Shown here one piece after another: positions 1 to 64,000 of a stretch of 64,000 nucleotides of DNA (the stretch's first letter is position 1; every line of letters starts with the position of its first letter). The translations under genes were made by a program, and so were the position numbers. The notes beneath the pieces are model-generated. The model saw only the letters and a list, made by a program, of their open reading frames with translations. It did not search any database and had not been told where the DNA came from. Location of the stretch: positions 930,001 through 994,000 of the forward strand of contig VJWM01000106.1 in assembly GCA_010909165.1 (NCBI GenBank). Reading direction: 5' to 3'. Source of the stretch: Anthoceros angustus. Its lineage: Eukaryota > Plantae > Anthocerotophyta.

Positions 1-27
1 CGGGGAATCTACAAAAGCAGCGCAAAC

Positions 28-2151
28 TCAAGGCGCTCGCAACTCTTGAAATGGAGGGCGTTCCAAAGCTAGCCATCCAAATTTGCCAGACCGGAAGTCG
101 TTGAGCACTCTATATGATGCTTGGTCAACATCTCCATTGAACATGGGACTCAGCCGCTCCAAATACCTGAAGTTTAGCCATTAGTGTGTCAACCAACCGA
201 GACGTCACAGTTGGCTGCACACCGAACAGGAGAAGAAACTTTTCCTAAGGTGCATGAACATGCATGGGTTGAGACGACTTACTCCTCTCCTGACAAGCTG
301 CCAACGTCAACTTTATAGCGCTGCTCGAGGACTTCAGCACCTGAAACACCCAGAAGTTGTTGTGGGCAAAGTGAGAACAAAGAACAACTCTAATTTCCTG
401 GACGCCCATGTCTTGAACCGCAGCTTTACCTGCAGTAGGCATGCGCTTTATCATCTCGATCAGCACAGCCGCAACACCAGCCACAGCATAAGCCGCCTCT
501 CCGATGTCATTGCATATAGCAAGCCTAGTTGCAGCAGCCTGATCCAGTATCTTCATAGGCAGTACTCCTGGGGCGTCCAACAAATCAAGATCCTCACCAA
601 TGCGTGCCCATCTTGGCACACACAGACATTTTAGGAGGAAAAACTTTTTTCTTACCACCTGAATTGCAGGAGCAAAGCAGAAAACAAGTTCCAAATCAGA
701 GACAGTACAACATACTTCAGATCTCGAGTGACTCCAGGTCTTGGTGCAGCTTCACATAGTTTGCGCCTCAGAAGACGGTTTATTAGAGACGATTTCCCAA
801 CGTTTGGATACCCAACAACAGCAGCACGCACCTGCCAACCACACAGGGAATCACATTGTGTGGAGTAGACACAGCCTAAACCACTTTTGAAGATGCCCAA
901 TAGGAGCCTCATGCCTCACCGCACGAGGAAGAAGGCCTTTTGCTCTTCGCCTTGCATTGATATCTGCTGCCACTGTTTTTGATGTTCGGGCCAGCTTCAT
1001 GGAACCCTGCACGAGACAAACGGTTCCATGAGATCCTCAAAGTCTGAAGAAATAACAGCAGAACAATACTCCCACAGCAGCAAGATAGCAACGGGACAGA
1101 GAAGGGCAGTAAAGCCTAAACTTGAGTTGATTATCAACGGAATCTAGTACAGATCAAAGAGCATGTGCCTCTCAGTCAGCAACTGCCCCTGAACTTACAG
1201 CTCCCCGTCGACCATCTGTGAACAACGCAGTCTCCCCACGTTGGGCAAAATAGGCAGCCCACACATTCCTGTCAGCAGTGGAGATCATGTCCTCCCGGTT
1301 CAAGACCAGTATCTTCATCTTGTCGCCTATCCACGAGTCAATCTGCGGCAAGAGCTCCTACTGAGAGAAATCCAAACGCCAGGAAGGAAAACTGCAACAA
1401 CGCATATACAAGCTCAAGCCCGACGGTTGGATCCTTACAGACCTCAGGATGGCAAGTTGACATGGGAATCCTTGCATCCCGCACTTCAATAATCACATCC
1501 ATTAACCGCAGCTGCTCTTTAAGTTTTCTCTCCGCTTTTGCAATGTGTCCTGGATACCACTGTCAAGACATGCTCTTCCATAAACCTTCACATGTGCAAC
1601 AGCCTTGCAATCTGGGATACTGTCAAGCTGTTGATGGTCGTGTACCTGGACAAGACGGGCGGATCTGGTGAGGTAGCCCACATCTGCATCCAAATCAGCC
1701 CACTCTTTCTCTGAAGTCGGTGCCATGCGGGCTGTTGCCGTAACACGGCATGGTGGCCATCCATTTCCAGAGCCTCTACTCTGTTCAACGATGGGTCACG
1801 AGATCGTCAGGCATGGCTGGAGCCAGAGCACGAAAGCACCTGGGGAAGGTAGGGTAGAATCCGTACCTTGGCTGGCAACGCGAATTCTCTGCACCGAGAA
1901 TGAGCAGCCTCACAGCTCGAGAGATGTGGCACCACAGGCAGATACACTCCGGCCATGGCAAATGGACACAGCGAACGAAAACGGAGCTTAACTGGACGAT
2001 TCCTTGCCGACAAAGCTAACACAGCTAGCATCCGCAAACGGGCCTCCGCAAACAGTCGAGAAGGCAATCCCAGCCCTAATCGCGGAGACTCACTATCCCA
2101 CCGTTTTAACTGTGCTCCCAGGCAGCTGCGGTGGTGACCACACGAGCGCAT
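28..2151 (-). CDS. DGP3: Spliced gene (about 9 exons) for a plastid ribosome-biogenesis circularly permuted GTPase, RbgA/YlqF family (Arabidopsis DGP3-like)
   Basis: Exons joined by GT-AG read [13 protein letters not shown]|[39 protein letters not shown]; [12 protein letters not shown] (G4); [39 protein letters not shown] (G1/G2); LDLLDAPGV (G3); final exon ...[20 protein letters not shown]..stop at 28-30. The N-terminal basic/Ser-rich stretch resembles a transit peptide. The start codon (2151) is the least certain element. Confidence 0.9.
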
Positions 2152-2192
2152 TCATCCGGCGCCTTCCAGCTACACCTTTTTGCGAGGACATC

Positions 2193-3295
2193 ATGGTAAG
2201 CCAGGCAATCAGATTGGAGAGCGGATTTTCTTGTATCAGCACTCGGCGTGGAGAAGGATTATGGTTGTAGAATGCCGCATCCAGATGCTTATTGACAAAA
2301 GTTGGCATGCAACTGCTGCAGATCCAATTTGTGCTGCTCATAAGTCGACAGGGCAAAGTCCGATTGACGAAGTGGTACTCGCCTTACTCTCAAAAGGAGA
2401 GAGCCAAGGTCGGTATCTCACGTTTGAATTTTTGTTTACGTCTTCTCGTTGAACCATGTCTGCTCCAGAATGGTATTCAGATTGTTGATTTCGTGACCTC
2501 GATTTCCAGGTCATCCGCGAGCTTAGTTCTCTCGTCCTCGGAAGGGGACCAAAACTCTGTAACTTTGTGGAGTGGCGAGGCTTGAAAGCTGTGTATAAAA
2601 GGTAACTTGCTGGAGCTGTTAGTCAGTCTTCGCTGTTTGGTCGTTGTGAATCCGAAATCTGACTGATGCAGCATGTTGCAGGTACGCGAGTCTTTACTTT
2701 TGCATGTGTATCGATGCGGATGACAACGAGCTGGAAACCCTAGAGATAATACACCACTACGTTGAGATTCTTGACCGATACTTCGGCAATGTGAGTTTAT
2801 TTGCTGCTGAACTGGAAGGACTCGCCTGGATGTTGACGTCCAGACTTTTCTACGAAGGTTTGGATTTTGATCCTTTGGTGTTGGCAGGTGTGTGAACTGG
2901 ATCTGGTCTTCAATTTTCACAAGGTATGTAGCTGCTGGTGTCAATACTCTTGAGCTGATGAGTGTGCTGCTGTTGAAGTTGTGAGGATGATGGGATGGCT
3001 CAGTCCCACCAACCTATCTGCGGTGTGTGCAGGCTTACTATATACTGGATGAGGTTCTAATTGGAGGGGAACTGCAAGAATCAAGCAAGAAGTCTGTGGC
3101 TAGAGTAATATCTGCGCAGGTGTTAATCTGGCCAACTCCTTACACACTTGTGAAGCAAAGGTTGGGTGGTGCTATTGACGTGCAAAGCGGGTTGTTCGTA
3201 ATTGGATTGTTTGTGGATGGCAGGATGCCCTGGTGGAGAATGCCAAAGAGCAGGCCAGCTCACTGTCAAATATCATTGCCCAGGCCACGAAGTAG
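2193..3295 (+). CDS. AP1S: Spliced gene (7 exons) for AP-1 clathrin adaptor complex sigma subunit (AP1S/AP19)
   Basis: ATG|gtaag at 2193-2195, intron to cag at 2321, then [29 protein letters not shown] | [31 protein letters not shown] | [36 protein letters not shown] | [12 protein letters not shown] | [20 protein letters not shown]... | [10 protein letters not shown]...ATK* (TAG 3293-3295). All introns are GT-AG. Confidence 0.95.
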
Positions 3296-3900
3296 ACAGG
3301 AGGGCGTAAGGCAGAGAATGTGATAAGGGAACTGGCGGGCTGGCCTGATGTAGCTGAAGTTGAACTTGAGACCTGTTTGGGAAACTGGCAGTAAGATGGC
3401 TGCTGACTGTTCTCGAGAGTTGACCGCCACTGGCCAGAGTGGTTGCAGCTTGTGATTCCGGTTTAGGGAAAACTTCGAGAGTCAAAGCTTTTAGCGCCTT
3501 GTTAGCCTTGCAATGTAGTGGGAGTGCGGAGGGTGGAGCTTGCAGACCGCCTTGTCCCGTCCAGGACGGCAGCAGCAACGTTTGACAGTACATCTGTCCA
3601 AGGCTCCAAGTCTTTGGGCGGCGGTGTGTTTAGGTTAGAAGGCCATACTTTCGAAACAGATGTAGACGGGACATAACAGTTGATGAGCATGTACGACATG
3701 ATTCCGTATATGATACAGCTCGATTAATGAAAAAGAATGCAACGATTCTCGCGGAATGCGTTGTTGTCAACCTCATCAGAATTGTCCGGCAACAGATGCC
3801 TGCAGTATGGAGGATCACTTCTTGGCTGGAACTCTAAACCGACACAAACAACAGGACGACTCTCGGGGACATTACTAAGCATTAGCATACGTCCAAATCG

Positions 3901-6442
3901 TCATTGTCGATCACCGTCTGGGACTGCCCTCACATGCGGAGTGTTGGGCTCTTCGGGAAGAACCTCAGCCACCCAGTACTCCTTCAGGCACACCAAGATC
4001 TTCTCGTGGTTGAATGGTCCATCCTCGTGGTCAGCCAGCCTGCACTTCCACCTCATTCCGTTGATGATCCTCTTAACAGCAATGAGGACATCAACGTCAT
4101 CACGGATAATCACAGCACCCTCTGGGCGCAGAATGCGATCCATTTCCAATAGGATGTATGTGATGTCACACCTGGACAAAGGCAAAAGCCCATAGATCAG
4201 CACTCATTCATATGGATCAAATACCATGCAGAAGGGTGAGGGCGAGATGGACTATGTGCTTACTTCTCTTGGTACAGGGTGAAGAGCCTATTGGCATGAA
4301 TCATGTCATAGGTTCGGGGATATGTTGAGAAGGCCTCACACCTGTACAGCCCACCGGAGCGTTAGAGTAATACTGGACCGGCTATTGCGTGCAACACAGC
4401 AGCTCAGAGCCTGATAGATAACAGCATACCAGTCTTGGTAGGTGCCTATAAGCCCTCTCTCGTAGATGACACCCAGAGTGTCCTCTTGAATCTTCGGAGA
4501 TACCACATTCATCACCCAGCTCTTTTCTTGATCAAGAGCCGCTGCAAATCCACCCAACCCAGCATTCATGTCCATGATGTTCCGATAGCGGCCTTGAGCT
4601 AGAAGATTGACGAGCCGCTGCCTGTAATATGTGAATCGGGTCTGCCATAGCTGAGTATCCTTCTTATAGGACTCTGCGGTCACTGAAGGCAATGATCCAC
4701 CAGAGACTCTTGGAGGTACTTCAGTTAGGCGATCCGGCCATCGAGCCAATTTGCCTCCCGCAATAGCTTTCCTATGAATGATGGCTGGCATCGGTGTGAT
4801 GCAGGGTTCCATTTTCACATACCTGTGCAGAAGCGAAAGCACAAAGGTTTAGTCACTCACGGACCATGTTCACATGCCACTGTGCTCCAATGAGAGACCT
4901 ACCACGCATCATCAGGGTTGCCCTGATCGGTGCAGAAAGGTGGATTGTTCTCAAGCTGGTTATGCCTTTTCGCCTCCATGCATTCCTGGTGGTTGACGGG
5001 TTTCTGCCAGACAGCAAGGTTTCCCTTTTCTGCCACCTTGGTCCAGCAAAGACGCCTGGCAAGGTCCTCGATAGCATCCATTTCAGCCTTGAGGTCCTTC
5101 TTGGTCCTCTGCCAACCTTTCCAGTGTGCTTGCCAATTCACAGGCGGGCCAGACAAGATCCAGAACCCACCAGGCCTGAGCACTCGGTCTATTTCAGCCA
5201 GATACAGTCCATCTGCAAAAGGGAGTGATGATAGCAGTCAGAACCAAAATCCAGGATCATGCACGAGCCACCAACGGCCAGCTCACGTATCTCACTCACC
5301 ATAATCCTTCCAAGGAATGAGGCACCGAGAGCAGTGCGCCAAATCGAACGACCTGGCAGGATACGGTAACTTGATGGATGCCATCGTCACAAGCATGGCA
5401 GGAACCCCACGTTCCAGAGCAAACTGAACCTGCGCTTCATGCGTGTCTCTCGGTGCGAAAGACATGGTCAGGACCTTCCTCTTAAGGAGGTAGGCACCAA
5501 AGCTGGCCACCTACACCAACGGCCAAGAGACAATGCATTCTCAGTACACTGTAGGCCAAGTACTGAAACAACAACAGACTTCACACCCAACACCAGCAAA
5601 CACAAGCAGTACCCCGCATCCAGTATCCAACGCAGTGCGGATTTGGCCCTTATTCAGATCCACAATCGCATTGATGTCATCGATATAAGCATCAGCCCCG
5701 TGAGGGAACATAGTCCCTCCCCCGGGAAACCGAAACCGGTCCCCCTCATACTGGATCCAGTTCTGGATAGCCTTCTCCACCGTGAGCTCCTTGTGCGGCA
5801 CGTTGGCGAACCAGGACTCGTCCCGACTCTGCGGCCAGGGGAAGGGGTTCTTGTACCCCACAGGCGCGGGCACGAGACACTTGATCAGCTCCTCCTGCAC
5901 GGGGCAGTGCCTCTCCCGGTAAATCATCCTCTCACGGGGGAAGGGCATGGACCGCTTGGCATCCTGGCACGGCGTGTACTCGCTCAGCGAGACGTCGCAG
6001 CTGGGAAACACCTCCAGCTGCCCGCCCTTCCCCTCCCCCCCGGACCCGTGGTGCGCGGAGAAGTCCAGCGAGCTGCTGCAGGCCGAGGCATCGGAAAAGA
6101 CGCCGTAATCCGGCGTCGACCACCCCGCCTGCCAGTACCCCACGAAGTAGCTCACCAGCGAGAGCGCCAGCAGCCCCGCAATGTGCACCCAGCTCCACCT
6201 CCTCTTCCCCTCCTGGTGGTGCTTGGGAGACGAAACTCTGCCATTGGCCCCGTTCCCTGCCAAGAAACCATCCCCTCAGTCCCTCGAGTCCCTTCAATCC
6301 CTCCAATCCCCCTCAATCCTTCCTCCCCTCCCTCAGCTGCAAACAAGCACAAGGCACGAATGCAAAGATCCGACTCCTCACCTTCCAGCGGGAACAGGTC
6401 CTGGATCTTCTGGTACGCATGGGTCACCCCCTGCTGGAACAT
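3901..6442 (-). CDS. Spliced gene for a Golgi type-II SAM-dependent methyltransferase, DUF248/Methyltransf_29 (PMT2/PMT15-18-like putative pectin methyltransferase)
   Basis: N-terminal TM helix ([22 protein letters not shown]), [37 protein letters not shown]|[93 protein letters not shown]; stop at 3901-3903. Probable exon 1 is ATG 6442 to GAAG|gtgag (about 6384), which splices in frame to ttggcag|ggaac (about 6256). Confidence 0.92.
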
Positions 6443-6871
6443 TACATCCCCCTCCTGTGCCGCGCCGAGGCCTGGAAGAGACAGCCGCAGGCGCGCCGAG
6501 GAGGCGGTCGCGCAGGAAGCCGGCGCGATATGGGATAAATCAGACGCCGCGTTCGGGCCGCGGGAGGCAGGGCATGCTGGAATCAAGAAGGGCTTCGAAG
6601 GAGCGCGGACTGCAGAGGTGGCTAGGACTCGACGAGACTGGCTTTCATACGACACGAACCGGGGCCCAGGCCCGCCCAGGGCTCGCCCGGGCCCGAGGCT
6701 GCCTGCCTCGGGCACGAGCCAGACAGAGAGCGCCCCGGCCGCGGCCCCCGGCCCCGGCAGCGGCCCCCAGCGGGCCGCGACAAAAAATCGGACCCGCTCG
6801 CTCTGCGAAGTACACTAAAATGTACGATTGAGGGGATTGAGGGGATGGTCCCTTGGCAGGGAACGGGGCCA
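6245..6871. repeat. 34-bp inverted repeat pair (6245-6278 / 6838-6871) bracketing the 5' end of the PMT gene
   Basis: tggccccgttccctgccaagaaaccatcccctca versus the reverse complement of tgaggggatggtcccttggcagggaacggggcca: 32/34 identical. Confidence 0.85.
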
Positions 6872-7217
6872 GTGGTCAAATTAAGAATTCGCAGTTAAAC
6901 ATCAATCCTTTTTATTTATCTCTGTCTTACCTACCAGTCGCCGTCCTTAGCGGACTTCAATATACTTCTTCTTCTTCTCCTTCTTCTACCCCGTCCCGTG
7001 AAGCAGTTTGTGTCGGTTTCCAGGCCTGCCAAGTGTGTGTGTGGGTCTCCAGGCCTGCCAAGTGTTGCCGCCAGCAGATAGGCCGCGGCCAGCTCCGGGC
7101 CAGCCATTTGTGTGAAAACGGATCTTGCACAGCTGTTACACTCCTTGCGGCAGTTGGGAGGTAGTGACACTGCTATCATAAATAGAGTTGTAATTGTCAG
7201 TAACGGTTGTTGCGAAG

Positions 7218-7289
7218 GCCGTCTTAGCTCAGTGGTAGAGCGCGTGGCTTTTAACCACGTGGTCGTGGGTTCGATACCCACAGACGGCG
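7218..7289 (+). tRNA. trnK-UUU: tRNA-Lys, anticodon UUU, intronless
   Basis: Full cloverleaf: acceptor GCCGTCT/AGACGGC, D stem GCTC/GAGC, anticodon stem CGTGG/CCACG with loop CTTTTAA, T arm GTGGG-TTCGATA-CCCAC, discriminator G; no encoded CCA. Confidence 0.97.
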
Positions 7290-7498
7290 TTCCTCGCTGT
7301 AAAGATCTTCTGTTGTCTTCCTCTTTTACTTTGTGGGAGGCGTTAAAAAGATTTCCTGTCCGTTTTTGTTTCTACTTTGGGGCAGGCATGGAGCCCTATA
7401 GGGTACACGCGCGGCGAGCCTTTCCGTACATCTAGGGCAGGCGGCCGTGGTCCCATTGCGGAGCGGGAGCGGGAGCGGCAGCTCGGCGCGGACACACA

Positions 7499-7640
7499 AA
7501 GGCAGATTTGCGTTCAGTTGTGACCTACGGTGGGCATTGACGACCTACGGTGGGAAGTGACACATAAGGCAGATTTGCGTTCAGTTATCACCTACGGTGG
7601 GCAGTGATGCGTCCAGTTATCACCTACGGTGGGCAGTGAA
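7499..7640. repeat. Short direct-repeat cluster (ACCTACGGTGGG x4; AAGGCAGATTTGCGTTCAGTT x2)
   Basis: 12-mer copies at 7523, 7543, 7590 and 7622; 21-mer at about 7499 and 7567. Confidence 0.85.
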
Positions 7641-8103
7641 TTCGACCATACCTGAGGGAAAGCACGACACACGGCCTTTAGGGCGGCTCCGGAGCCGCAT
7701 ACGGAGCACTAAAAATATACTCCGCCGGTACAATGGGCTCGCTGCTCGCACATGATGGATGCCCATGGCGGATTCCATTCACGATGCGGGAAAGTCAGTC
7801 AAGGCGCTTGGCAACTTTGCTGGGCTGGTGACAGTGAATTCGGCAGAGGAAAAAGCTACTGGTGGGTCACATGCGTTTTGGGATCTGTGTGAGTAAATCG
7901 CGCGTTGGAATTCGGGATGGACTGATAACGGGAGAGGTAGGTGCTTGGTTTCCGGGAGGATGGAGGATGGAGTACCAGACTCCGGACCTGGTTTCATGCC
8001 CTTGACTTGCCTGTGAGATGCTTGGGCTTCGTGTACAAGACTTGGTTGTGCTTCCCTTATCCTCGGGCGTTGGACGAGTATGCAGCTGCGTCACCTGCGA
8101 CTT

Positions 8104-8234
8104 GCAAGTACTCCTCGGACGGTACTCTCATCACAACTAGGTGTCGCAGCAAGTAGTCCTTGGACGGTACTCTCATCACAACCAGGTGTTACAGCAAGTA
8201 GTCCTTGGACGGTACTCTCATCACAACTGGGTGA
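8104..8234. repeat. Minisatellite, 45-bp unit x3
   Basis: caagta(g/c)tcc(t/c)tggacggtactctcatcacaac... starting at 8105, 8150 and 8195. Confidence 0.9.
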
Positions 8235-8456
8235 TGCCAGGAGGGGATTAGGGCAGAAGCAGGAATCATGAAGGAAGCCTCATCTTTGTACATGTCACGT
8301 ACAAAAGTAGGTGACATTGTGGCACCTCCGGCGGGACGTGTCTCTGATAGCAAGCAGCTTGTGAACGATTGTCGGTCTTGTGAGCAAACATCACATTACC
8401 ACACCCCTTGGGTATCACGCACGTCCTGTACCAGCATTCCCAACATTAGTTAGTTT

Positions 8457-8522
8457 TGATCATGAAGTTTTTCCCCACGTTGTCAGCCTTGATCATGAAG
8501 TGTTTCCCCACGTTGTCAGCCT
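8457..8522. repeat. Tandem duplication, 33-bp unit x2
   Basis: tgatcatgaagt(t/g)tttccccacgttgtcagcct twice, with one mismatch. Confidence 0.9.
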
Positions 8523-9446
8523 TGCTCTTTCTGCCTAGACAAACCTGATACCTTTATATAAAAGACTAGTTAACAGTATCCCCGCAACACCAAGGTAAAG
8601 ATGCAACCGTTGGTGCAGTATGCATAGGAATAGGAGATACCGTGTAGCTGTAGCATGCAGCCTGCTTCAACGAAGGGCGACACGTACATATGTATTGCGC
8701 CCACTGCTCCCGGTTTCTCTTCTTGCCTTCGTTTGTCGACTCAGGCTGCAAGGTGGTACAGATGTCAGGTGCTCAGAATCTGGGCCCAGGGCGTAGGACG
8801 TTGATAGGGTTTGAGATACCCCGGCCCGATCACGTCATTCATATTCTTCAACCTAGACTTTGTCCACCACGTCAAGCGAGTTTTGTTGACGGCAAAGAAC
8901 TGGTTCAAAAACGCTCCGTCTCATCGAGATTCAGTAACACCCACATGGCCTATGCTTGTTTGATACATTCAAACGTAAGGCGTAACAAAATTTGATGGCA
9001 GTTGTTTTGTTAGGTCTGTCCATGCCGGGACGACCTGGTATGAATCGAATCTCTCTAAGGGATTTCAGTCCCTGCGACTGCTGCTGGTATGCCTATATTG
9101 GCAGTTAAACTTTAAAATCTGACTTCACACTTCATGCAGGAGCTTGTCAAATTTTCATCGAATTCAACAGTTGCCTCACTCAGCTAGCAAGTAGCTTGTG
9201 CTGCGAAAACACCTTGGGGTCTTGGACCTGAAAGTGATGTCCACTTCGACTTAAACATTCCTTGCATTAGATGGCGGATGTACTACAACCTCCTGCCATG
9301 TCTCCAGCTGCTGGAATATGCTTCTAAGCCTGCAAAACTCTCTGCCACTACCTGAGATCATAAACGAACCGGGGTCAATAGAACATCACAACATACATGA
9401 TACATCCACTGCAAAATAAGAGACATGACAACCCTCCTACCTGTAC

Positions 9447-12400
9447 TCAAGATCGTTGCCACCACTTGCTGAGGAAGCTTTTCTTCTTGTCTTCCTTCTT
9501 CAGCCGGGCTTCCAGAGATGGGAAATCAATTGCGCTGGCGGAAGTGTCCAGCACTATTGGGCGGCAAGGAACTGACTGGAATGGCGGCGGCACCTGGGCA
9601 ATTCTCGGGAGCTCTTTTGTCCCAGCCCGGCCCACAGCAGACTCGTATATATCTAGTCTGTCCATCAGGTACTGAACGTCCTCCTGCATATATCGTTCAG
9701 TTGCATAAGCACAGAAGGAATCGTAGCAATCACAACTGCCTGAAGTAATTCAAGGCCCACCTTGCTCGTAGGCTGTTCTTCAATGGTTAATGTCGAGACT
9801 GCATTTTGGAGGCCTTCAGTCAGCTTTGTGGTTTCTGTGACGCCTTTTGCATGAACCAGGCACTTTTCAGCACGGGAACGTTGTACTAGCTCCTTCAGAT
9901 CTTTTGATTGTGGCTGATAAAGGATCCATAGTCAGCATTCTGGCCAGTGTGGGTCTCAACAACCAGAGAAGAGATTGAGAAGCTAACCGCATCATTTGCA
10001 CTAAGCTGACGCAGCGCCGACTCTGCATTTTCAATTGCGCGATTGAAGAGCAGATAGGCTTCAGCGTATTTTGAGCCCACGATGTATGACTGGGCCAGGT
10101 AAAAGGATCTGCCAGTTTCAAAGATTTGTAAGAACCAGAAACAACCAAAGCTCCATGAAAAGACCCCAAGACAACAAACGTATACCTCTCTGCTTGGAGG
10201 GATAGCAACCGAACAGCCAGCTCTTTGCTATACTGCAACTCTTCTGATCTTTTATCCCGTCCAGATGTAATCAGATCCGATAAGTCTGTGACATTCTGCA
10301 AGGAAAAAAAGGAATTTTTAAGCATGTTGATAACATCCGTGTTCACAATGTACTCTTGTACCACCATCCCTTACCTGAATGAGCAAGTCACACAATCGGA
10401 CAACATCCTCTGGCTTTGCAGGCTTTTCACCCCTTTCTTCTCGCAAACCCTGCCTCTGCCGGTTGAGGCGATTCTTTGCTCCAGAGATGAGCATCAGATT
10501 GCGGTCAATAGTCTGCTGCAAAAGGATGCTACTCACTGCCCTATCCAGACCATTAAGCTGGTCTTTAACATCATCTGCATTCCCTGCCGTTACCTGTTTA
10601 AGAAAGCCACAAGTACTTAACACTTCCAAGCCCATGTGCGCTTTGCCATGATCAAAGCTGGCAATGCCATCCACATTAGATTCTATATCCCCCCAATTCC
10701 ATACAAAATGCAGGAGAAGCTACAAACCAGATCCTCGCGAATATGACGCCTTGCATCTTGATACGCAATAAAAATCTTATCATATATTGCAAGCTTCTTG
10801 TCCACATGAAGTGAGGTTGGCGTTAACTCTTTCTCCAGCTCTTGACCTGGTAAGAATTAATGGTAAAGAGGTATGTCTGGTGACCGGCAGATTATCAGCC
10901 AGCCAAGGTTGAAAACATACCTTTCAGAATACAAACACGAGTTTTTTGGTTGTTCACAGGATGTTTCCGCCCTAGCCACTCTAACTCTGTCATGGAAACA
11001 GCCTGCTGTGACCGTGCCTCAGCAAGTACAACCTGCAAGCAAAGACCACACGTAGCCAGGGACATGCTTTCAAAACCAATTTGGCATGTCATTAAAGTTT
11101 CTCCACTTCCTGCAAAAAAAGGTCAGCATACAGCATCAAGTCGCTGAGCCAACTGCCACCCACCTCCAGTTTTGACTGCAAGAGCTCCAGCGCTGGGTTT
11201 TCCTCCATGCTTGGGTCAAGAATATCAGAACCCTGTACCTCACTGTTGCCGAGCTTGTACAAGCAATACCGGATGATAGGGTTTAACTCTTCAACGCGCT
11301 GCCGGCATAAAACTTGAGTCTCAATGTCTCCATACTTCCCAAGCTTGTCATATACAGCCCTGCAATAAGGAGGACGATGCACATTCACAAAGCCAGCAAT
11401 CACAGCTAGCAGCAAGGACAACGAGCTTCAGAAAGCCAGCGACCACAAGTAGCAGTGAACAGGAGAACGAACTTCGCATTCTTGAACTTCATCGAGGCTT
11501 TCTCCCAGTCATCTTCACGCTCCAACAACAGGCTTCCACGCATGTAAGAAGCATATGCCTGGGAGGATGCAATCATACCACTAAGCGTTAAAGCAAAACT
11601 TGGCTAGCACAATATCTGACAGTCAAACGTGGCGTGGAACAAACCTCAGCTTCTAAACTGGTCCTTGAATCCGCCTTCAAGGCACATAGTTGGGCAAACA
11701 AGTCCCCCCACTTTGCTGCCTTGGACAGCCTTCGGATCAGATGGTATCTCTGACGTGCATTCTTCTTCCCTGGCCGTTGCTTAATCTCCATGGCATAGGC
11801 CCAAGCTCGTTCCGCTAGGTGGACAACCATCTGAAGATGTCTGCTCAGGCATCCGTTGCAATTACTCAATAAACCAACCTCCTGGAACCCACGTGCCCTT
11901 GCCGGCACCACCAACGCTGCAAGCTCCCACTACTTGTAACAAATCAAAAGGCATCACAGCGTCCAGCAGGAGATCGACACCTGACATCCGACACAATGGC
12001 CTCCGTAATTGGCTTCTTCACATACTTGCCTCGCCCATGCAGAAACTTGAGAGACTTGTACAGCCTCAGCAAGCGTGCAGTGCAATACTGCCTGCCAGGA
12101 GCAAACGTGTCAGCAGGCCACCAGGCCCCCTAAAATTCACCTCACTTCCCTTTCACGCCAGATTCCGCACACAGCACCTACCTGTATCTCTTGTAGTCCC
12201 CCTGGCGGAGCCCATGCTGTGCCTGCCCGGTTTTGATCAGCTGCAGAACTGCCACACAAGCCCAGCACACGATTCAGCCAGCCGGAATTCCGAGTCCAAG
12301 CAGTCCACACTGCGCAGATCTCAAATGCCCACAAACCGTTGATGGAAAATCGCGGCCCCGAGGAGGAGACCGCAGATACAACAGCGTCAGATTCCTCCGT

Positions 12401-12457
12401 GTCCATGGCGACAGCCTCCGATGCGCCATTGCGCACGGACGGCGGCTCCACGCCCAT
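9447..12457 (-). CDS. SRP68: Spliced gene for signal recognition particle subunit SRP68
   Basis: GPRFSIN; HLAERAWAYAMEIKQ...ARQRYHLIRRLSKAAKWGDLFAQLCALKADSRTSLEAE; AVYDKLGKYGDIETQVLCRQRVEELNPIIRYCLYKLG; KPEDVVRLCDLLIQ; C-terminal PPPFQSVPCRPIVLDTSASAIDFPSLEARLKKEDKKKSFLSKWWQRS*. These match plant SRP68 as I recall it. Confidence 0.9.
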
Positions 12458-14195
12458 GCTTCGTGTTTGATTTGCCTACAAGAAGCAACAGTGCTTAAAC
12501 ACCAGACTCAAGTATCCAGTAATACCTTTCCGTCGACATTAGAACCCGTTTTCCTAACTTACCCTATAAAGTACAATATGACCTTATGGGAGTTTTAGTA
12601 AGAAGCCTTGTATGAGAAGCATGCAGCCCCAAATCTAGTTAGTAAGTTGTAAGTAGTGGTGATAAAATTTAGCTTAGGGCTTAAGGAAAAAAGTCTGCTT
12701 TAAGCAGGACTTCTATAGGCAGTTAGCCTCCCTTCTTTAGATCTTTAACAATGGATGGAAGACCTTAAGGTGTTAGACATTTAAAACTAAATGCAAGACC
12801 TTCAACTGTTATACTCTTCCAATATTCATCCTAATTGGCTGGTAGGAACTTACTCCTTGAATGGACAAAGTGTTCAAGGATCATTTATAATTAATAAAAC
12901 TTTTAATTATTTATTTATTTATCCACCACAATTGAACCTGTTTACTTAGTTAAGTCCACGGATAGTCATTGGATTTAGCATAATCTTATTTATGTATCAT
13001 TTACATGCCATAGCGACTTGCTCGCGTGAATTAGACATGCACCGTGACAGCGAGGGTCCGACCCTCTGAGGTTTTCTTTGAAAACATATCTATGAATTTT
13101 GTAACTTGAAGATTATGAACCTAATATTCTCAATTAGGGAGGGACAATTCTAATGTCTTAACCTTTTTTATTTTTTAATTATCAATTATCATTTAGCCCT
13201 TCATACGTTCAAGAGAGCAATGACTTAGCTTCCAATTAAAGAGGTTTCCATTTATAGAGGTGCCATTTATGGAGGGCGAATTGTGCATACACAAACACAT
13301 ATCCACTTTTGATTATTTTTATTAAAGAAAATCTCCATAGAGAATATTCATTTGTTCCATTGACCTTATCGTGCTAGGTATTCATTTCTGAGGCCACATC
13401 AGCGCCCCCGCTAGAGCACAGTGCACACTAGCGAACGCGTGACTTGCAAGCGTAAGCCAAAGCAAAGCGGAGTCGGAGAGTGTGGACCGTAGGCTCCCCC
13501 CCTTAGGAAGGTAATGAGCTAGTTTTTTGTTTTTTTGTTAGTGTGGAGTGTGAAATAAGGCGAGAAAGGGGAAATAAGACCGGGACGGGTAAGAAAGGGA
13601 TGAACGACCGAAGCGCCTAAGGACGGGGGACTCCGGACCGTACTCCAAAGTAGACAGGGTGACTCCGGACCGCACTTCGGAGCGGCCTGGGGGACTACGA
13701 ATCGCACTCCGGAGTAGACCAGGGTGAGTCTGGTCTGCACTCCGGAGTAAGTCACGATAAGTACGCCGGGAAAGGTAACTTTGGAACAGGGAGCGAGTTT
13801 TGGCAAGGGGTGCCACGTGGACGGTGCTGAGAGGGGGACATGCATGCAGCGGACCAGGACCGTAGGGTTGCCAGTGGCCGTTATGGGCGGGTAACCACGC
13901 TCCGGGTACATGCGCTAGAGTAAGGCTAGAGTAAGGCTAGAGGCAAGAAGAGGAAGCAATGCAGACTAGCGACGGGCGCGGTGACGCCCCGCCGGTTACT
14001 CCCGACGCTCGACGAGAGAGAAGGCCATTCTCTCGACCACCGGCGCTAGCCACCGTGCTCGTGCACCGCTCGGCGCTATCTCTTCCGCGCCTGGCGCATT
14101 ATGAGCGACCCTCTTCGCGAATCGGCGTCACGCGGAGTGCAGAAGGAGAGTTGTCGGTCATCAAGCCACAATAGCAGACCAGGAGGCGCGCAATT

Positions 14196-17100
14196 ATGGG
14201 GCCCAAGAAGGCGGCGGAGGTGTGGGAACCCTGGCATCTAGTGGAGAAGAACATCGTCACCAAGCGCTACCCGGACTTCGGGCCTTGGCTGGAGGAGGCC
14301 GAAGAACTGGTGCAGGACTGGCACCTGGACATCTTCCACGGTTTAGACGTTTGATAGCGTCACGTTGGTCCGGGAATACGCCCGGAAGATGTTGGAGGTG
14401 GCCAACAAAGCGATCCGCTCCAAAAGTCTGAGGGAGGACCCAAGGAGGTGGACCGTGGAGGTCCTACGGGCGGTTTACAACCGGCCGGTGGAGGAAATTG
14501 GGGGGGTGGTGCCGGAACCCCTCAAGGTGAAAGGGAGGGTGGAAGCCGCCAAGGCGGCGCTTTTGAGGCCGGGGACGCAGCGGTCCTCGAATGGGTGGTT
14601 GATGTCGGACCTATTGGACCGCCGGGTGAGAGCGGTGACGAAAGTCATCGTGCATTGGAACATGCTCACTAAGGTGGATCACCTAGGTGACAATCTGCTA
14701 GTGTTCCTCCACGCCCTGCAGAGACGGAAAAGAGCGGACTGGGGAAGGATCATCTTCGCCCGGATCAACCAGAGGCTGGGCGAGGCAGAAGTCTGCCTCC
14801 CCACGCGCCGTTTATCATCCACGTGTGGGGGCACCTTAACCTCTTGAACGAAGGGGAAGAGGAGCGAGCGCTCCAGAAGGGGTTGGTGACCCTACCTAAG
14901 ACGGAGCGGGAAGGAAGAGCACCGGAGCCGGAGGGCCGCCCACCCAAGACCAGGCGGGGCCAGGAAGATGAGGATTGGGAGGGGATTCCGGACTCCATAC
15001 GACTGGAACGGACCCCCTCGCCGCCCCAGGAAGTATGGGAAGAAATTCCCGCTTCCCTCCTCTTAGTCCCTCCACCGGAGCACCCCACGCCGGAGGAGAC
15101 TACGAGGAGGGAGGCGGTGGTCGCGCATGCATCAAAGAACCTATGACGGCCCCAGCCACCGAACCCCGCAGGATTAGAAGGGAGGCAAAGAAGAGGAAGA
15201 CAGCCCCCACCACCGCGGCTCCCAGGACCGCTCCGGTCCCTCTGCCCTTGCCAACGGAGCGGAGGCGGCGGAGGCCGAGGAGGCAAGCGAGAAGAGCTTA
15301 AGCCGAGATGCGCCTGGGGCGGACGACATGGGTAACCCACCCCGAGCCCGGCCCCATCACCAACTGTGAGGGGAAAGCGAGCCAGCTCCCGGACCTCTTC
15401 ACCACCTCCCGGATCCCAAGAGAAGACGGGTGGAGAAGGAGTGCCAAGCTGCTGGAGGTGGAAACTCCGACCAAAATACTCGGGACACGAGGGTCCGGCT
15501 GGGTCGAGTCCCTAGTCTAGCCTCCCTACAGTCCTCGGGCGGCGGTCCCCATCGGGGGTGACTCAGCCCCTTCACGGGTATCAGAGCCGTGGAAGAAACA
15601 CGGAGGGTGCTTTGGGGGCTCTGCGGAACGGCAGAGAAGGCCCAGGAAGTGGAGGCCACCAGACAAAGGATGGTGGAGCTTCAGGGCCAGGCGGAGGCGG
15701 CCCAAGCGGCCAAGAGAAAGGCGGAGACCCTCGCGAGAGTCGAGGAGGAGAAGCGCCGGGCGGCCGAGTCTGAGGCAAGGTCCGCCCAACAAGACAGAGC
15801 CAGGGTGGTCCAGCTGTGTGAACAACTGAAGCACGCACAGGAGGCACATGCAAAGGCGGAGGACCTTTGTAGGCGGAGAGGAGCGGCCCAAGAAGAGGCG
15901 GAGGAGGCAAGAAGGCAGGCGGAGACGACCAAGGACCTGGCCGAGACCGCTCGGCAGGAAAAGCACCAAGCCTAGGAGACACAGGTGAAGGGGGGGCGCA
16001 GAGGTAGGCCTTGGCCAAGCTGCACAGGACACCACGCGAGATCAACCGGTGGAGGGAGGCGGAGGAGGCGGCCCAAGCGGCCAAGAGAAAGGCGGAGGAG
16101 GGAGCAAGCACAAGCCGTGAAGAAGAGAGGAGGCCAAGCACCCGGAGATGGAAGACCGCACAAACAGGATACGGAGGAGGGAGGCGGAGGACCGAAGGAG
16201 ACCACAGGCTGCAGCCTGTGTAATCTGAGGAGAGCGGAACGGGGACCTCCAAAGAAGAATCGAGGACCACGAGAGGGAGATAGAGTGGCTCCAGCTCTGT
16301 TGGAGGGCGGAGGAAATTCGGCGGCGAAATAAGGAGCAGGACATCGCCGAGTTGGAGAAGGACTTGGAGAAGCCAGGAGTCGGGCAGAGCTGCCGGACCG
16401 CCTGGAAAGGGAGATGGTGGCCCTCCAGGCAAGAATGGATGGCGGGGAGAGAGCTCTGAGAGAGGAGCAGAAGTTGCTGGTCCGGCTGCGGAAGGCGGAA
16501 GGGGAACGTCGCGCCATGGCCCGTAAGTTGGCTGAACTGCAGAAAAAGCGGTAGGAGGAGGAGGAGGCCAAGGAGAGGAGGCAAGAAGAGGCGGAGGCGG
16601 CCCCACTCGAGGAGGAGGCCATCCAACAAGTTGACTCGGATCTGACCTCATGTGAGGAAACGGCCCAACAAGCCACCAAGCACGCCCAATTACCAGAGCA
16701 CCTCTGGAGGAGGGAATATCGGGTGCTCCGGACCCATGTGGAGGAGGCCATCCAACAAGTTGACTCGACCGCCTACCACTGCGGAGCTCCTGCTACTGAG
16801 GTCTGCGTCTCACCCCAGTTGGAAGGCCAAGGAGAGGGCCAAGGGAAGGAGAGGAGGCGGGCCAAGGGAGAAGAGGGCCAAGGGAAGGAGACCACAGGCT
16901 GTTTGGGGACGAGAGCAGCAGCGAGGAGGGAGAGCGCCCGGGCGAGAAGGAGGCGATGGACACCACCCGGCAAGAGGTAAGTCCGCCACGCACTGCCCGG
17001 GAGGAAGGAGAGGGGGTCTCCGAGCAGGCCAAGGGAGAAGAGGGCCAAGGGGAAGGAGGTTCGGAGGGTGAACCCGGACCCCCGGAAAAGACCCTGGGTA

Positions 17101-17246
17101 AGGATGCCCAGAAGTCGGCGAGGCCGGACCCTGAGGTCCGGACTCCGGAGGTGAGGCCGAACCTTGAAGTCCGGACTCCGGAGGTGAGGCCGGACCCTGA
17201 ATTCCGGACTCCCGAGGTGAGGCCGGACCCTGAGGTCCAAACTTAG
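14196..17246 (+). pseudogene. LTR-internal coding region (frameshifted): Trp-rich N-terminal domain, Pro-rich linker, E/K/R/A coiled coil, conserved C-terminal motif; function unknown
   Basis: MGPKKAAEVWEPWHLVEKNIVTKRYPDFGPWLEEAEELVQDWHLDIF, then (other frames) VREYARKMLEV...NMLTKVDHLGDNLLVFLHALQRRKRADWGRIIFARIN, coiled coil 15589-15975 and about 16340-16600, then PEHLWRREYRVLRTHVEEAIQQVDSTAYH. The same motifs recur in both LTRs of the 38555-53278 element. Confidence 0.75.
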
Positions 17247-17280
17247 GAGGCGAGACCGGACCCCGAAGTCCGGACGCAGG
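17122..17280 (+). repeat. 33-bp tandem repeat (CCGGA-rich) inside the solo LTR, about 4-5 units
   Basis: ccggaccctgaggtccggactccggaggtgagg units, translating as RPDPEVRTPEV repeats. Related shorter repeats occur in the other LTR copies (about 39540-39640 and 48860-48960). Confidence 0.85.
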
Positions 17281-17348
17281 AGTGGGGAAGGGTGAGTGAG
17301 GGTCACCTCACCACCCAGCAGTAGAAATTTCTGCAGTGGACCCACCAA

Positions 17349-17741
17349 TGAAAGTTAAGACGACCACACCAAGGGTGCGAATGTTTGAATCATGAGCAGG
17401 TAAAACGCTTTGAGGATGTGAGCTTGTCCTTTTGCGAAAGGGTCTATAGATATATCAGCCTGGCATTGGCATATTCCTAAGATATCCTATTGGCAAGATA
17501 TGCCGAAATATCCAAAGAATACACTATAATATGCAAGGAATATGCTAAAGCATATAACTTGTGTTTATCCACTTAGTTAATGCTAACCATGTTTAATTAA
17601 CAGTAATCGATGCTTAATTAACATAACCACTTCATATTAATTAATTAATACTAATTACTTACTTAATGATAAGTCATTAGATTAATCAATGCTAGATATA
17701 AATGAATTTAACATAAATCAGCAGCACTATCTCTTTCTAGA
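17349..17741 (-). mobile_element. AT-rich insertion in the solo LTR, homologous (antisense) to the LTR of the DNMT/PHD Gypsy family
   Basis: The reverse complement shares blocks such as ttatgttaattaagcat, gttaattaaacatggttagca, ctaagtggataa, atatgcttt(a/g)gcatattccttgcatattatagtgtattctt and ccaataggatatcttaggaatatgcc with 19123-19654 and 61768-62311. It is absent from the other two giant LTRs. Ends are approximate and no clean TSD was found. Confidence 0.7.
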
Positions 17742-18017
17742 ATAGAGGGGGGGAGAGGAGGACTTGGTGGTCATCGGTTGTCGCCTGTAGGGCTGCACCC
17801 GACAAAGTCTCAGAAGAGGAGGCCCCGCGATCGCAGATCATCCGATTGGGTGCGCCGCATTGCCCAGCTGGGATTGGGCCCCGCCCTGTGAGGAATCCTG
17901 GGCACCCCAGCCCACCGCGGAATGGGTAAGCTACGAAATAGTGGGTTTGGGGCTAGGGCACCGAAATGGACAATGTTCCGAATAGGAGTGTAATAAAGAC
18001 GCCTCCTCAGGGCATAG

Positions 18018-18025
18018 TATAAGAG
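18018..18025 (+). promoter_or_regulatory. Candidate LTR TATA box (TATAAGAG), which would place the U3/R boundary about 4.5 kb into the LTR
   Basis: TATA-like motif about 630 bp from the LTR 3' end. The other two copies read GATAAGAG at the equivalent position, so support is weak. Confidence 0.3.
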
Positions 18026-19122
18026 GGCAGAGGCCGCTCTAGTAAAGCATCTTTCTTTTGGGGTTGATACCGCGTTCTCTTGCAGACCTTTGTGTGTCCT
18101 TCGTTAGCGCGAGGAAAGTCACGGCGGGCAAGACAACTCCCGAGATCGATCCAGTCCTAGTGACGGACCCTAATGTGTGGTGGTGTGTGTGCACCTGACG
18201 CCAGGACCCTTGCTCCTCCAGGCGGAGGGCCAGTCGGACGGACGGGCACGTGAGACCGTGAAGCTTCGAGAGGGCGTGCCAAGCCGGACGGAGAGGCCTG
18301 CTGAGCAGCGGTAGGTCGCCAAACCACCCATGATTCCCCAACTGGTAATGTGCGTAGTGAGTGTGGTAGGAGAGGCGGACTAGAAGAGACATAGGACTGA
18401 CTGGTAGCAAACGGACGTGAACGAGTCCTTAAACGTTTGGCCATGCCGGGCCTGTTCAGTGGACGCTTAAGAGTAATTAGGGAGTGAAAACAATCGCGTT
18501 GAGGTCTCGGATAGAAACTCGCCCCGACGACGAGGAGGGAATCGGGCCACGAGCGAGCAAAACGGAACCAATCATTCCTTTGAGAACGGACCTCTTACTG
18601 CAACGACACGGGACTATGCACGCCCGGTTGGCTGTCAGCGAAATTCACGCCACAGAGAGGCAGTGAGACAACGGGGGGAGTTTTTGTATTTCACATGATT
18701 GTAGACTTTGTCTGATAATACAGCGAGGGTCAAGGTTGCACAAGTTATCTCCATAGAGTTTCTGATCGAGAGGGAGATCGAGTTGGCTACGTTTATCTTA
18801 AAGAGGTGTTCGACTCCACACTAGAAAAGTAGTGGATAATGTGCACGTGCTAGATGATAGGTTAATATGGTGCTAAGGTGCTATTTATTAATATTTTGAA
18901 GAGGTATTTTTGAGAGTGAGAGAATGAGGCCATTTGGAGGCAAGGCAAGAAGCTAAGTTCATTAGATATTTCACATGATTTGGTGTTCCATTATTCGTAA
19001 CTTATATGCACAGATTTGCTCCGTTCCAGCTTAAGGCTATGGCTATCAAGCTTTCCTTATTGGACAAGCTCGTTTCGTTCCTACAGCTGTGTTAATCTTC
19101 CCTTGATGAGTAACCTAGGATC

Positions 19123-19685
19123 TGTCATGCCGTGTGATACTAATCTCTGCACTTGGGTTTAGTGTTTGATTAGCATTAATTAATCTAATTAATTATCTTT
19201 AAGTAAGTAACTAGGGTTAATTAATCTAAGGTGCTTATGTTAATTAAGCATTGATTAGTGTTAATTAATCCAAGGTGCTTATGTTAATTAAGCATTTATT
19301 AGTGTTAATTAAACATGGTTGCAATAGCTAAGTGGATAAGCTCAAGTAATATGCTTTGGCATATTCCTTGCATATTATAGTGTATTCTTAGGATAAGCTC
19401 AAGTAATATGCTTTGGCATATTCCTTGCATATTCTAGTGTAGGGTTTTGGCATATCTTGATCGATAGGATATCTTAGATGCGGTCTAGTATATATAGACC
19501 CTTCCATTGAGGACAAGCTCGGATCATAGCTTGTCCTCTAGATATCAATGCAAGGCGTTGTGAGGCCAAAGCTATGACTCGAGGCGATGTGTGAGGAATT
19601 TGCGTGTTGTTCGTGGGGAGGTGTGTTTGTGCCACGATGCGAGCTACTCCCTCCCCGTCTATACAAGCTATGATCCGCGTGCGCA
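19123..19685 (+). repeat. 5' LTR of the outer Gypsy (AT-rich)
   Basis: Highly similar to 61768-62311 up to ctactccctcc (19654). The end is uncertain; it possibly ends at cgtgcgca (about 19685). Confidence 0.75.
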
Positions 19686-19708
19686 GCTAGACAGATGGCA
19701 GGCTTAGC

Positions 19709-19876
19709 GCGACGCTAGGCGACGCTAGGCGATGCTAGGCGTGCTAGGCGATGCTAGGCGATGCTAGGCGATGCTAGGCGACGCTAGGCGATGCTAGGCG
19801 ACGCTAGGCGACGCTAGGCGATGCTAGGCGATGCTAGGCGTGCTAGGCGATGCTAGGCGACGCTAGGCGACGCTAG
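19709..19876 (+). repeat. 10-bp tandem array GCGA(C/T)GCTAG, about 16-17 units, just inside the 5' LTR of the outer Gypsy
   Basis: Directly visible: gacgctaggc gacgctaggc gatgctaggc ...; units alternate between C and T at one CpG. Confidence 0.95.
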
Positions 19877-19914
19877 CTCTTTAAGCAAGGCGACTCTCTA
19901 AAGTGTGCCCAAGG

Positions 19915-20110
19915 CTTGAGGCCAGAGAGGGACCAAGCCCAAGGCCAAGGAGAGGCGAAGCCCAAGTCAAGGCCAGGAGGCAAGAAGCCAAGTCCAAGGC
20001 CAAGGAGAGGAGGCGAAGAAGCCCAAGTCCAAGGCCAAGGAGAGGAGGCATGAGCCCAAGTCCAAGGCCAAGGAGAGGAGGCTAAGAAGCCCATACCAAG
20101 GAGAGGAATG
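19915..20110 (+). repeat. Tandem repeat of about 33-35 bp, about 5 units
   Basis: Recurrent ccaaggccaaggagaggaggc..aagcccaagt. Confidence 0.85.
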
Positions 20111-20499
20111 AGGCCATAGGGGCTAGCCTTTAAGGCCAACCAACCAAGGGAGAAACAAGAGTATTTTACCTTTTTGGATTCATGGGATATGGGATACGCC
20201 ATTTGATTTCACTTCGTCCAAAACTCAGGCACCCCATCCAAGTACGATCCACCCCATCCAAGTATCGATCCACTCCACGCCGCTATCTTGAGCCGTTTTC
20301 ATATCCAACTCACCCAGCTCACATTTTTTGGCATAGCCTGCAGTATTTGTATGCAATTTAACATGCAGATACTTAGAGGTTTCACTAATCACGATCTAAG
20401 AGGTAACGAATTTGGGACATGCTAACTGGAGGTTTCACTAATCACGATCTAAGATAGCGGGTGTTAACCTTGATTAAGGGTTTGATCTAGCCACTAACC

Positions 20500-22400
20500 G
20501 CCTGGAGTGCATGCCGACACACTGATCCGGACGGAGCTACCAACCCAGAAGTCCATCGAGCAAGTCCCGACCAAGAGAGAAGTGGAACACCGATTTTGGT
20601 CAAATAAGGACACGGAGGAACCCAACGACCCAATCAACAATCTTTGAAGGATCTGTGAGTGGCAACACACAAGACAGACACGCAGGCCGGACAACTCAAA
20701 TGAAGCGACATGAGGAGGACTTGTCTTGAGTCGCCAAGATGGGAGGAGACAAGGATCGAATGGAGTTGTTCATGACGAGCACTTGCACCGGAGGACTTCA
20801 TCGAGAAGTGGTGCGGAGATGGAATTGAAGACCGGATACACGAAGCGATACCATCCAAATGGGATGAAGCATTGGCTATCGAGCACAAGTAGGTTGTTGA
20901 GACATCCGGAGGACCAGCGAGTAGCAGCTCAAGTCTGGGAACCAAAGGCAGACGAGCAAGCACACCGAGCACGATCCCATCAAGAGATGTTTGATCATCT
21001 TCCGAGTCGCATATACGATGAAGATCTCCGAGCCGACACACTTCAAGATGAAGTCGCGAGATCAAGATGGCTTATCAAGAATCGACCCGGTACCGACACC
21101 AAGATCATGAGTGACCGACCGCCGCAGAGAAGTACTTGCAGCATTGCCATATGCACCGCGCATGAAGGTGCAACAAGCGGTGCACAAGACGGGGGCAACA
21201 CACCCTCAAGGAAGTGTACGATGGTCGACAAGATAGGGCCCACGACACTTTCTCTGCTGGTGATTACTCCAAGACAAGTAGGAGTGGTGGACATGACCGA
21301 CGCGGAGGTCGAGGAGGAGGAGCGAGACAAGCCACCCACATGTACCCAAGTGACGAGCCCCTCGTGAGGTGCCGAGGACGACCATTCCCCATGAGTGCGA
21401 GCATGCATTCGGAGGAGTCAAGGGTGAGGAGCCATGCCCTAGTGTGGAGGTAGCGGCACAATGAAGCGGCATGTTGGGAGAAGCATCCGAATTGCGCCTA
21501 CGGGTTATCGAGCAGCAACCCGCCAATGCATCCGGCCAACCTCATCCACAAAATCATGAAGAGCAAAGGCGCTGGAGGAGGCACTGCCAAGTCCCGTGGA
21601 CAAAAGAAACGGAAGCATCAAAGAAGACGATGGATGCTACGCACGCCGCAAAAGCGGAGTTGCAGCGAAGGCTAAGATCAAGGAGAGCCATCATCGTGAG
21701 GACGAAGAAGATGAGCACAAGCTTGATACATGGCGATCGTGACTGCATCCAAGGGCAGGAAGAAACCTCCGCAGCCACGAGAAGATAGCTCGAGGAAGAA
21801 GAGGACGTCTTGACACTGCAGGAAGACACGGGAAGCTTCGGATCCTCTTCCCGAACCTATGCCAAGATGCCAAAGTCGCTTGAGCCATTGCATGTGAGCA
21901 AGGGAGCAACATCAAAGTCCAGAGCGGCGATGTGGAGAAACCCATGCGCATTGACGGAGACGATGGCACAAAAGCTGGAGATGCCATGTTTCACCTACAA
22001 GACATGGGGTTGAGCGTGAAGGAAGTCGGGTTTGACTCATGGATGTTGACAACCCTTGAAGACGAAGCAAGTGTCCAAGATTTGCCACAGAGTAGCAATG
22101 ATGTCATTGTCGACTCAACCAAGCATCTCCGTGGAAAAGCGAATGCACGAGTGGGGTGGCTTTGGTCAACAATCGAGAGGCACATTGAAATCAATGGATT
22201 CGCACTAAGGAGGGTGTTGATTGACACCGAGCACCCGGTGATCGTTGGAAGAAGAGTGAAGGAAGCGCTGTCTCCACCAAGAAAGGTTGAAGGAAACCAA
22301 GTGGAAGATCCAGACTGCACTGGGACCACGGAGCATGTGTTGGGGTGACAAGGCAAGTCAAGGTTTCATTCAAACCAAGAACAGCAGACTTCACCTTTGT
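20500..22400 (+). pseudogene. gag-like region and aspartic protease of the outer Gypsy (frameshifted)
   Basis: LRRVLIDT(G)A at about 22205-22235 needs one base restored to give the DTG protease motif; it is followed by DVLLG-like sequence. The upstream gag assignment is positional only. Confidence 0.55.
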
Positions 22401-22882
22401 CGAGGTACACCTTGGTCACCGATGCGTATTTGATGTCTTTGGAGCGACGCTTTGTACAAACCTCGAGTCATGGTGGATTTGTGGACGGAGATGCCTACTA
22501 TCGATCAGCCGGAGAAGCCGGAGCAAAACCGATGAACGGATTGCCCGTGATCCCTCTCAAAATGCATGGCAAGGATCATGAGAACCTCATTGCCAAAGCT
22601 CACCCAAAGGTTTGGCCAGTGAAGGACACGCCATACGTGCTTGAACCTCGTGTGTCTAACAACCGCAATCGACCGATGGAGGATTTCACGAGGAGGAGGA
22701 AGAGCTAGGGTTGCAACCACCCTGAGAGAGGTTCTTCAAGTCACGGACGGAGCTGGATCGCAAAGAATGAGCCGTGCAAAAGCCGTGGAGGATGGTGCAA
22801 GAGGACCAAGGTCCTATGAGCCGAGAATCACTGTAAGTTCTGCCTAGGGTTGAGCCTGAGACCTAAACACCTGTGTCATCAC

Positions 22883-23483
22883 ATGGCGACCTCGGAAGAC
22901 GGTATAGTGCTCGTGGAACTCTTTGGAGGCATCGCACGGCCAAGCGCAAGTGTGGCATCAGTGCGAAGATACGCGGCATTGTGACCCGGATCCAAAAGCA
23001 AGGATTGTGCCGTGGCGAGTAAGAGACTTGATGGGGAGTACCTAACCTCCGACGGGAGCCGCAAGGGTTACCGGGCGCCGATGGATGTTCGCATGATAGG
23101 GTTGTCCCATTTGAGTTGTCTGGGCAACCGGTGGACCTTGTCATCGCAGTTGGGAGTGTCAAGGACTATCCTCCGCAGTAAGGGTCAAGGTCTGAAGGAT
23201 CCACGAACAGCATTGTTCTATGACCTGATAAGGATCTTGCGCTTGATCCAGAAAGGGCAAGAAAGGGCAAGAAAGGCCTTGTGGATACATGTTGTAGAAT
23301 GTGCCAGCATGCATGAGCGTGAAGAAGCAAGTTCAGGAGGATTTTGCCACGATCCGAGGAGTGTTGGGTCAGGAGCTTCTATTGGATGCAGCTCAATTTG
23401 GTTTGAGGGCTCATAGGTTGAGGTCCATGTGGACTAACCTTGCTCCCTTGGAACATTTGAAGTGTGCGAGGTCGTTCACCAAG
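22883..23483 (+). pseudogene. C5 cytosine DNA methyltransferase (DNMT3-like), N-terminal half, motifs I-VIII, within the Gypsy polyprotein
   Basis: Motif I IVLVELFGGI (22916-22930); motif IV PVDLVIA(G)WECQGLSSA(G)KGQGLKDPRTALFYDLIRIL (Cys codon 23157-23159); motif VI GYML*NV (TAG at 23295 where ENV is expected); motif VIII LLDAAQFGLRAHRLRSMWTNL. Cut at 23483 by the nested element. Confidence 0.85.
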
Positions 23484-26400
23484 TGTGGTGACCACATGGG
23501 TACTCCGACCCCCTTGAAAAGGAGTGTTTTTTTGTTTTGTGTTTAAGTTGTGAGAATCGTGTGGGGTTGGAATGTGAAGTAGGTTAGGAAATAAGAAAAG
23601 TCTACTAGAGCCTAGTAGGAGGAAGAGAGTCTAGTCCCGATCCCGGCCAGAACCTTGGAGGGTTGGTGCTCGGGGTTGCTACGCGTTGCTAGGGCCGTTG
23701 ATAACAGGACTGTTGCTATGACAACAACTCGGGAGCCCTGCTATGGTAGCAACCAAGTCGAGTTATTTTCCGATAAATTGGAAAACCTATTTGGGCCAGG
23801 AAATACCCGAATGAATGTGAGGAACATGGAGGTACTTGATCCATGCCTTGGCAGACCTGGATCCTACCTATGGGTTGGACTCTTATGGAGGAGACTTTCA
23901 CCACCCATCCAGGATTCAAGAGCTCACCGAGGAGGAGTACGGCTATGCGAGCACAAGAGAGAGGAGTCCAGCTGAGGAGGTGGAGATTTTATGGGAGAGA
24001 TTGCCCAACCAGCCAAGAGGGAGGAGAGCAAGAGGAACATGGGGCTAGGAGGCCTAGGAGGCCTGGAGAGGTAATAGGGTAAGTGAGAAATAGCTAAAGG
24101 CCCATGTGTTATAGAGAATCTTATCTCTCATAGTGGATGTAATTAAGAGATAGGCCTCTAGGATTGGTAGGCTAAGGATTGGTATTTTGGCAAGCCAAGC
24201 GCTTTTGTCGATCTTGGGTATAAGGCGGCCCTCTTGATGAAATGTAAGCAATGTTGGTTTAAGGTCTTGGTGTTTGGGGGCACGGGGTTTGGGGGTACGG
24301 ATCCAGTCGTAAGTCTAGACACTCTCTTTGTCACAGGAGAAGCGAAGACCACCAAGTTGCCTAGATCCATGTGGCGGATCCGAGGGTGGTGGAAAGCAAG
24401 GGAGGGAGCCTTGAGGTCTCCTTGGAGGGAGTTTCCAAGGTCAAGAGGAAGGGGTTGTGAAGCCGGGAGGCTGTCGACTCTTCCTCATTCCCTCTCTAGT
24501 CTAGTACTCACCTTGTGTTTGAGTTTTCGGTGTGTTGGAGGTTTGGTGTTTGGAAAATAGAGGGAAAAGTGAGCCTGTGAGGAGAAGTGGAGAATGCCGG
24601 ACATGGAGAGTTGCTGATTGCTGTTTGAGAGGGTAAGAAGGAATGGAGAAGTCTAAGTGATGTTTGTGTTCTTGAAGAGGAGTGAGTGGAGGTTGAAGAT
24701 CCGTGAGTGGATGAGGGAATGATTGCGAGGTGGAACAAGTATTTTGAGAGTTGGTGAAGGTCTGTAAGGGCCTGGATGAGAACCTTGTAAGGCTGGAGAG
24801 GAGCGTGGTGAAAGTGGAGATTGAATGGGGCGGTGAGGTGTGAGAACAAGGAGAGTTGAAGAGAGTTCTGGGAAACTTGGAGTGTGGGAGGGGCTGAGAG
24901 GCACCTCAAGGGGCTGTGAGAGCCGGAGGTCAGATGGAGCTTGGAAGGTGAGCCGAAGGCTGGAGGAGAGACAAGGAAGTCAAGAAGTGCCGTAAGAGAA
25001 AGGGGTAGTTTGTGTGAGCCCTTTAGTGAGTTGTCCTAGGTTTAGGTTTAGAGATTAGGTTAGGGCTGCTTGGGTTGTCCATAAATAGTGTGTGGAAAAG
25101 GTGACACGTGGCTAACTCGATTGGTGGATCTAACTTTGTGGATAGATAAGAGAGAGGTGTCCAACCTTATCCACTTGATCCCCAAGTGGGTCCCACCTTC
25201 TAATAGCCAGACCGATCCCAAGGTGGACCCCACGCTAAAATAGAGGGTGGTTGCTAAGATAGCAAGCAAGATCTGCCGTTGCTAAGGTAGCAAGTCGCGT
25301 GGCTAAGATAGCCCCAGTCGAGTGTTGTTAGGATAGTAGCTGTCTAGCTAGATGTTTTGGTGTCTGTGTTTGGTTGGATTGGCTATGTTTTGGTTGTCTT
25401 GACACGAAATCACTCCCTTGGGTACGAATCTCAAGTCTACAACGATAAAGAGGGTAAATGTGGCCTCTTTGTGACCACTTGGTTTAGAAAATCACTCCAC
25501 ATTTTGGCGCCGTTCGAGTGTCATTGTTGTCAAGACCTTAGAGTAGACTAACCTTGTCTAGTAGTGTATTGGGAGTCTTGAGTGTGATACATGGATGCTA
25601 CCCATTGAGTCTCGAAAGTTCGACTCGGTAGAGAAGACTCCGGAAGAAGACAACGCTGTGGAGCGAGGCGAAGGGCTGCACCGAGCCGAGGAGAGCACAG
25701 TAAACGTGCTGGAGGAGCCAAGAAGCAAACAGCAGCTGCCTAGGGGACGATGCCATCCTTGTCTTCGACCTCCGTCGAACTTGTGCGGCTGCGTGAACTC
25801 AAGAACTTTTGGACAGTTGCTACAGAGATCCTGTTGCTAGACCAACAATCGCGTTCGGGATAGTGACGTCATGGCGACTTGTTCCTTTTGCAATAACTAC
25901 TGCGCCATACCCATGTATGGAGAGAAGAAGGGTATGAAGATCCGACGAGTTTGTTGAACGCTGAGCAACTAACCATTGCAAATCGTGAACTGGGATCCGC
26001 ATTCTCTTCTACGGAGTTCTTCGGAGGGCCAAGTGGTACAAGAGGAGTACCTCAAGGCATCAGACGAACCTTCAACGAACAAGAAAGCCTTTTGTGAGAG
26101 GTTCAGGAATAGATGTAGAAGGCTACGTGTTGTCAAAGTTGGAGTTTTGAGGAGAAGAAGGAAGGAGACCTTGCAAGCTTATGTTGAGAGGTTTCTTAAC
26201 TTGCGTGACGTAGTGGTCCTCACTCGATTCTGCCATTCGGTGGTTGCTAAGGGGTTAGGTTAGATGGGCCGACATGTGAGGCAAGCGGAGAAGGACGTAG
26301 ACAAGGCCATCAAGGCGGCACTCAACTACGAATCCAACCCTTGGACAAGAAGAAGCACAAGAAGGAAAAGAGCAAGAAGAAGAAGTCCAAGCGAGGGAAG

Positions 26401-29400
26401 AAGGACAAGGGATCTTCGTCGGAGGAGGAGGAGAGTGACTCCTCTCAAGACTCAGACTGGAGGACTCTTCCTGAGGATGGCAGACGGAGGAAGAATCCTC
26501 AAGACGAGAGAGGCAGAAGAAGAAGAAGGTTGGCGTGCTAGAAGAAACCAGGCTCGAGGATCAAGGGAGCTGGCGCTAAACAAGAGGTTGCTAGTGCTAA
26601 GAAGGAAGTGGAACAAGTCAAGAGGGAGTACTCAAGGCATCAAGAAAAGAACCTTCAACGAATCAAGAAAGCCTTTTGTGAGAGGTTCAGGGAATAGATG
26701 TAGAAGGCTACGTGTTGTCAAAGTTGGAGTTTTTGAGGAGAAGAAGGAAGGAGACCTTGCAAGCTTATGTTGAGAGGTTTCTTAACATGGATCGTAGTGG
26801 TCCTCACTCGATTTACAGTGCCATTCTGGTTGCTAAGGTTAGATCCCGAGATGGGCCGACATGTGAGGTCAGCAAAGACGAGACAAGGCCATCAAGGCGC
26901 ACTCAACTACGAAGAATCCAACTGGACAAGAAGAAGCACAAGAAGGAAAAGAGCAAGAAGAAGAAGTCCAAGCGAGGGAAGAAGGACAAGGGATCTTCGT
27001 CGGAGGAGGAGGAGAGTGACTCCTCTCAAGACTCAGACTGGAGGACTCTTCCTGAGGATGGCAGACGGAGGAAGAATCCTCAAGACGAGAGAGGCAGAAG
27101 AAGAAGAAGGTTGGCGTGCTAGAAGAAACCAGGCTCGAGGATCAAGGGAGCTGGCGCTAAACAAGAGGTTGCTAGTGCTAAGAAGGAAGTGGAACAAGTC
27201 AAGAGGGAGTACTCAAGGCATCAAGAAAAGAACCTTCAACGAATCAAGAAAGCCTTTTGTGAGAGGTTCAGGGAATAGATGTAGAAGGCTACGTGTTGTC
27301 AAAGTTGGAGTTTTTGAGGAGAAGAAGGAAGGAGACCTTGCAAGCTTATGTTGAGAGGTTTCTTAACATGGATCGTAGTGGTCCTCACTCGATTTACAGT
27401 GCCATTCTGGTTTGCTAAGGTTAGATCCCGAGATGGGCCGACATGTGAGGTCAGCAAAGACGAGACAAGGCCATCAAGGCGCACTCAACTACGAAGAATC
27501 CAACTGGACAAGAAGAAGCACAAGAAGGAAAAGAGCAAGAAGAAGAAGTCCAAGCGAGGGAAGAAGGACAAGGGATCTTCGTCCGGAGGAAGAATCAGAG
27601 GAGAGTGACTCTCTCAAGACTCAGACTGGAGGACTCTTCCTGAGGATGGCAAGACGGAGGAAGAATCCTAAGACGAGAGAGACGCAAGAAGAAGAAGGTT
27701 GACGCTAAGAAGAAACCAGAGGCTCGAGGATCAAGGGAGCGCTGTAAACAAGAGGTCGCTAGTGCTAAGAAGGAAGTGGAACAAGTCAAGAGGAGGTCAA
27801 GTCAGAAGAAGGTGCAACAAAGAAGAAATGAAGATGGAGGAAATGATGAGCAAATTCGAGAAGTTTCACCTCAACGCAAGGAGCATGAGAAGAGGAGAGA
27901 GCGCATCCGCTCGGGCTGCTTTGTTCCACTTGGCCAGCCAGCCACACCAGTCCAATGGCCAAGGTGCACATGCTCGCCACGAGGAGGAGGAAGAGGATCG
28001 CGGAGGATACCCGGATCCGGAGGTTTCCAGGACAACAGATTCCCAAGACTCCATCCATCGATGCTGCGAAATTCCATGGGGTGGCATTCGTAACAACCAA
28101 GTGCCTGTGGTTGCTAACCAAGCAACGGTGTGGTTCGGCTACAACAGAGGCTTTGGTCATTATGCAAATAGCTGTCATCGCCACAGACAGAGCCAATGGT
28201 GACTACGAACGTGCAAGACGCAAACAACAGGTCATGTGGCGGGAGTGTCACTTGCCCAAACCGAGGAAGGCTCAATTGCTCAACCACCTGTGGTTCAAGC
28301 ATCCTCAAGGAGCTGCGCCATGCACGTGGAGGATGCCCTATGGCTTTGGGAGGATGCGAAGCCATGGTGTTGCGAGCTAGATGGACTGGGGGTGCAGGAG
28401 ACTACTACGGAGGCTGCAGCCATGGTCATGCGCACTAGGAATGAAAAGCTAGGAGGAAGCTGCGGAAGAAGAAAGAGACGGAGGTGCAATCACCAAAGTC
28501 CAAGAGAGCACTCCAAGCCCGGAGGGAACGGATCTAGAGGAGACACTTGAGAAGGAGAACCCAGAAGGAAGAATCAAGGAGTGAATCGCCTGGGGCCATC
28601 GAGAAAAGAAGTTCCGGAAAAGGGAGAGGAAACCCGAGTTTCCACCGGACGTCGAAGTCATGGAGATGATAGAGGAGGAATTGACCAAGACAAAGTCTCG
28701 AGCCTGATCCAGAGGCAGAAGTCCTCTCGTTAGCAGTTGCTAAGCAAACAACCGGACGTTGTTGCTAAAGCAACCGCTAGGGAAGAATCGAGGACCATTT
28801 AACCTTGCCAAGCCATCATGGATCAATTTGCCATCACGCTTGGTCAACTATTGAAGGACAACCTACGCAACAAGTTCGAGGCCTTGCAAGCGCAACCCAA
28901 GAGGAAGAGGCGATTGCCCAAGCCGGGACCAAGGGTGCTGACCCTACAACAACTAGTGTCCATGATAGACCAAGGGCCCGGAGTCGCAAGTGGAGATCAG
29001 TGTCATCAAGCGGGTTCCCGGATCGGATCCGGTGAACATCATGACGAAGCAAGGAAGCTTGGGTTGGACATTGAGCATACCACAGGTCGAGATTGGCGAC
29101 ATGTCAAAAATGCAGCACTGGAGAGCGAAGGAGTAACCACCATCATAGGGACCATTCCCTATCTCATGGACTATGTGGTTATCCGGACAAGGCGCCAGTG
29201 ACATCCTATTGGGAAGGACCGGCCGTGGCTCAAGATGCAAGATGACTTGGGGAGGAAGGAAGTGGCTTTTAAGCCAATGGATTGGGACCCCAAGACGAAG
29301 GAGGCGAATTTGTTTGAGTTGGAGCAGGATACCCTCGTGGGGAGACTCCTACTGAACGGAAGGATACACATCGTGGAGAAACATCCGACTGGAGGAAGAA

Positions 29401-32400
29401 GGGGAACTGGACAAATTTCCTTTTGCACATATCGCATGGTCGATGAGGAGGAAGAGTATAGGAGGGATATCCCTTACTCCCTCAATTTGGTGGACCGCTT
29501 TGGTTCATGGAGGACGCACCAGAGGAGGAGCTGCTAACAGGCTTGCTAAGGAAGCAGGCGCTTGCTAAGGAAGCACAGATTCACGACGGTTGCTAAGGAA
29601 GGGGCGAGGGGTCGACAGCAGTGAGGGTGAGCCAGGATCATTCGATTCACCTCGAGGACCTGGAGTGGGGATGAGGGAAGAGGACCTCGTGAACCGGAGG
29701 AAGGGTTTGGTGAGAGTTCAGCACCGTGGAGCGAGAATGGGTACAAGCGGACGAGATTAAGGATGTGGAGGTATTGCCCGAAGGTGCTGAAGTTTGCACT
29801 GGAACCAGTTGGAAGAAGGAATGAAACAGCTCCTTCGAGTTCATCGACGTGTTTGCCTTCGAGGTGAGAGATATGAAGGGATTCCCAAGAAGTGGGGAGC
29901 ATAGGATCGATTTGGAGCCGTGAGCGACTCCGTCGATTCCCAATACATGAACCCAAAGTACTCACTCAAGGTGAAGGAGCAGCATTGTACTTGAAGGCGG
30001 ACGTCATCTATCCAATCGTCAACACGGTGGGTGGCTCCGATCGTGTGGTTCAAGAAGCACGGAAAGATTCGAGTATGTACCGGAGGAAGCTCAACAAAGC
30101 AACCAAGAAGGACCATTTCCCCCGCCATTCATCGACAACATCCCGGACTTGGTGGTCGAAGATGTGTACTCGTTCTTGGCTGGGTACAATCATGCACTTG
30201 AGAGTGACTGCCTCTAACGCCTTCACGGATTGGGGACCTTCGCTTACAAGAGAAGTGCGTTGATTGACGGGCGCCGTTCCTTCATGCGGAGCATGGTTGA
30301 GATCTTCAAGGAGTATCTCCACAAGTTCATGGAGGTATTCCTAGATGATTTTGTGTGTTTGGGAGTGTGGAGGAGCACCGGATCACTTGCGTGCTTGGCG
30401 AGTGTCGTGAAACTCAACTTGCCTACATCCCGAGAAATGCTACTTTGGCATGCGGAGGGATTTTGTTGGGCAATTTCACGAGGCATCAAGTTGATCCGCA
30501 TAAGGTGAAGATGATTGTTGCCCAAGCCCCAACAACTCTCAAGGAACTCGGGGTTCCTTGGCATGGTGGGCTACTACGCTTTGTAACTTTGCTAGGAGGG
30601 CTGCTCCGACCATTGAGGAAGGACCAAGAGTGGACGACGGTGAGGAGGCAGATTTCAAGATTTGAGGACCACGTTGGTAACAGCCCCAACCCTCAAGGGA
30701 CCGGATTGGAGCAAGAAGTTCCATGTTTTACGTGGATGTTTCCGCCCGCCATTGGTACGTCTTGAGCCAGTGGATAAGAAGAGGGACTACCCGATCTACT
30801 ACCCTCGGGCAACTCACCGATCACGGAGCGCAAGTACACAACAATCGAAAGGGAAGCCCTTGGGATGGTGTATTCGATGAAAGTTTCGTCATTATCTCCT
30901 CTCCTATGAGTTTGTGTTTCCATGTTGACCATTTTGCTCTCAAGCATCTTGTCAACAAGGCGGATCTTCGGTCGCATAGCTCGTTGGATCTTCTGTGCAA
31001 GAGTTCACCTTCACGGTGGAGACACGTGAGGGGAGGAAGCATGTGAACGCCGACTACTCCCGACGGAGAAGGTGGAGTGATCAAGAAGATCATTTTCCGG
31101 ATGAAGCTTTCTTCGGAGGAGGATGAGGAGAGTGCTAGGCCCAATGCCAAGTTGATCGGAAACGGAGGTGCACCAAATGAGAAGGGAGGAGAAGTTTTGA
31201 GCCACCTATGAGGAGGTCTTTCGCTTTTAGGTCGATACCAAGACTGTACAACAGAGGTTGTTCCTATACTTCTCGCACTGTTGGCGAGACAAGTGGTAGG
31301 CCGATGGAGTTGAGAGGTTGTGGGTCAAGGATGGTCAAAAGGACCGGGTTCTCGGCCTTGCATGAGGAGGAGGCCGGAGGTCACCACAACGTGACTGTAA
31401 GAAGATCTTAGGCGGTGGTATTGGTGGCCAACCTTGCATAGATGCTAGGGAGTTCATCAAGCGTTGTGATGCATGTCAAAGGGTTGAAGCCAACCAGACC
31501 ACAGGGCCATTGGTCCCTATCCTAGCCTTGGCGCCCTTTGAGAAGTGGGGGATTGACTTCGTTGGGCCGATTCAGCCCAAGACCAAGGGGAGCCAATCCA
31601 ATATAACAGCGGACTCTGCATGGTGGCCAAGCTCAAGCCCTGCCCGTGGACACAGCGAATGTGGTGGCCAGGTTCTTGTTTGAGCACATCATCACAAGGT
31701 ACGGGTGCCCGTTGGAACTGGTTAGCGACAGGGGTACCCATTTCATCAACGAGGTGATCTCACACATGGTGAGGTACTTCAACATCAGCCATAGGAAGAC
31801 CACCCCCTACAACCCCAAAGCAAATGGACTCACAGAGAAAGCTAATGGATTGCTTTGCAGGATCCTTAACAAGTTGACCATCACCTACACCTACGAAAGG
31901 AACCGGAAGCTTCACTCGGCGTTGTGGGCGATAGGAGAAGGTGACCACAGCAGACTCCCTACTACCTCACCTATGGGCACTCACATGCCCATTGAGTTTG
32001 AAGTGCCAACGTTGAGAGTCCAAGAGCATAGAGGATGACGGTGGAGAGCCATTGGAGAGGCTCATAGGCTTTGTTCAGACATGGAGAGTAGGAACAAGCC
32101 TTGGCAGTCCTGAGCGTCAAGGAAGAGGAAGGAATGGCATGACCTAAGGCAAAAACAAGAGTACGTTGTTCGGGACTTGGCGTTCTTTGATGACACAGTA
32201 CATGCACTTCCCAGTCGCATCTTAGATGGATGGGTCCCTACGGTGCGCAAGTGTTCGACAATGGATCCATACACTGCGCAACTTGATGGACTGCAACCAG
32301 GTCAATGGTTGGCGCGTGAAGAAGTATTACCAATAAGTTGGCGGGACGCCAACAAATGAGAAGGGAGTATGTGGTGACCACATGGGTACTCCTCGAAAGG

Positions 32401-34379
32401 AGTGTTTTTGTTTTGTGTTTAAGTTGTGAGAATCGTGTGGAGTTGGAATGTGAAGTAGGTTAGGAAATAAGAAAAGTCTACTAGAGCCTAGTAGGAGGAG
32501 AGAGTCTAGTCCCGATCCTGGACGGAACCCGGAGGGTTGGGCTGCTCGACCTTAACGCGTTGCTAGGGCCGTTGATACAGGACTGTTGCTATGACAACAA
32601 GACGGAGCCTGTTGCTATGGTAGCAACCAAGTCGGAGTTATTTTCCGATAAATTCGGAAAACCTATTTGGGAAATCACAGAAATACCCGAATGGAAGTGG
32701 AACATGGAGGTACTTGATCCATGCCTTGACGGCCGGATCCTACCTATGGGTTGGATTCTTATGGAGGAGACTTCACCATCTATCCGATTCAAGAGCTCAC
32801 CGAGGAGGAGTACCCGGACTGTCAGGCAGCACAAGAGAGAGGAGTCCAGCGAGGAGGAGATTTTATGGGAGATTGCCCAACCAGCCAAGAGGGAGGAGAG
32901 CAAGAGGAGAACATGGCTAGGAGGCCTAGGAGGCCTGGAGAGGTAATAGGGTAAGTGGCCCACAGAAATGGCTAAAGGCCCATGTTATAGGTATCAAATC
33001 TTATCCTCTCATAGTGGGAATTGATAGATAGGCCTCTAGGACTTGGTAGGCTAAGACTGATTGGTATTTTTGGCAAGCAGTTTGTGGGCTGATCTTGGGT
33101 ATGAGGCAGCCCTCTTGATGAAATGTAAGCAATGTTGGTTTAAGGTCTTGGTGTTTGGGGGAAAACGGGGTTTGGGGGTACGGATCCGTGTAAGTCTAGA
33201 CTCCTTTGTCACGGAGAAGCCAAGACCACCAAGTTGCCTAGATCCTGTGGCCGATCCGCAAGGGTGGTGGAAAGCAAGGGAGGGAGCCTTGAGGTCTCCT
33301 TGGAGGAGTTTCCAAGGTCAAGAGGAAGGGGTTGTGAAGCGGGAGGCTGTCCGGACTCTTCCTCATTCCCTTCACTAGTCTAGTACTCACCTTGTGTTTG
33401 AGTTTTTCGTGTGTTGGAGGTTTGGTGTTTGGAAAATAAGAGGGAAAAGTGAACTGTGAGAGAAGTGGAGAATCTTTGGACATGGAGAGTTGATCAGGAG
33501 AGGAGGACTGGAGAAGTCATGAGTGCGTTTGTGTTCTTTGAAGAAAGAGGTGGAGGTTGAAGATCCGTGAGTGGATGAGGCGGAATGATTATGGGAGGTA
33601 GGTGAACAAGTATTTTGAGAGTTGGTGAAGGCTGTAAGGGCCTGGATGAGAACCTTGTAAGGACGGAGGTCTTGTGTCATGAAAGTGGAGATTGAATGGG
33701 GGGCGTTGAGTGTGAGAACAAGGAGAGTTGAAGAGAGTTCTTTGGGGAGACTTGGAGTGTGGGGAGGATGCGAGAGGCACCTCAAGGGGCTGTGAGCTGG
33801 AGAGGTCATGGAGCTTGGAAGGTGGTGAAAGGCGGAGGAGAGACAAGGAAGTCAAGAAGTCTTGCAAGAGAAAGGGGGTGGTTGTGTGTGCAACCCTTTA
33901 TCTTTGTGAGTTGTCCTAGGTTTAGGTTTAGAGATTAGGGTTAGGGCCGGCTGCTTAGGTTGTCCATATAGTGTGTGGAAAGGTGACACGTGGCTAACTC
34001 GATTGGTGGATCTAACTTTGTGGATAGATAAGAGAGAGGTGTCCTTATCCACTTGGATCCCCAAGTGGGTCCCACCTTCTATTAATAGCCGGACTGATCC
34101 CAAGGTGGACCCCACTCTAAAATAGAGGGTGGTTGCTAAGATAGCAACCGGGTACAGTTGCTAAGGTAGCAGGTCGGCTAAGATAGCCGTGTCCGAGTGT
34201 TGTTAGGATAGTAGCACAGTGCATCTGCTAGATGTTTGGTGTGAGTCTGTGTTTGGTTGGATTGGCTATGTTTGGTTGTCTTGACACGAAATCACTCCCT
34301 TGAGTACGAATCTCAAGTCTACAACGATAAAGAGGGTAAATGTGGCCTTTGTGACCACTTGGTTTGAAAATCACTCCAC
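23484..34379 (+). mobile_element. Nested non-chromovirus Ty3/Gypsy element (Athila/Tat-like), full length, 2-kb LTRs, inserted in the DNMT domain
   Basis: LTRs 23484-25501 and 32370-about 34379 start TGTGGTGACC and end CACTCCAC(A). PBS TGGCGCCGTT at 25505; PPT GAGAAGGGAGTA at 32358-32369; TSD CCAAG on the left and degenerate CCAG on the right. Internal gag with a zinc-knuckle remnant (about 28135-28180), RT (FMEVFLDDF about 30330), RNase H (about 30700-31050) and integrase (FEKWGIDFVGP about 31540; YNPKANGLTEK). Confidence 0.9.
26045..27792 (+). repeat. Tandem triplication of a unit of about 581 bp within gag of the 2-kb-LTR element
   Basis: gagta(c)ctcaaggcatc starts at about 26045, 26626 and 27207; copies 2 and 3 are nearly identical over their first halves. 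Confidence 0.9.
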
Positions 34380-34380
34380 C

Positions 34381-34693
34381 AGCGACCTAATCAGTTGTCA
34401 AGGATGTAGCATCGGAAGGCATGCCCAACAAGTCATCAAGGCGACAAGCCGCACTTCCCGTGAACACGCTGGACACCCCATGGCGCTTGGCCAACCTTTG
34501 TGTCCAAGTCCAAGTCTTACGCCTTGGGAACCATGGCCGGCGTTGTGGTGGGACATGGCGAGGCCTTGGGAGAGCCAACACGAGAGAGGAGTTGGCCATG
34601 GGATTCTTTAGACCCACGAAGACAAGGAGTGAGAAGGAATGGTGTCGATTGCTTGGGCAAGCATTTGACGTGAACATGATGGTGGTTGTTTAG
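34381..34693 (+). pseudogene. DNMT3-like domain, C-terminal half (target-recognition region, motifs IX-X)
   Basis: Resumes after the nested element and ends NTREELAMGFFRPTKTRSEKEWCRLLGQAFDVNMM, which parallels DNMT3A EMERVFGFP...RQRLLGRSWSV (motifs IX/X). Confidence 0.75.
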
Positions 34694-34849
34694 CTGTCGC
34701 TTACCAACGAAACCGGAAGGCGGGGTTGAAGCGGGGTTCGGTGGGTGAAGGACATTCCGACTCGCATCTCAGAGAAGGCGAGTTTGGAGGGCAAGGAGGC
34801 GAGCACGTAGAGGCGTGCAAGCCATCGAGCCACACCACATGAGTGGTTA

Positions 34850-35780
34850 ACGTCGAGTTGAAGAGCAATCAAGCGTCAGCTAAAGGAGTTGTTGGAGGCA
34901 TCGCGACATGTGTTTGCTTTCACGCTTGCGGAGATGGGGAAGTACACCAAAGGGAAGTTCCACATAGAACGACCACGGATGAACCGGTGTTCGCAGAGGC
35001 ACAGGCTCGCAAGGCAGTGGGATTTGGTTGAGAATCGATGCCAAGAGCTTCTCAAGCTAGGGGACGATCTAACTCGCGATGTGCAGGTGACATGCTTCCG
35101 AAAAGAAGGATGAGAATGGATTGTGGACGGAGAGGAGAATGTGGTGACTATCGGCCGTTGAGCAGCGAATCCACATGACCACTATCCCATGCCGATGGTC
35201 AAGAGATCTTTGACACCATTGGGTCTTAAGTTCTTCTCAACATTGGACTTGAGGCTAGGGTTTCACCAAGTAGAGATCGTAGAAGACAAGAAGAGAAAGC
35301 GGCGTTGCAGATTGCTTATGCAGAGTGGAACTACATGCCATTGGTTGAAGACATCAACGCGTTCAAAGATACATGGACAATGAGCTCAAGGACTTGCCTT
35401 TCGCCAAGTGCTACATTGATGATGTCATCATCTTCAGCAATACCTTTGAGGAGCATCTACAACATCTTTGAGCAGTCTTTGCTAGATTGGCAGGCTGTGG
35501 GTTGAAGGCCCATCCAGGGAAGTGTCGATTTGGAGAGGACAAGGTGTTGTACTTGGGTCATTGGATCACGCTGGATCTCGCATGCCACCAAGGTGGAGGC
35601 AATGTGGCGCATTCCGACCAAACGACATCTCAAGTTGAGGGCATTCTTGGGGTTGGCGGTTACTACGGGAAGTTCATTCCGCGGATGAGAGGATTGCGGC
35701 CATTGAATGACTTGTTGAAGAAGTTGGTGACTTGGCGTTGGACTCAAGAGGAGTCGCTTTCATGGAGTTGAAGGGTAGAC
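34850..35780 (+). pseudogene. Reverse transcriptase of the outer Gypsy
   Basis: CQELLKLG; RMCGDYRPL; KFFSTLDLRLGFHQVEI; EWNYMPFG; FAKCYIDDVIIFS (YIDD); GLKAHPGKCRFGEDKVLYLGH. Ends ELKGR at the Copia insertion and continues LMSSPILGHP at 57585. Confidence 0.9.
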
Positions 35781-38554
35781 TGATAAATAGCTTACTATTA
35801 GGCACTCTTCACTAGGGCACCTAGGACTTAATAATTAATTTAGTCCTTAGGGCTCTAGGTAGTTTCTTTAGTAGTTATTTAATTGGTTAGTTATTACAAC
35901 CACTTATTGGTTACAACTACCTTGCCTACATAAAGGCATGTACTTTCTATTATGAATGTAATGCAACACATATTGCTAGAGCTTGTGTATGATTCTCATC
36001 ATGGTATCACACTTGCTCTTTGTTTGCTTGTGCATCCTCATGCATCTAAGTAGCTTATCTAGGAGACACTTTCTAATCTAGCATTTGCCTAGATGGATTG
36101 TGTTTATCCTAGAATTGCTATCTTTGCATGCATTCTTTATGCTAACATTTCTCTTCTAACAATGCTTTTATGCACTAATTCTTTGTCCTTCCTCCATGGA
36201 TTTGTGTTCCCTTAGAAGGAGAAGGCATAGAGTTAAGAAGAGAAGTAGTCCAAGACAACAAGAACAAATTAGGAGCCCAACACATAGAAGCAATAGAAGA
36301 CAACAAGCTATAGAGGAGAGATAGTAGAAACCTCCTCTTGTATAGCAAACTTCATTGCATCTATTTTAATTTCTAAACCGGATCAAGGAAGTTTATCAAG
36401 CTAGCTAGGCGTGATTTGCTAGAAGTTTTAGTCAATTCACGTCAAGGCATTAGAATTAGCTCTCCAACATATCCCAAATTTGAATCTTTGGTATTAGTAC
36501 TCCTTTATCTTCTAGTCGCAAGACAAAAATAGCATAGAAACTCTTAGATTTCAAGAAATTGATAGTCAATTAGCAACTCTTAGAATCCAATCCTTTGATC
36601 TTAAGGAGAATTATCTGAATTAAGGACAAAATTGTCTATTCTCTCTAAGGTTGATAATGCAGATTTGAGAGCATGCTATCATCATCCAATCTTATGATGC
36701 AAGAGAAGAGTTTCGTGCAATAGAGAAGATGAGAGGTACGGCGAGGCCTAGTCCTCTAAATCACCTACAATGGCTGGAGTGATCAATAATGAAGAACAAA
36801 GCTTCCTAATTCCCCATTGGGTAATGATAATGCTAACACTTCATTGCATTATCATTATGGTGGATTTCAAAGAGAAAGATTCAATGGAAGGGATTATGAC
36901 ATCGGTCATTGAGAATGCGAGGAGCTTTGCGGCAAAGAGACCTTTGGGGCATCGTCGATGGATCAATTCCAAGGCCACACGATTTGAGCGTGAACTTCAA
37001 CCTTCACAGGGCCGAGGGCGAGAGGCACAAGATTTATTGGTCGGTGGACTTTCTCAACATATGGTGAGACATGTCGCTGCAAAGACCTCAAGGATATGTG
37101 GACTCACCTTGCTCAATTATATTCATCTCGAGATGTAATGAGTATTGTTGACTTCACGTAACTTCGCAACCTCTCAATGAAGGAGTCCGACACCATCGAA
37201 CATCATGTTAATGCATTTCGATTGGCACGATCCCATTTGGAATCTTCAAGCGGCGTACCTATCTCGAGAGATGGAGGCTTACGTCATTCTCTTATCTTCA
37301 TTGCCACCTTCTTATAGGGCTTTCATTACAACTCAAAATGCGGTGATTAGCAATGTCGAAAAGGCTGCAGATGAAGATCAAATGAAGAGCGGACATCGGT
37401 GTTTAGAACTTATTGGAGCATTGCTACGAGGAGGAGGCAAGCGAGCGTCATCATCACTCCAGCCAACAAGCGGTGATGTATTCACAAAGGGGAGAGAGGC
37501 GGGCGAGGCGGGGTTCTACTCACGACCCCATATCCCTGCACATACTTTCCATGATGGAGGCATCTTCTTCAACACACAGAGGTAACAAGAAGGCGGGATT
37601 ATATGTAATTGGTGCGAATCCCAAATCACATGGAAAAGGATTGTCGTAAGAAGAAGAATGGGAACCTCGCAAGGAGGCCCCACCTGGAGCTAACATTGCA
37701 GCGAAGAAACAATCTTCCTCAACTCCAGCAGTGCTCACTGTGTGCTTGGCTTCTTCCAAGCCCTCCAATACCTCATGGTACTTAGACAGTGGAGCTACTT
37801 CACATATTTGTTACAACTCTTTTGAGTCTTACTCACACCAGGACATCGATCATCCTCACGGGAGATGATCACAACCTACCCATTGCGGGTGTCGGTTCGA
37901 TTGTATTCAAGTGTGATTCGGTCGGGTTCTTCATCTTCATCAAGTCCTCCATGTTCCTTCAATGTGCAAGAATCTAGTATCATGCAAGTCTTTGTCAAGA
38001 ACACACTCTGCGGTGATCCTTTATCTGAATAGTTGTCTTCTCTCTTTCATAAGTGATAGAAACTATACAATCTGCAGGCACTTTAGATGATGGTCTCTAT
38101 AGATTGTCGGACAAGTGGGAGCCACCCATTACGCTAATGTTGCCATTCCAAACCCAACACCTACCCAAACCATGCTTTGGCATTGTCGCCTTGGTCATCC
38201 TAATAGTCAAAATTAATCCAAATGTCTAAGGGAGCTTTATATAGAACCCCTTGCAAAGGTTGAACACCTACCTTGAGTGCGAATCTTGTGTCCTCACTAA
38301 AGCGACATCAAGAGCCTTTCAAAAATAAATCTCCACAAAGGGCCAAGTCACCTTTAGAGATAGTGCACACAGACATTTGTGGACCCTTGTCTACACCCTC
38401 CTTTAGTGGTAGTAGATATTTTTTGACCTTCACAGATGATTTCTCTCGTTTTGTCTTTTCCTACATCTTGAAAAACAAGAGTGATGCCTTTCACTTCTTC
38501 AAGGACTACATGAAATGGGCTGAGAGACTTACAGATCACAAACTCAAGACCTTC

Positions 38555-41500
38555 GTGGCGACTTTCGGTGATGGGCCGGTACGCGCCACAATCCGTCGTT
38601 GTGGTATGGAGTCCGTTCCCAAGAGAATGATAGCTCCGTTTGCGCTTGCCGATTCTCACCTTTCTTGGTCCACTTCACCTTAACACACTCAATCTTCGTT
38701 TACACCCAGCTATTTATAACGTTCACGCAGGCCGGTGTAGCGTTTGAGACGTTTAAACGCTTCGTTCGTCACTCGTTTCTTGATCCGTTCCTCTCCGCTC
38801 TCTCTACACTTATCAACCTTGGAAAGAAGCATGGTGGCTGATCGGGACCTCCTCGTTGCTCGCGGGCCTCTCCGTCCGGGCTCTGCACACCCTCCCAAAG
38901 TACCTCCCGGCTCACGTTCGGTCCGCTCGGCGTTGGACCGCGCTCTCGGCGAACAAGGGTCCTCGATCCTCCCTGCACACACCACCACGTTAAGTCCGTC
39001 ACGGGACCTTGATCGATCTCTCCGGGGTCGTGCACCTTTCGGTGACTCGGGACTCGCGTTAACAAGGCGTAAGGTGCAGAGCAGCATCAACACCAAGAGA
39101 AAGATGCTTTACTAGGCGCCTCGGCCCTCTTATCTGCATGGCGTCTTTATTACACCCCTATTACGGTGATGGCATCGGTATACCTAATGGCGCCTACCAT
39201 CCTCCCCTATCTCCTTCGTGGTGGGTGAAATTTGGGAAGGTCACAGGCCCCTCGGGATGGGTGGTCAATCCCCGTCAGCGGTTGTGGCGCTCCCAATCGG
39301 ATGATCCGTGAGGCGGGGCCCCTCCTCTCCGGAATCACATCGGGTTGGGCTCTGGCGTGATCGACAACCGTTACACGTCATCCTCCCTGGCCTCCCCACA
39401 GGTCCCGCCGGTGGGGCCACCCGGCTATCTCCTCCCCTAAGCGTAAGTCGAGGGGCTCCTCCTTCTTGCCTGATGGGACCTCGGGGTCTGACTCTGACTT
39501 CGAGTCCGGCAACTGAGTCGGCCGGCTAGGTCCCCTTGTCTCAGGGTCGGACCTCGGGTCCGTCTTCTCAGTCCGGACCTCGGTCCGGACTTCTTGAGTC
39601 CGGACTTGAGTCGGTCTTCCTTGGTCCGGACCTCGAGTCGGACTCGCCCAGGTTTCCTCCCTCACAGGGACTCCTCGTGGCTCTCCCTCAGTCCTTCCTT
39701 CCCGATCGCCGGGGCTCCTCGTTGGCCCCTCCTTCCATGGTGAGGTGCGGGGTGCTTACCTCGATCGCATCGCGCTCCTCGTTGCTCCTCCTCCTCTCCG
39801 CTCCCTCGTCTCCGCCCCAGGTCCACGTGGCCACTATCCCGTGGCCTTCTTCCCTCGCCTTCTTGGCCGTCGGTCAGTCCTCGTGAGGTGGTGCCTCACG
39901 CCTTGAGGAGCTCGGCGTGGTAATAGGCAAAGTCAGATCGACAAATTGCCTCTTCCACGTGTGCGGGCACCCGATACTCCCTCGCCATAAGTGTTCGGCT
40001 GGGTGTTGTTGGCGCTCTCTCTCCTGCTTGGGCAGGCGGCTCATCAGGCGGCCTCGGTCACCTCCTGCAGCCTTCTTGCTCCACTCCTCCTCCCTTTGTC
40101 TGCTTACCGGCGCCATGGGCCCGCCTTTCTCCGTAATCGGATGGGCAGCTTCCTCCTCTGGCGCTCTCCTCCCTCCGTTCACGTGCTCCGCCACTCCCTC
40201 TCCAATCGGTGGTATATCCTCCAGGCCCCACTTCTTCCGGTTCATACGCAGCAGCGTCCAACTCCTTGGATAGTCGCGATTTTCCTCCGTCTTGAGGGGC
40301 CGGGCTCTCTATTTTCTCGAGTCGTGGATTCTCGTTGAGAATCACTGCTGCTCCGCGCATCTTGGGTTGTAGCTCCAGTGTCCTTCTTATCCTCCATCTG
40401 CTGCGCCTCTCCTCTACTTCCTGCGGTACTCGGAGATCTCCTATCTCCCAGTCTTGGCCTCCATCTCCTCCTTGCCTTGCACTCCATAGCCCTTGTGCCT
40501 TCAAGTCACTGCCTCTGACTCTCTCCACGGTTCGATCCGTCGGTGGTGATCCGGTCGCTCTTTACCCGGCTTCCGCCTCCTTTGCCTTCACCTTAGCCTC
40601 GCCCCGGCTTGGTGTAGGTCTGGCCCGCCGCCTCCCGAGTCGAGCTCTCTCCGCCTCCCTCTCGCTTCCTTCCCCCTCCTCTTTGCGGTCCTCGCCCGCT
40701 TGGGCCTCCTGCTTGCTTTGTTCGCGTGAGAACCTTAACATCTGTGAACCGCTCGGGCCTCGCTCCGCCACGTTTCCTTCCTCGATCAGCGAGGACTCCG
40801 CCTTTCCTTTGCCTCACAGGCGCCTTCACTTGCTCTTGGGTTCCACCATCCTCCTCGGGTGGCCTCCACTTCCACAGGTCTTCTCTGCCACAGAGGCCCC
40901 AAAGCATTCCTCCATGGCGGTAGCAGACTTCGCCGTGTTTCTTCCACGGCCCCAGTGAGGGAAAGTCCTTGGTGGGGCGGCATTTCTCGTCAAGGACCTC
41001 CATCTGATCGGAGTCGGGGGGTTCTCGGACCTAATCGGGACCCTCGGGTCACAGTGGTGGTCAGGACTCACCCTCTTGGCCCTCTTGGCCTCTCCTTTGT
41101 GCCCTCTTTCTCCACAGGGCTCGGAGGAGGTGAGGGGTCAGGCAAGCCCTTTGCCCCTTCACAGGGGCAGGACCCGGCTCGAGGTGGGGCTGCGCGGTGA
41201 CCTCCGCTCCTTGGGCGTCCCTTTACGCCCTCCTTCGCCTCTTGACCTCTTGCCACTCGTGGGCGGGGGTAAGTACGGCACCTTCGAGTCTTTGCGTTGG
41301 TAAGCGGCACCGTCTTCGCCTCTTGACTCCCGGGTTCGTCGGGCTCGGCGGTAGTCGTGGTTGTTGCTGCTGCCGGTGGGGCCATAGCGCCCTCATCGAC
41401 TCCCTCTGTCTTGGTGCTCGGAGGGCACCAAAAGGAGGGAAGGAATCTCCTCCCAAACTTCCACAGGTGGTGAGGGGTTCGCTCCAGCGTATGGGTCAGG

Positions 41501-42751
41501 AATCCTCGGTCGTCCTCCTCCGGACCCTCGCTTGGTGGCGACCCACCTCAGCCTTGCTCCCTCCACCTCCGGGGCCCGGCCCCTTGGGGCGCCCGTTCAA
41601 GCTCTCCCTCCTTGAGCTCAGGTCCCCATACATGAATCGGTATGGGTCGGTGGCGAGGTGGCTTCTCGCTCCTCTTGCGTGCCTCTGGCAGCCGGCGAAG
41701 ATAATCCTTCCCCGTCCGCTCTTCCTGGGCGTGCGAGAATACCAGCAGGTTATCACCAAGGTGATCCACCTTGGTGGCGTTCAATGGACAATGATCCGGG
41801 CTTACCCCTCTTGTCCGGCGGATCACCATCCGTTGGTTGTCGTTTGTCCGGGCGTGGGAGGGCTATGCCCTATCTTCCCTTACCTTGGGGCTCGGCACCA
41901 CACCTCTTCTTCCTCCTTGGGCGGTTGTAGGCGCCTCGGGACCTCAGGTCCATCTCGGGTCCTCCAGGTTCTTGGATCGGACCTCCTTGTTGCCTTGACA
42001 TCTTCGGGCAAACTCCGGACCATGGTGGCCTTGTCAGGTCAGACCACCGGAAGATGTCCAGTGCACTCCTCACCAATTCCCTGCTTCCTCGGCCATGGCC
42101 AAGTCGGATAGCGCACAATGTTGCGCTCCTCCAGGCTCCAGACTCCTCGGCTTTTGGGTGCCATTGCTTTCTCCTGCTTGTGCCTTGCTCAGGAATTTGG
42201 CGTCCGGCGCTCCTCTCCTCGTTGCGTTGCTCCTTCCCGTGATCAGCGGTGTGGGCCCTGGCGCAGGCGCCCAAAAACCGGATTGCGGAGGCCGGCGGCG
42301 CGAGGTTTGGAATGACCTCCCCTCTTTCTTGAAATGCTTGCGGCGGAAGGCGCCTCTTGTCCATGCGAGTGCGCATGGCTTACTTTGTCCCTCGCGCTTA
42401 CTCGGCCTTACGCGCCGGCCTTCGCCGCGGGCGTGAATACTGCCTGCGGCCTCAGGCGAGGCTACGGTCTGGCTGCATGCCGACCTCCACTCGGGGCCGT
42501 CACGTGGCGCCGCCTGTCATCCTCTGCTTAGTTGCTTTCCCGGCGTACTTATCTTTGACACGGGTGGGTTGGGACTTATCCCGTACTCGGGGTATGGAGC
42601 TTCTCCATCAGTGTAGTCCGGGCATGGTAGGTCGTTGTTCACTCGTCGAGTCCGTATACTCGAGTCCGTCGGCGCCATACTTATTCCTCCTCCGCCTTAT
42701 TTTACTATCCTAAAAAAAACAAACCCCTATTTCCTTAGGAAGTAGCCCACA
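38555..42751 (-). repeat. 3' LTR (4197 bp) containing the LTR-internal coding region
   Basis: Minus strand has MAPK..SEE..LEERNIV.RYP...LDIF (about 41950-42160), TKVDHLGDNLLVF (about 41740-41770) and HPAEHLWR (about 39980). Confidence 0.85.
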
Positions 42752-45700
42752 TACTCCCTTCTCATCATTGGCGTCTCGCCAACACTAAGCATAACTTCTT
42801 CACCGCCACCCGTTGAGATCTCCATCTAGGCCATCGTGAGCGGACCCGTTGTCATATACTTGCACCACTTAGACCCATCCATCTCGGTGAAGTTTGCACG
42901 GAAATGCATGTGACTATCATAAAGGAGGCCTCTCCTTTCACTCTCGATTCGGCGCGTCATGCCAAATCTTTGTTGGTTACTACAAGTTGCATCTTTGGTG
43001 CTTCTTCCCGACCCTCGTGTATTGGACAAACCCCAAAGTCGCTCGTGGCTTTCCTCTCTTCAGGCTCCTTCCATCATTACTCGAAAAGTGGGCACTTCAA
43101 ACTCCACATTACGGAGATGCCCATAGGTTAAGTAAGTTGTTGTGGTCACCTTCTCTGCGTCGGCGGATGGCTTGGCACAGTATCGATCGTGTGCGTAGTT
43201 GTAAGTTTATTGATCTGCGGATGAGCCCATTTGTCTTCTCTGTCAACCCATTGGCCTTAGGATTGTAGGGTCTTGCGATGATTGATGCCAAAATAGTCAT
43301 TCTGATCACATCATTAAGGAAATGGGTTCCCCTATCGCTCACCTGCGGCGGACATCCCATAGGGTTATGATGTTCTCATAAATTTGCCCACGTGCTTGCG
43401 AGTCCGTTCTGTCGAGCCTCTACCCACACAGTGCGATGATGGTTGCCACCAAATGTATCTCCTTTTGTGTGTGCCGTGGTGTATGGGTCCAACAAAGTCA
43501 ATGCCCACTTTTCAAAAGGCGGTGCCAATATGGTACTAGCGGCCATTGTGTTGTGTTGGCTTCCGATCCGACAAGCATCACACTTCTTCTGGGTGGGTGT
43601 CCCCATACATTGTTGGCCACGGTATCCGCTTCAAAATCTTTTGGTGGTGACTGTCTTTGCGTAGTGTCCTCCCCAATCCTTCGTGCATTCCCACGGCCGC
43701 TCCTGTCTCTGCGGTTGTACCTTCGTTCTACTCCGTCAGGCCCTAATTTGAACACACACCGTTGTACATTACGAAGGTCGAGCATAGTGCCGAATGCCTC
43801 CCTCATCCGAGTGATTTTGGAAGCTCCATTCCCAGTGCGCTCCATTTCTTCGTGGGGTCGGACGTGAGACCCTCCTTCTCACGCTAAGGCTGCGTTCTCG
43901 TAGCTTGGGGTTGTCGGTGGGCTCCTCGGTTGTACTTTACTGCGGCAACCAATGTCTCATCCAGGAGCGCATCTTGATCTCTCAACACTGTTTTCAATCG
44001 TGACGAAATGCATTTTAGTGCCTCCCTTGTCTTGTTTCCACTTGACGTGAACTCCTGCAGCAACAATATCCACCTTGCTATCCGTGACGGTCCGCCTTAT
44101 TCACCGGATGCTTGATGCAAAGTGGTCTACATAGAACACAAACTCACTTTGGGTAGCGGTGTGTGAATTTCTTGGCATATACCATACCCGGTGCTTGGCT
44201 CTGTAGTTGTGTATTTTCGTTCAGCGTGGGTGGCGTCTCGGCGTAGTACGGGATAATCCCTTATCGTCCTTGGCTCGGCACTACTCCGATAGCGGACACA
44301 TCTACATACACATGAAATTTCTTGCTCGATCCGGTCCTCTTAGAACCGTGCGCTTACCAAGGTGTTACGTAAATCCGGAAGGCCTCCTCTCTCTCCGAGA
44401 CCGGTCCAAACCTCCTCCTTCCATGATGTTACATCAACTTAGCGCCCTCTTAGCAAAGTCCTTAATAAACGGCGGTAGTATCCCACCATTCGAAACCTCT
44501 CGGCTCCTTTAGGTTCGTCGGTGGAGGCGGATGACCGGACCTTGTCTGGTCCACCTCGATTCAGCCGACGATCGACAAGATTCCCTCCGTCATTCCAAAG
44601 TAGCATTTCTCGGGTGTAGGCTCAATTGGGTCTCCGGCGGCTCAAGCACCTTCTTAGATGTCAAGGTGTTTGTCCTGCTCCCCATGCACACAAAATCATC
44701 CAGAATATCTCCATGAAGTCCCTCGAAGTCACGGAAGGCGTTGGTCACCATCGCATGAGCGACCACGCTCGGTCATCCCAAAGGCACTTCTCTTGTAGGC
44801 AAGCGTACCCCACTCCGTAGTGAAGGTCGTCTTGTCGGTCAGACTCCCTTAGGTGCAATTGGTTTGTATCCGGAGTAGCCATCCGAGGAAGGAGTAAGTA
44901 GTCGTCCGACCACCTTGTCCAAAATGTCGTCTCTGAATGGCATGGAAGTGGTCCTTCTCGTTGCGTTGAGCTTCCTCAATCTTGGCATACCGAATTTGTC
45001 TGGCATTTCTTGGGACCACCACAATCAGTAGCGACCCACTCGGCTGACGATGGGGAAAATGATGTCGCCTCCGGTACTTATCAAGGACCTCCTTCACCTT
45101 GATCGAATACTTGGGGTTGAGCTTGTATTGTCGGATTCGGTGGCACCGCTCACGGCTTCAAATCGATCTTATGCTCTCCCACTTCTTGAATGCCCTTCAT
45201 GTCGTGACCTTGAAGGCGAACACCTCATAAAACTCCCCAGTGCTTTAGTCCTTCCTTGGTCAGGAGGCATGCCTTTCTTAAACTTGAGAATTTGCTGGCG
45301 GACCTCCACTTCTTCCACGTCGTCCGGGTTCACCGTCTCCCGTTCTCGTCTTTGCCTCGCTGCGTCCAAACCCCTCGTCCTCCTCGGGATCGTCCTCTCG
45401 CATCCCCATTCTGAAGAGCTCGTCGGTGTGGGCGGTTACTTCCCGGTCCCCCCTCTTCATCTTTCAGGACCCTCTTCTTCCTTCCTTGCCCGTTCTTGTT
45501 TACTCGAAAACAATCAACCTCCTCGCGCCAAAGGCATCCTGTAGTCCATCTCCTCCTCGGACCGGATCTTGGCGAAAGTAGTCTTGTCTTCCCTTTCATC
45601 ATCCTCATCGTGAGGTGTACCTCGGTGGTGCTCACGGTTTCCCCACGGTGTCCTTGCTCGGTGAGCCCTTCCTCGACCCGGTCCCAATCCGGGAGTGAAT

Positions 45701-47905
45701 CTCCTTCCTTCCAAAGTGTAGCTTTATGCAGGCAACGAGCCACAACGTCCCAGCAACACCTCATAATGGTCGGCGGTTTGATCACAACAATGTATAGGGG
45801 CTCCATGGTGGCTTGGACTCGGTTAACTCCCCCTCTTCTTGACATATCCGCCATTCGAGTCTTTGGTTGAGGTTGAAGGATGTGAAAGCCCAATCTTGCG
45901 GTGGCTTTGATGAGGTTGACTCGGACCCGTGTCCAGTGTTCTTGATACACACCCGCTTTCACTGGCGCCACGGCGGTGGTATGGACACCACTACCCTTAC
46001 CTCCATTCTTGTCCTTCACTCAAGGGGTTTTGGGTTGTGTCTCCACGGCCCGGACTTCTTGCCGATATTTGGTTGTCTTTTAACAAGGACCTCGGTGTTC
46101 TGTTGATTCATCATCGGTCGCCACATTAAAGGCGGGGTGGCTCCTTCTGCTGCGTCCGCCTCATCCTCCTCTCCCGGATCACGTGGTGGACACTCGTCGC
46201 GGATCTCTTCCTGCAACATCTCGGTCACCTCGGGACATCCGGTGGGCGAGGTCGCGGGGTTCCTTCTCCCAACGTTGGAGAACTTCCTTGAGTAATCCCT
46301 CCGCGAGGCTGCCAGCCCTCCTTCCTTATTTGGATTGCTCTTTGGTGCCTTCCTTCCGTGGCGTTCTTCATTTTCTTCTTCTTGCGCCTCCTCTCCTTCG
46401 CTCCTTCCGGCCTTGACACCTCAAGGTACCTCCAGATCCCTTCTCCTCCCCACACCACTTGTTCTTTTCCATCCTCACGCCTCTTCCCACTCCATGTGCA
46501 TCTTCAATTTGTAGCGCGGCCTTAGGAGGTGGCGTTGGTGGTCGGTTCTCCCGGTGTGGTGGCGTCCTTGTCTTGAGGGTTGGGACATAGCGTCTTGCAC
46601 CGCCATGTGCACCGCTTGCGATCCCCACCTGCTCAAGTCCCATTACCTTTGTTGGGATATGTGCGGAGCGTTGGAGTAATGGCGGGGATTCCCACAGTTC
46701 CAGAGAGACCATGAGGATACGAAGGGCTCCCATGCGGTTGCATCGGAGTTGTATGGATGGACCTCCGGTTGGCGGATACATGGTTTTGGGATATCGCGGC
46801 CCGGAGGCTTCATGCACATAGGCATCCTCTTCCTCGGCTCCTCCTCCTCGTAGTCCACTTGATGCGGAGGCGGGTTGGACTTTGGTGGCACACGGCACAC
46901 ACGAGATGGGTTCGACGTGGTGGTGTTTTCCGCGCTCGGTCCTTCACTTGGTTGATCGTCCTCCTACTCTCTTTATCACTTTCCAGTCCTCCCTCGGGCT
47001 ACCTCCTTTCAGGGAGTCGGGTCAGTGGAACCTCGGACGGTCTTGGTGTCACCACCTCCTTCTTACCTACCAGGGGCTTTTTCTTCTTCTTGAGGATACT
47101 CTTCTTCGCTAGAGACCTCGTCTCTTCTTGAGTCCTGCTCCTCCTCAGACACCTCGGTCTTCCTCCTCCTCAGACTCTTCCTCCTCGAGTCACCCCGTTT
47201 CTTCTTCTTCTTCTTGCCTCCTTGGCGCTTTATCCTCGATGTAGCGATTCCTCGTAGTTTCCGCGACCGCCTTGCCACGTCCTTCTCGGCCGCGCGTGTT
47301 TAGCCATTGGCTTAGGTAAGCCCGCGAACCGTACACTTGCATCGTGGTATGGGTTGGATGCGATCTCGGCCCGGGGCAGAATCGATGTCTGATCCCAACT
47401 TCTCCTTCTTCCCTCGCTTGATTTTCCAACTTTGATAATACATACCCCTCTGGTCAATCCCGAAACCGTTCTAGAAGGCATTTTCAAAGCGAAGGGCGGG
47501 TGGGGCATTCTCGGTGGGTACTTTCTCGATACCATTGAGCGCTCGGAGAACCCCTTGGAAAATTTGGATGGTGCATCGACTCCTCTCCATTGAAGTTGGC
47601 TTTGGACGAAATCCTCCACAAAGGTCTCGCATCCCTCTCCTTCTTCCCTCCAATAGAGATCGCTTGTTTGGTCGACGTTGTTGCCATCGTGGAGCGTTTG
47701 GCGCTCCCTTCTTCCGTTGGCGTGGTGCTACTTCTTCCTCACGATCGACAAGTCCCTCGCGCTCTCGTGGGTGGTGTCTCTCGCCTCGGCTCTCGTCTTT
47801 CACGTGCTGCGCTCGGGCCTCTGGCGTCCTGGCGTCGCTCTCTTAGCTTACCTTCTCTCACGCCTCTACGCTTCTGCGGCATTTCATTCCCAGCGGCGCC
47901 AAAAA

Positions 47906-50900
47906 TGTGGCGACTTTCGATGGGCGGTAGGCGCACAATCCGTGTCGTTGTAGGAAGAGTCCGTTCCAAATGATAGCTCCGTTTCGCGTTTGGATTCTCA
48001 CCTTTCTTGGTCCACTTCACCCGCTCAATCTTCGTTTACACTATTTACGCGTTCACGAGCAGTGTGGCCAAGCGTTTAAGGACCCGTTTGCGTCGCGTTC
48101 GTTCACTCGTTTCTTGATCCGTTCCTCTCTCCTCTCTACACTATCAACCTTAGAAAAGGCGAGTCTACCGGTCGGACCTCCTCGTTGCTCATGGGCCTCT
48201 CGTCCGGCTCTACACACCCTCCGGAGTTCCTCCGGCTCACCGTTCGGTCCTCGGCGTTGGACGCTCTCGACGAACGGGTCCTCGGTCGTCCTTCCTGCAC
48301 ACACCACCAGCGTTAAGTCCGTCACGGGACCTTGATCAATCTCCCGGGAGTCGTCGTGCACCTTTCGGTGACTCGGGACTCACGTTAGAAGACTCAGTGC
48401 AGAGCGGCATCAACACCAAGAAAGATGCTTTACTAGGCCTCGGCCCTCTTATCTGCGCCCAAGGTGGCGTCTTTATTACACCCCTATTACGGTGATGGCC
48501 ATTTCGGTATACCTAATCGACGCCTACCATCCTATTTCCTCCCCTATCTCCTTCGGGTGTGGGGAAGGTCTGGCCTCGGGATGGGTGGTCAATCCCGTCA
48601 CAGCGGTTGTGGCGCACAATCGGATGATCCGTGAGGCGGGCCCCTCCTCTCCGGAATCACATCGGGTTGGGCTCCGGCGGTCGACAACCGCCCGTTACCA
48701 CGTCATCCTCCCTGGCCTCCCACAGGTCCCTTCGCGGTGGGGCCCGCTATCTGCTCCCCTAAGCGTAAGTCGAAGGGGCTCCTCCCTTCTTGCCCGGTGA
48801 CCTCGAGGTCTGTCTCGACTCACGAACCCCAGTCGGCTTCTGAGTCGGGCTAGGTCGACCTTGTCTCGGACCTCGGTCCGGACTTCTCGGTCGGACCTCG
48901 GTCGACTTATTGAGTCCGGACCTCGGTCGGTCTCCTTGAGTCCGGACCTCAGTCAGACTCGCCCCGGGTTTCCTCCTCACGGGACTCCTCCGTGGCTCTC
49001 CCTCGAGTCCTTCCGTTCCCGATCGCCCGACTCCCTCGTTGGCCCCTCCTTCCATGGTGAGGTGCGGGGTGCTTACCTCGCCACATCGCGCTCCTCGTTC
49101 GCTCCTCCGGTGCTCCTCTCACGCTCCCGTCGTCCAAGCGCCCCCAAGGTCCCGTGGCCACTATCCCGGGGCCTTCTTCCCTCGCCTTCCTTGGACCCGT
49201 CGAGTCCTCTGAGGGTGACGTGGTGCCTCCGCGCCTTGAGGGCTCGGCGTGGTAATAGGCAAAGTCGGATCGACTTGTTGGTGCCTCTTCCACGTGTGCG
49301 GGCTACTCCTCGCCATAAGGTGCTCCGTTTGTGTTATTGCCCTGCTCTCTCCTGCGGGCTTGGGCAGCCGGGCGAGACTCCAAGCGGCCTCGGTCACCTC
49401 CCCTGCTGCTGCTCACACTCCTCCTCCCTTTGTCTTAGCCCGCCCGGCGCCATGGGCCCGCCTTTCTCCGGTGGACCGCTTCTTCCTCCTCTAGCGCTCT
49501 CCTCCTCCGTTTACGGCATCGCCACCTCCCTCTCCAATCGGTGGTATATCCATCAGGCCCCGGACTTCCTCCGGTTCCTTCTGCACGGCAGCGTCCAACT
49601 CCTTGGATAGTCGCGATTTTCCTCCGTCTTGGGGGGCACTCTATTTCGTGCTCAGTCGTGGATTCTCGTTGAGAATCACTGCTGCTCGCGCATCTTGGGT
49701 TGTAGCTCCAGCGTGTCCTTGCCCTCCTCCACATGGCCTCGAGCACCGCACTCCGCCAAAGGTGCCCGGCATGGGAGTGTTGTTCGCCTGGCTGCTCGCC
49801 GCCAGCTTGCCAACCGCCGGGCAGACTCCTTGAAGCCACCAAAGCGGCCTCCGACACCTCCTGCAGCCTTTGCCGCCTCAACGCGCCTCCTCCCTTTGTC
49901 AGAGCTCGCCCAATCGACCGCCATGGAGCCCAGCCCCTTCCGCCTCTCCGTAATCGGATAAGGAGCACTGCCTCCTCTAGCGCCTCCTCCTCCGCTTACC
50001 CTGCACCAAGGTCCGCCACCTCCTCTCCAATCGGATGGTATATCCATCCGACCGCTTCTTCCGCCTTCGCACTGGCAACGCCCAACCTCGATAGTCGCCG
50101 ATTTTCCTCCGTCTTCGACGGAGCTGGAGGCACTCTATTTCGTGCTCAGTCGTGGATTCTCCGTTGAGAATCACTGCTGCTCGCGCATCTTGGGTTGTAG
50201 CTCCAGCGTGTCCTTGCCTCCTCCACATGGCCTCGGGCACGGTACTCCGTCGCCAAAGGTGCTCGGCGGTGGGAGTGTTGTTATTCGGCTCGTCTCGTCG
50301 CCCGGGCTTGCCAGCCGGCGAGACTCCTTGAAGCCACCGGCCTCAGGCACCTCCTGCGGCCTTTGCTGCTCATAACTCCTCCTCCCTTTGTCTGTAGCTC
50401 GTGGCCCGGTAGCCATGGAGCCCGGCTCCCGTCTCCGTAATCGGATAAGGGCATTGTTCCTCCTCTAGCGCTCTCCTCCTCCGTTTACCGTGCAGAAGGT
50501 CCGCCACCTCCTCTCCAATCGGTGGTATATCCATCAGGCCCACAGCTTCTTCCGGTTCCTTACGCGGCAGCGTCCAACTCCTTGGATAGTCATTTTCCTC
50601 CGTCTTGAGGCCGGGAAAGGCACTCTATTTCGTGCTCAGTCGTGGATTCTCCGTTGAGAATCACTGCGCTCAAGCGCATCTTGGGTTGTAGCTCCAGCGT
50701 GTCCTTGCATCCTCCATCTGCTGCCTCTCCTCTACTTCCTGCGGTACTCGGAGATCTCCTATCTCCCAGTGCTGGCCTCCATCTCCCCTTGGAGTTACCC
50801 ACCTGCTCCATCTGGCCTTGGCCTTGTGGTGCCTCGACTCCCTCCACGGTTCGATCCGTCGGTAGTGGTGATCCCGATCGACCTTTGCGGCTTCCGCCTC

Positions 50901-53278
50901 CGGCCGCCTTCACCCCTCGCCCGCTTGGTGTAGTCTGGCCGCCGCCTCGGCCAAGTCGCGGGCGTTCTCCGCCGTCGTCGTTCCTCCTCACCCTTCTTCC
51001 CTCGCCTCCTTGAGCTCCTTTCCGCCTCTTTCTCACAGGGCTTGGAGGGTGAAGAGCCTTAGTGCAGTCTCTTTGAACCGCTCGGGCCTCGCTCCGCCCG
51101 TCGTTTTCCTTCCTCGATCCGGCGAGGGACTCGCCTTTTCCTTTGCCTCTGGGCGCCTTCACTTGCTCTTGGGTTCCACCATCCTCCTCAGTGGCCTCCA
51201 CTTCACAGGCCTTCTCTGCATGCCACAGGCCCCAACATACCGTCCATGACGGTAGCTAAGACCCGCCGTGTCTCCTCCACGGCCCAGGAGATGCCACAAA
51301 GTCCTTGGTGGGCGCGGGCATCTCTGGTCCGTCAGGACCTCCATACCAGATCGGAGTCGGGGGGTTCTCACCTAATGTCGGGACCCTCAAGTCACAGGTC
51401 GTGGTCAGGGACCTCACCCTCCTTGGCCCTCTTGGCCTCTAACTCCTTTGTGCCCTCTTTCTCACAGGGCTTGGAGGGTGAAGGAGTCAGGCCCTTTGCC
51501 CTCTCCTGTTGGAGGCAGGGGCCGGCTCGGGTGGGGCTGCCCGGTGACCTCCGCTCCTTGGGCGGCATCCGCCTCCTTCGCCTCTTGACTTCTTGCCACT
51601 CGTGGGCGGGGTAAATGCACCTTCGAGGTCTTTGCGTTGGTGGCGGCACCGTCTTCCGCCTCTTGACTCCAGAGAGTTTGTCGGGGTTCGGCCGTCGTGG
51701 TTGTTGGCTTTGTCCGTGTCTTGGGCCGCGCCCTTCCTGCGGACTTCCTCCTGTCTTGGCTCGGGAGGGCACCAAAGGAGGAAGGGGAATCTCCTCCCAA
51801 ACTTCCCTAGGTGGCGGTAGTTCAGCGTATGGAGTCGGGAATGCCTTCGATCGTCTTCCTCCGGACCCTCTTGCTTGGTTGGCGGACCTCTGCCCCCTTC
51901 TCCCTCCACCTCCATTGGCGGTAACCCTTCTTGAGGGCTCGTTCCTCCTCACCCTTCTTGAGGAGGTCCGTGCCCCATACATGGATCAAAGGCGTCGTGA
52001 GGAGGTGGCTTCTCACACCTCGGTTTGCTCCGCCGATCCTTGGTGAATTATCTTCCCCAATCTGCGCTTGCCTTTCGGGTCGTGGAGGAAGACCAGAGTT
52101 ATCACCAAGGTGATCCACCTTGGTCGGCATGTTCGATGGACGATTATCGCCTTGCTTACCCTCTTGTCCGGGAGCTCGGCATACCATCCGTTCGAGGATC
52201 GTGTCCACAGGCGTGGGAGGGCCGCCTTAACCGCTTACCTTCCCTTTACCTTGAGGGCTCGGCACCACCTCCTACCTCCTCCCAGGCGGCGATAGGCGCC
52301 TCGGGACTTCCACCGTCCATCTTTTGGGTCCTCCCGGTTCTGAGCGGACCTCCTTCCTTGCCACTTGACATCTTGGCGTATTCCGGACCATGGTAGATCA
52401 TAGGTCGGGCACAGAAGATGTCCAGGTGCCACTCCTCGACCAGTCCCTCCGCCTCCTCGAGCCATGGACCAAAGTCAGGGTAGCGTCTGGTCACAATGTT
52501 GCGCTCCTCCAGGGGCCACGGCACCCACTCCTCCGACGCTTTCTTGGGTGCCATCGCCGTCGTGCTGCTTGTGCCTTGCTCCTGGAATTTGAGGCGTCGC
52601 GGCTGCGCTCCTCTCCTCCGTTGCGTTAGCTCCTTCCTCCGTGAAATCAAGCGGCGCGTGGGGACACCTTGGCGCAAGAAGAGACTCCGCCAAAGAGCCG
52701 GATGTCGGAGGGCGAGCGAGCGCGAGAATCGGCGCAAAGAGGTTTGGGAGAATGACTTCCCCGCTCTTTCTTGAAATGTAACCGGGAAGGCGGCTCTTGT
52801 CCATAGCTTGAGTGCATGGCTTACTTTGTCCCTACGCTGTTGCTTACTCTAGCCTTACGCCGCCGCGTACTCTAGCCTTACGCACCGGGCGTGAATACCA
52901 CCCTGCGCCCTGGCGAGCTCTGTCCCCGCATGCTCGTCCTCCTCGGGGCCGTCCACGTGGCGCCGCCTAGTCATCCTCGACTCAATTCAAAGTTGCTTTC
53001 CCGTACTTATCTGTTGACCGGAGTGGGGTCCGGACTTACCAGCGTACTCGAAGGGGGCTTCTCGGGACTTGCTCCGGTGTAGTCCGGGTTTCCATAGTGG
53101 TACGGGTCCGTTGCTTACTCCGAGTGGTCCGTTGCTTAGTCCGTGGTCGTTGCTTACTCAGTCCGTCCGCGCCATCCGTGCTTATTCCTCCTTTTCCGCC
53201 TTATTTTACTATTCCAACCTACAAAAAACAAAACCCCACTTATTTCCTAACCCCCCCAAGGGAAGTCCGTAGCCCACA
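47906..53278 (-). repeat. 5' LTR (5373 bp) containing the LTR-internal coding region with an internal triplication of about 490 bp
   Basis: MAPKKASEEWVPWPLEERNIVTRRYPDFGPWLEEAEGLVEEWHLDIF in ORF 52246-52737(-); NMPTKVDHLGDN in ORF 51822-52208(-); the marker ctctatttcgtgctcagtcgtggattctc occurs at 49639, 50133 and 50623. Confidence 0.85.
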
Positions 53279-56200
53279 CTTACGTTAAAACATGGTGGAA
53301 GTTTACATCTGGTGAGGATTTTGTCGAGTGAAGGTATAGCTCAACAACTTCTGATTGTCTACACTCCTCAACAAAATGGCGTGGCCGAGAACAAGAATCT
53401 CGCCCAAGAGATCACGGGTTGCTTATTGGTACAAGCTAAGTTATCTAAGGCTTATTGGGCGGCCCTCCTAACAACCTATCTCATGAATCGATTGCCTACA
53501 TCGGTTCAAGGTATGACTCCATATGAAGCATTCATTGGCAAGAAGCCTTCTATTGACCACCTTGAATTTTTGGATCCCATATGTTTTTATTCCCAAAGCA
53601 TTGCGTAAGTTGGATCCCAAAGCGAAAATACACTTTCATTGGCTACAAGGTATCAAAGGGTACAAATTGTTCAACCCTTCTACAAGGCAACTTTTATCGA
53701 GTGTTACTTTTCATGAGTCTTACCTCTTTTCCCCAGTGGGAGCGATAGGCTTGGTCCTCCTCTTGATGAGACCATTGACCCTTCTTATTTTGATGATCGA
53801 TTATTTCACTCCATTTCCCATTCCGCTTCTCGTGTTCCTTTAGTTGAACCTATTATGCGAGGAGGAGGAGTTAGCATCTATTCCACAACCAGGCCTTTTG
53901 ATGTTGACATCAGCGGGCGCGACACTCATGATGATGAGTTTGATGACCCTCCGGAGGATGACATTGTGGAGCCAGCAGATCCTCGTTGATCCCGCTCCTG
54001 GATGATGCACACAAAGGTACAACCTTAGATCCCGACCTACTATCTCAGTCCTGCAGTTGGAAGGAACCTCCTTTAGGATACCTAGCTGTTTTGATGATCC
54101 TATACCCCTATATCACTTTATTCTCAAGCTGTCTACAAGGCAACTATAGACCCGGAAGAACCTCTTACCTTAAAACAAGCTTTCTCTTCTCCGAAAAGAC
54201 TTATGGAAGGTAGTCAGATTCGAATATAATTCCCTAGTTAATAACTCTACATGGGAATTGGTCAAACCACCTAGGGGTAGGAAGATAGTAACCAGCAAAT
54301 GGGTATTCAAAATTAAAAGAAAAGGAGATGGTTCTATAGAAAGGTATAAGGCACGTCTAGTAGAGGTTTTACACAAATTCTGGTCTAGATTACATACCTT
54401 GGGCCACTTATGCCCCATAGCCAAATTTGCCACACTTGAATGATATTTGCCTTATGTGCCCAACATGATCTTGAACTCCACATGATGGATGTTAAGACAT
54501 ATTTGTATGGCGCTGCAAGAGGAAATATACATGAGACAACCCGAGGTTCTGTCAAAGGCAAGAAGATTGGGTATGCCGACTCATCAAAGGTTTGTATGGC
54601 CTTAAGCGGTCAGCAAGAATTGGAATTTAACCATACATGTACAACTTATTGGGAGAGGATTTAAGCAAAGCCGGTGATGCTTGTATGTACATCCTAATAT
54701 CCGCAATGATATATTTTATCTTCTACTTTATGTTGATGATGTTTTTATGGCAACAAACTCCCTCACTCTCCTAGCGAAACTAAAGCATGGCTTAGGACTC
54801 TATTTGAGATGTCCGATCTAGGAGAAATGACATATGCACTTGGTGTTAATATTATACGAAATAGAGGTAATAAGACTCTAAGTATAGTTCAAACCAAGTA
54901 TATTAAGGAGAGTTTAGCTAAATTTGGACTTGAGGATGCAAAGCTGCACCCACACCTTTTGCAAGTGGTGTTAGCTTACCTCGAGATATGAGTCCCAAAA
55001 CAATGAAGAAAAGCTAGAAATGTCGTTCCATACCGACATCTTTGTTGGCACTCTAATATATTTATGCAATTTACGAGACCGGATATATCTTTTGAAGTCG
55101 TTCACGCTCACAATTCTTGGAGAACCACGGGCGTGAGCCTTTGGATGTCTGTTAAGCGTATATTCGAGATACCTTAAAGGCACTATGTACAGGATCGATG
55201 TTCAAGCATACACCAGCTATCAACACATTAACTCTAACGGCATATCTTGATGACTATCTTTGGTGACCCGACACACGAAAATCATGTCGGTATGTATTAC
55301 TCTTAGGAGGAGCACCAATATCCTGGTCAAGTAAGAAACAACCTACTATAGCTTTGTCAATCTGATGCAGGTACTAACCTCGGTTCTAAAGACATAGTGT
55401 GGTCCGAGTTAGTTTTGAGTGAACTTCACCATCCTCAACTTAAGCCTACATCTTTGTTTAGTGATAGCCGGTGCCATTGCACTTGCACGAAATCTTTTCA
55501 TTCTAGAACTAAACATATAGCTGTTGAGTATCACTACATAAGGGAAAAGTTAGAAGATCAAACCATAAATATTAGTTATGTTCAAACTTTAGACAATGCT
55601 TGATTTATTAACAAAGTCATTGGGAATTGAGTTACATAGGAAACACATGAAATGTTTGGGTATAATGGACACACTGTCCAAACCTTTAACCTAATACTCA
55701 CCCTAGCAGCCTTAGGGCCGATTTAAGATAACCTTAAAATCTTAGCCCAAAAATTATTGTCTTACTATTTTCTGAACATTTTCTTCTTCTATCTCAAAAT
55801 AGCTTAGGTCATCCTGCCTTCCTCTTCATAGACGGCCAACATAGAACCTGGAATATTTATATTAAAAATAAAAATAATATTTAAGCAGTATTTATGTGAT
55901 TAAAACAATAAATTCCCTTAGCACCAAAGGCACCTACGGAAAATATGTTTGATATGTCCTGGAAATTCCTCACATGGGAGACTTGCTATTTTTATCATGT
56001 GGATGGTAGTTTCCTCACATATATAGGAGTCCGGACATCTCCTTTTCACTTAAACCTAAGGTGAGTATGTATACTTTATTTTCCTGGTCACCTTTTGGTA
56101 GAATTCACTTATAATAGCCCATGTTTTTGTCTTTAATACACTTAGGAAACAAAATGTGTTTACGCATCAAGCGCAGAAAATTTATGCTAGGTTATTCGAT

Positions 56201-57584
56201 CCTAAAACTCATATAGAAATTAGGATGCTTAAAATCTTGGATAACCCTTATTTAATATATTGCACCTTTCTTTTTCGCCCTTCCTTGTCATATCCTCCCC
56301 ATGCCGTCTCCACCCATGCAAGCGTCACACACAAGTGTCGCCTCTTATCCATCAAGTTAGCATCCTTGTAATCCACTTGTGTCATAGCTTCTTCTTAGAA
56401 GCATAAGATGGGCGCAATCTTTCCTACAAACACTTTTGGCGGTGGGCATTTGCGGAGCATCATTCATTGAGGAGGGCACGTCCTCATCACCTAGGCTGCT
56501 TCCTCCCCTTTGGTGAGCACATCCGGAATTGCTTCACAAATGAAGACATGGCGGAAATGAAGACATGGCGAAATGAAGACGCAATCTTACACTTGGACTT
56601 GGGCTTTCCCTCTTACGGAGCGCGTCCCTGTGGGATCCTTAGGCATCTGGTTCGCTTCATCCTCCGAGGATGAGGTCGGATCAATGACAAATGCGGAGAT
56701 TTCTTTACGAAAGGTGCAGGAAGGACGAGGTCTGGAGGCGAGACTCTTCATCACCAGCGAGGACACGATCGATGCATCGGTGTAGGCGCCTCCTCCTTTT
56801 GTTTGGGCGCCCAGCGCCGTGGCGTCCTTGCTGCAAGGGCGCGACAGATTGGCCGGGAAGGCGCCCGGCCTCTGGCCAGCGCGGCCGGCGGAGAGGGCCG
56901 GGGCTCGGGACAGGCGCGATGGCGCCCCGTGGCGCCTCCTCCGTGGTGGATTGCGCGCCTTCTGCGGTAGCCACCCCTCCGCCATCGCCATCACCGCATG
57001 TACCAACCACCAAGTTGTCGGGATCGCGTTTGTGAAGTTTGAGGAAGAAGGGTATTATCCATTATCCTTTTGATTTTCCTTTTCGGAAATTAGGATTTTC
57101 TGGATTTTCCTCTATATATAAATCCGCTTAAATACTTTTAATTAGTTTTAATTCCACCTATTCTTGAAGTTGGGTTATTAGTTTCTCATCTCGTTCTCCT
57201 TAAGTGGGAGTTATTTTAATAGTGATTATTACTTTCAGTTTTACCTTAAGTTTTACTTTATGCCTTTAAGTAAAGTTTAGTTAGGGACTAGTTTTACTAG
57301 ACTAGTTTTCCTAGACCTCTTTTGGTCGAAAATCACCCCTAGTTCATAGTGAGTGGGAGTGATAAAAATAGCTTACTATTAGGGCACTCTTCACTAGGGC
57401 ACCTAGGACTTAATAATTAATTTAGTCCTTAGGGCTCTAGGTAGTTTCTTTTAGTAGTTATTTAATTGGTTAGTTGTTACAACCACTTATTGGTTACAAC
57501 TACCTTGCCTACATAAAGGCATGTACTTTCTATTATGAATGTAATGCAACACATATTGCTTGAGCTTGTGTATGATTCTCATCA

Positions 57585-57768
57585 GACTCATGAGCTCGCC
57601 AATTCTTGGTCATCCAAACTTCAGTAAGTCGTTCGTACTTTACACTGATTGGAGCAAGTACGGCATAGGGGCAGTCTTGGCGTAGATCAATGACAAGGAA
57701 GAGGAACATGTCATTGCCTATGCCAGTTAGAGCAACAACCAGGCGGAGTCCAACTATTCTGCCTATAA
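57585..57768 (+). pseudogene. RNase H N-terminal fragment of the outer Gypsy, between the Copia and hAT insertions
   Basis: LMSSPILGHPNFSKSFVLYTDWSKYGIGAVLA*INDKEEEHVIAYAS*SNNQAESNYSAY, continuing EGECLA..GHFRPYLFG after 59890. Confidence 0.9.
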
Positions 57769-59889
57769 CAGTGTTTCTCAGCATAGGGGTTTGTCTCCAA
57801 ACCCCATTTTGGCCCCAACCATCCAGAAATGCACATGTCTCATTCCACTGTTTTCAGTGATTTGCGAATCCAGAGCCCATGCATCCGAGCCCAAGGAAGA
57901 CCTAATGTGCCCACCGTCCGCACAAATGCGGACACACCTTTGTACCAAGTGGCGGATGATGCGCACTTATGCTCCAAAATGGAGTGCCGACGTCCGGCAC
58001 TTATACTCCAAAGAGGTGCAATACACGGGTTTGGAGAGGGTTGCGTCAATACTTGTGTAGGCAAGCACTTTCGTTCAAGTTGCTTGTGCACACTTGCCGC
58101 ACCAACACTCACATCAATTCTCTTTTCAAACCCGTGATTGAGCAATCCCGACGGCGGGCATACCCTGACTGGCCCCTCCGTGTCGAGATAAGCCGCACTT
58201 AGATGCGGCATTGGGCCCAGTGAGGTGGACAAGGTAAAGGATGGTGAGGCCTCCTCAACCGTTCTTGATCAAACTCTTGAGCTTACATTTCTTCTTGTCA
58301 AGTCCATCGCTTTCAACCTTAATCTATCCATGGGTGGCACATGGAGCAAGTCGGATCTTAAATTCAAAATCTCTGGCGAAGCTTGGCTATAGTCTCTGAA
58401 CACCTACTGCGCCCACGGTAGTGGGCGTCACGGTGGGTATAGGTCCTCCTTGAGCCTCACGAAATACTCGGCCATTTGGTCAAAACCCCACTCGGGCGAC
58501 TAGCCCTCTTTCTTTGATACTCTGGCTCTCACTAGGGCTCGCGGTGGCGAGCGGATGCTCTCTTATGCTTGTGTTCAGCATCAAGCGAGCTTTCATTACT
58601 CAAGGAAAAATCATCTATTCTATTTATTTTCTTGCTTCTCGCAAAACATTGTGAAACATTGTCGTCTTCAAAAGGTTGGCCATTAGAAACCACCATCATA
58701 CATGTCGAATTTTGGAAAATGTAGCTCATCTAGAAACCAAGGCCTATGCATCTATCGTGCATCAAACTCGAATGAGCGGACATTTGGCGCACCAATCAAA
58801 GAGATCCATGCAAGTCATCGGAAGGGCACATAGAGTAAGGCCAAAAGGTTTTACATGTTGTATACAAAGCGAATGTGGGAATATAACATCAACCAACAAA
58901 TGATTTTCAAAAATAATATTCATGACTTTACGCCTAGATCTGGGATGATTTACAAATTTTTCAAACCACTAAAATCAACACTCCATCCTAGTATTGATAC
59001 GCCTCTAGGTTGCTTAAGAGTGGAGTTGTTACAAAGTTTTCAAAGCGCCAAAAACAAGCAAGCCATCCTAGCACTAATCGACCCAAGTGCATAACAGAAG
59101 TTCTAAAGCACCAAAGTCAAGCACCCCATCCGGTACTAATCCGACCCGTGCTTAACCTTGGAGTTCTTACCATTGAGTCTATGCACCTATCCGGATGTTT
59201 CTAAAGACAAACAATAATATAGATGCTGGACGTCCGGCATCCACTCCACCATTTCCATCTCGCTGGACGCCCACAAGATTGGGGTCTCCGGAAAATGCGC
59301 CGGACGTCCGGAGCTTTTGAACTCGCGCCAATGTGCGAGCGTCCGGCGCATTGTTCCAATTCCTTCTATGTTTTCACTCTAACAATGGAGATCCGGGGTT
59401 GTGTACTCACAGTGCAGACGTCGGCTACTTTTTAGAGTCGTAGTTTGGTCCTCTCGAGATGGCCATGATCGCTATCGGTTAATGTTCTCTCACAATTGCG
59501 GACGTCCGTGCGATTTCTTCTTTCGCTTGCTTGCTACTTTTCGTGTTGGTTGCGCGGACGTAGCAGTTTCTTGGACTAATTTTGTTTGGTTTGCCTCATT
59601 CACCACCTAGGAAGTACTATCGCTGCGAAAGAGGTGTTTAGGATTCCTAGCACCTGTTAAAAATCCTTGAAATCCCTTCCTTGTGAAGGTGAAATCCATG
59701 AACCTTCTTGCTTCAACCACATTAGCATAAGTATTCACGAGAAAATAACATGGTCAATGTCTTTCAGTACATGTCTAAAGAGTGGTTTTGCTAAAGATGA
59801 TGCATTTTGGCCCGTTTTCGGAGGTCATTTTTTGGTCTTTAGGGACCCAAACCCTTTAATGGAGAATAACCCTATGTTGAGAGGCGCTG
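57769..59889. mobile_element. hAT-like DNA transposon (2121 bp, probably non-autonomous or decayed)
   Basis: 20-bp TIRs CAGTGTTTCTCAGCATAGGG / revcomp CAGCGCCTCTCAACATAGGG (16/20, all transitions). Imperfect 8-bp TSD GCCTATAA / TTCTATGA with central TA. Subterminal (G/C)GACGTCCG-type repeats at about 57990 and 59228-59560. Removing it restores the RNase H frame NYSAY|EGECL. Confidence 0.75.
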
Positions 59890-61656
59890 TTCTATGAAGG
59901 AGAATGTCTTGCTGATGTGGGTCGGACACTTTCGTCCGTACTTGTTTGGACATCGATTTGACGATCAACGACCATCAACCCTTGCACCTTTGGTTGATGA
60001 CGAAAGGCAACAGGAAAGGCGAGGTGGGCTCTCATTCTCCGAGTATGACTTTGTCATCGAACACCGAGCGTAAGAGTTCACTCTAATCTTGATGGGTTGT
60101 CAAGAATCCTCTACCTCGAAGACACTACGGGGCGGGCAAGATTCGGATGGCGAGCAACCGTGGGAGAGTAGTCCAGATACCATGTTGGCCATCTTTGCAT
60201 GAGGATCTTGAAGACCCTCCACTCATCGCTTTGTGTCTGAGTCTCGGGGACATCAGGCGGATGCAATAGCGGTGACCTTCCTAAGGTCGGGAATTGCCAC
60301 AAGGGCTTTCATCTCGAGCGAGGCCAAGCTACGCGAGAAGGTGGCTCGGTACTATTGGAAGGAGGACATAATGTATGTCGTGATTACTGGAGATAGAATT
60401 GTACCCAAGCGGAGGACGGGTGAGACTCATCACCAGTGCATGAAGGCTTAGGGCATTTTGGTGCTAAGCGCACCTCTGACATGCTCGAGGCCCACACACA
60501 GGCAGGATGTATGGAGATGTGGAAAGGGTGCGGAATGTAGAGTGTGCAGTGAAGGCAAGGTTCACCAATGATGTTGTGCTTCACTCTCGATCAGGACTCT
60601 TCTACTGGAGTGTGGATCTCATGCCGGACATGCAGGAGCGTCGAAACAAGCATGTCATGCTAATGGTGGAGCATTTGACAAGTGGTGCGAGGTTGCCATC
60701 TTACCCAAGCGTGACTCTCGGCTTACCGATGGCGTTCTTGGCTTCGTTCTTAGTCGATATGGAGCATGTGCGAGAGGTTCTCAGACGGGGCAAAGAATTA
60801 GTGGGGAATTTCAAGACTTGCTTGACGGGGAGCTTGATTGATCATCGGCGTGCGTCGAGATCATCCTCAAGCCGATGGACTTCTGAGCGCTTGGTGCGGA
60901 CCTTCAAGCGGGCCTTGCGCAAATATTGTCTCACAAATGACCGAAGACATGGGATGAAGGGATGCCATACCTAGTGCTAGGGTGCAGGTGAGCAATCAAG
61001 CGACCTTGAGCAATTTTTCACCATACTACTTGTTGTATGGGCGACAACCATTTTGCCAAGCGTGAGGCAAGCAAGGCTACAAGCACCGGTGGATTGGCGC
61101 AATCCGGATGATTGCCTACGAGACACGGAAAGGCGGGCGAGCTTTTCAAGCGGATCATGCCCATGGCAATGGAGAACCTTGCCATAGCGCAACAGGATCA
61201 AGCTGCTATGCTTACACGAGGAGGACATGGAAACCCAAGGTGCGCAAGTTCGAAGTTGGAGATTATGTCTACACGCCGGAAGCGAGCAACACCTTGGAGG
61301 TATCCACCGGAGTCATCTTGCGGGTCGTGCGAGTAGGCAAAGATGGAGTGCTTGAGCTCGAAGGATCGATGGCGAAGATGGAAGGATCACCTCAAAGCTG
61401 CGCACCATGCCACTTACCCAATTTGGACCCTCAACTCGGCCTACAATGTGGCGTCCACCCAAAGACTTGGAGTGTCGGGTTTGTGGACGATCATGATGAT
61501 GATGTAATGCTTCTTTGTGATCGGTGCAATAGGGGATACCACATGTTTTGTGTTCAACCACCTCTTGACGACATTCCAGGAAGATTGGTTTTGTGCACAA
61601 TGCACTACATGAGGTGCGTCGTATGTAGTCCTACTAATGATAATGTTTTGACTTGA
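59890..61656 (+). pseudogene. RNase H end, DDE integrase and C-terminal PHD finger of the outer Gypsy
   Basis: RWALILSEYDFVIEHRA; zinc-binding HEGLGHFGAKRT..C.EC; WSVDL; GLSERLVRTFKRAL; FSPYYLLYGR; KFEVGDYVY; PHD (bridging two 1-nt shifts) ECRVCGRS.DDDVMLLCDRCNRGYHMFCVQPPLDDIP.EDWFCAQC = C4HC3 at about 61465-61605. Confidence 0.88.
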
Positions 61657-61767
61657 GTCTCACATTATCAGGGGATTGGTTTGCACCTATATCGATTAGA
61701 TTTGTTTGCTTGGTTGTTGGTCGAGGAAGTGCTTATATGAATTCAAGTGCTTACCTCGTCGGCGGGC

Positions 61768-62416
61768 CATCGTGTGATACTAATCTACGCACTTGGGTTT
61801 AGTGTTTGATTAGCATTAATTAATCTAATTACTTATCTTTAAGTAAGTAATTAGTGTTAATTAATCTAATGTGCTTATGTTAATTAAGCATTGATTAGTG
61901 TTAATTAATCTAAGGTGCTTATGTTAATTAAGCATTGATTAGTGTTAATTAAACATGGTTAGCAATAGCTAAGTGGATAAGCTCAAGTAATATGCTTTGG
62001 CATATTCCTTGCATATTATAGTGTATTCTTAGGATAAGCTCAAGTAATATGCTTTGGCATATTCCTTTATTAGTGTATTCTTAGGATATTTGCATCTTTG
62101 ATGCCAATAGGATATCTTAGGAATATGCCGATGCAGGGCTAGTATATATAGACCCTTCCATTGAGGACAAGCTCGGATCATAGCTTGTCCTCTAGATATC
62201 TAATGCAAGAGGCGTTGTGAGGAGGCCAAAGCTATGACTCAGAGGCGATGTGTGAGGAATTTGCGTGTTGTTCGTGGGAGAGTGTGTTTGTGCCACGATG
62301 CTACTCCCTCCTGTTGTTTATTGGTTTGCACCTATATATCCGCGTATTAGATTTGTTTGCTTGGTTGCTGGTTGAGGAAGTGCTTATATGAATTCAAGTG
62401 CTTACCTCGTGCGACA
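61768..62416 (+). repeat. 3' LTR of the outer Gypsy; its last approximately 95 bp (62320-62410) are also present at 61675-61759
   Basis: Preceded by purine-rich GGCGGG (61761-61766); ends GCGACA followed by GATC. Confidence 0.8.
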
Positions 62417-63077
62417 GATCCTTAGCTCTCGTGTTGAACTTCAGCTTTTCCTCCCATGTCCTCGCTGCGAGTACGCTACCTGTACTTTGTGAATTTTTTG
62501 CTAAGAAAGAATACCTTTGTACCACCTCATAAATGTATCATACGTACATATGATACTTATCTGATGTATCCTGTATAGTAAGCATACTCAGCTGCCCAAC
62601 TATCTACTGGCTCTTAGTCCACTGGAGTAGCGTGTCCTTGAATCTTCAACATGATGCATTGACCCGACTGGGACTCTATTATGCACTTCCTCCTAAGAAT
62701 GCAATTGAATCTTACCTCAATGTGAAATGTGAGAGTTAGTTCTTATTTGTGCAAGTGCAATTGTTTTTGTAGGCAGAGTGTGTGAAATGCTTGCTTGTTG
62801 CTCTACAAATTGTGCTTGAGAAAGGAACAACAAGCTCCTAAAAATGCCATGCACAAGAGTGCCTGAGAGTGTTCACTCTACCAGCCCCTTTTATAACTGG
62901 ACGATTGACACATCCCTGAAGATCGGAAGGCTCGGTGCATCGCACGCTGTCACGGAATGAGCATTCTACATGCCAAAAAGGGAAACGTACTTCATGGGTT
63001 GGCCTGGCATGCCGGCCTAGGAATTTAGACTAAATTCATGAGTTTTGTCATGAGTTTACGAGCTAGGACCATAGACG

Positions 63078-63400
63078 GTGGGTGTTTTTGATCCTTTTTT
63101 AGACGATTTCATTTTACAAAAACAATACTATGAAAAAAGAAAGATAGATAAAAATATCCTTAAATTAAAGATATTCAATTTTCGAGCACACAAGGCTTAC
63201 GTTAAATATTACTTAACTCGGAATCTCCAAATACACCGACAACAACTAGTGGCCAAGTTTCGTTGCAGGGACCACAAGCTCGAAGTGGTAACAAAGAGGA
63301 AGCATAAGGAATGTGCACAACATATCTGCCAGCAATGCTTTGTGGATGAAGTGGAAGATGAAGAACATTTTGTTTCACTTGTCCTGTAACATTTCAAGAT
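63078..63400 (+). pseudogene. 3' remnant of a non-LTR retrotransposon (LINE) ORF
   Basis: YLTRNLQIHRQQLVAKFRCRDHKLEV...ICQQCFVDEVEDEEHFV matches the FR..xHxL...CxxC...EDExH C-terminal pattern of RTE/RTEX/L2-type LINE proteins. No RT is visible. Confidence 0.6.
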
Positions 63401-63628
63401 CAATGAGCCCAGTTACCCATGGACCTTGTACAACGCCATTCCCTGAAACAGCTAATGCAAAAAGCACCCATGCACTTTGCACTCTACCTACAATGTATCG
63501 AGACAATAAGGGCAAAGCCAACTGAGACAATGTAAAATATTATATTAAATTATTAAAATTATGTAAATAAAATAATTATGCATCCAATCGCCGTCGTCAC
63601 GGGGTGTGTGACAATCACTGCGACATGT

Positions 63629-63685
63629 AAATGAATGAATGAATGAATGAATAAATGAATGAATAAATAAATAAATAAATAAATA
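63629..63685 (+). repeat. (AATG)n(AATA)n simple repeat, possible LINE 3' tail
   Basis: aaatgaatgaatgaatgaatgaataaatgaatgaataaataaataaataaataaat, about 240 bp downstream of the LINE-like ORF end. Confidence 0.8.
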
Positions 63686-64000
63686 GAGCTCTAGAGTCCA
63701 TTGAGGGATAAGTTATATGAGTGATGTTTATTTTAGCATCTTTATCCGATAAAAGTTTGAAATATTCTATGTGAAGAGACTATATTTTTATGATAATTGT
63801 TTATAATACTATCACATTTCATTTGACATTGATATCAAAACATTGTTCTTCTACAAAGTGGACAAGATTGTTGTCTTTGAAGCCATTGCAAAATACAGCT
63901 CTCATGAAAGGTATGTCTGCAACATCGCAATCTACATATACGATCACCTTGTTCTTGAGTTTCTATACATATACTACATATTTGATGTGGAATTTGGAAA

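Follow-up and report, generated by a model that had tools for sequence, protein, structure and literature searches.

Giant LTRs of a probable Ty3/gypsy family in Anthoceros angustus bear the remnants of a sense-strand gene

In the window, i.e., the whole 64,000-nt stretch of DNA analysed, the sequence at 13481-18654 is a solo LTR, probably from a plant Ty3/gypsy family with terminal repeats of 4-5 kb that harbour a broken sense-strand gene; this gene likely lies in U3, and its first ~300 codons were once under purifying selection. Giant LTRs are already known in plants; in the literature, a gene within the LTR is described for some retroviruses and no report was found for plant elements. The gene is present in the solo LTR as well as in both LTRs of a full element, and all three copies here are pseudogenes (Table 1).

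Table 1. Features of the solo LTR, of the full element and of the LTR-borne gene (positions in the window)
Feature	Position	Strand	Description and basis
Solo LTR	13481..18654	+	5174 bp; TGTGG...CCACA termini, read directly
Left TSD copy of solo LTR	13476..13480		GAGAG, read directly
Right TSD copy of solo LTR	18655..18659		GAGAG, read directly
Conserved non-coding head block	13810..13850 (solo positions 325-375)	+	G-box-like GCCACGTGGACGG and CATGCATGCA; three-way alignment of LTR heads
Gene remnant, solo copy	14196..17246	+	about 1017 codons if read through; ORF pieces and GC-by-codon-phase path
Conserved N-terminal domain region	14196..15146	+	motifs, codon-position counts, dN/dS
Charged region	15562..16977	+	Glu/Arg/Ala/Lys/Gln-rich, predicted helical; translations, period-3 power 4.9-7.2
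33-bp tandem repeat	17120..17282	+	4.9 copies, PEVRT-type 11-residue repeats; C-terminal end
AT-rich stretch	17420..17700		GC about 0.2-0.35; without counterpart in the other two LTRs
Best-conserved non-coding LTR block	17980..18080 (solo positions 4500-4600)	+	GTGTAATAAAGACGCC ... (T/G)ATAAGAGGGC ... CTAGTAAAGCATCTTTC; three-way alignment of LTR tails
3' LTR of full element	38554..42751	-	about 4.2 kb; same gene remnant
Polypurine tract	42754..42763	-	GAGAAGGGAG, then TA, then 3' LTR; read directly
Interior of full element	42752..47905	-	decayed remains of gag, RT, RNase H and integrase, ordered as in Ty3/gypsy; colinear with neighbouring Gypsy element (tblastx, 16 HSPs)
PBS-like site	47884..47901	-	TGGCGCCGCTGGGAATGA (TGGCGCCGCTGGG...); 4 nt past 5' LTR, read directly
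5' LTR of full element	47906..53278	-	5.37 kb; same gene remnant, ATG at 52554-52552
Tandem duplication within 5' LTR	49483-50716	-	494 bp, 2.5 copies

Architecture of the full element and of the solo LTR

The full element (38554-53278) lies on the minus strand as a 14.7-kb insertion with LTRs of 5.4 and 4.2 kb, a gap in length mostly due to the 494-bp tandem duplication in the 5' LTR, and the two LTRs share 74-81% identity over three HSPs. At the outer end of the 3' LTR, either CG replaces the usual terminal dinucleotide or 2 nt have been lost. The element is flanked by CTTCG and CTTAC, i.e., an imperfect duplication (3/5), and the Copia integrase frame it breaks picks up again beyond the insertion. 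The same polypurine tract also precedes the 3' LTR of a neighbouring related Gypsy element, with which the focal interior shares the motifs LNPKYS.KVKE, PEKCYFGM, VSDRGTHF.N.VI and PYNPKANGLTEK.NGL (tblastx). This neighbour exhibits a weak rve match (E 2.3e-4), and the Pfam search of the focal interior returned zero domains. With an interior of 5.15 kb filled by gag-pol, there is neither trace of nor space for an extra internal ORF.

The solo LTR of 5174 bp with a perfect GAGAG duplication, as described in the first-pass annotation, was confirmed by direct reading of its termini and flanks, the junctions being GAGAG/TGTGGACC at the left and CGCCACA/GAGAG at the right of a perfect 5-bp duplication. 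It matches both LTRs of the full element at 68% over 885 nt plus short patches (blastn, four HSPs per LTR), and this 885-nt match is exactly the stretch beginning at the ATG. No terminal repeats were found inside the solo LTR, in agreement with the initial view of true giant LTRs (4.2-5.4 kb) rather than tandem elements.

Outside the gene, the head block is common to all three LTR copies, ~350-390 nt 5' of the ATG, and may serve as an enhancer or as an internal promoter; its G-box-like and RY-like labels follow plant cis-element consensus sequences. The tail block sits 3' of the gene, ~600 nt from the LTR end, and shows 80% identity with the 5' LTR (114 nt) and 70% with the 3' LTR (353 nt) by blastn; it may correspond to a TATA / start / poly(A) core, in which case the U3-R border would fall there. 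As for the AT-rich stretch, it matches, in inverted orientation, a dispersed repeat found at 19131-19654 and at 61771-62311 (82-93% identity), and is probably a small secondary insertion.

Make-up of the gene and its place in the LTR

The ATG is kept in all three LTR copies and, in the solo copy, the GC-by-phase path agrees with the ORF pieces, down to a stop at 17244-17246 directly after the repeat tail. The long frame is pieced together, since all three copies are broken and none holds an intact ~1000-codon frame; the solo copy presents at least six frame changes plus stops, one of them 52 codons past the ATG. The N-terminal motifs are RYPDFGPWLEEAE, WHLDIF, DPRRWTVEV, TKVDHLGDN, IHVWG, GEEERAL, EGIPDSIR and EVWEEIP. 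The charged region, judging from its translation, is probably a coiled-coil, for which a simple heptad count gave no discrimination; near its end, EHLWRREYRV..HVEEAI..D..AYH is conserved in the 3' and 5' LTRs. Motifs common to both branches comprise PWKKHG, LWGLCG, EHLWR..EYRV..HVEEAI and EVRT repeats, and a repeat related to the 33-bp tandem occurs in both element LTRs (39548-39644 and 48866-48959). Just past LWGLCG, both LTRs of the element are in one frame and the solo copy is in another; the shift there occurred either in the solo copy or, earlier, in the copy from which the element derives. Because two of the copies are LTRs of one insertion, the three represent only two independent lineages; as such, the earlier claim of motifs in three diverged copies stands in that all the quoted peptides lie in sense frames, and has to be reduced to two lineages.

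Regarding the protein, Pfam matched none of the 35 ORFs and a further search gave nothing meaningful; the Transposase_28, PMD and Athila ORF-1 domains, brought forward for comparison in the first-pass annotation, found no match in these searches. Among 1.84 billion sequences, one weak and plausibly distant relative was detected (P0004; 30% identity along 108 aa, with a whole-library E of 7.6e-4); the protein is an orphan with no detectable family. Two structure models, with pLDDT of 40 and 41, were unusable. A membrane segment is absent, as previously remarked, the top 19-residue hydropathy over 11 reading pieces being 0.83.

The conserved promoter-like and poly(A)-like motifs suggest that the gene is located in U3, the TATA-like / AATAAA-like tail block lying downstream of it. 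The genomic RNA would then carry a single copy of the gene, after pol, where Athila/Tat-type elements have their sense-oriented 3' extra ORFs, with the difference that the polypurine tract is upstream of the gene, so that each insertion would copy the latter into both LTRs. Translation would proceed from an mRNA that is either spliced or started internally, the G-box/RY-like block upstream of the ATG being a possible contributor. The product would be an accessory protein of the element, composed of (i) an N-terminal domain, folded and unlike any known family, (ii) a long charged, probably coiled-coil rod, and (iii) a repeat tail, and would act within the cycle of the element itself, being a scaffold or an RNA/particle-associated factor and not an envelope. 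The action in trans, anti-silencing and nucleic-acid binding put forward in the first-pass annotation are conjectural.

It is possible, albeit rather unlikely, that the gene is real and lies instead in R/U5. Transcription would in that case begin past the G-box/RY-like block but within 700 nt of the LTR start, which would make the gene the leading ORF of the genomic RNA and, functionally, an Ogre-type 5' extra ORF now inside the repeat; the AATAAA-like block downstream would be the poly(A) signal. The GCCACGTGGACGG / CATGCA block conserved 350-390 nt before a conserved ATG and the conserved block with AATAAA ~3.8 kb downstream would fit such an arrangement, where the 5' location makes for a simple translation. 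It nonetheless needs an R or U5 of ~4 kb, hence a minus-strand strong-stop DNA exceeding 4 kb, and an R/U5 of ~4 kb is far above the usual sizes in LTR elements. Moreover, no TATA-like motif is present from the G-box to the ATG, the TATA-like word being in the downstream conserved block.

Selection and extent of the coding sequence

Purifying selection acted on the first ~0.9 kb during the diversification of the family. On the 885-nt alignment, made at the nucleotide level and not protein-selected, mismatches between the solo LTR and the 5' LTR were 34/263 at codon position 1, 47/260 at position 2 and 101/261 at position 3 (chi2 54.6, p = 1.4e-12), versus 32/212, 37/218 and 43/214, i.e., roughly even by position, in the control opposing the 5' and 3' LTRs of one element. 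By the Nei-Gojobori method, dN was 0.164 and dS 0.986 (ratio 0.17, 230 codons) for solo versus 5' LTR, and 0.174 and 0.367 (ratio 0.47, 181 codons) for 5' versus 3' LTR, the control value of 0.47, not 1, indicating that such ratios come out too low in a sequence as GC3-rich as this one. With dN alike and dS higher between branches, the extra divergence is essentially all synonymous. On the antisense strand, no ORF of at least 80 aa occurs between 13937 and 14764.

The N-terminal region is the only part of the gene with a clear selection signature. In the central region, the substitution counts carry little information, mismatches by codon position being 6/42, 8/41 and 13/43 relative to the 5' LTR, and 8/43, 7/48 and 10/45 relative to the 3' LTR. 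Coding in the remaining 2 kb has weaker support than in the first 0.9 kb, coming from composition periodicity and a few motifs, with a period-3 power of 3.1-7.7 in most intervals of 14081-17230 (shuffle 99th percentile 2.8), to which the 33-bp tandem repeat adds at 16931-17230. Of the ~3 kb sense coding region initially proposed, selection upholds the first ~0.9 kb, the central 2 kb being backed by periodicity and motifs only.

It is accordingly conceivable, though unlikely, that only the first ~300 codons are genic and that the next 2 kb are non-coding purine-rich repeat DNA, with a periodicity arising from 3n-unit repeats. The selection signature is indeed limited to 14196-15073, the purine-rich low-complexity DNA of the later part is nearly stop-free in every frame, so that all frames stay open, tandem and internal repeats occur, and the 5' LTR tolerates a duplication whose length, 494 bp, is not divisible by 3. 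This duplication, however, is missing in the sister LTR and therefore arose post-insertion, in a dead copy. Besides, the period-3 signal is widely spread (15581, 16331-16630, 16931), position 2 is low in GC downstream just as in the N-terminal part, the downstream translations resemble protein, with charged helices and spaced hydrophobic residues, sense-frame motifs 2.4 kb past the ATG are conserved between branches, and the path stops directly behind the repeat tail, all of which goes against this reading.

That there is no coding at all, i.e., cis-acting LTR conservation with a frame by chance from GC-rich composition, is very improbable and, for the conserved stretch, close to refuted. The lack of a Pfam family and of intact copies would agree with it, but third-position change is in threefold excess and codon positions 1 and 3 are equal in GC, so composition alone cannot account for the skew; the codon-position test is flat between sister LTRs; synonymous and non-synonymous codon changes are 40 and 40 in frame versus 3 and 74, and 8 and 71, in the shifted frames; and a distant protein relative may exist.

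A living gene in the solo LTR, which would act in trans now that the element is lost, is more doubtful still: coding periodicity is stronger in this copy than in the other two and its gene is flanked by the candidate promoter and poly(A) blocks, but its broken frame, from the early stop through the subsequent frame changes, rules it out for this copy only. As a host gene in the same window is clean over five exon pieces, assembly error is an unlikely cause of the broken frame. The emphasis formerly put on a gene retained even in a solo LTR has little meaning, a solo LTR being an LTR and the copy a pseudogene, with no sign of selection on solo copies.

Least credible of all, a composite 5-kb repeat, i.e., two elements in tandem or nested whose true LTRs would be short, to which the unusual LTR size, the limited likeness of the two LTRs and the imperfect duplication of the full element might point, is ruled out by the absence of direct repeats linking the two ends in any of the three units and by PBS-like and polypurine sites exactly at the inner LTR edges, while PBS-like words, regarded in the first-pass annotation as telling against giant LTRs if inside the 5-kb unit, number 0, 1 and 2 per unit, away from repeat edges, the solo unit has its perfect duplication, and the Copia host frame continues past the entire insertion.

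Comparison with known systems

In the sections of Neumann et al. (2019; PMC6317226) dealing with OTA (Ogre/Tat/Athila) non-chromovirus Ty3/gypsy elements, LTRs reach about 5 kb, extra ORFs of at least 250 codons are frequent and highly variable, most of them lacking known domains, and internal tandem repeats, a 5-bp TSD and a PBS beginning TGGCGCC are reported. As far as these sections go, the focal family resembles OTA elements by its large LTRs, orphan extra ORF, tandem repeats, 5-bp TSD and start of the PBS-like site, with RT/RH/INT too decayed for lineage placement, and differs from them in that gag-pol fills the 5.15-kb interior and the extra ORF is inside the LTR. Athila, Bagy-2 and SIRE possess sense extra ORFs (aORF-3S, 'env-like') between pol and the 3' LTR, according to passages of Vicient and Casacuberta (2020; PMC7264820), a review whose whole text is devoid of the phrases 'in the LTR', 'within the LTR' and 'inside the LTR'. 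If in U3, the focal gene would be comparable to the aORF-3S so described, namely sense, after pol on the genomic RNA and orphan in sequence; unlike them, it has the polypurine tract upstream, and is thus LTR-borne and duplicated, and it lacks a transmembrane segment.

Among retroviruses, MMTV sag lies in U3 and HIV/SIV nef partly overlaps U3. The focal gene is similar to them as a coding frame inside the LTR, present twice per provirus and also in solo LTRs; it shows no sequence relation to them, resides in a plant host with a U3 placement that is inferred, and is far larger, with about 1000 codons, i.e., 60% of a 5-kb LTR.

In rice, Retrosat2, RIRE3 and RIRE8 exhibit LTRs above 3 kb and an orphan ORF0, which is fast-evolving, has relatives within the family only and shows Ka/Ks <1, as stated in portions of Gao et al. 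(2012; PMC3485330). By this description, the focal family is akin to them in its long LTRs and family-restricted extra ORF. LARDs, e.g., Sukkula of barley, have LTRs of 4-5 kb, the same size class as the focal LTRs. To our knowledge, LARDs are non-coding throughout, whereas the focal element has a gag-pol interior and an LTR-borne gene.

Giant LTRs and the reading frame within them

The solo unit starts with TGTGG, ends with CCACA and is bordered on either side by GAGAG, which confirms the TG...CA termini and the duplication from which the first-pass annotation had recognised a solo LTR. In the window self-comparison and in pairwise comparisons, this unit is related to two opposite-strand repeats, namely the 5' and 3' LTRs of a Ty3/gypsy element (hereafter the focal element), which enclose a 5.15-kb interior. 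The same TGTGG...CCACA ends are present in the 5' LTR, the outer end of the 3' LTR being damaged, and the 1.2-kb difference in length between these two LTRs is largely accounted for by 2.5 tandem copies of a 494-bp unit in the 5' LTR. With its 14.7 kb, the focal element splits the integrase of a Copia element, the frame of which is continuous across the insertion and picks up on the far side; the flanks, CTTCG and CTTAC, match at 3/5 positions. The alternative that the repeats consist of tandem elements with short LTRs was refuted, since no direct repeat joins the ends of any of the three 4-5 kb units and PBS-like words, numbering 0, 1, and 2 in the three units, occur at positions unrelated to the repeat edges; the three units are thus genuine LTRs of giant size, one of them solo.

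The solo LTR and the giant LTRs of the focal element are distant from each other, with only four short HSPs to each, and the single long HSP (885 nt, 68%) starts exactly at an ATG common to the three copies, at 14196 in the solo copy. As this ATG follows the LTR start by 715 nt and the stop precedes the LTR end by 1.4 kb, the frame is wholly comprised within the LTR. When six ORF pieces of the solo copy were compared with the whole window by tblastn, the three matches outside the solo LTR all fell in the LTR pair of the focal element, so that within the window the gene has neither additional copies nor any relation to gag-pol.

Features of the window, in window coordinates
Feature	Position	Strand	Details
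Methyltransf_29 host gene (putative pectin methyltransferase-type)	about 3904-6275	-	five clean exon pieces
Solo LTR	13481-18654	+	5174 bp
Open pieces of the solo copy, N-terminal	14196-14351; 14347-about 14790; on to 15146; 14972-15301	+	GC phase
Open pieces of the solo copy, middle and tail	15562-15975; about 16333-16980; 16800-17246	+	GC phase
Second Gypsy	23484-34379	+	ordinary 2-kb LTRs, 86% identical
Host Copia	35785-57584	+	LTRs 35785-36001 and 57366-57584; 219 bp, AT-rich; PBS TGGTATCA..
Focal element	38554-53278	-	5' LTR 47906-53278; 3' LTR ~38554-42751
PBS-like site TGGCGCCGCTGGG, focal element	4 nt past 5' LTR	element orientation	
Polypurine tract GAGAAGGGAG-TA, focal element	directly ahead of 3' LTR	element orientation	
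PHD-finger ORF	61066-61653	+	match E 8e-7; adjoins dispersed-repeat copy

Constraint, extent and decay of the frame

Selection was assessed on the nucleotide alignment, without any choice by protein similarity, the codon positions being set from the open pieces of the solo copy in agreement with the GC-by-phase pattern. Over 14196-15073, mismatches at codon positions 1, 2, and 3 amounted to 34/263, 47/260, and 101/261, respectively (chi2 54.6, p = 1.4e-12). As GC content is about equal at codon positions 1 and 3, GC-dependent decay does not explain this third-position skew. The control consisted of the two LTRs of one insertion, i.e., sequences identical at integration that have only decayed since, and there the distribution was flat (32/212, 37/218, and 43/214). 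A dN/dS below 1, the check put forward for such a gene, was obtained in the same region, where the Nei-Gojobori ratio of the solo copy to the 5' LTR is 0.17 (dN 0.164, dS 0.986, 230 codons), a value to be read with caution since the control pair of 5' and 3' LTRs itself yields 0.47 (dN 0.174, dS 0.367, 181 codons), which indicates a method biased low in GC3-rich sequence. The weight rests instead on the contrast between the two comparisons: the between-branch dN is thus no greater than that due to post-insertion decay alone, and the extra distance is synonymous. In blocks selected by tblastx, 40 synonymous and 40 non-synonymous codon changes were counted in frame, and 3 and 8 synonymous vs. 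74 and 71 non-synonymous ones, respectively, in the two shifted frames. One antisense frame has its wobble position in common with the sense frame; no antisense ORF of at least 80 aa is present between 13937 and 14764, which together with the conserved sense ATG designates the sense strand as the coding strand.

Farther downstream, the evidence is of another kind. For most windows of the solo copy over 14081-17230, period-3 power lies above 2.8, the 99th percentile of shuffles, peaking at 7.7, 4.9, 7.2, and 5.1; it stays at background level over the initial 600 nt and the final 1.3 kb of the solo LTR, as well as in an ordinary 2-kb LTR nearby. The low-GC phase, i.e., codon position 2, shifts stepwise, each step fitting an open piece, the last of which ends at a stop immediately past an 11-residue PEVRT-type repeat. 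Translations in this phase give helices rich in Glu, Arg, Ala, Lys, and Gln with spaced hydrophobic residues, e.g., LEREMVALQARM..ALREEQKLLVRLRKAE..MARKLAELQKK, and motifs located far from the ATG are common to both branches in sense frames, namely PWKKHG, LWGLCG, EHLWR..EYRV..HVEEAI..D..AYH, and the EVRT repeats. Against a single long frame, (i) the substitution test is uninformative in the central 2 kb, (ii) the middle is nearly stop-free in all frames, (iii) a 33-bp repeat inflates the last period-3 peak, and (iv) past LWGLCG, the two LTRs of the element agree on a frame unlike that of the solo copy. The claim of a selected protein gene inside the giant LTRs therefore divides: the third-position excess establishes the N-terminal third, some 300 codons, as a gene, and the full gene of ~1017 codons, with the remainder it includes, is likely.

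All three copies of this LTR gene are pseudogenes. The solo copy presents a stop 52 codons past the ATG and needs at least 6 frame changes to be read through, and the period-3 signal is wholly lost in the two LTRs of the element. As such, the retention of the gene in a solo LTR reported in the first-pass annotation is to be understood as that of a remnant with a broken frame. General assembly error was rejected as the cause of the frameshifts, since the host Methyltransf_29 gene is clean across its five exon pieces.

Protein relatives and placement in the LTR

Searches for the identity of the protein product remained largely negative. At E 0.01, 35 ORFs from the LTRs and the interior matched 0 Pfam families, and at E up to 1 the ORFs of the N-domain (first ~300 codons) together with P0004, a single distant protein relative, returned only MapZ_EC1 for P0004 (E 0.12), judged to be noise; for PMD (PF10536), DUF1985, and Transposase_28, no Pfam match was obtained at E up to 1 or 0.01. 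Using HMMER, a 166-aa ORF compared with 1.84 billion representatives gave three matches at E up to 1e-3, of which two were repeat proteins and judged spurious. P0004, plausibly a real distant relative, aligns at 30% identity along 108 residues, the DPR.WTV and DWGR motifs among them; it is a 244-residue singleton from one 4.9-kb contig, with no relatives of its own. The most conserved portion, an N-terminal peptide of 52 aa, had no match among longer proteins at E up to 10, and no relative was found among PDB sequences (best E 0.25). In a language-model atlas, the best scores of the window ORF and P0004 (0.89, 0.90) were to plant clusters without names, those to PMD and DUF1985 clusters (0.85-0.87 for both) being sub-threshold and a lead only. 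Scanning metagenomes with the N-terminal alignment gave 599 pattern matches, 0 of which were confirmed, and a degenerate pattern for the YPDFGPWLEEAE motif gave 0 matches. Capture of a host gene was set aside as an apparently poor account of its origin, with no host-like relative among the 1.84 billion proteins.

Structure prediction yielded two models with pLDDT of 40.2 and 41.3, too low for use, and by a simple heptad count the charged region could not be told apart from the N-domain. Across 11 reading pieces, the Kyte-Doolittle mean over 19 residues peaked at 0.83, the usual transmembrane threshold being about 1.6; the earlier statement that the product bears no membrane segment, and is as such not env-like, was upheld.

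Two non-coding blocks are conserved in the three LTRs. The first, G-box/RY-like (GCCACGTGGACGG and CATGCA), is located 350-390 nt upstream of the ATG. The second, TATA/AATAAA-like, spans ~100 nt at ~600 nt before the LTR end and contains TAATAAAG, (T/G)ATAAGAGGGC, and CTAGTAAAGCATCTTTC; from its motifs, it would constitute the promoter, start and poly(A) core, which would place the gene in U3. Transcription could otherwise start near the first block, leaving the gene in a 4-kb R/U5, an arrangement we consider unlikely. Were it in U3, the gene would be present once in the genomic RNA, downstream of pol, and with the polypurine tract lying upstream of it, reverse transcription would copy it into both LTRs. 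The sole structural novelty would be this position of the polypurine tract upstream of the gene.

MMTV sag and HIV nef are the classic U3 genes. Like MMTV sag, the LTR gene has its frame wholly inside the LTR, a U3 position being here suggested by the motifs; like Athila/Tat-type elements, where a sense extra ORF follows pol, it would occupy the same place in the genomic RNA. A shift of the polypurine tract would thereby offer a simple route from a 3' extra ORF to LTR sequence, in parallel with retroviral sag and nef. In its broadest form, the proposal is that a Ty3/gypsy lineage moved an accessory gene of ~1000 codons into U3 with its own G-box/RY-type promoter and the LTR poly(A) site, providing two transcription units per insertion and a stand-alone gene per solo LTR, such that an orphan family combining the N-domain and a coiled coil spreads with, and can outlive, the retrotransposon and acts in trans family-wide, e.g., in anti-silencing or particle assembly; taken as a whole, this is speculative and quite improbable.

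To our knowledge, plant transposon annotation treats LTRs as non-coding control regions and seeks extra ORFs only in the interior. If a selected gene does reside inside the LTR, a class of element-borne proteins would escape annotation pipelines, each insertion would double the gene dosage, and the very many solo LTRs of a genome could in principle stay coding units. In the full text of open-access papers and preprints, no plant element with a gene inside the LTR was found. Non-chromovirus Gypsy elements are described as having LTRs of "up to about 5 kb" and extra ORFs that are heterogeneous and orphan (PMC6317226), and rice Retrosat2 as having LTRs longer than 3 kb and, upstream of gag-pol, an orphan ORF0 (PMC3485330). 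A review of additional ORFs places them, in the part concerned, in the internal region, and the phrases "in," "within," or "inside the LTR" are absent from its whole text (PMC7264820).

Lineage, nesting and genomic surroundings

The window is plant nuclear DNA, with nested retrotransposons between a Methyltransf_29 gene and a PHD-finger ORF. The interior of the focal element is colinear with that of the second Gypsy in 16 tblastx HSPs, in the order gag block, RT (LNPKYS.KVKE, PEKCYFGM), RNase H block, and integrase (VSDRGTHF.N.VI, PYNPKANGLTEK.NGL). By this RT-RNase H-integrase order, and at motif-level similarity, the focal element appears to be a Ty3/gypsy element. In the second Gypsy interior, a weak rve match (E 2.3e-4) fell short of the Pfam cut-off. 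Read through with X in place of stops, three frames of the focal interior and the frames of the neighbouring interior gave 0 Pfam matches; applied to the Copia element, this method did recover gag, Pol_BBD, rve, and RVT_2, spread over several frames. Membership of OTA-Tat (Ogre, Retand, TatI-III) was sought through the aRH domain, with stops again as X, and no Pfam match was obtained, the domains being too decayed; an RT fragment had no database relative among longer proteins. The second Gypsy has the same TGTGG...CCACA ends and polypurine tract (GAGAAGGGAG-TA) as the focal element, and its PBS starts with TGGCGCCGTT. Its 2-kb LTRs contain no gene and, at E up to 0.01, do not match the giant LTRs at the nucleotide level. 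The two elements represent sister lineages, one bearing the LTR gene and the other lacking it, a contrast that could help to trace how the gene entered. In the 5' part of the second Gypsy interior, in or near gag, a 581-bp tandem repeat (26039-27793) is present in three copies of 88-100% identity.

Being nested in the Copia element, the focal Gypsy must be the younger of the two, yet its LTRs are only 74-81% identical, far more diverged than the Copia pair (98.2% over 219 nt). Over 4391 aligned sites, the Gypsy pair shows 474 mismatches, i.e., 216 transitions vs. 258 transversions (0.84), evenly spread, and 323 gap openings, or roughly one indel per 14 nt. The discrepancy may stem from ectopic conversion, from conversion between the Copia LTRs, from a local error of the consensus in a GC-rich repeat of high copy number, or from a much higher mutation rate. 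LTR-based dating of the focal element is unsafe, and dating by LTR divergence can fail for such GC-rich giant LTRs.

The Methyltransf_29 gene was recognised from 5 of the 28 ORFs tested, covering profile positions 1-128, 129-197, 197-289, 290-417, and 442-506. Its first exon combines a very high GC content (0.59) with a strong period-3 signal, and antisense to it lies a 482-codon open frame (5370-6815, +) with no Pfam match, which most likely arises as a side effect of the GC-rich coding sequence opposite. The PHD-finger ORF may belong, as an exon, to a host chromatin gene. A dispersed AT-rich repeat of ~540 bp occurs at 19131-19654 and 61771-62311 (91% identical), and a 190-280 bp piece of it is found reversed inside the solo LTR at 17420-17700, with no counterpart in the other LTRs; this repeat is probably a small non-autonomous element.

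Follow-up and report, generated by a model that had tools for sequence, protein, structure and literature searches.

The question raised by this locus was whether a Ty3/Gypsy retrotransposon in the 64,000-nucleotide stretch of DNA analyzed here (the window) carries a cytosine-5 DNA methyltransferase (DNMT) as a domain of its own, and what such an enzyme would do for the element. Plants silence retrotransposons by cytosine methylation, and here a land-plant family carries the writer enzyme. The original prediction placed a DNMT3-like C5 methyltransferase between the protease (PR) and reverse transcriptase (RT) of a Gypsy element, and profile, fold and domain map agree with it. We consider it probable (roughly 0.6) that the window contains a dead copy of a Ty3/Gypsy family, likely from a hornwort, with a DNMT3-like DNMT between PR and RT, and that active copies would likely methylate their own new cDNA.

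The C5 methyltransferase motifs I, IV, VI, VIII, IX and X stand in canonical order, and this order is unpermuted, unlike that of DRM. Motif I (VELFGGI) lies at 22913-22933. Motif IV is spread over three frames (DLVIA at 23134-23148, WECQGLSSA at 23151-23177, and KGQGLKDPRTALFYDL from 23180), motif VI (GYML*NV) lies at 23283-23303 with a TAG stop at 23295-23297, and motif VIII is at 23382-23441. These four motifs were all located where they had been predicted. So was the duplicated 10-bp unit said to break the frame of motif VI; it occurs twice in tandem at 23251-23270, and the reading frame shifts across the duplication. Motifs IX (from 34583) and X (34646-34672) follow a 10.9-kb nested element and precede RT, again as proposed. 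The window copy retains the catalytic Cys of motif IV and the RxR of motif VIII; the usual PC dipeptide of C5 methyltransferases is missing, with EC in its place.

The search for a C5 methyltransferase profile gave a divided result. Pfam PF00145 matched none of the six single frames in the window, but both halves of the domain were detected by a family profile of 327 positions, built from 192 relatives with no window sequence included. Scores were 65.0 and 24.5 bits for the 5' half and 12.6 and 7.7 bits for the 3' half. Shuffled frames, 600 each, did not exceed 3.3 bits, and 1152 and 1938 other window frames stayed at or below 2.2 bits. The two halves matched profile positions 2-205 and 224-323, in order, and the frameshift-aware score of the 3' half (47.7) exceeded those of 100/100 shuffles. 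Most DNMT members of the family, intact ones included, fall under Pfam's cut-off. When the family profile was compared with PDB sequences, the top 27 of 47 matches were DNMT3A, DNMT3B or DNMT3C, and HhaI reached just E=0.16. The fold comparison was made on an intact relative (P0003), standing in for the window copy; its structure model had a pLDDT of 96.6, and each row that Foldseek listed for it contained a DNMT3 structure (best E=3e-21, TM 0.73). Phage methylases matched no better than E=1e-6, across one third of the domain. The phage genomes searched gave five weak partial matches and no close donor, and none of 53 pattern matches in viral contigs encodes a relative. By profile and modeled fold, the DNMT domain resembles DNMT3 more closely than it does other C5 methyltransferases.

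The positions of all features are given in Table 1. Without its three nested insertions the element, which spans 19123-62416, measures 8.5 kb, and its domain order is PR-DNMT-RT-RH-INT-PHD. Its PR-RT-RH-INT order, DDE integrase, TGTC...GACA termini and 4-bp target duplication (GATC, found twice) are those of Ty3/Gypsy; instead of a single pair of simple direct LTRs, it has split repeats arranged as A1-coding-B1-A2-B2. The integrase and the 4-bp duplication do not fit a DIRS/PAT-like element, and the domain map indicates that a recombinase is absent. One contig of X4 (putatively RNA) passes from left-flank-like to right-flank-like sequence. The protease tile was the best of 254 and its frameshift-aware score beat 100/100 shuffles, with no significant single-frame match; the gag region had no significant match to the gag of relatives. 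The LTRs of the element that splits the DNMT (23484-25500 and 32370-34378) are 86% alike, and the two copies of its target duplication differ slightly (CCAAG / CCAG). The Copia-like nested element is itself broken up by further elements. Stretches near 20230 and 59120 suspected of being 5S-rRNA-like were dropped when Rfam gave only a tRNA. The PHD finger, the split repeats and the self-priming signal are features absent from the original prediction, as is the likely hornwort host.

Table 1. Features of the element and its nested insertions, in window coordinates
Feature	Position	Strand	Remarks
Target-site duplication GATC, 4 bp, left copy	19119..19122	+	right copy 62417-62420
Repeat A1	19123..19662	+	starts TGTC; TATA-like box ~19489; 91% alike to 61763-62311
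Predicted RNA 5' end (self-primer)	19520..19534	+	15/15 complementary to 19663-19677; putative start site
Self-priming primer-binding site, directly 3' of A1	19663..19677	+	same geometry in L002, L003
Presumed gag region, broken	20700..21900	+	assigned from position alone
Aspartic protease, frameshifted	22150..22490	+	frameshift-aware score 29.1 vs shuffle maximum 19.8
DNMT3-like domain, 5' part (motifs I, IV, VI, VIII)	22883..23483	+	motif positions, family profile
Nested LTR retrotransposon, 2-kb LTRs, splitting DNMT	23484..34378	+	10.9 kb; little contig coverage in X2, X3
DNMT3-like domain, 3' part (target-recognition region, motifs IX, X)	34379..34693	+	family profile, frameshift-aware score
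Reverse transcriptase, frameshifted	~34844..35780	+	Pfam RVT_1 E=8.5e-11
Nested LTR element, Copia-like interior (read by eye)	35781..57584	+	217-bp LTRs 98% alike
RNase H, 5' part	57585..57770	+	–
Nested element with terminal inverted repeats, within RNase H	57771..59893	.	–
RNase H, 3' part	59894..60070	+	–
DDE integrase, frameshifted	60400..61400	+	–
PHD finger	61460..61610	+	Pfam PF00628 E=8.9e-9
Purine run AGGGG, likely polypurine tract, directly 5' of B1	61670..61674	+	G-run at same place in L002
Repeat B1	61675..61760	+	91% alike to 62320-62410
Repeat A2	61763..62311	+	91% alike to A1
Repeat B2	62320..62416	+	ends GACA, then GATC

Whether this copy is dead was judged from several kinds of evidence. 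Among the 192 full-length relatives, motif IV reads EC in 121 and PC in 53, and EC occurs in unbroken ORFs too. The catalytic Cys and the motif VI Glu are present in 192/192, the RxR is nearly invariant, and the SAM-binding motif I is retained. The proline of the PC dipeptide is usual in C5 methyltransferases, though it is not the nucleophile. Because EC is the commonest form among relatives that all have the cysteine, we do not regard it as decay, and this part of the predicted case for a dead copy falls away. The frameshifts and the TAG argue only weakly for a dead copy, because the assembly is noisy in repeats (111 gaps vs 76 mismatches between sister LTRs). The nested insertions are firm evidence, and because of them we conclude that the window copy is dead.

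The element could in principle have picked up a piece of a host DNMT3 just once, or the assembly could be chimeric here, as would be in keeping with the noisy assembly, with the silence of Pfam on single frames, and with a first census in which the DNMT lay ahead of RT in 0/120 proteins with both domains. Contigs from three runs labelled as three organisms, however, cover the DNMT as they do RT, with up to 47 different contigs at a single motif VIII site (contig depth was not taken as copy number), and the nested element that splits the domain is nearly uncovered in two of the three runs (X2, X3). No contig joins the two DNMT halves across the nested insertion; the single long joint listed, from 23430 to 35020 (side 25), was set aside. 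At four further loci (L001-L004) the DNMT lies without the insertion ahead of RT, and in L002 it continues in frame into the RT start. In Closterium, one unbroken ORF (GJP34393.1) encodes gag-knuckle, PR and DNMT in that order; it contains GWECQG and ENV, and it passes PF00145. The DNMT has no introns. In trees containing element sequences only, the window copy groups with L001-L004 both for RT-RH (support 100/99) and for the DNMT, there together with two Closterium proteins and P0193 (99/93). On these sequence comparisons the contigs, the four loci and the congruent trees refute a capture or chimera, to which we assign almost no probability. Because related copies from all three labelled organisms have the DNMT, and because it follows the RT lineage in its grouping, we regard it as a family domain, as the prediction had required.

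Of the expectation that PR-DNMT-RT forms one ORF with dN/dS<1, the part on selection was borne out. From small, partial data, dN/dS for L002/L004 was 0.36 for the DNMT and 0.41 for RT, and of the 14 differences listed for DNMT pieces that are in frame, 9 were synonymous (0.26 expected, p=0.003). The frame is broken in all land-plant copies examined (the window and L001-L004); unbroken Pol frames occur in the Closterium PR-DNMT and the chlorophyte-type RT-RH-DNMT-INT proteins.

Relatives are found in Closterium and in numerous chlorophytes; those of chlorophyte type run into the hundreds (387 cluster representatives at E<1e-30), and in them the DNMT lies mostly between RNase H and integrase. 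A PHD finger was found in 140 of the 260 proteins scanned. The flanking PMT methyltransferase gene is 74% identical to that of Nothoceros aenigmaticus and at most 63% to 19 others (support 100/100), in a tree without ferns or hornworts other than N. aenigmaticus; it places the host of the element likely in the hornworts. A Selaginella or moss affinity of this gene was ruled out by the same tree. Loss of the host DNMT3, as in Symbiodinium, was also ruled out: MET1, CMT, DRM and DNMT3 are all recorded as host genes in the hornwort Anthoceros agrestis, with AaDNMT3 listed as expressed (PMC10952607).

The repeats suggest how the element might replicate. The repeats of L002 and L003 have no blastn match to those of the window, yet these loci share the layout, the TGTCATG start, the 4-bp flanks, the G-run before B1, the spacing from TATA to duplex, and the blunt A2.B2 join. 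A single chlorophyte-type locus (L005) yielded no repeats. In the self-priming Ty3/Gypsy elements Tf1/Sushi and Tcn1, the RNA 5' end is complementary to a site after the 5' repeat, without a tRNA site. The same arrangement was found here: the predicted RNA 5' end is complementary to the site directly after the 5' repeat (15/15 in the window, 17/18 in L002, each about 30 nt past a TATA-like box), and a tRNA-type primer-binding site is absent after A1 of the window element. Counting against this model, the fold of the duplex had z = -1.9 only in the window.

The repeats and the duplex would fit a two-LTR circle that is opened internally. RNA would start about 30 nt past the TATA-like box in A1, and its first 15 nt would pair with the site just after A1, so that reverse transcription could be primed without a tRNA. 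Because the plus strand would start at the purine run before B1, the true LTR would be B+A, and the linear cDNA would be [BA]-coding-[BA]. Joining of its ends would give a two-LTR circle, which the DDE integrase would open at the inner B|A boundary to leave A-coding-B-A-B. The same layout might arise with no circle: extra template switches could yield linear cDNA bounded by A and B, or tandem copies could recombine. The circle itself was not observed, and the inner B1|A2 boundary of the window is degenerate, not a clean copy of the element ends, as such an origin would allow. Even so, we think this origin of the repeats unlikely, if deserving of some weight: the priming site after A1, the purine run before B1 and the blunt A2.B2 join in two unlike elements fit a B+A LTR joined end to end, and one 4-bp duplication brackets the whole unit.

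In the proposed cycle the DNMT, packaged in Pol with RT and integrase, would methylate the extrachromosomal DNA, putatively at CG sites as its resemblance to DNMT3 suggests, and the putative task of the PHD finger would be to read chromatin at the insertion site. The DNMT3 of SymbioDIRS, a related retrotransposon enzyme, methylates CG de novo in yeast; KnitGypsy-Dnmt3 gave no methylation there, an outcome its authors judge inconclusive (PMC5890265). That result, the prevalence of EC over PC, and the lack of CpG loss peculiar to the element (observed/expected 0.78, vs 0.62 in host genes) would suit a domain kept for DNA or RNA binding or for base flipping, one that transfers few or no methyl groups and aids cDNA packaging, circularization or integration. 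A binding-only domain would be expected to lose some of the catalytic and SAM-binding residues that the relatives retain, and we give this role only a minor share of the probability. CpG depletion as a trace of self-methylation was not seen, and it would be inseparable from host methylation anyway. A smaller share still falls to an enzyme acting on chromatin at or after integration, on target DNA or the new insert, guided by the PHD finger, which would silence the copy and spare the host some of the damage. DNMT3 enzymes methylate de novo, a PHD finger is present in the window and in 140 of the 260 proteins scanned, and self-limitation was raised by de Mendoza et al. (PMC5890265); on the other hand, the nearest substrate of a Pol-borne DNMT would be the cDNA in the particle, and the hornwort A. 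agrestis is itself equipped with MET1, CMT, DRM and DNMT3 (PMC10952607). Methylation by the element of its own cDNA, as originally suggested, remains our preferred, putative role for the enzyme.

A broader reading is tentative, and we would sooner doubt it than accept it: a Ty3/Gypsy lineage spanning green plants from chlorophytes to hornworts, with an active DNMT3 that moved between two Pol slots, and a land-plant branch with tRNA-free self-priming that integrates a two-LTR circle in place of linear cDNA, the circle being methylated first by the element's DNMT and cut internally by the DDE integrase. If true, this would be a third mode by which LTR elements integrate, one that has escaped notice because it is overlooked by LTR finders and by Pfam alike. 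The hornwort family, the Closterium ORFs and the hundreds of chlorophyte-type relatives make up a large lineage with natural intact enzymes of both the EC type (Closterium GJP34393.1) and the PC type (Tetradesmus deserticola P0111), and the split repeats with the self-priming signal provide a testable model for a DIRS-like layout in a DDE-integrase element. The weight of these findings is limited by the publication of the Gypsy-DNMT3 kind since 2018, the dead window copy and the putative enzyme activity.

The literature searched ties Gypsy-DNMT3 to Klebsormidium or 'streptophytes' only, and reports DNMT-carrying retrotransposons in algae and protists only. It yielded no DNMT-bearing Gypsy for hornworts or other land plants and no account of split-LTR Gypsy replication; subscription papers and, for the former, the supplements of PMC5890265 and of a 2026 preprint lay mostly outside the search. 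The predicted likeness to the Klebsormidium retro-DNMTs is supported by the published description of KnitGypsy-Dnmt3 (Klebsormidium nitens), also of Gypsy type with an intronless, unpermuted Dnmt3-like domain in Pol and, as here, DIRS-like repeats combined with Gypsy domains (PMC5890265). Purifying selection is a further common trait, weaker in the small, partial data here (0.36 for L002/L004) than the <0.2 published for KnitGypsy-Dnmt3. The element in the window differs in its likely host, which is a land plant of the hornworts. The main account gives no DNMT position in Pol, PHD finger, EC dipeptide, self-priming or target duplication for it, all described here (PMC5890265). SymbioDIRS-Dnmt3 of Symbiodinium, as described, shares the Dnmt3 in Pol and the A-coding-B-A-B repeats (PMC5890265); it is a DIRS element with a tyrosine recombinase, whereas the window element ends in TG...CA, has a DDE integrase and a 4-bp duplication, and leaves no space in which a recombinase gene could fit. 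The EpiLTRs of Cymbomonas and Euglena are reported as Gypsy-like elements that, as here, combine a C5 DNMT with a chromatin-reader domain, but their DNMT is sister to DNMT4 and accompanied by DAM and a chromodomain, whereas that of the window family is DNMT3-like with a PHD finger (bioRxiv 10.64898/2026.05.21.726589). Tf1/Sushi and Tcn1 share with the window element the self-priming layout without a tRNA site; by their published description they are chromoviruses with ordinary paired LTRs, in which a DNMT and split repeats are unmentioned, whereas the window element has both (PMC6317226).

The Ty3/Gypsy retrotransposon under study is 8472 bp long once three nested inserts are removed. Its parts are ordered A1, gag region (assigned from position alone), protease (PR), DNMT, RT, RNase H (RH), integrase (INT), PHD, B1, A2 and B2, where A and B are split repeats. 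The termini are TGTC and GACA, with GATC flanking each side. The copy is dead, as originally predicted, because one insert lies within the DNMT, one between RT and RH, and one within RH. In the first nest the sister LTRs differ by 111 gaps vs 76 mismatches, and a host gene in the window has a clean reading frame. This contrast points to under-polished repeats in the assembly; frameshifts are therefore weaker evidence of death.

Features of the window and their positions
Feature	Position	Strand	Remark
GTPase gene	1-1600	minus	GYPNVGKS motif; compact, short introns; presumably RbgA/YlqF-like
PMT-type methyltransferase gene	~3960-6442	minus	PF03141 family; compact, short introns
43-nt inverted repeat, 91%	6241-6283 and 6833-6875		brackets PMT gene 5' region
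tRNA-Lys(UUU) gene	7218-7289		
Another element	~14196-17800		coding part similar to nested element 38555-53250
A-like stretch	17400-17700	minus	82-86% like middle of repeat A; end of the element at ~14196-17800
DNMT element	19123-62416	plus	
10-bp array	19699-19886		leader of DNMT element
DNMT halves	22883-23483 and 34379-34693	plus	
LTRs of first nested element	23484-25500 and 32370-34378		
Tandem units, ~581 bp	26039-27793		within nested element
Tandem units, ~490 bp	49282-50716		within nested element

The PMT protein shared 74% identity with one from Nothoceros aenigmaticus and no more than 63% with any of 19 other land-plant proteins; a tree, from which ferns were absent, paired the window's protein with that of N. 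aenigmaticus (100/100). The host is thus probably a hornwort of a genus other than Nothoceros. The A-like stretch has neither the TGTC start nor the self-primer described below, so element families may have exchanged repeat sequence.

Direct reading of the window found the C5-methyltransferase motifs where they had been predicted. The window frame with motifs IV, VI and VIII, used as a query, yielded 3 of 25 candidates, each a Gypsy polyprotein. Of 7991 long proteins scored with a profile from these three, 270 matched; among cluster representatives, 1868 reached E<1e-3 and 387 reached E<1e-30. A new version of the profile drew on 192 full-length domains; it contained no window sequence, although the query that had found these domains included a 44-residue piece of the window. 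The Pfam check originally suggested gave no PF00145 match in six single frames, but the rebuilt profile scored both halves of the domain: 65.0 and 24.5 bits for the 5' half and 12.6 and 7.7 bits for the 3' half, with shuffles and all other window frames at or below 3.3 bits. Frameshift-aware scoring placed the 3' half, and likewise the protease, above 100 of 100 shuffles. Because the halves align to profile positions 2-205 and 224-323, we conclude that the nested element interrupts one single DNMT domain.

Against solved structures, DNMT3A, DNMT3B and DNMT3C were the top 27 of 47 profile matches. The AlphaFold model of a relative, P0003 (pLDDT 96.6), matched DNMT3 structures in every row listed (best E=3e-21). 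By profile and by this predicted fold, the domain is classed as DNMT3-like. The motif IV dipeptide among the 192 relatives was EC in 121, PC in 53, SC in 9, DC in 5, AC in 3 and CC in 1, and the motif IV cysteine and motif VI glutamate were both present in all 192. EC, which had been taken as decay, is thus a family trait.

Contigs from three runs (X1-X3, labelled as three organisms) covered DNMT and RT similarly (in X3, 3453 and 2120 vs 3975), with the DNMT 3' half covered less (1139 in X3, 112 in X2). The first nest was almost without coverage in X2 and X3, and no contig of X1-X3 linked the sequences on its two sides directly. Relatives made up 5 of 576 metagenome matches (L001-L005). In L001-L004 (GC 37-43%) the DNMT lies ahead of RT, uninterrupted by inserts but stop-ridden; L005 has RT-RH-DNMT-INT-PHD within a single 2115-codon frame. 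The stops in the DNMT region of L001-L004 number 5-7 per copy and are mainly TAG/TAA, the pattern that C-to-T decay would leave in dead copies that were methylated.

The DNMT tree comprised 41 rows: 16 selected proteins, a random draw of 20 out of 114, four loci, and the window, which was read with X at its breaks and had one 8-residue piece out of frame. It placed the window with L001, L002, L004, two Closterium proteins and protein P0193 (support 99/93). The RT-RH tree (28 rows) was concordant (100/99), with a long window branch; both trees are unrooted. The proposed location between protease (ending at 22490) and RT holds, with the same DNMT-then-RT order in L001-L004. Contig coverage, this order and the agreeing trees argue for an element domain rather than a one-off capture, and on these sequences the DNMT is family-wide.

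In the protein set, DNMT was downstream of RT in 120 of 120 proteins with both domains; named RT-then-DNMT proteins come from Chromochloris, Hariotina, Tetradesmus and Haematococcus. Five proteins, including a Closterium pair and a single Cymbomonas protein, have a long N-terminus ahead of DNMT without RT there; Closterium GJP34393.1 reads knuckle-PR-DNMT. Because P0036 is PR-DNMT yet sits among chlorophyte-type DNMTs in the tree, the slot in Pol has likely switched more than once.

Synonymous changes were 9 of 14 listed majority differences in the in-frame DNMT pieces (0.26 expected), taken from 40 of 75 contig-comparison rows. For L002/L004, dN/dS was 0.36 for DNMT and 0.41 for RT. The expected dN/dS below 1 was thus found, but a single ORF was not, the window copy being broken and L001-L004 carrying stops.

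No tRNA-type primer site was found directly after A1. Positions 19663-19677 are exactly complementary to 19520-19534, ~30 nt downstream of TATATATAG, a TATA-like box in A1; an equally good match to A1 occurred in 1 of 2000 random 30-mers. L002 has the same geometry in other sequence, with 17 of 18 positions paired and a fold z of -3.9, but its exact-match test was weaker (31 of 2000). Passages of one paper describe self-priming of this type in Tf1/Sushi and Tcn1 (PMC6317226), and the window element shares the pattern. We propose that this pairing would prime reverse transcription without tRNA. The self-primer lies within a perfect 11-bp hairpin (19509-19538). The hairpin's 5' arm precedes the predicted RNA start; within the RNA, only the A2 copy could fold this way, and the primer sequence there might be masked.

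A purine run precedes B1 in the window and L002, and the A2-B2 join is blunt in L002 and nearly blunt in the window. These features suggest that the true LTR is B+A and the linear cDNA [BA]-coding-[BA]. A putative two-LTR circle, opened at the boundary between B and A, would give the integrated form; as precedent only, palindromic junctions of such circles are described as cleavable by retroviral integrase (PMC1180852). The DNMT, produced along with RT and integrase, may methylate the element's own DNA, as passages of PMC5890265 propose for SymbioDIRS-Dnmt3 of Symbiodinium. In the yeast assay described there, the SymbioDIRS-Dnmt3 domain methylated CG and KnitGypsy-Dnmt3, from Klebsormidium nitens, did not.

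A tail of >250 residues beyond PHD occurs in P0004 and relatives (72 of 140 PHD-bearing relatives), with a DPxxGxG motif in 16 and a TSPP-like motif in 8. We take tails with these motifs to resemble amino (N6/N4) methyltransferases; Pfam gave no match for such an enzyme on P0004. The tailed relatives would then carry two methyltransferases, with the C5 enzyme of DNMT3 type, whereas EpiLTRs have a DNMT4-like one (bioRxiv 10.64898/2026.05.21.726589).

In the passages found, a 2026 preprint and PMC12344493 still assign Gypsy/LTR-DNMT3 to 'streptophytes', citing the 2018 paper (PMC5890265), and two hornwort papers (PMC10952607, including Table S3, and PMC7027989) make no mention of DNMT-bearing elements. 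As far as searched, this is a published kind of element but a land-plant lineage unreported in the literature. KnitGypsy-Dnmt3, as described in PMC5890265, combines Gypsy domains with a Dnmt3 domain within Pol and a DIRS-like repeat layout. The window element shares the Gypsy domains and the repeat layout, and its DNMT lies among the Pol domains, though in broken frames; on this likeness of domains and repeats it is best filed with the KnitGypsy-Dnmt3 kind.
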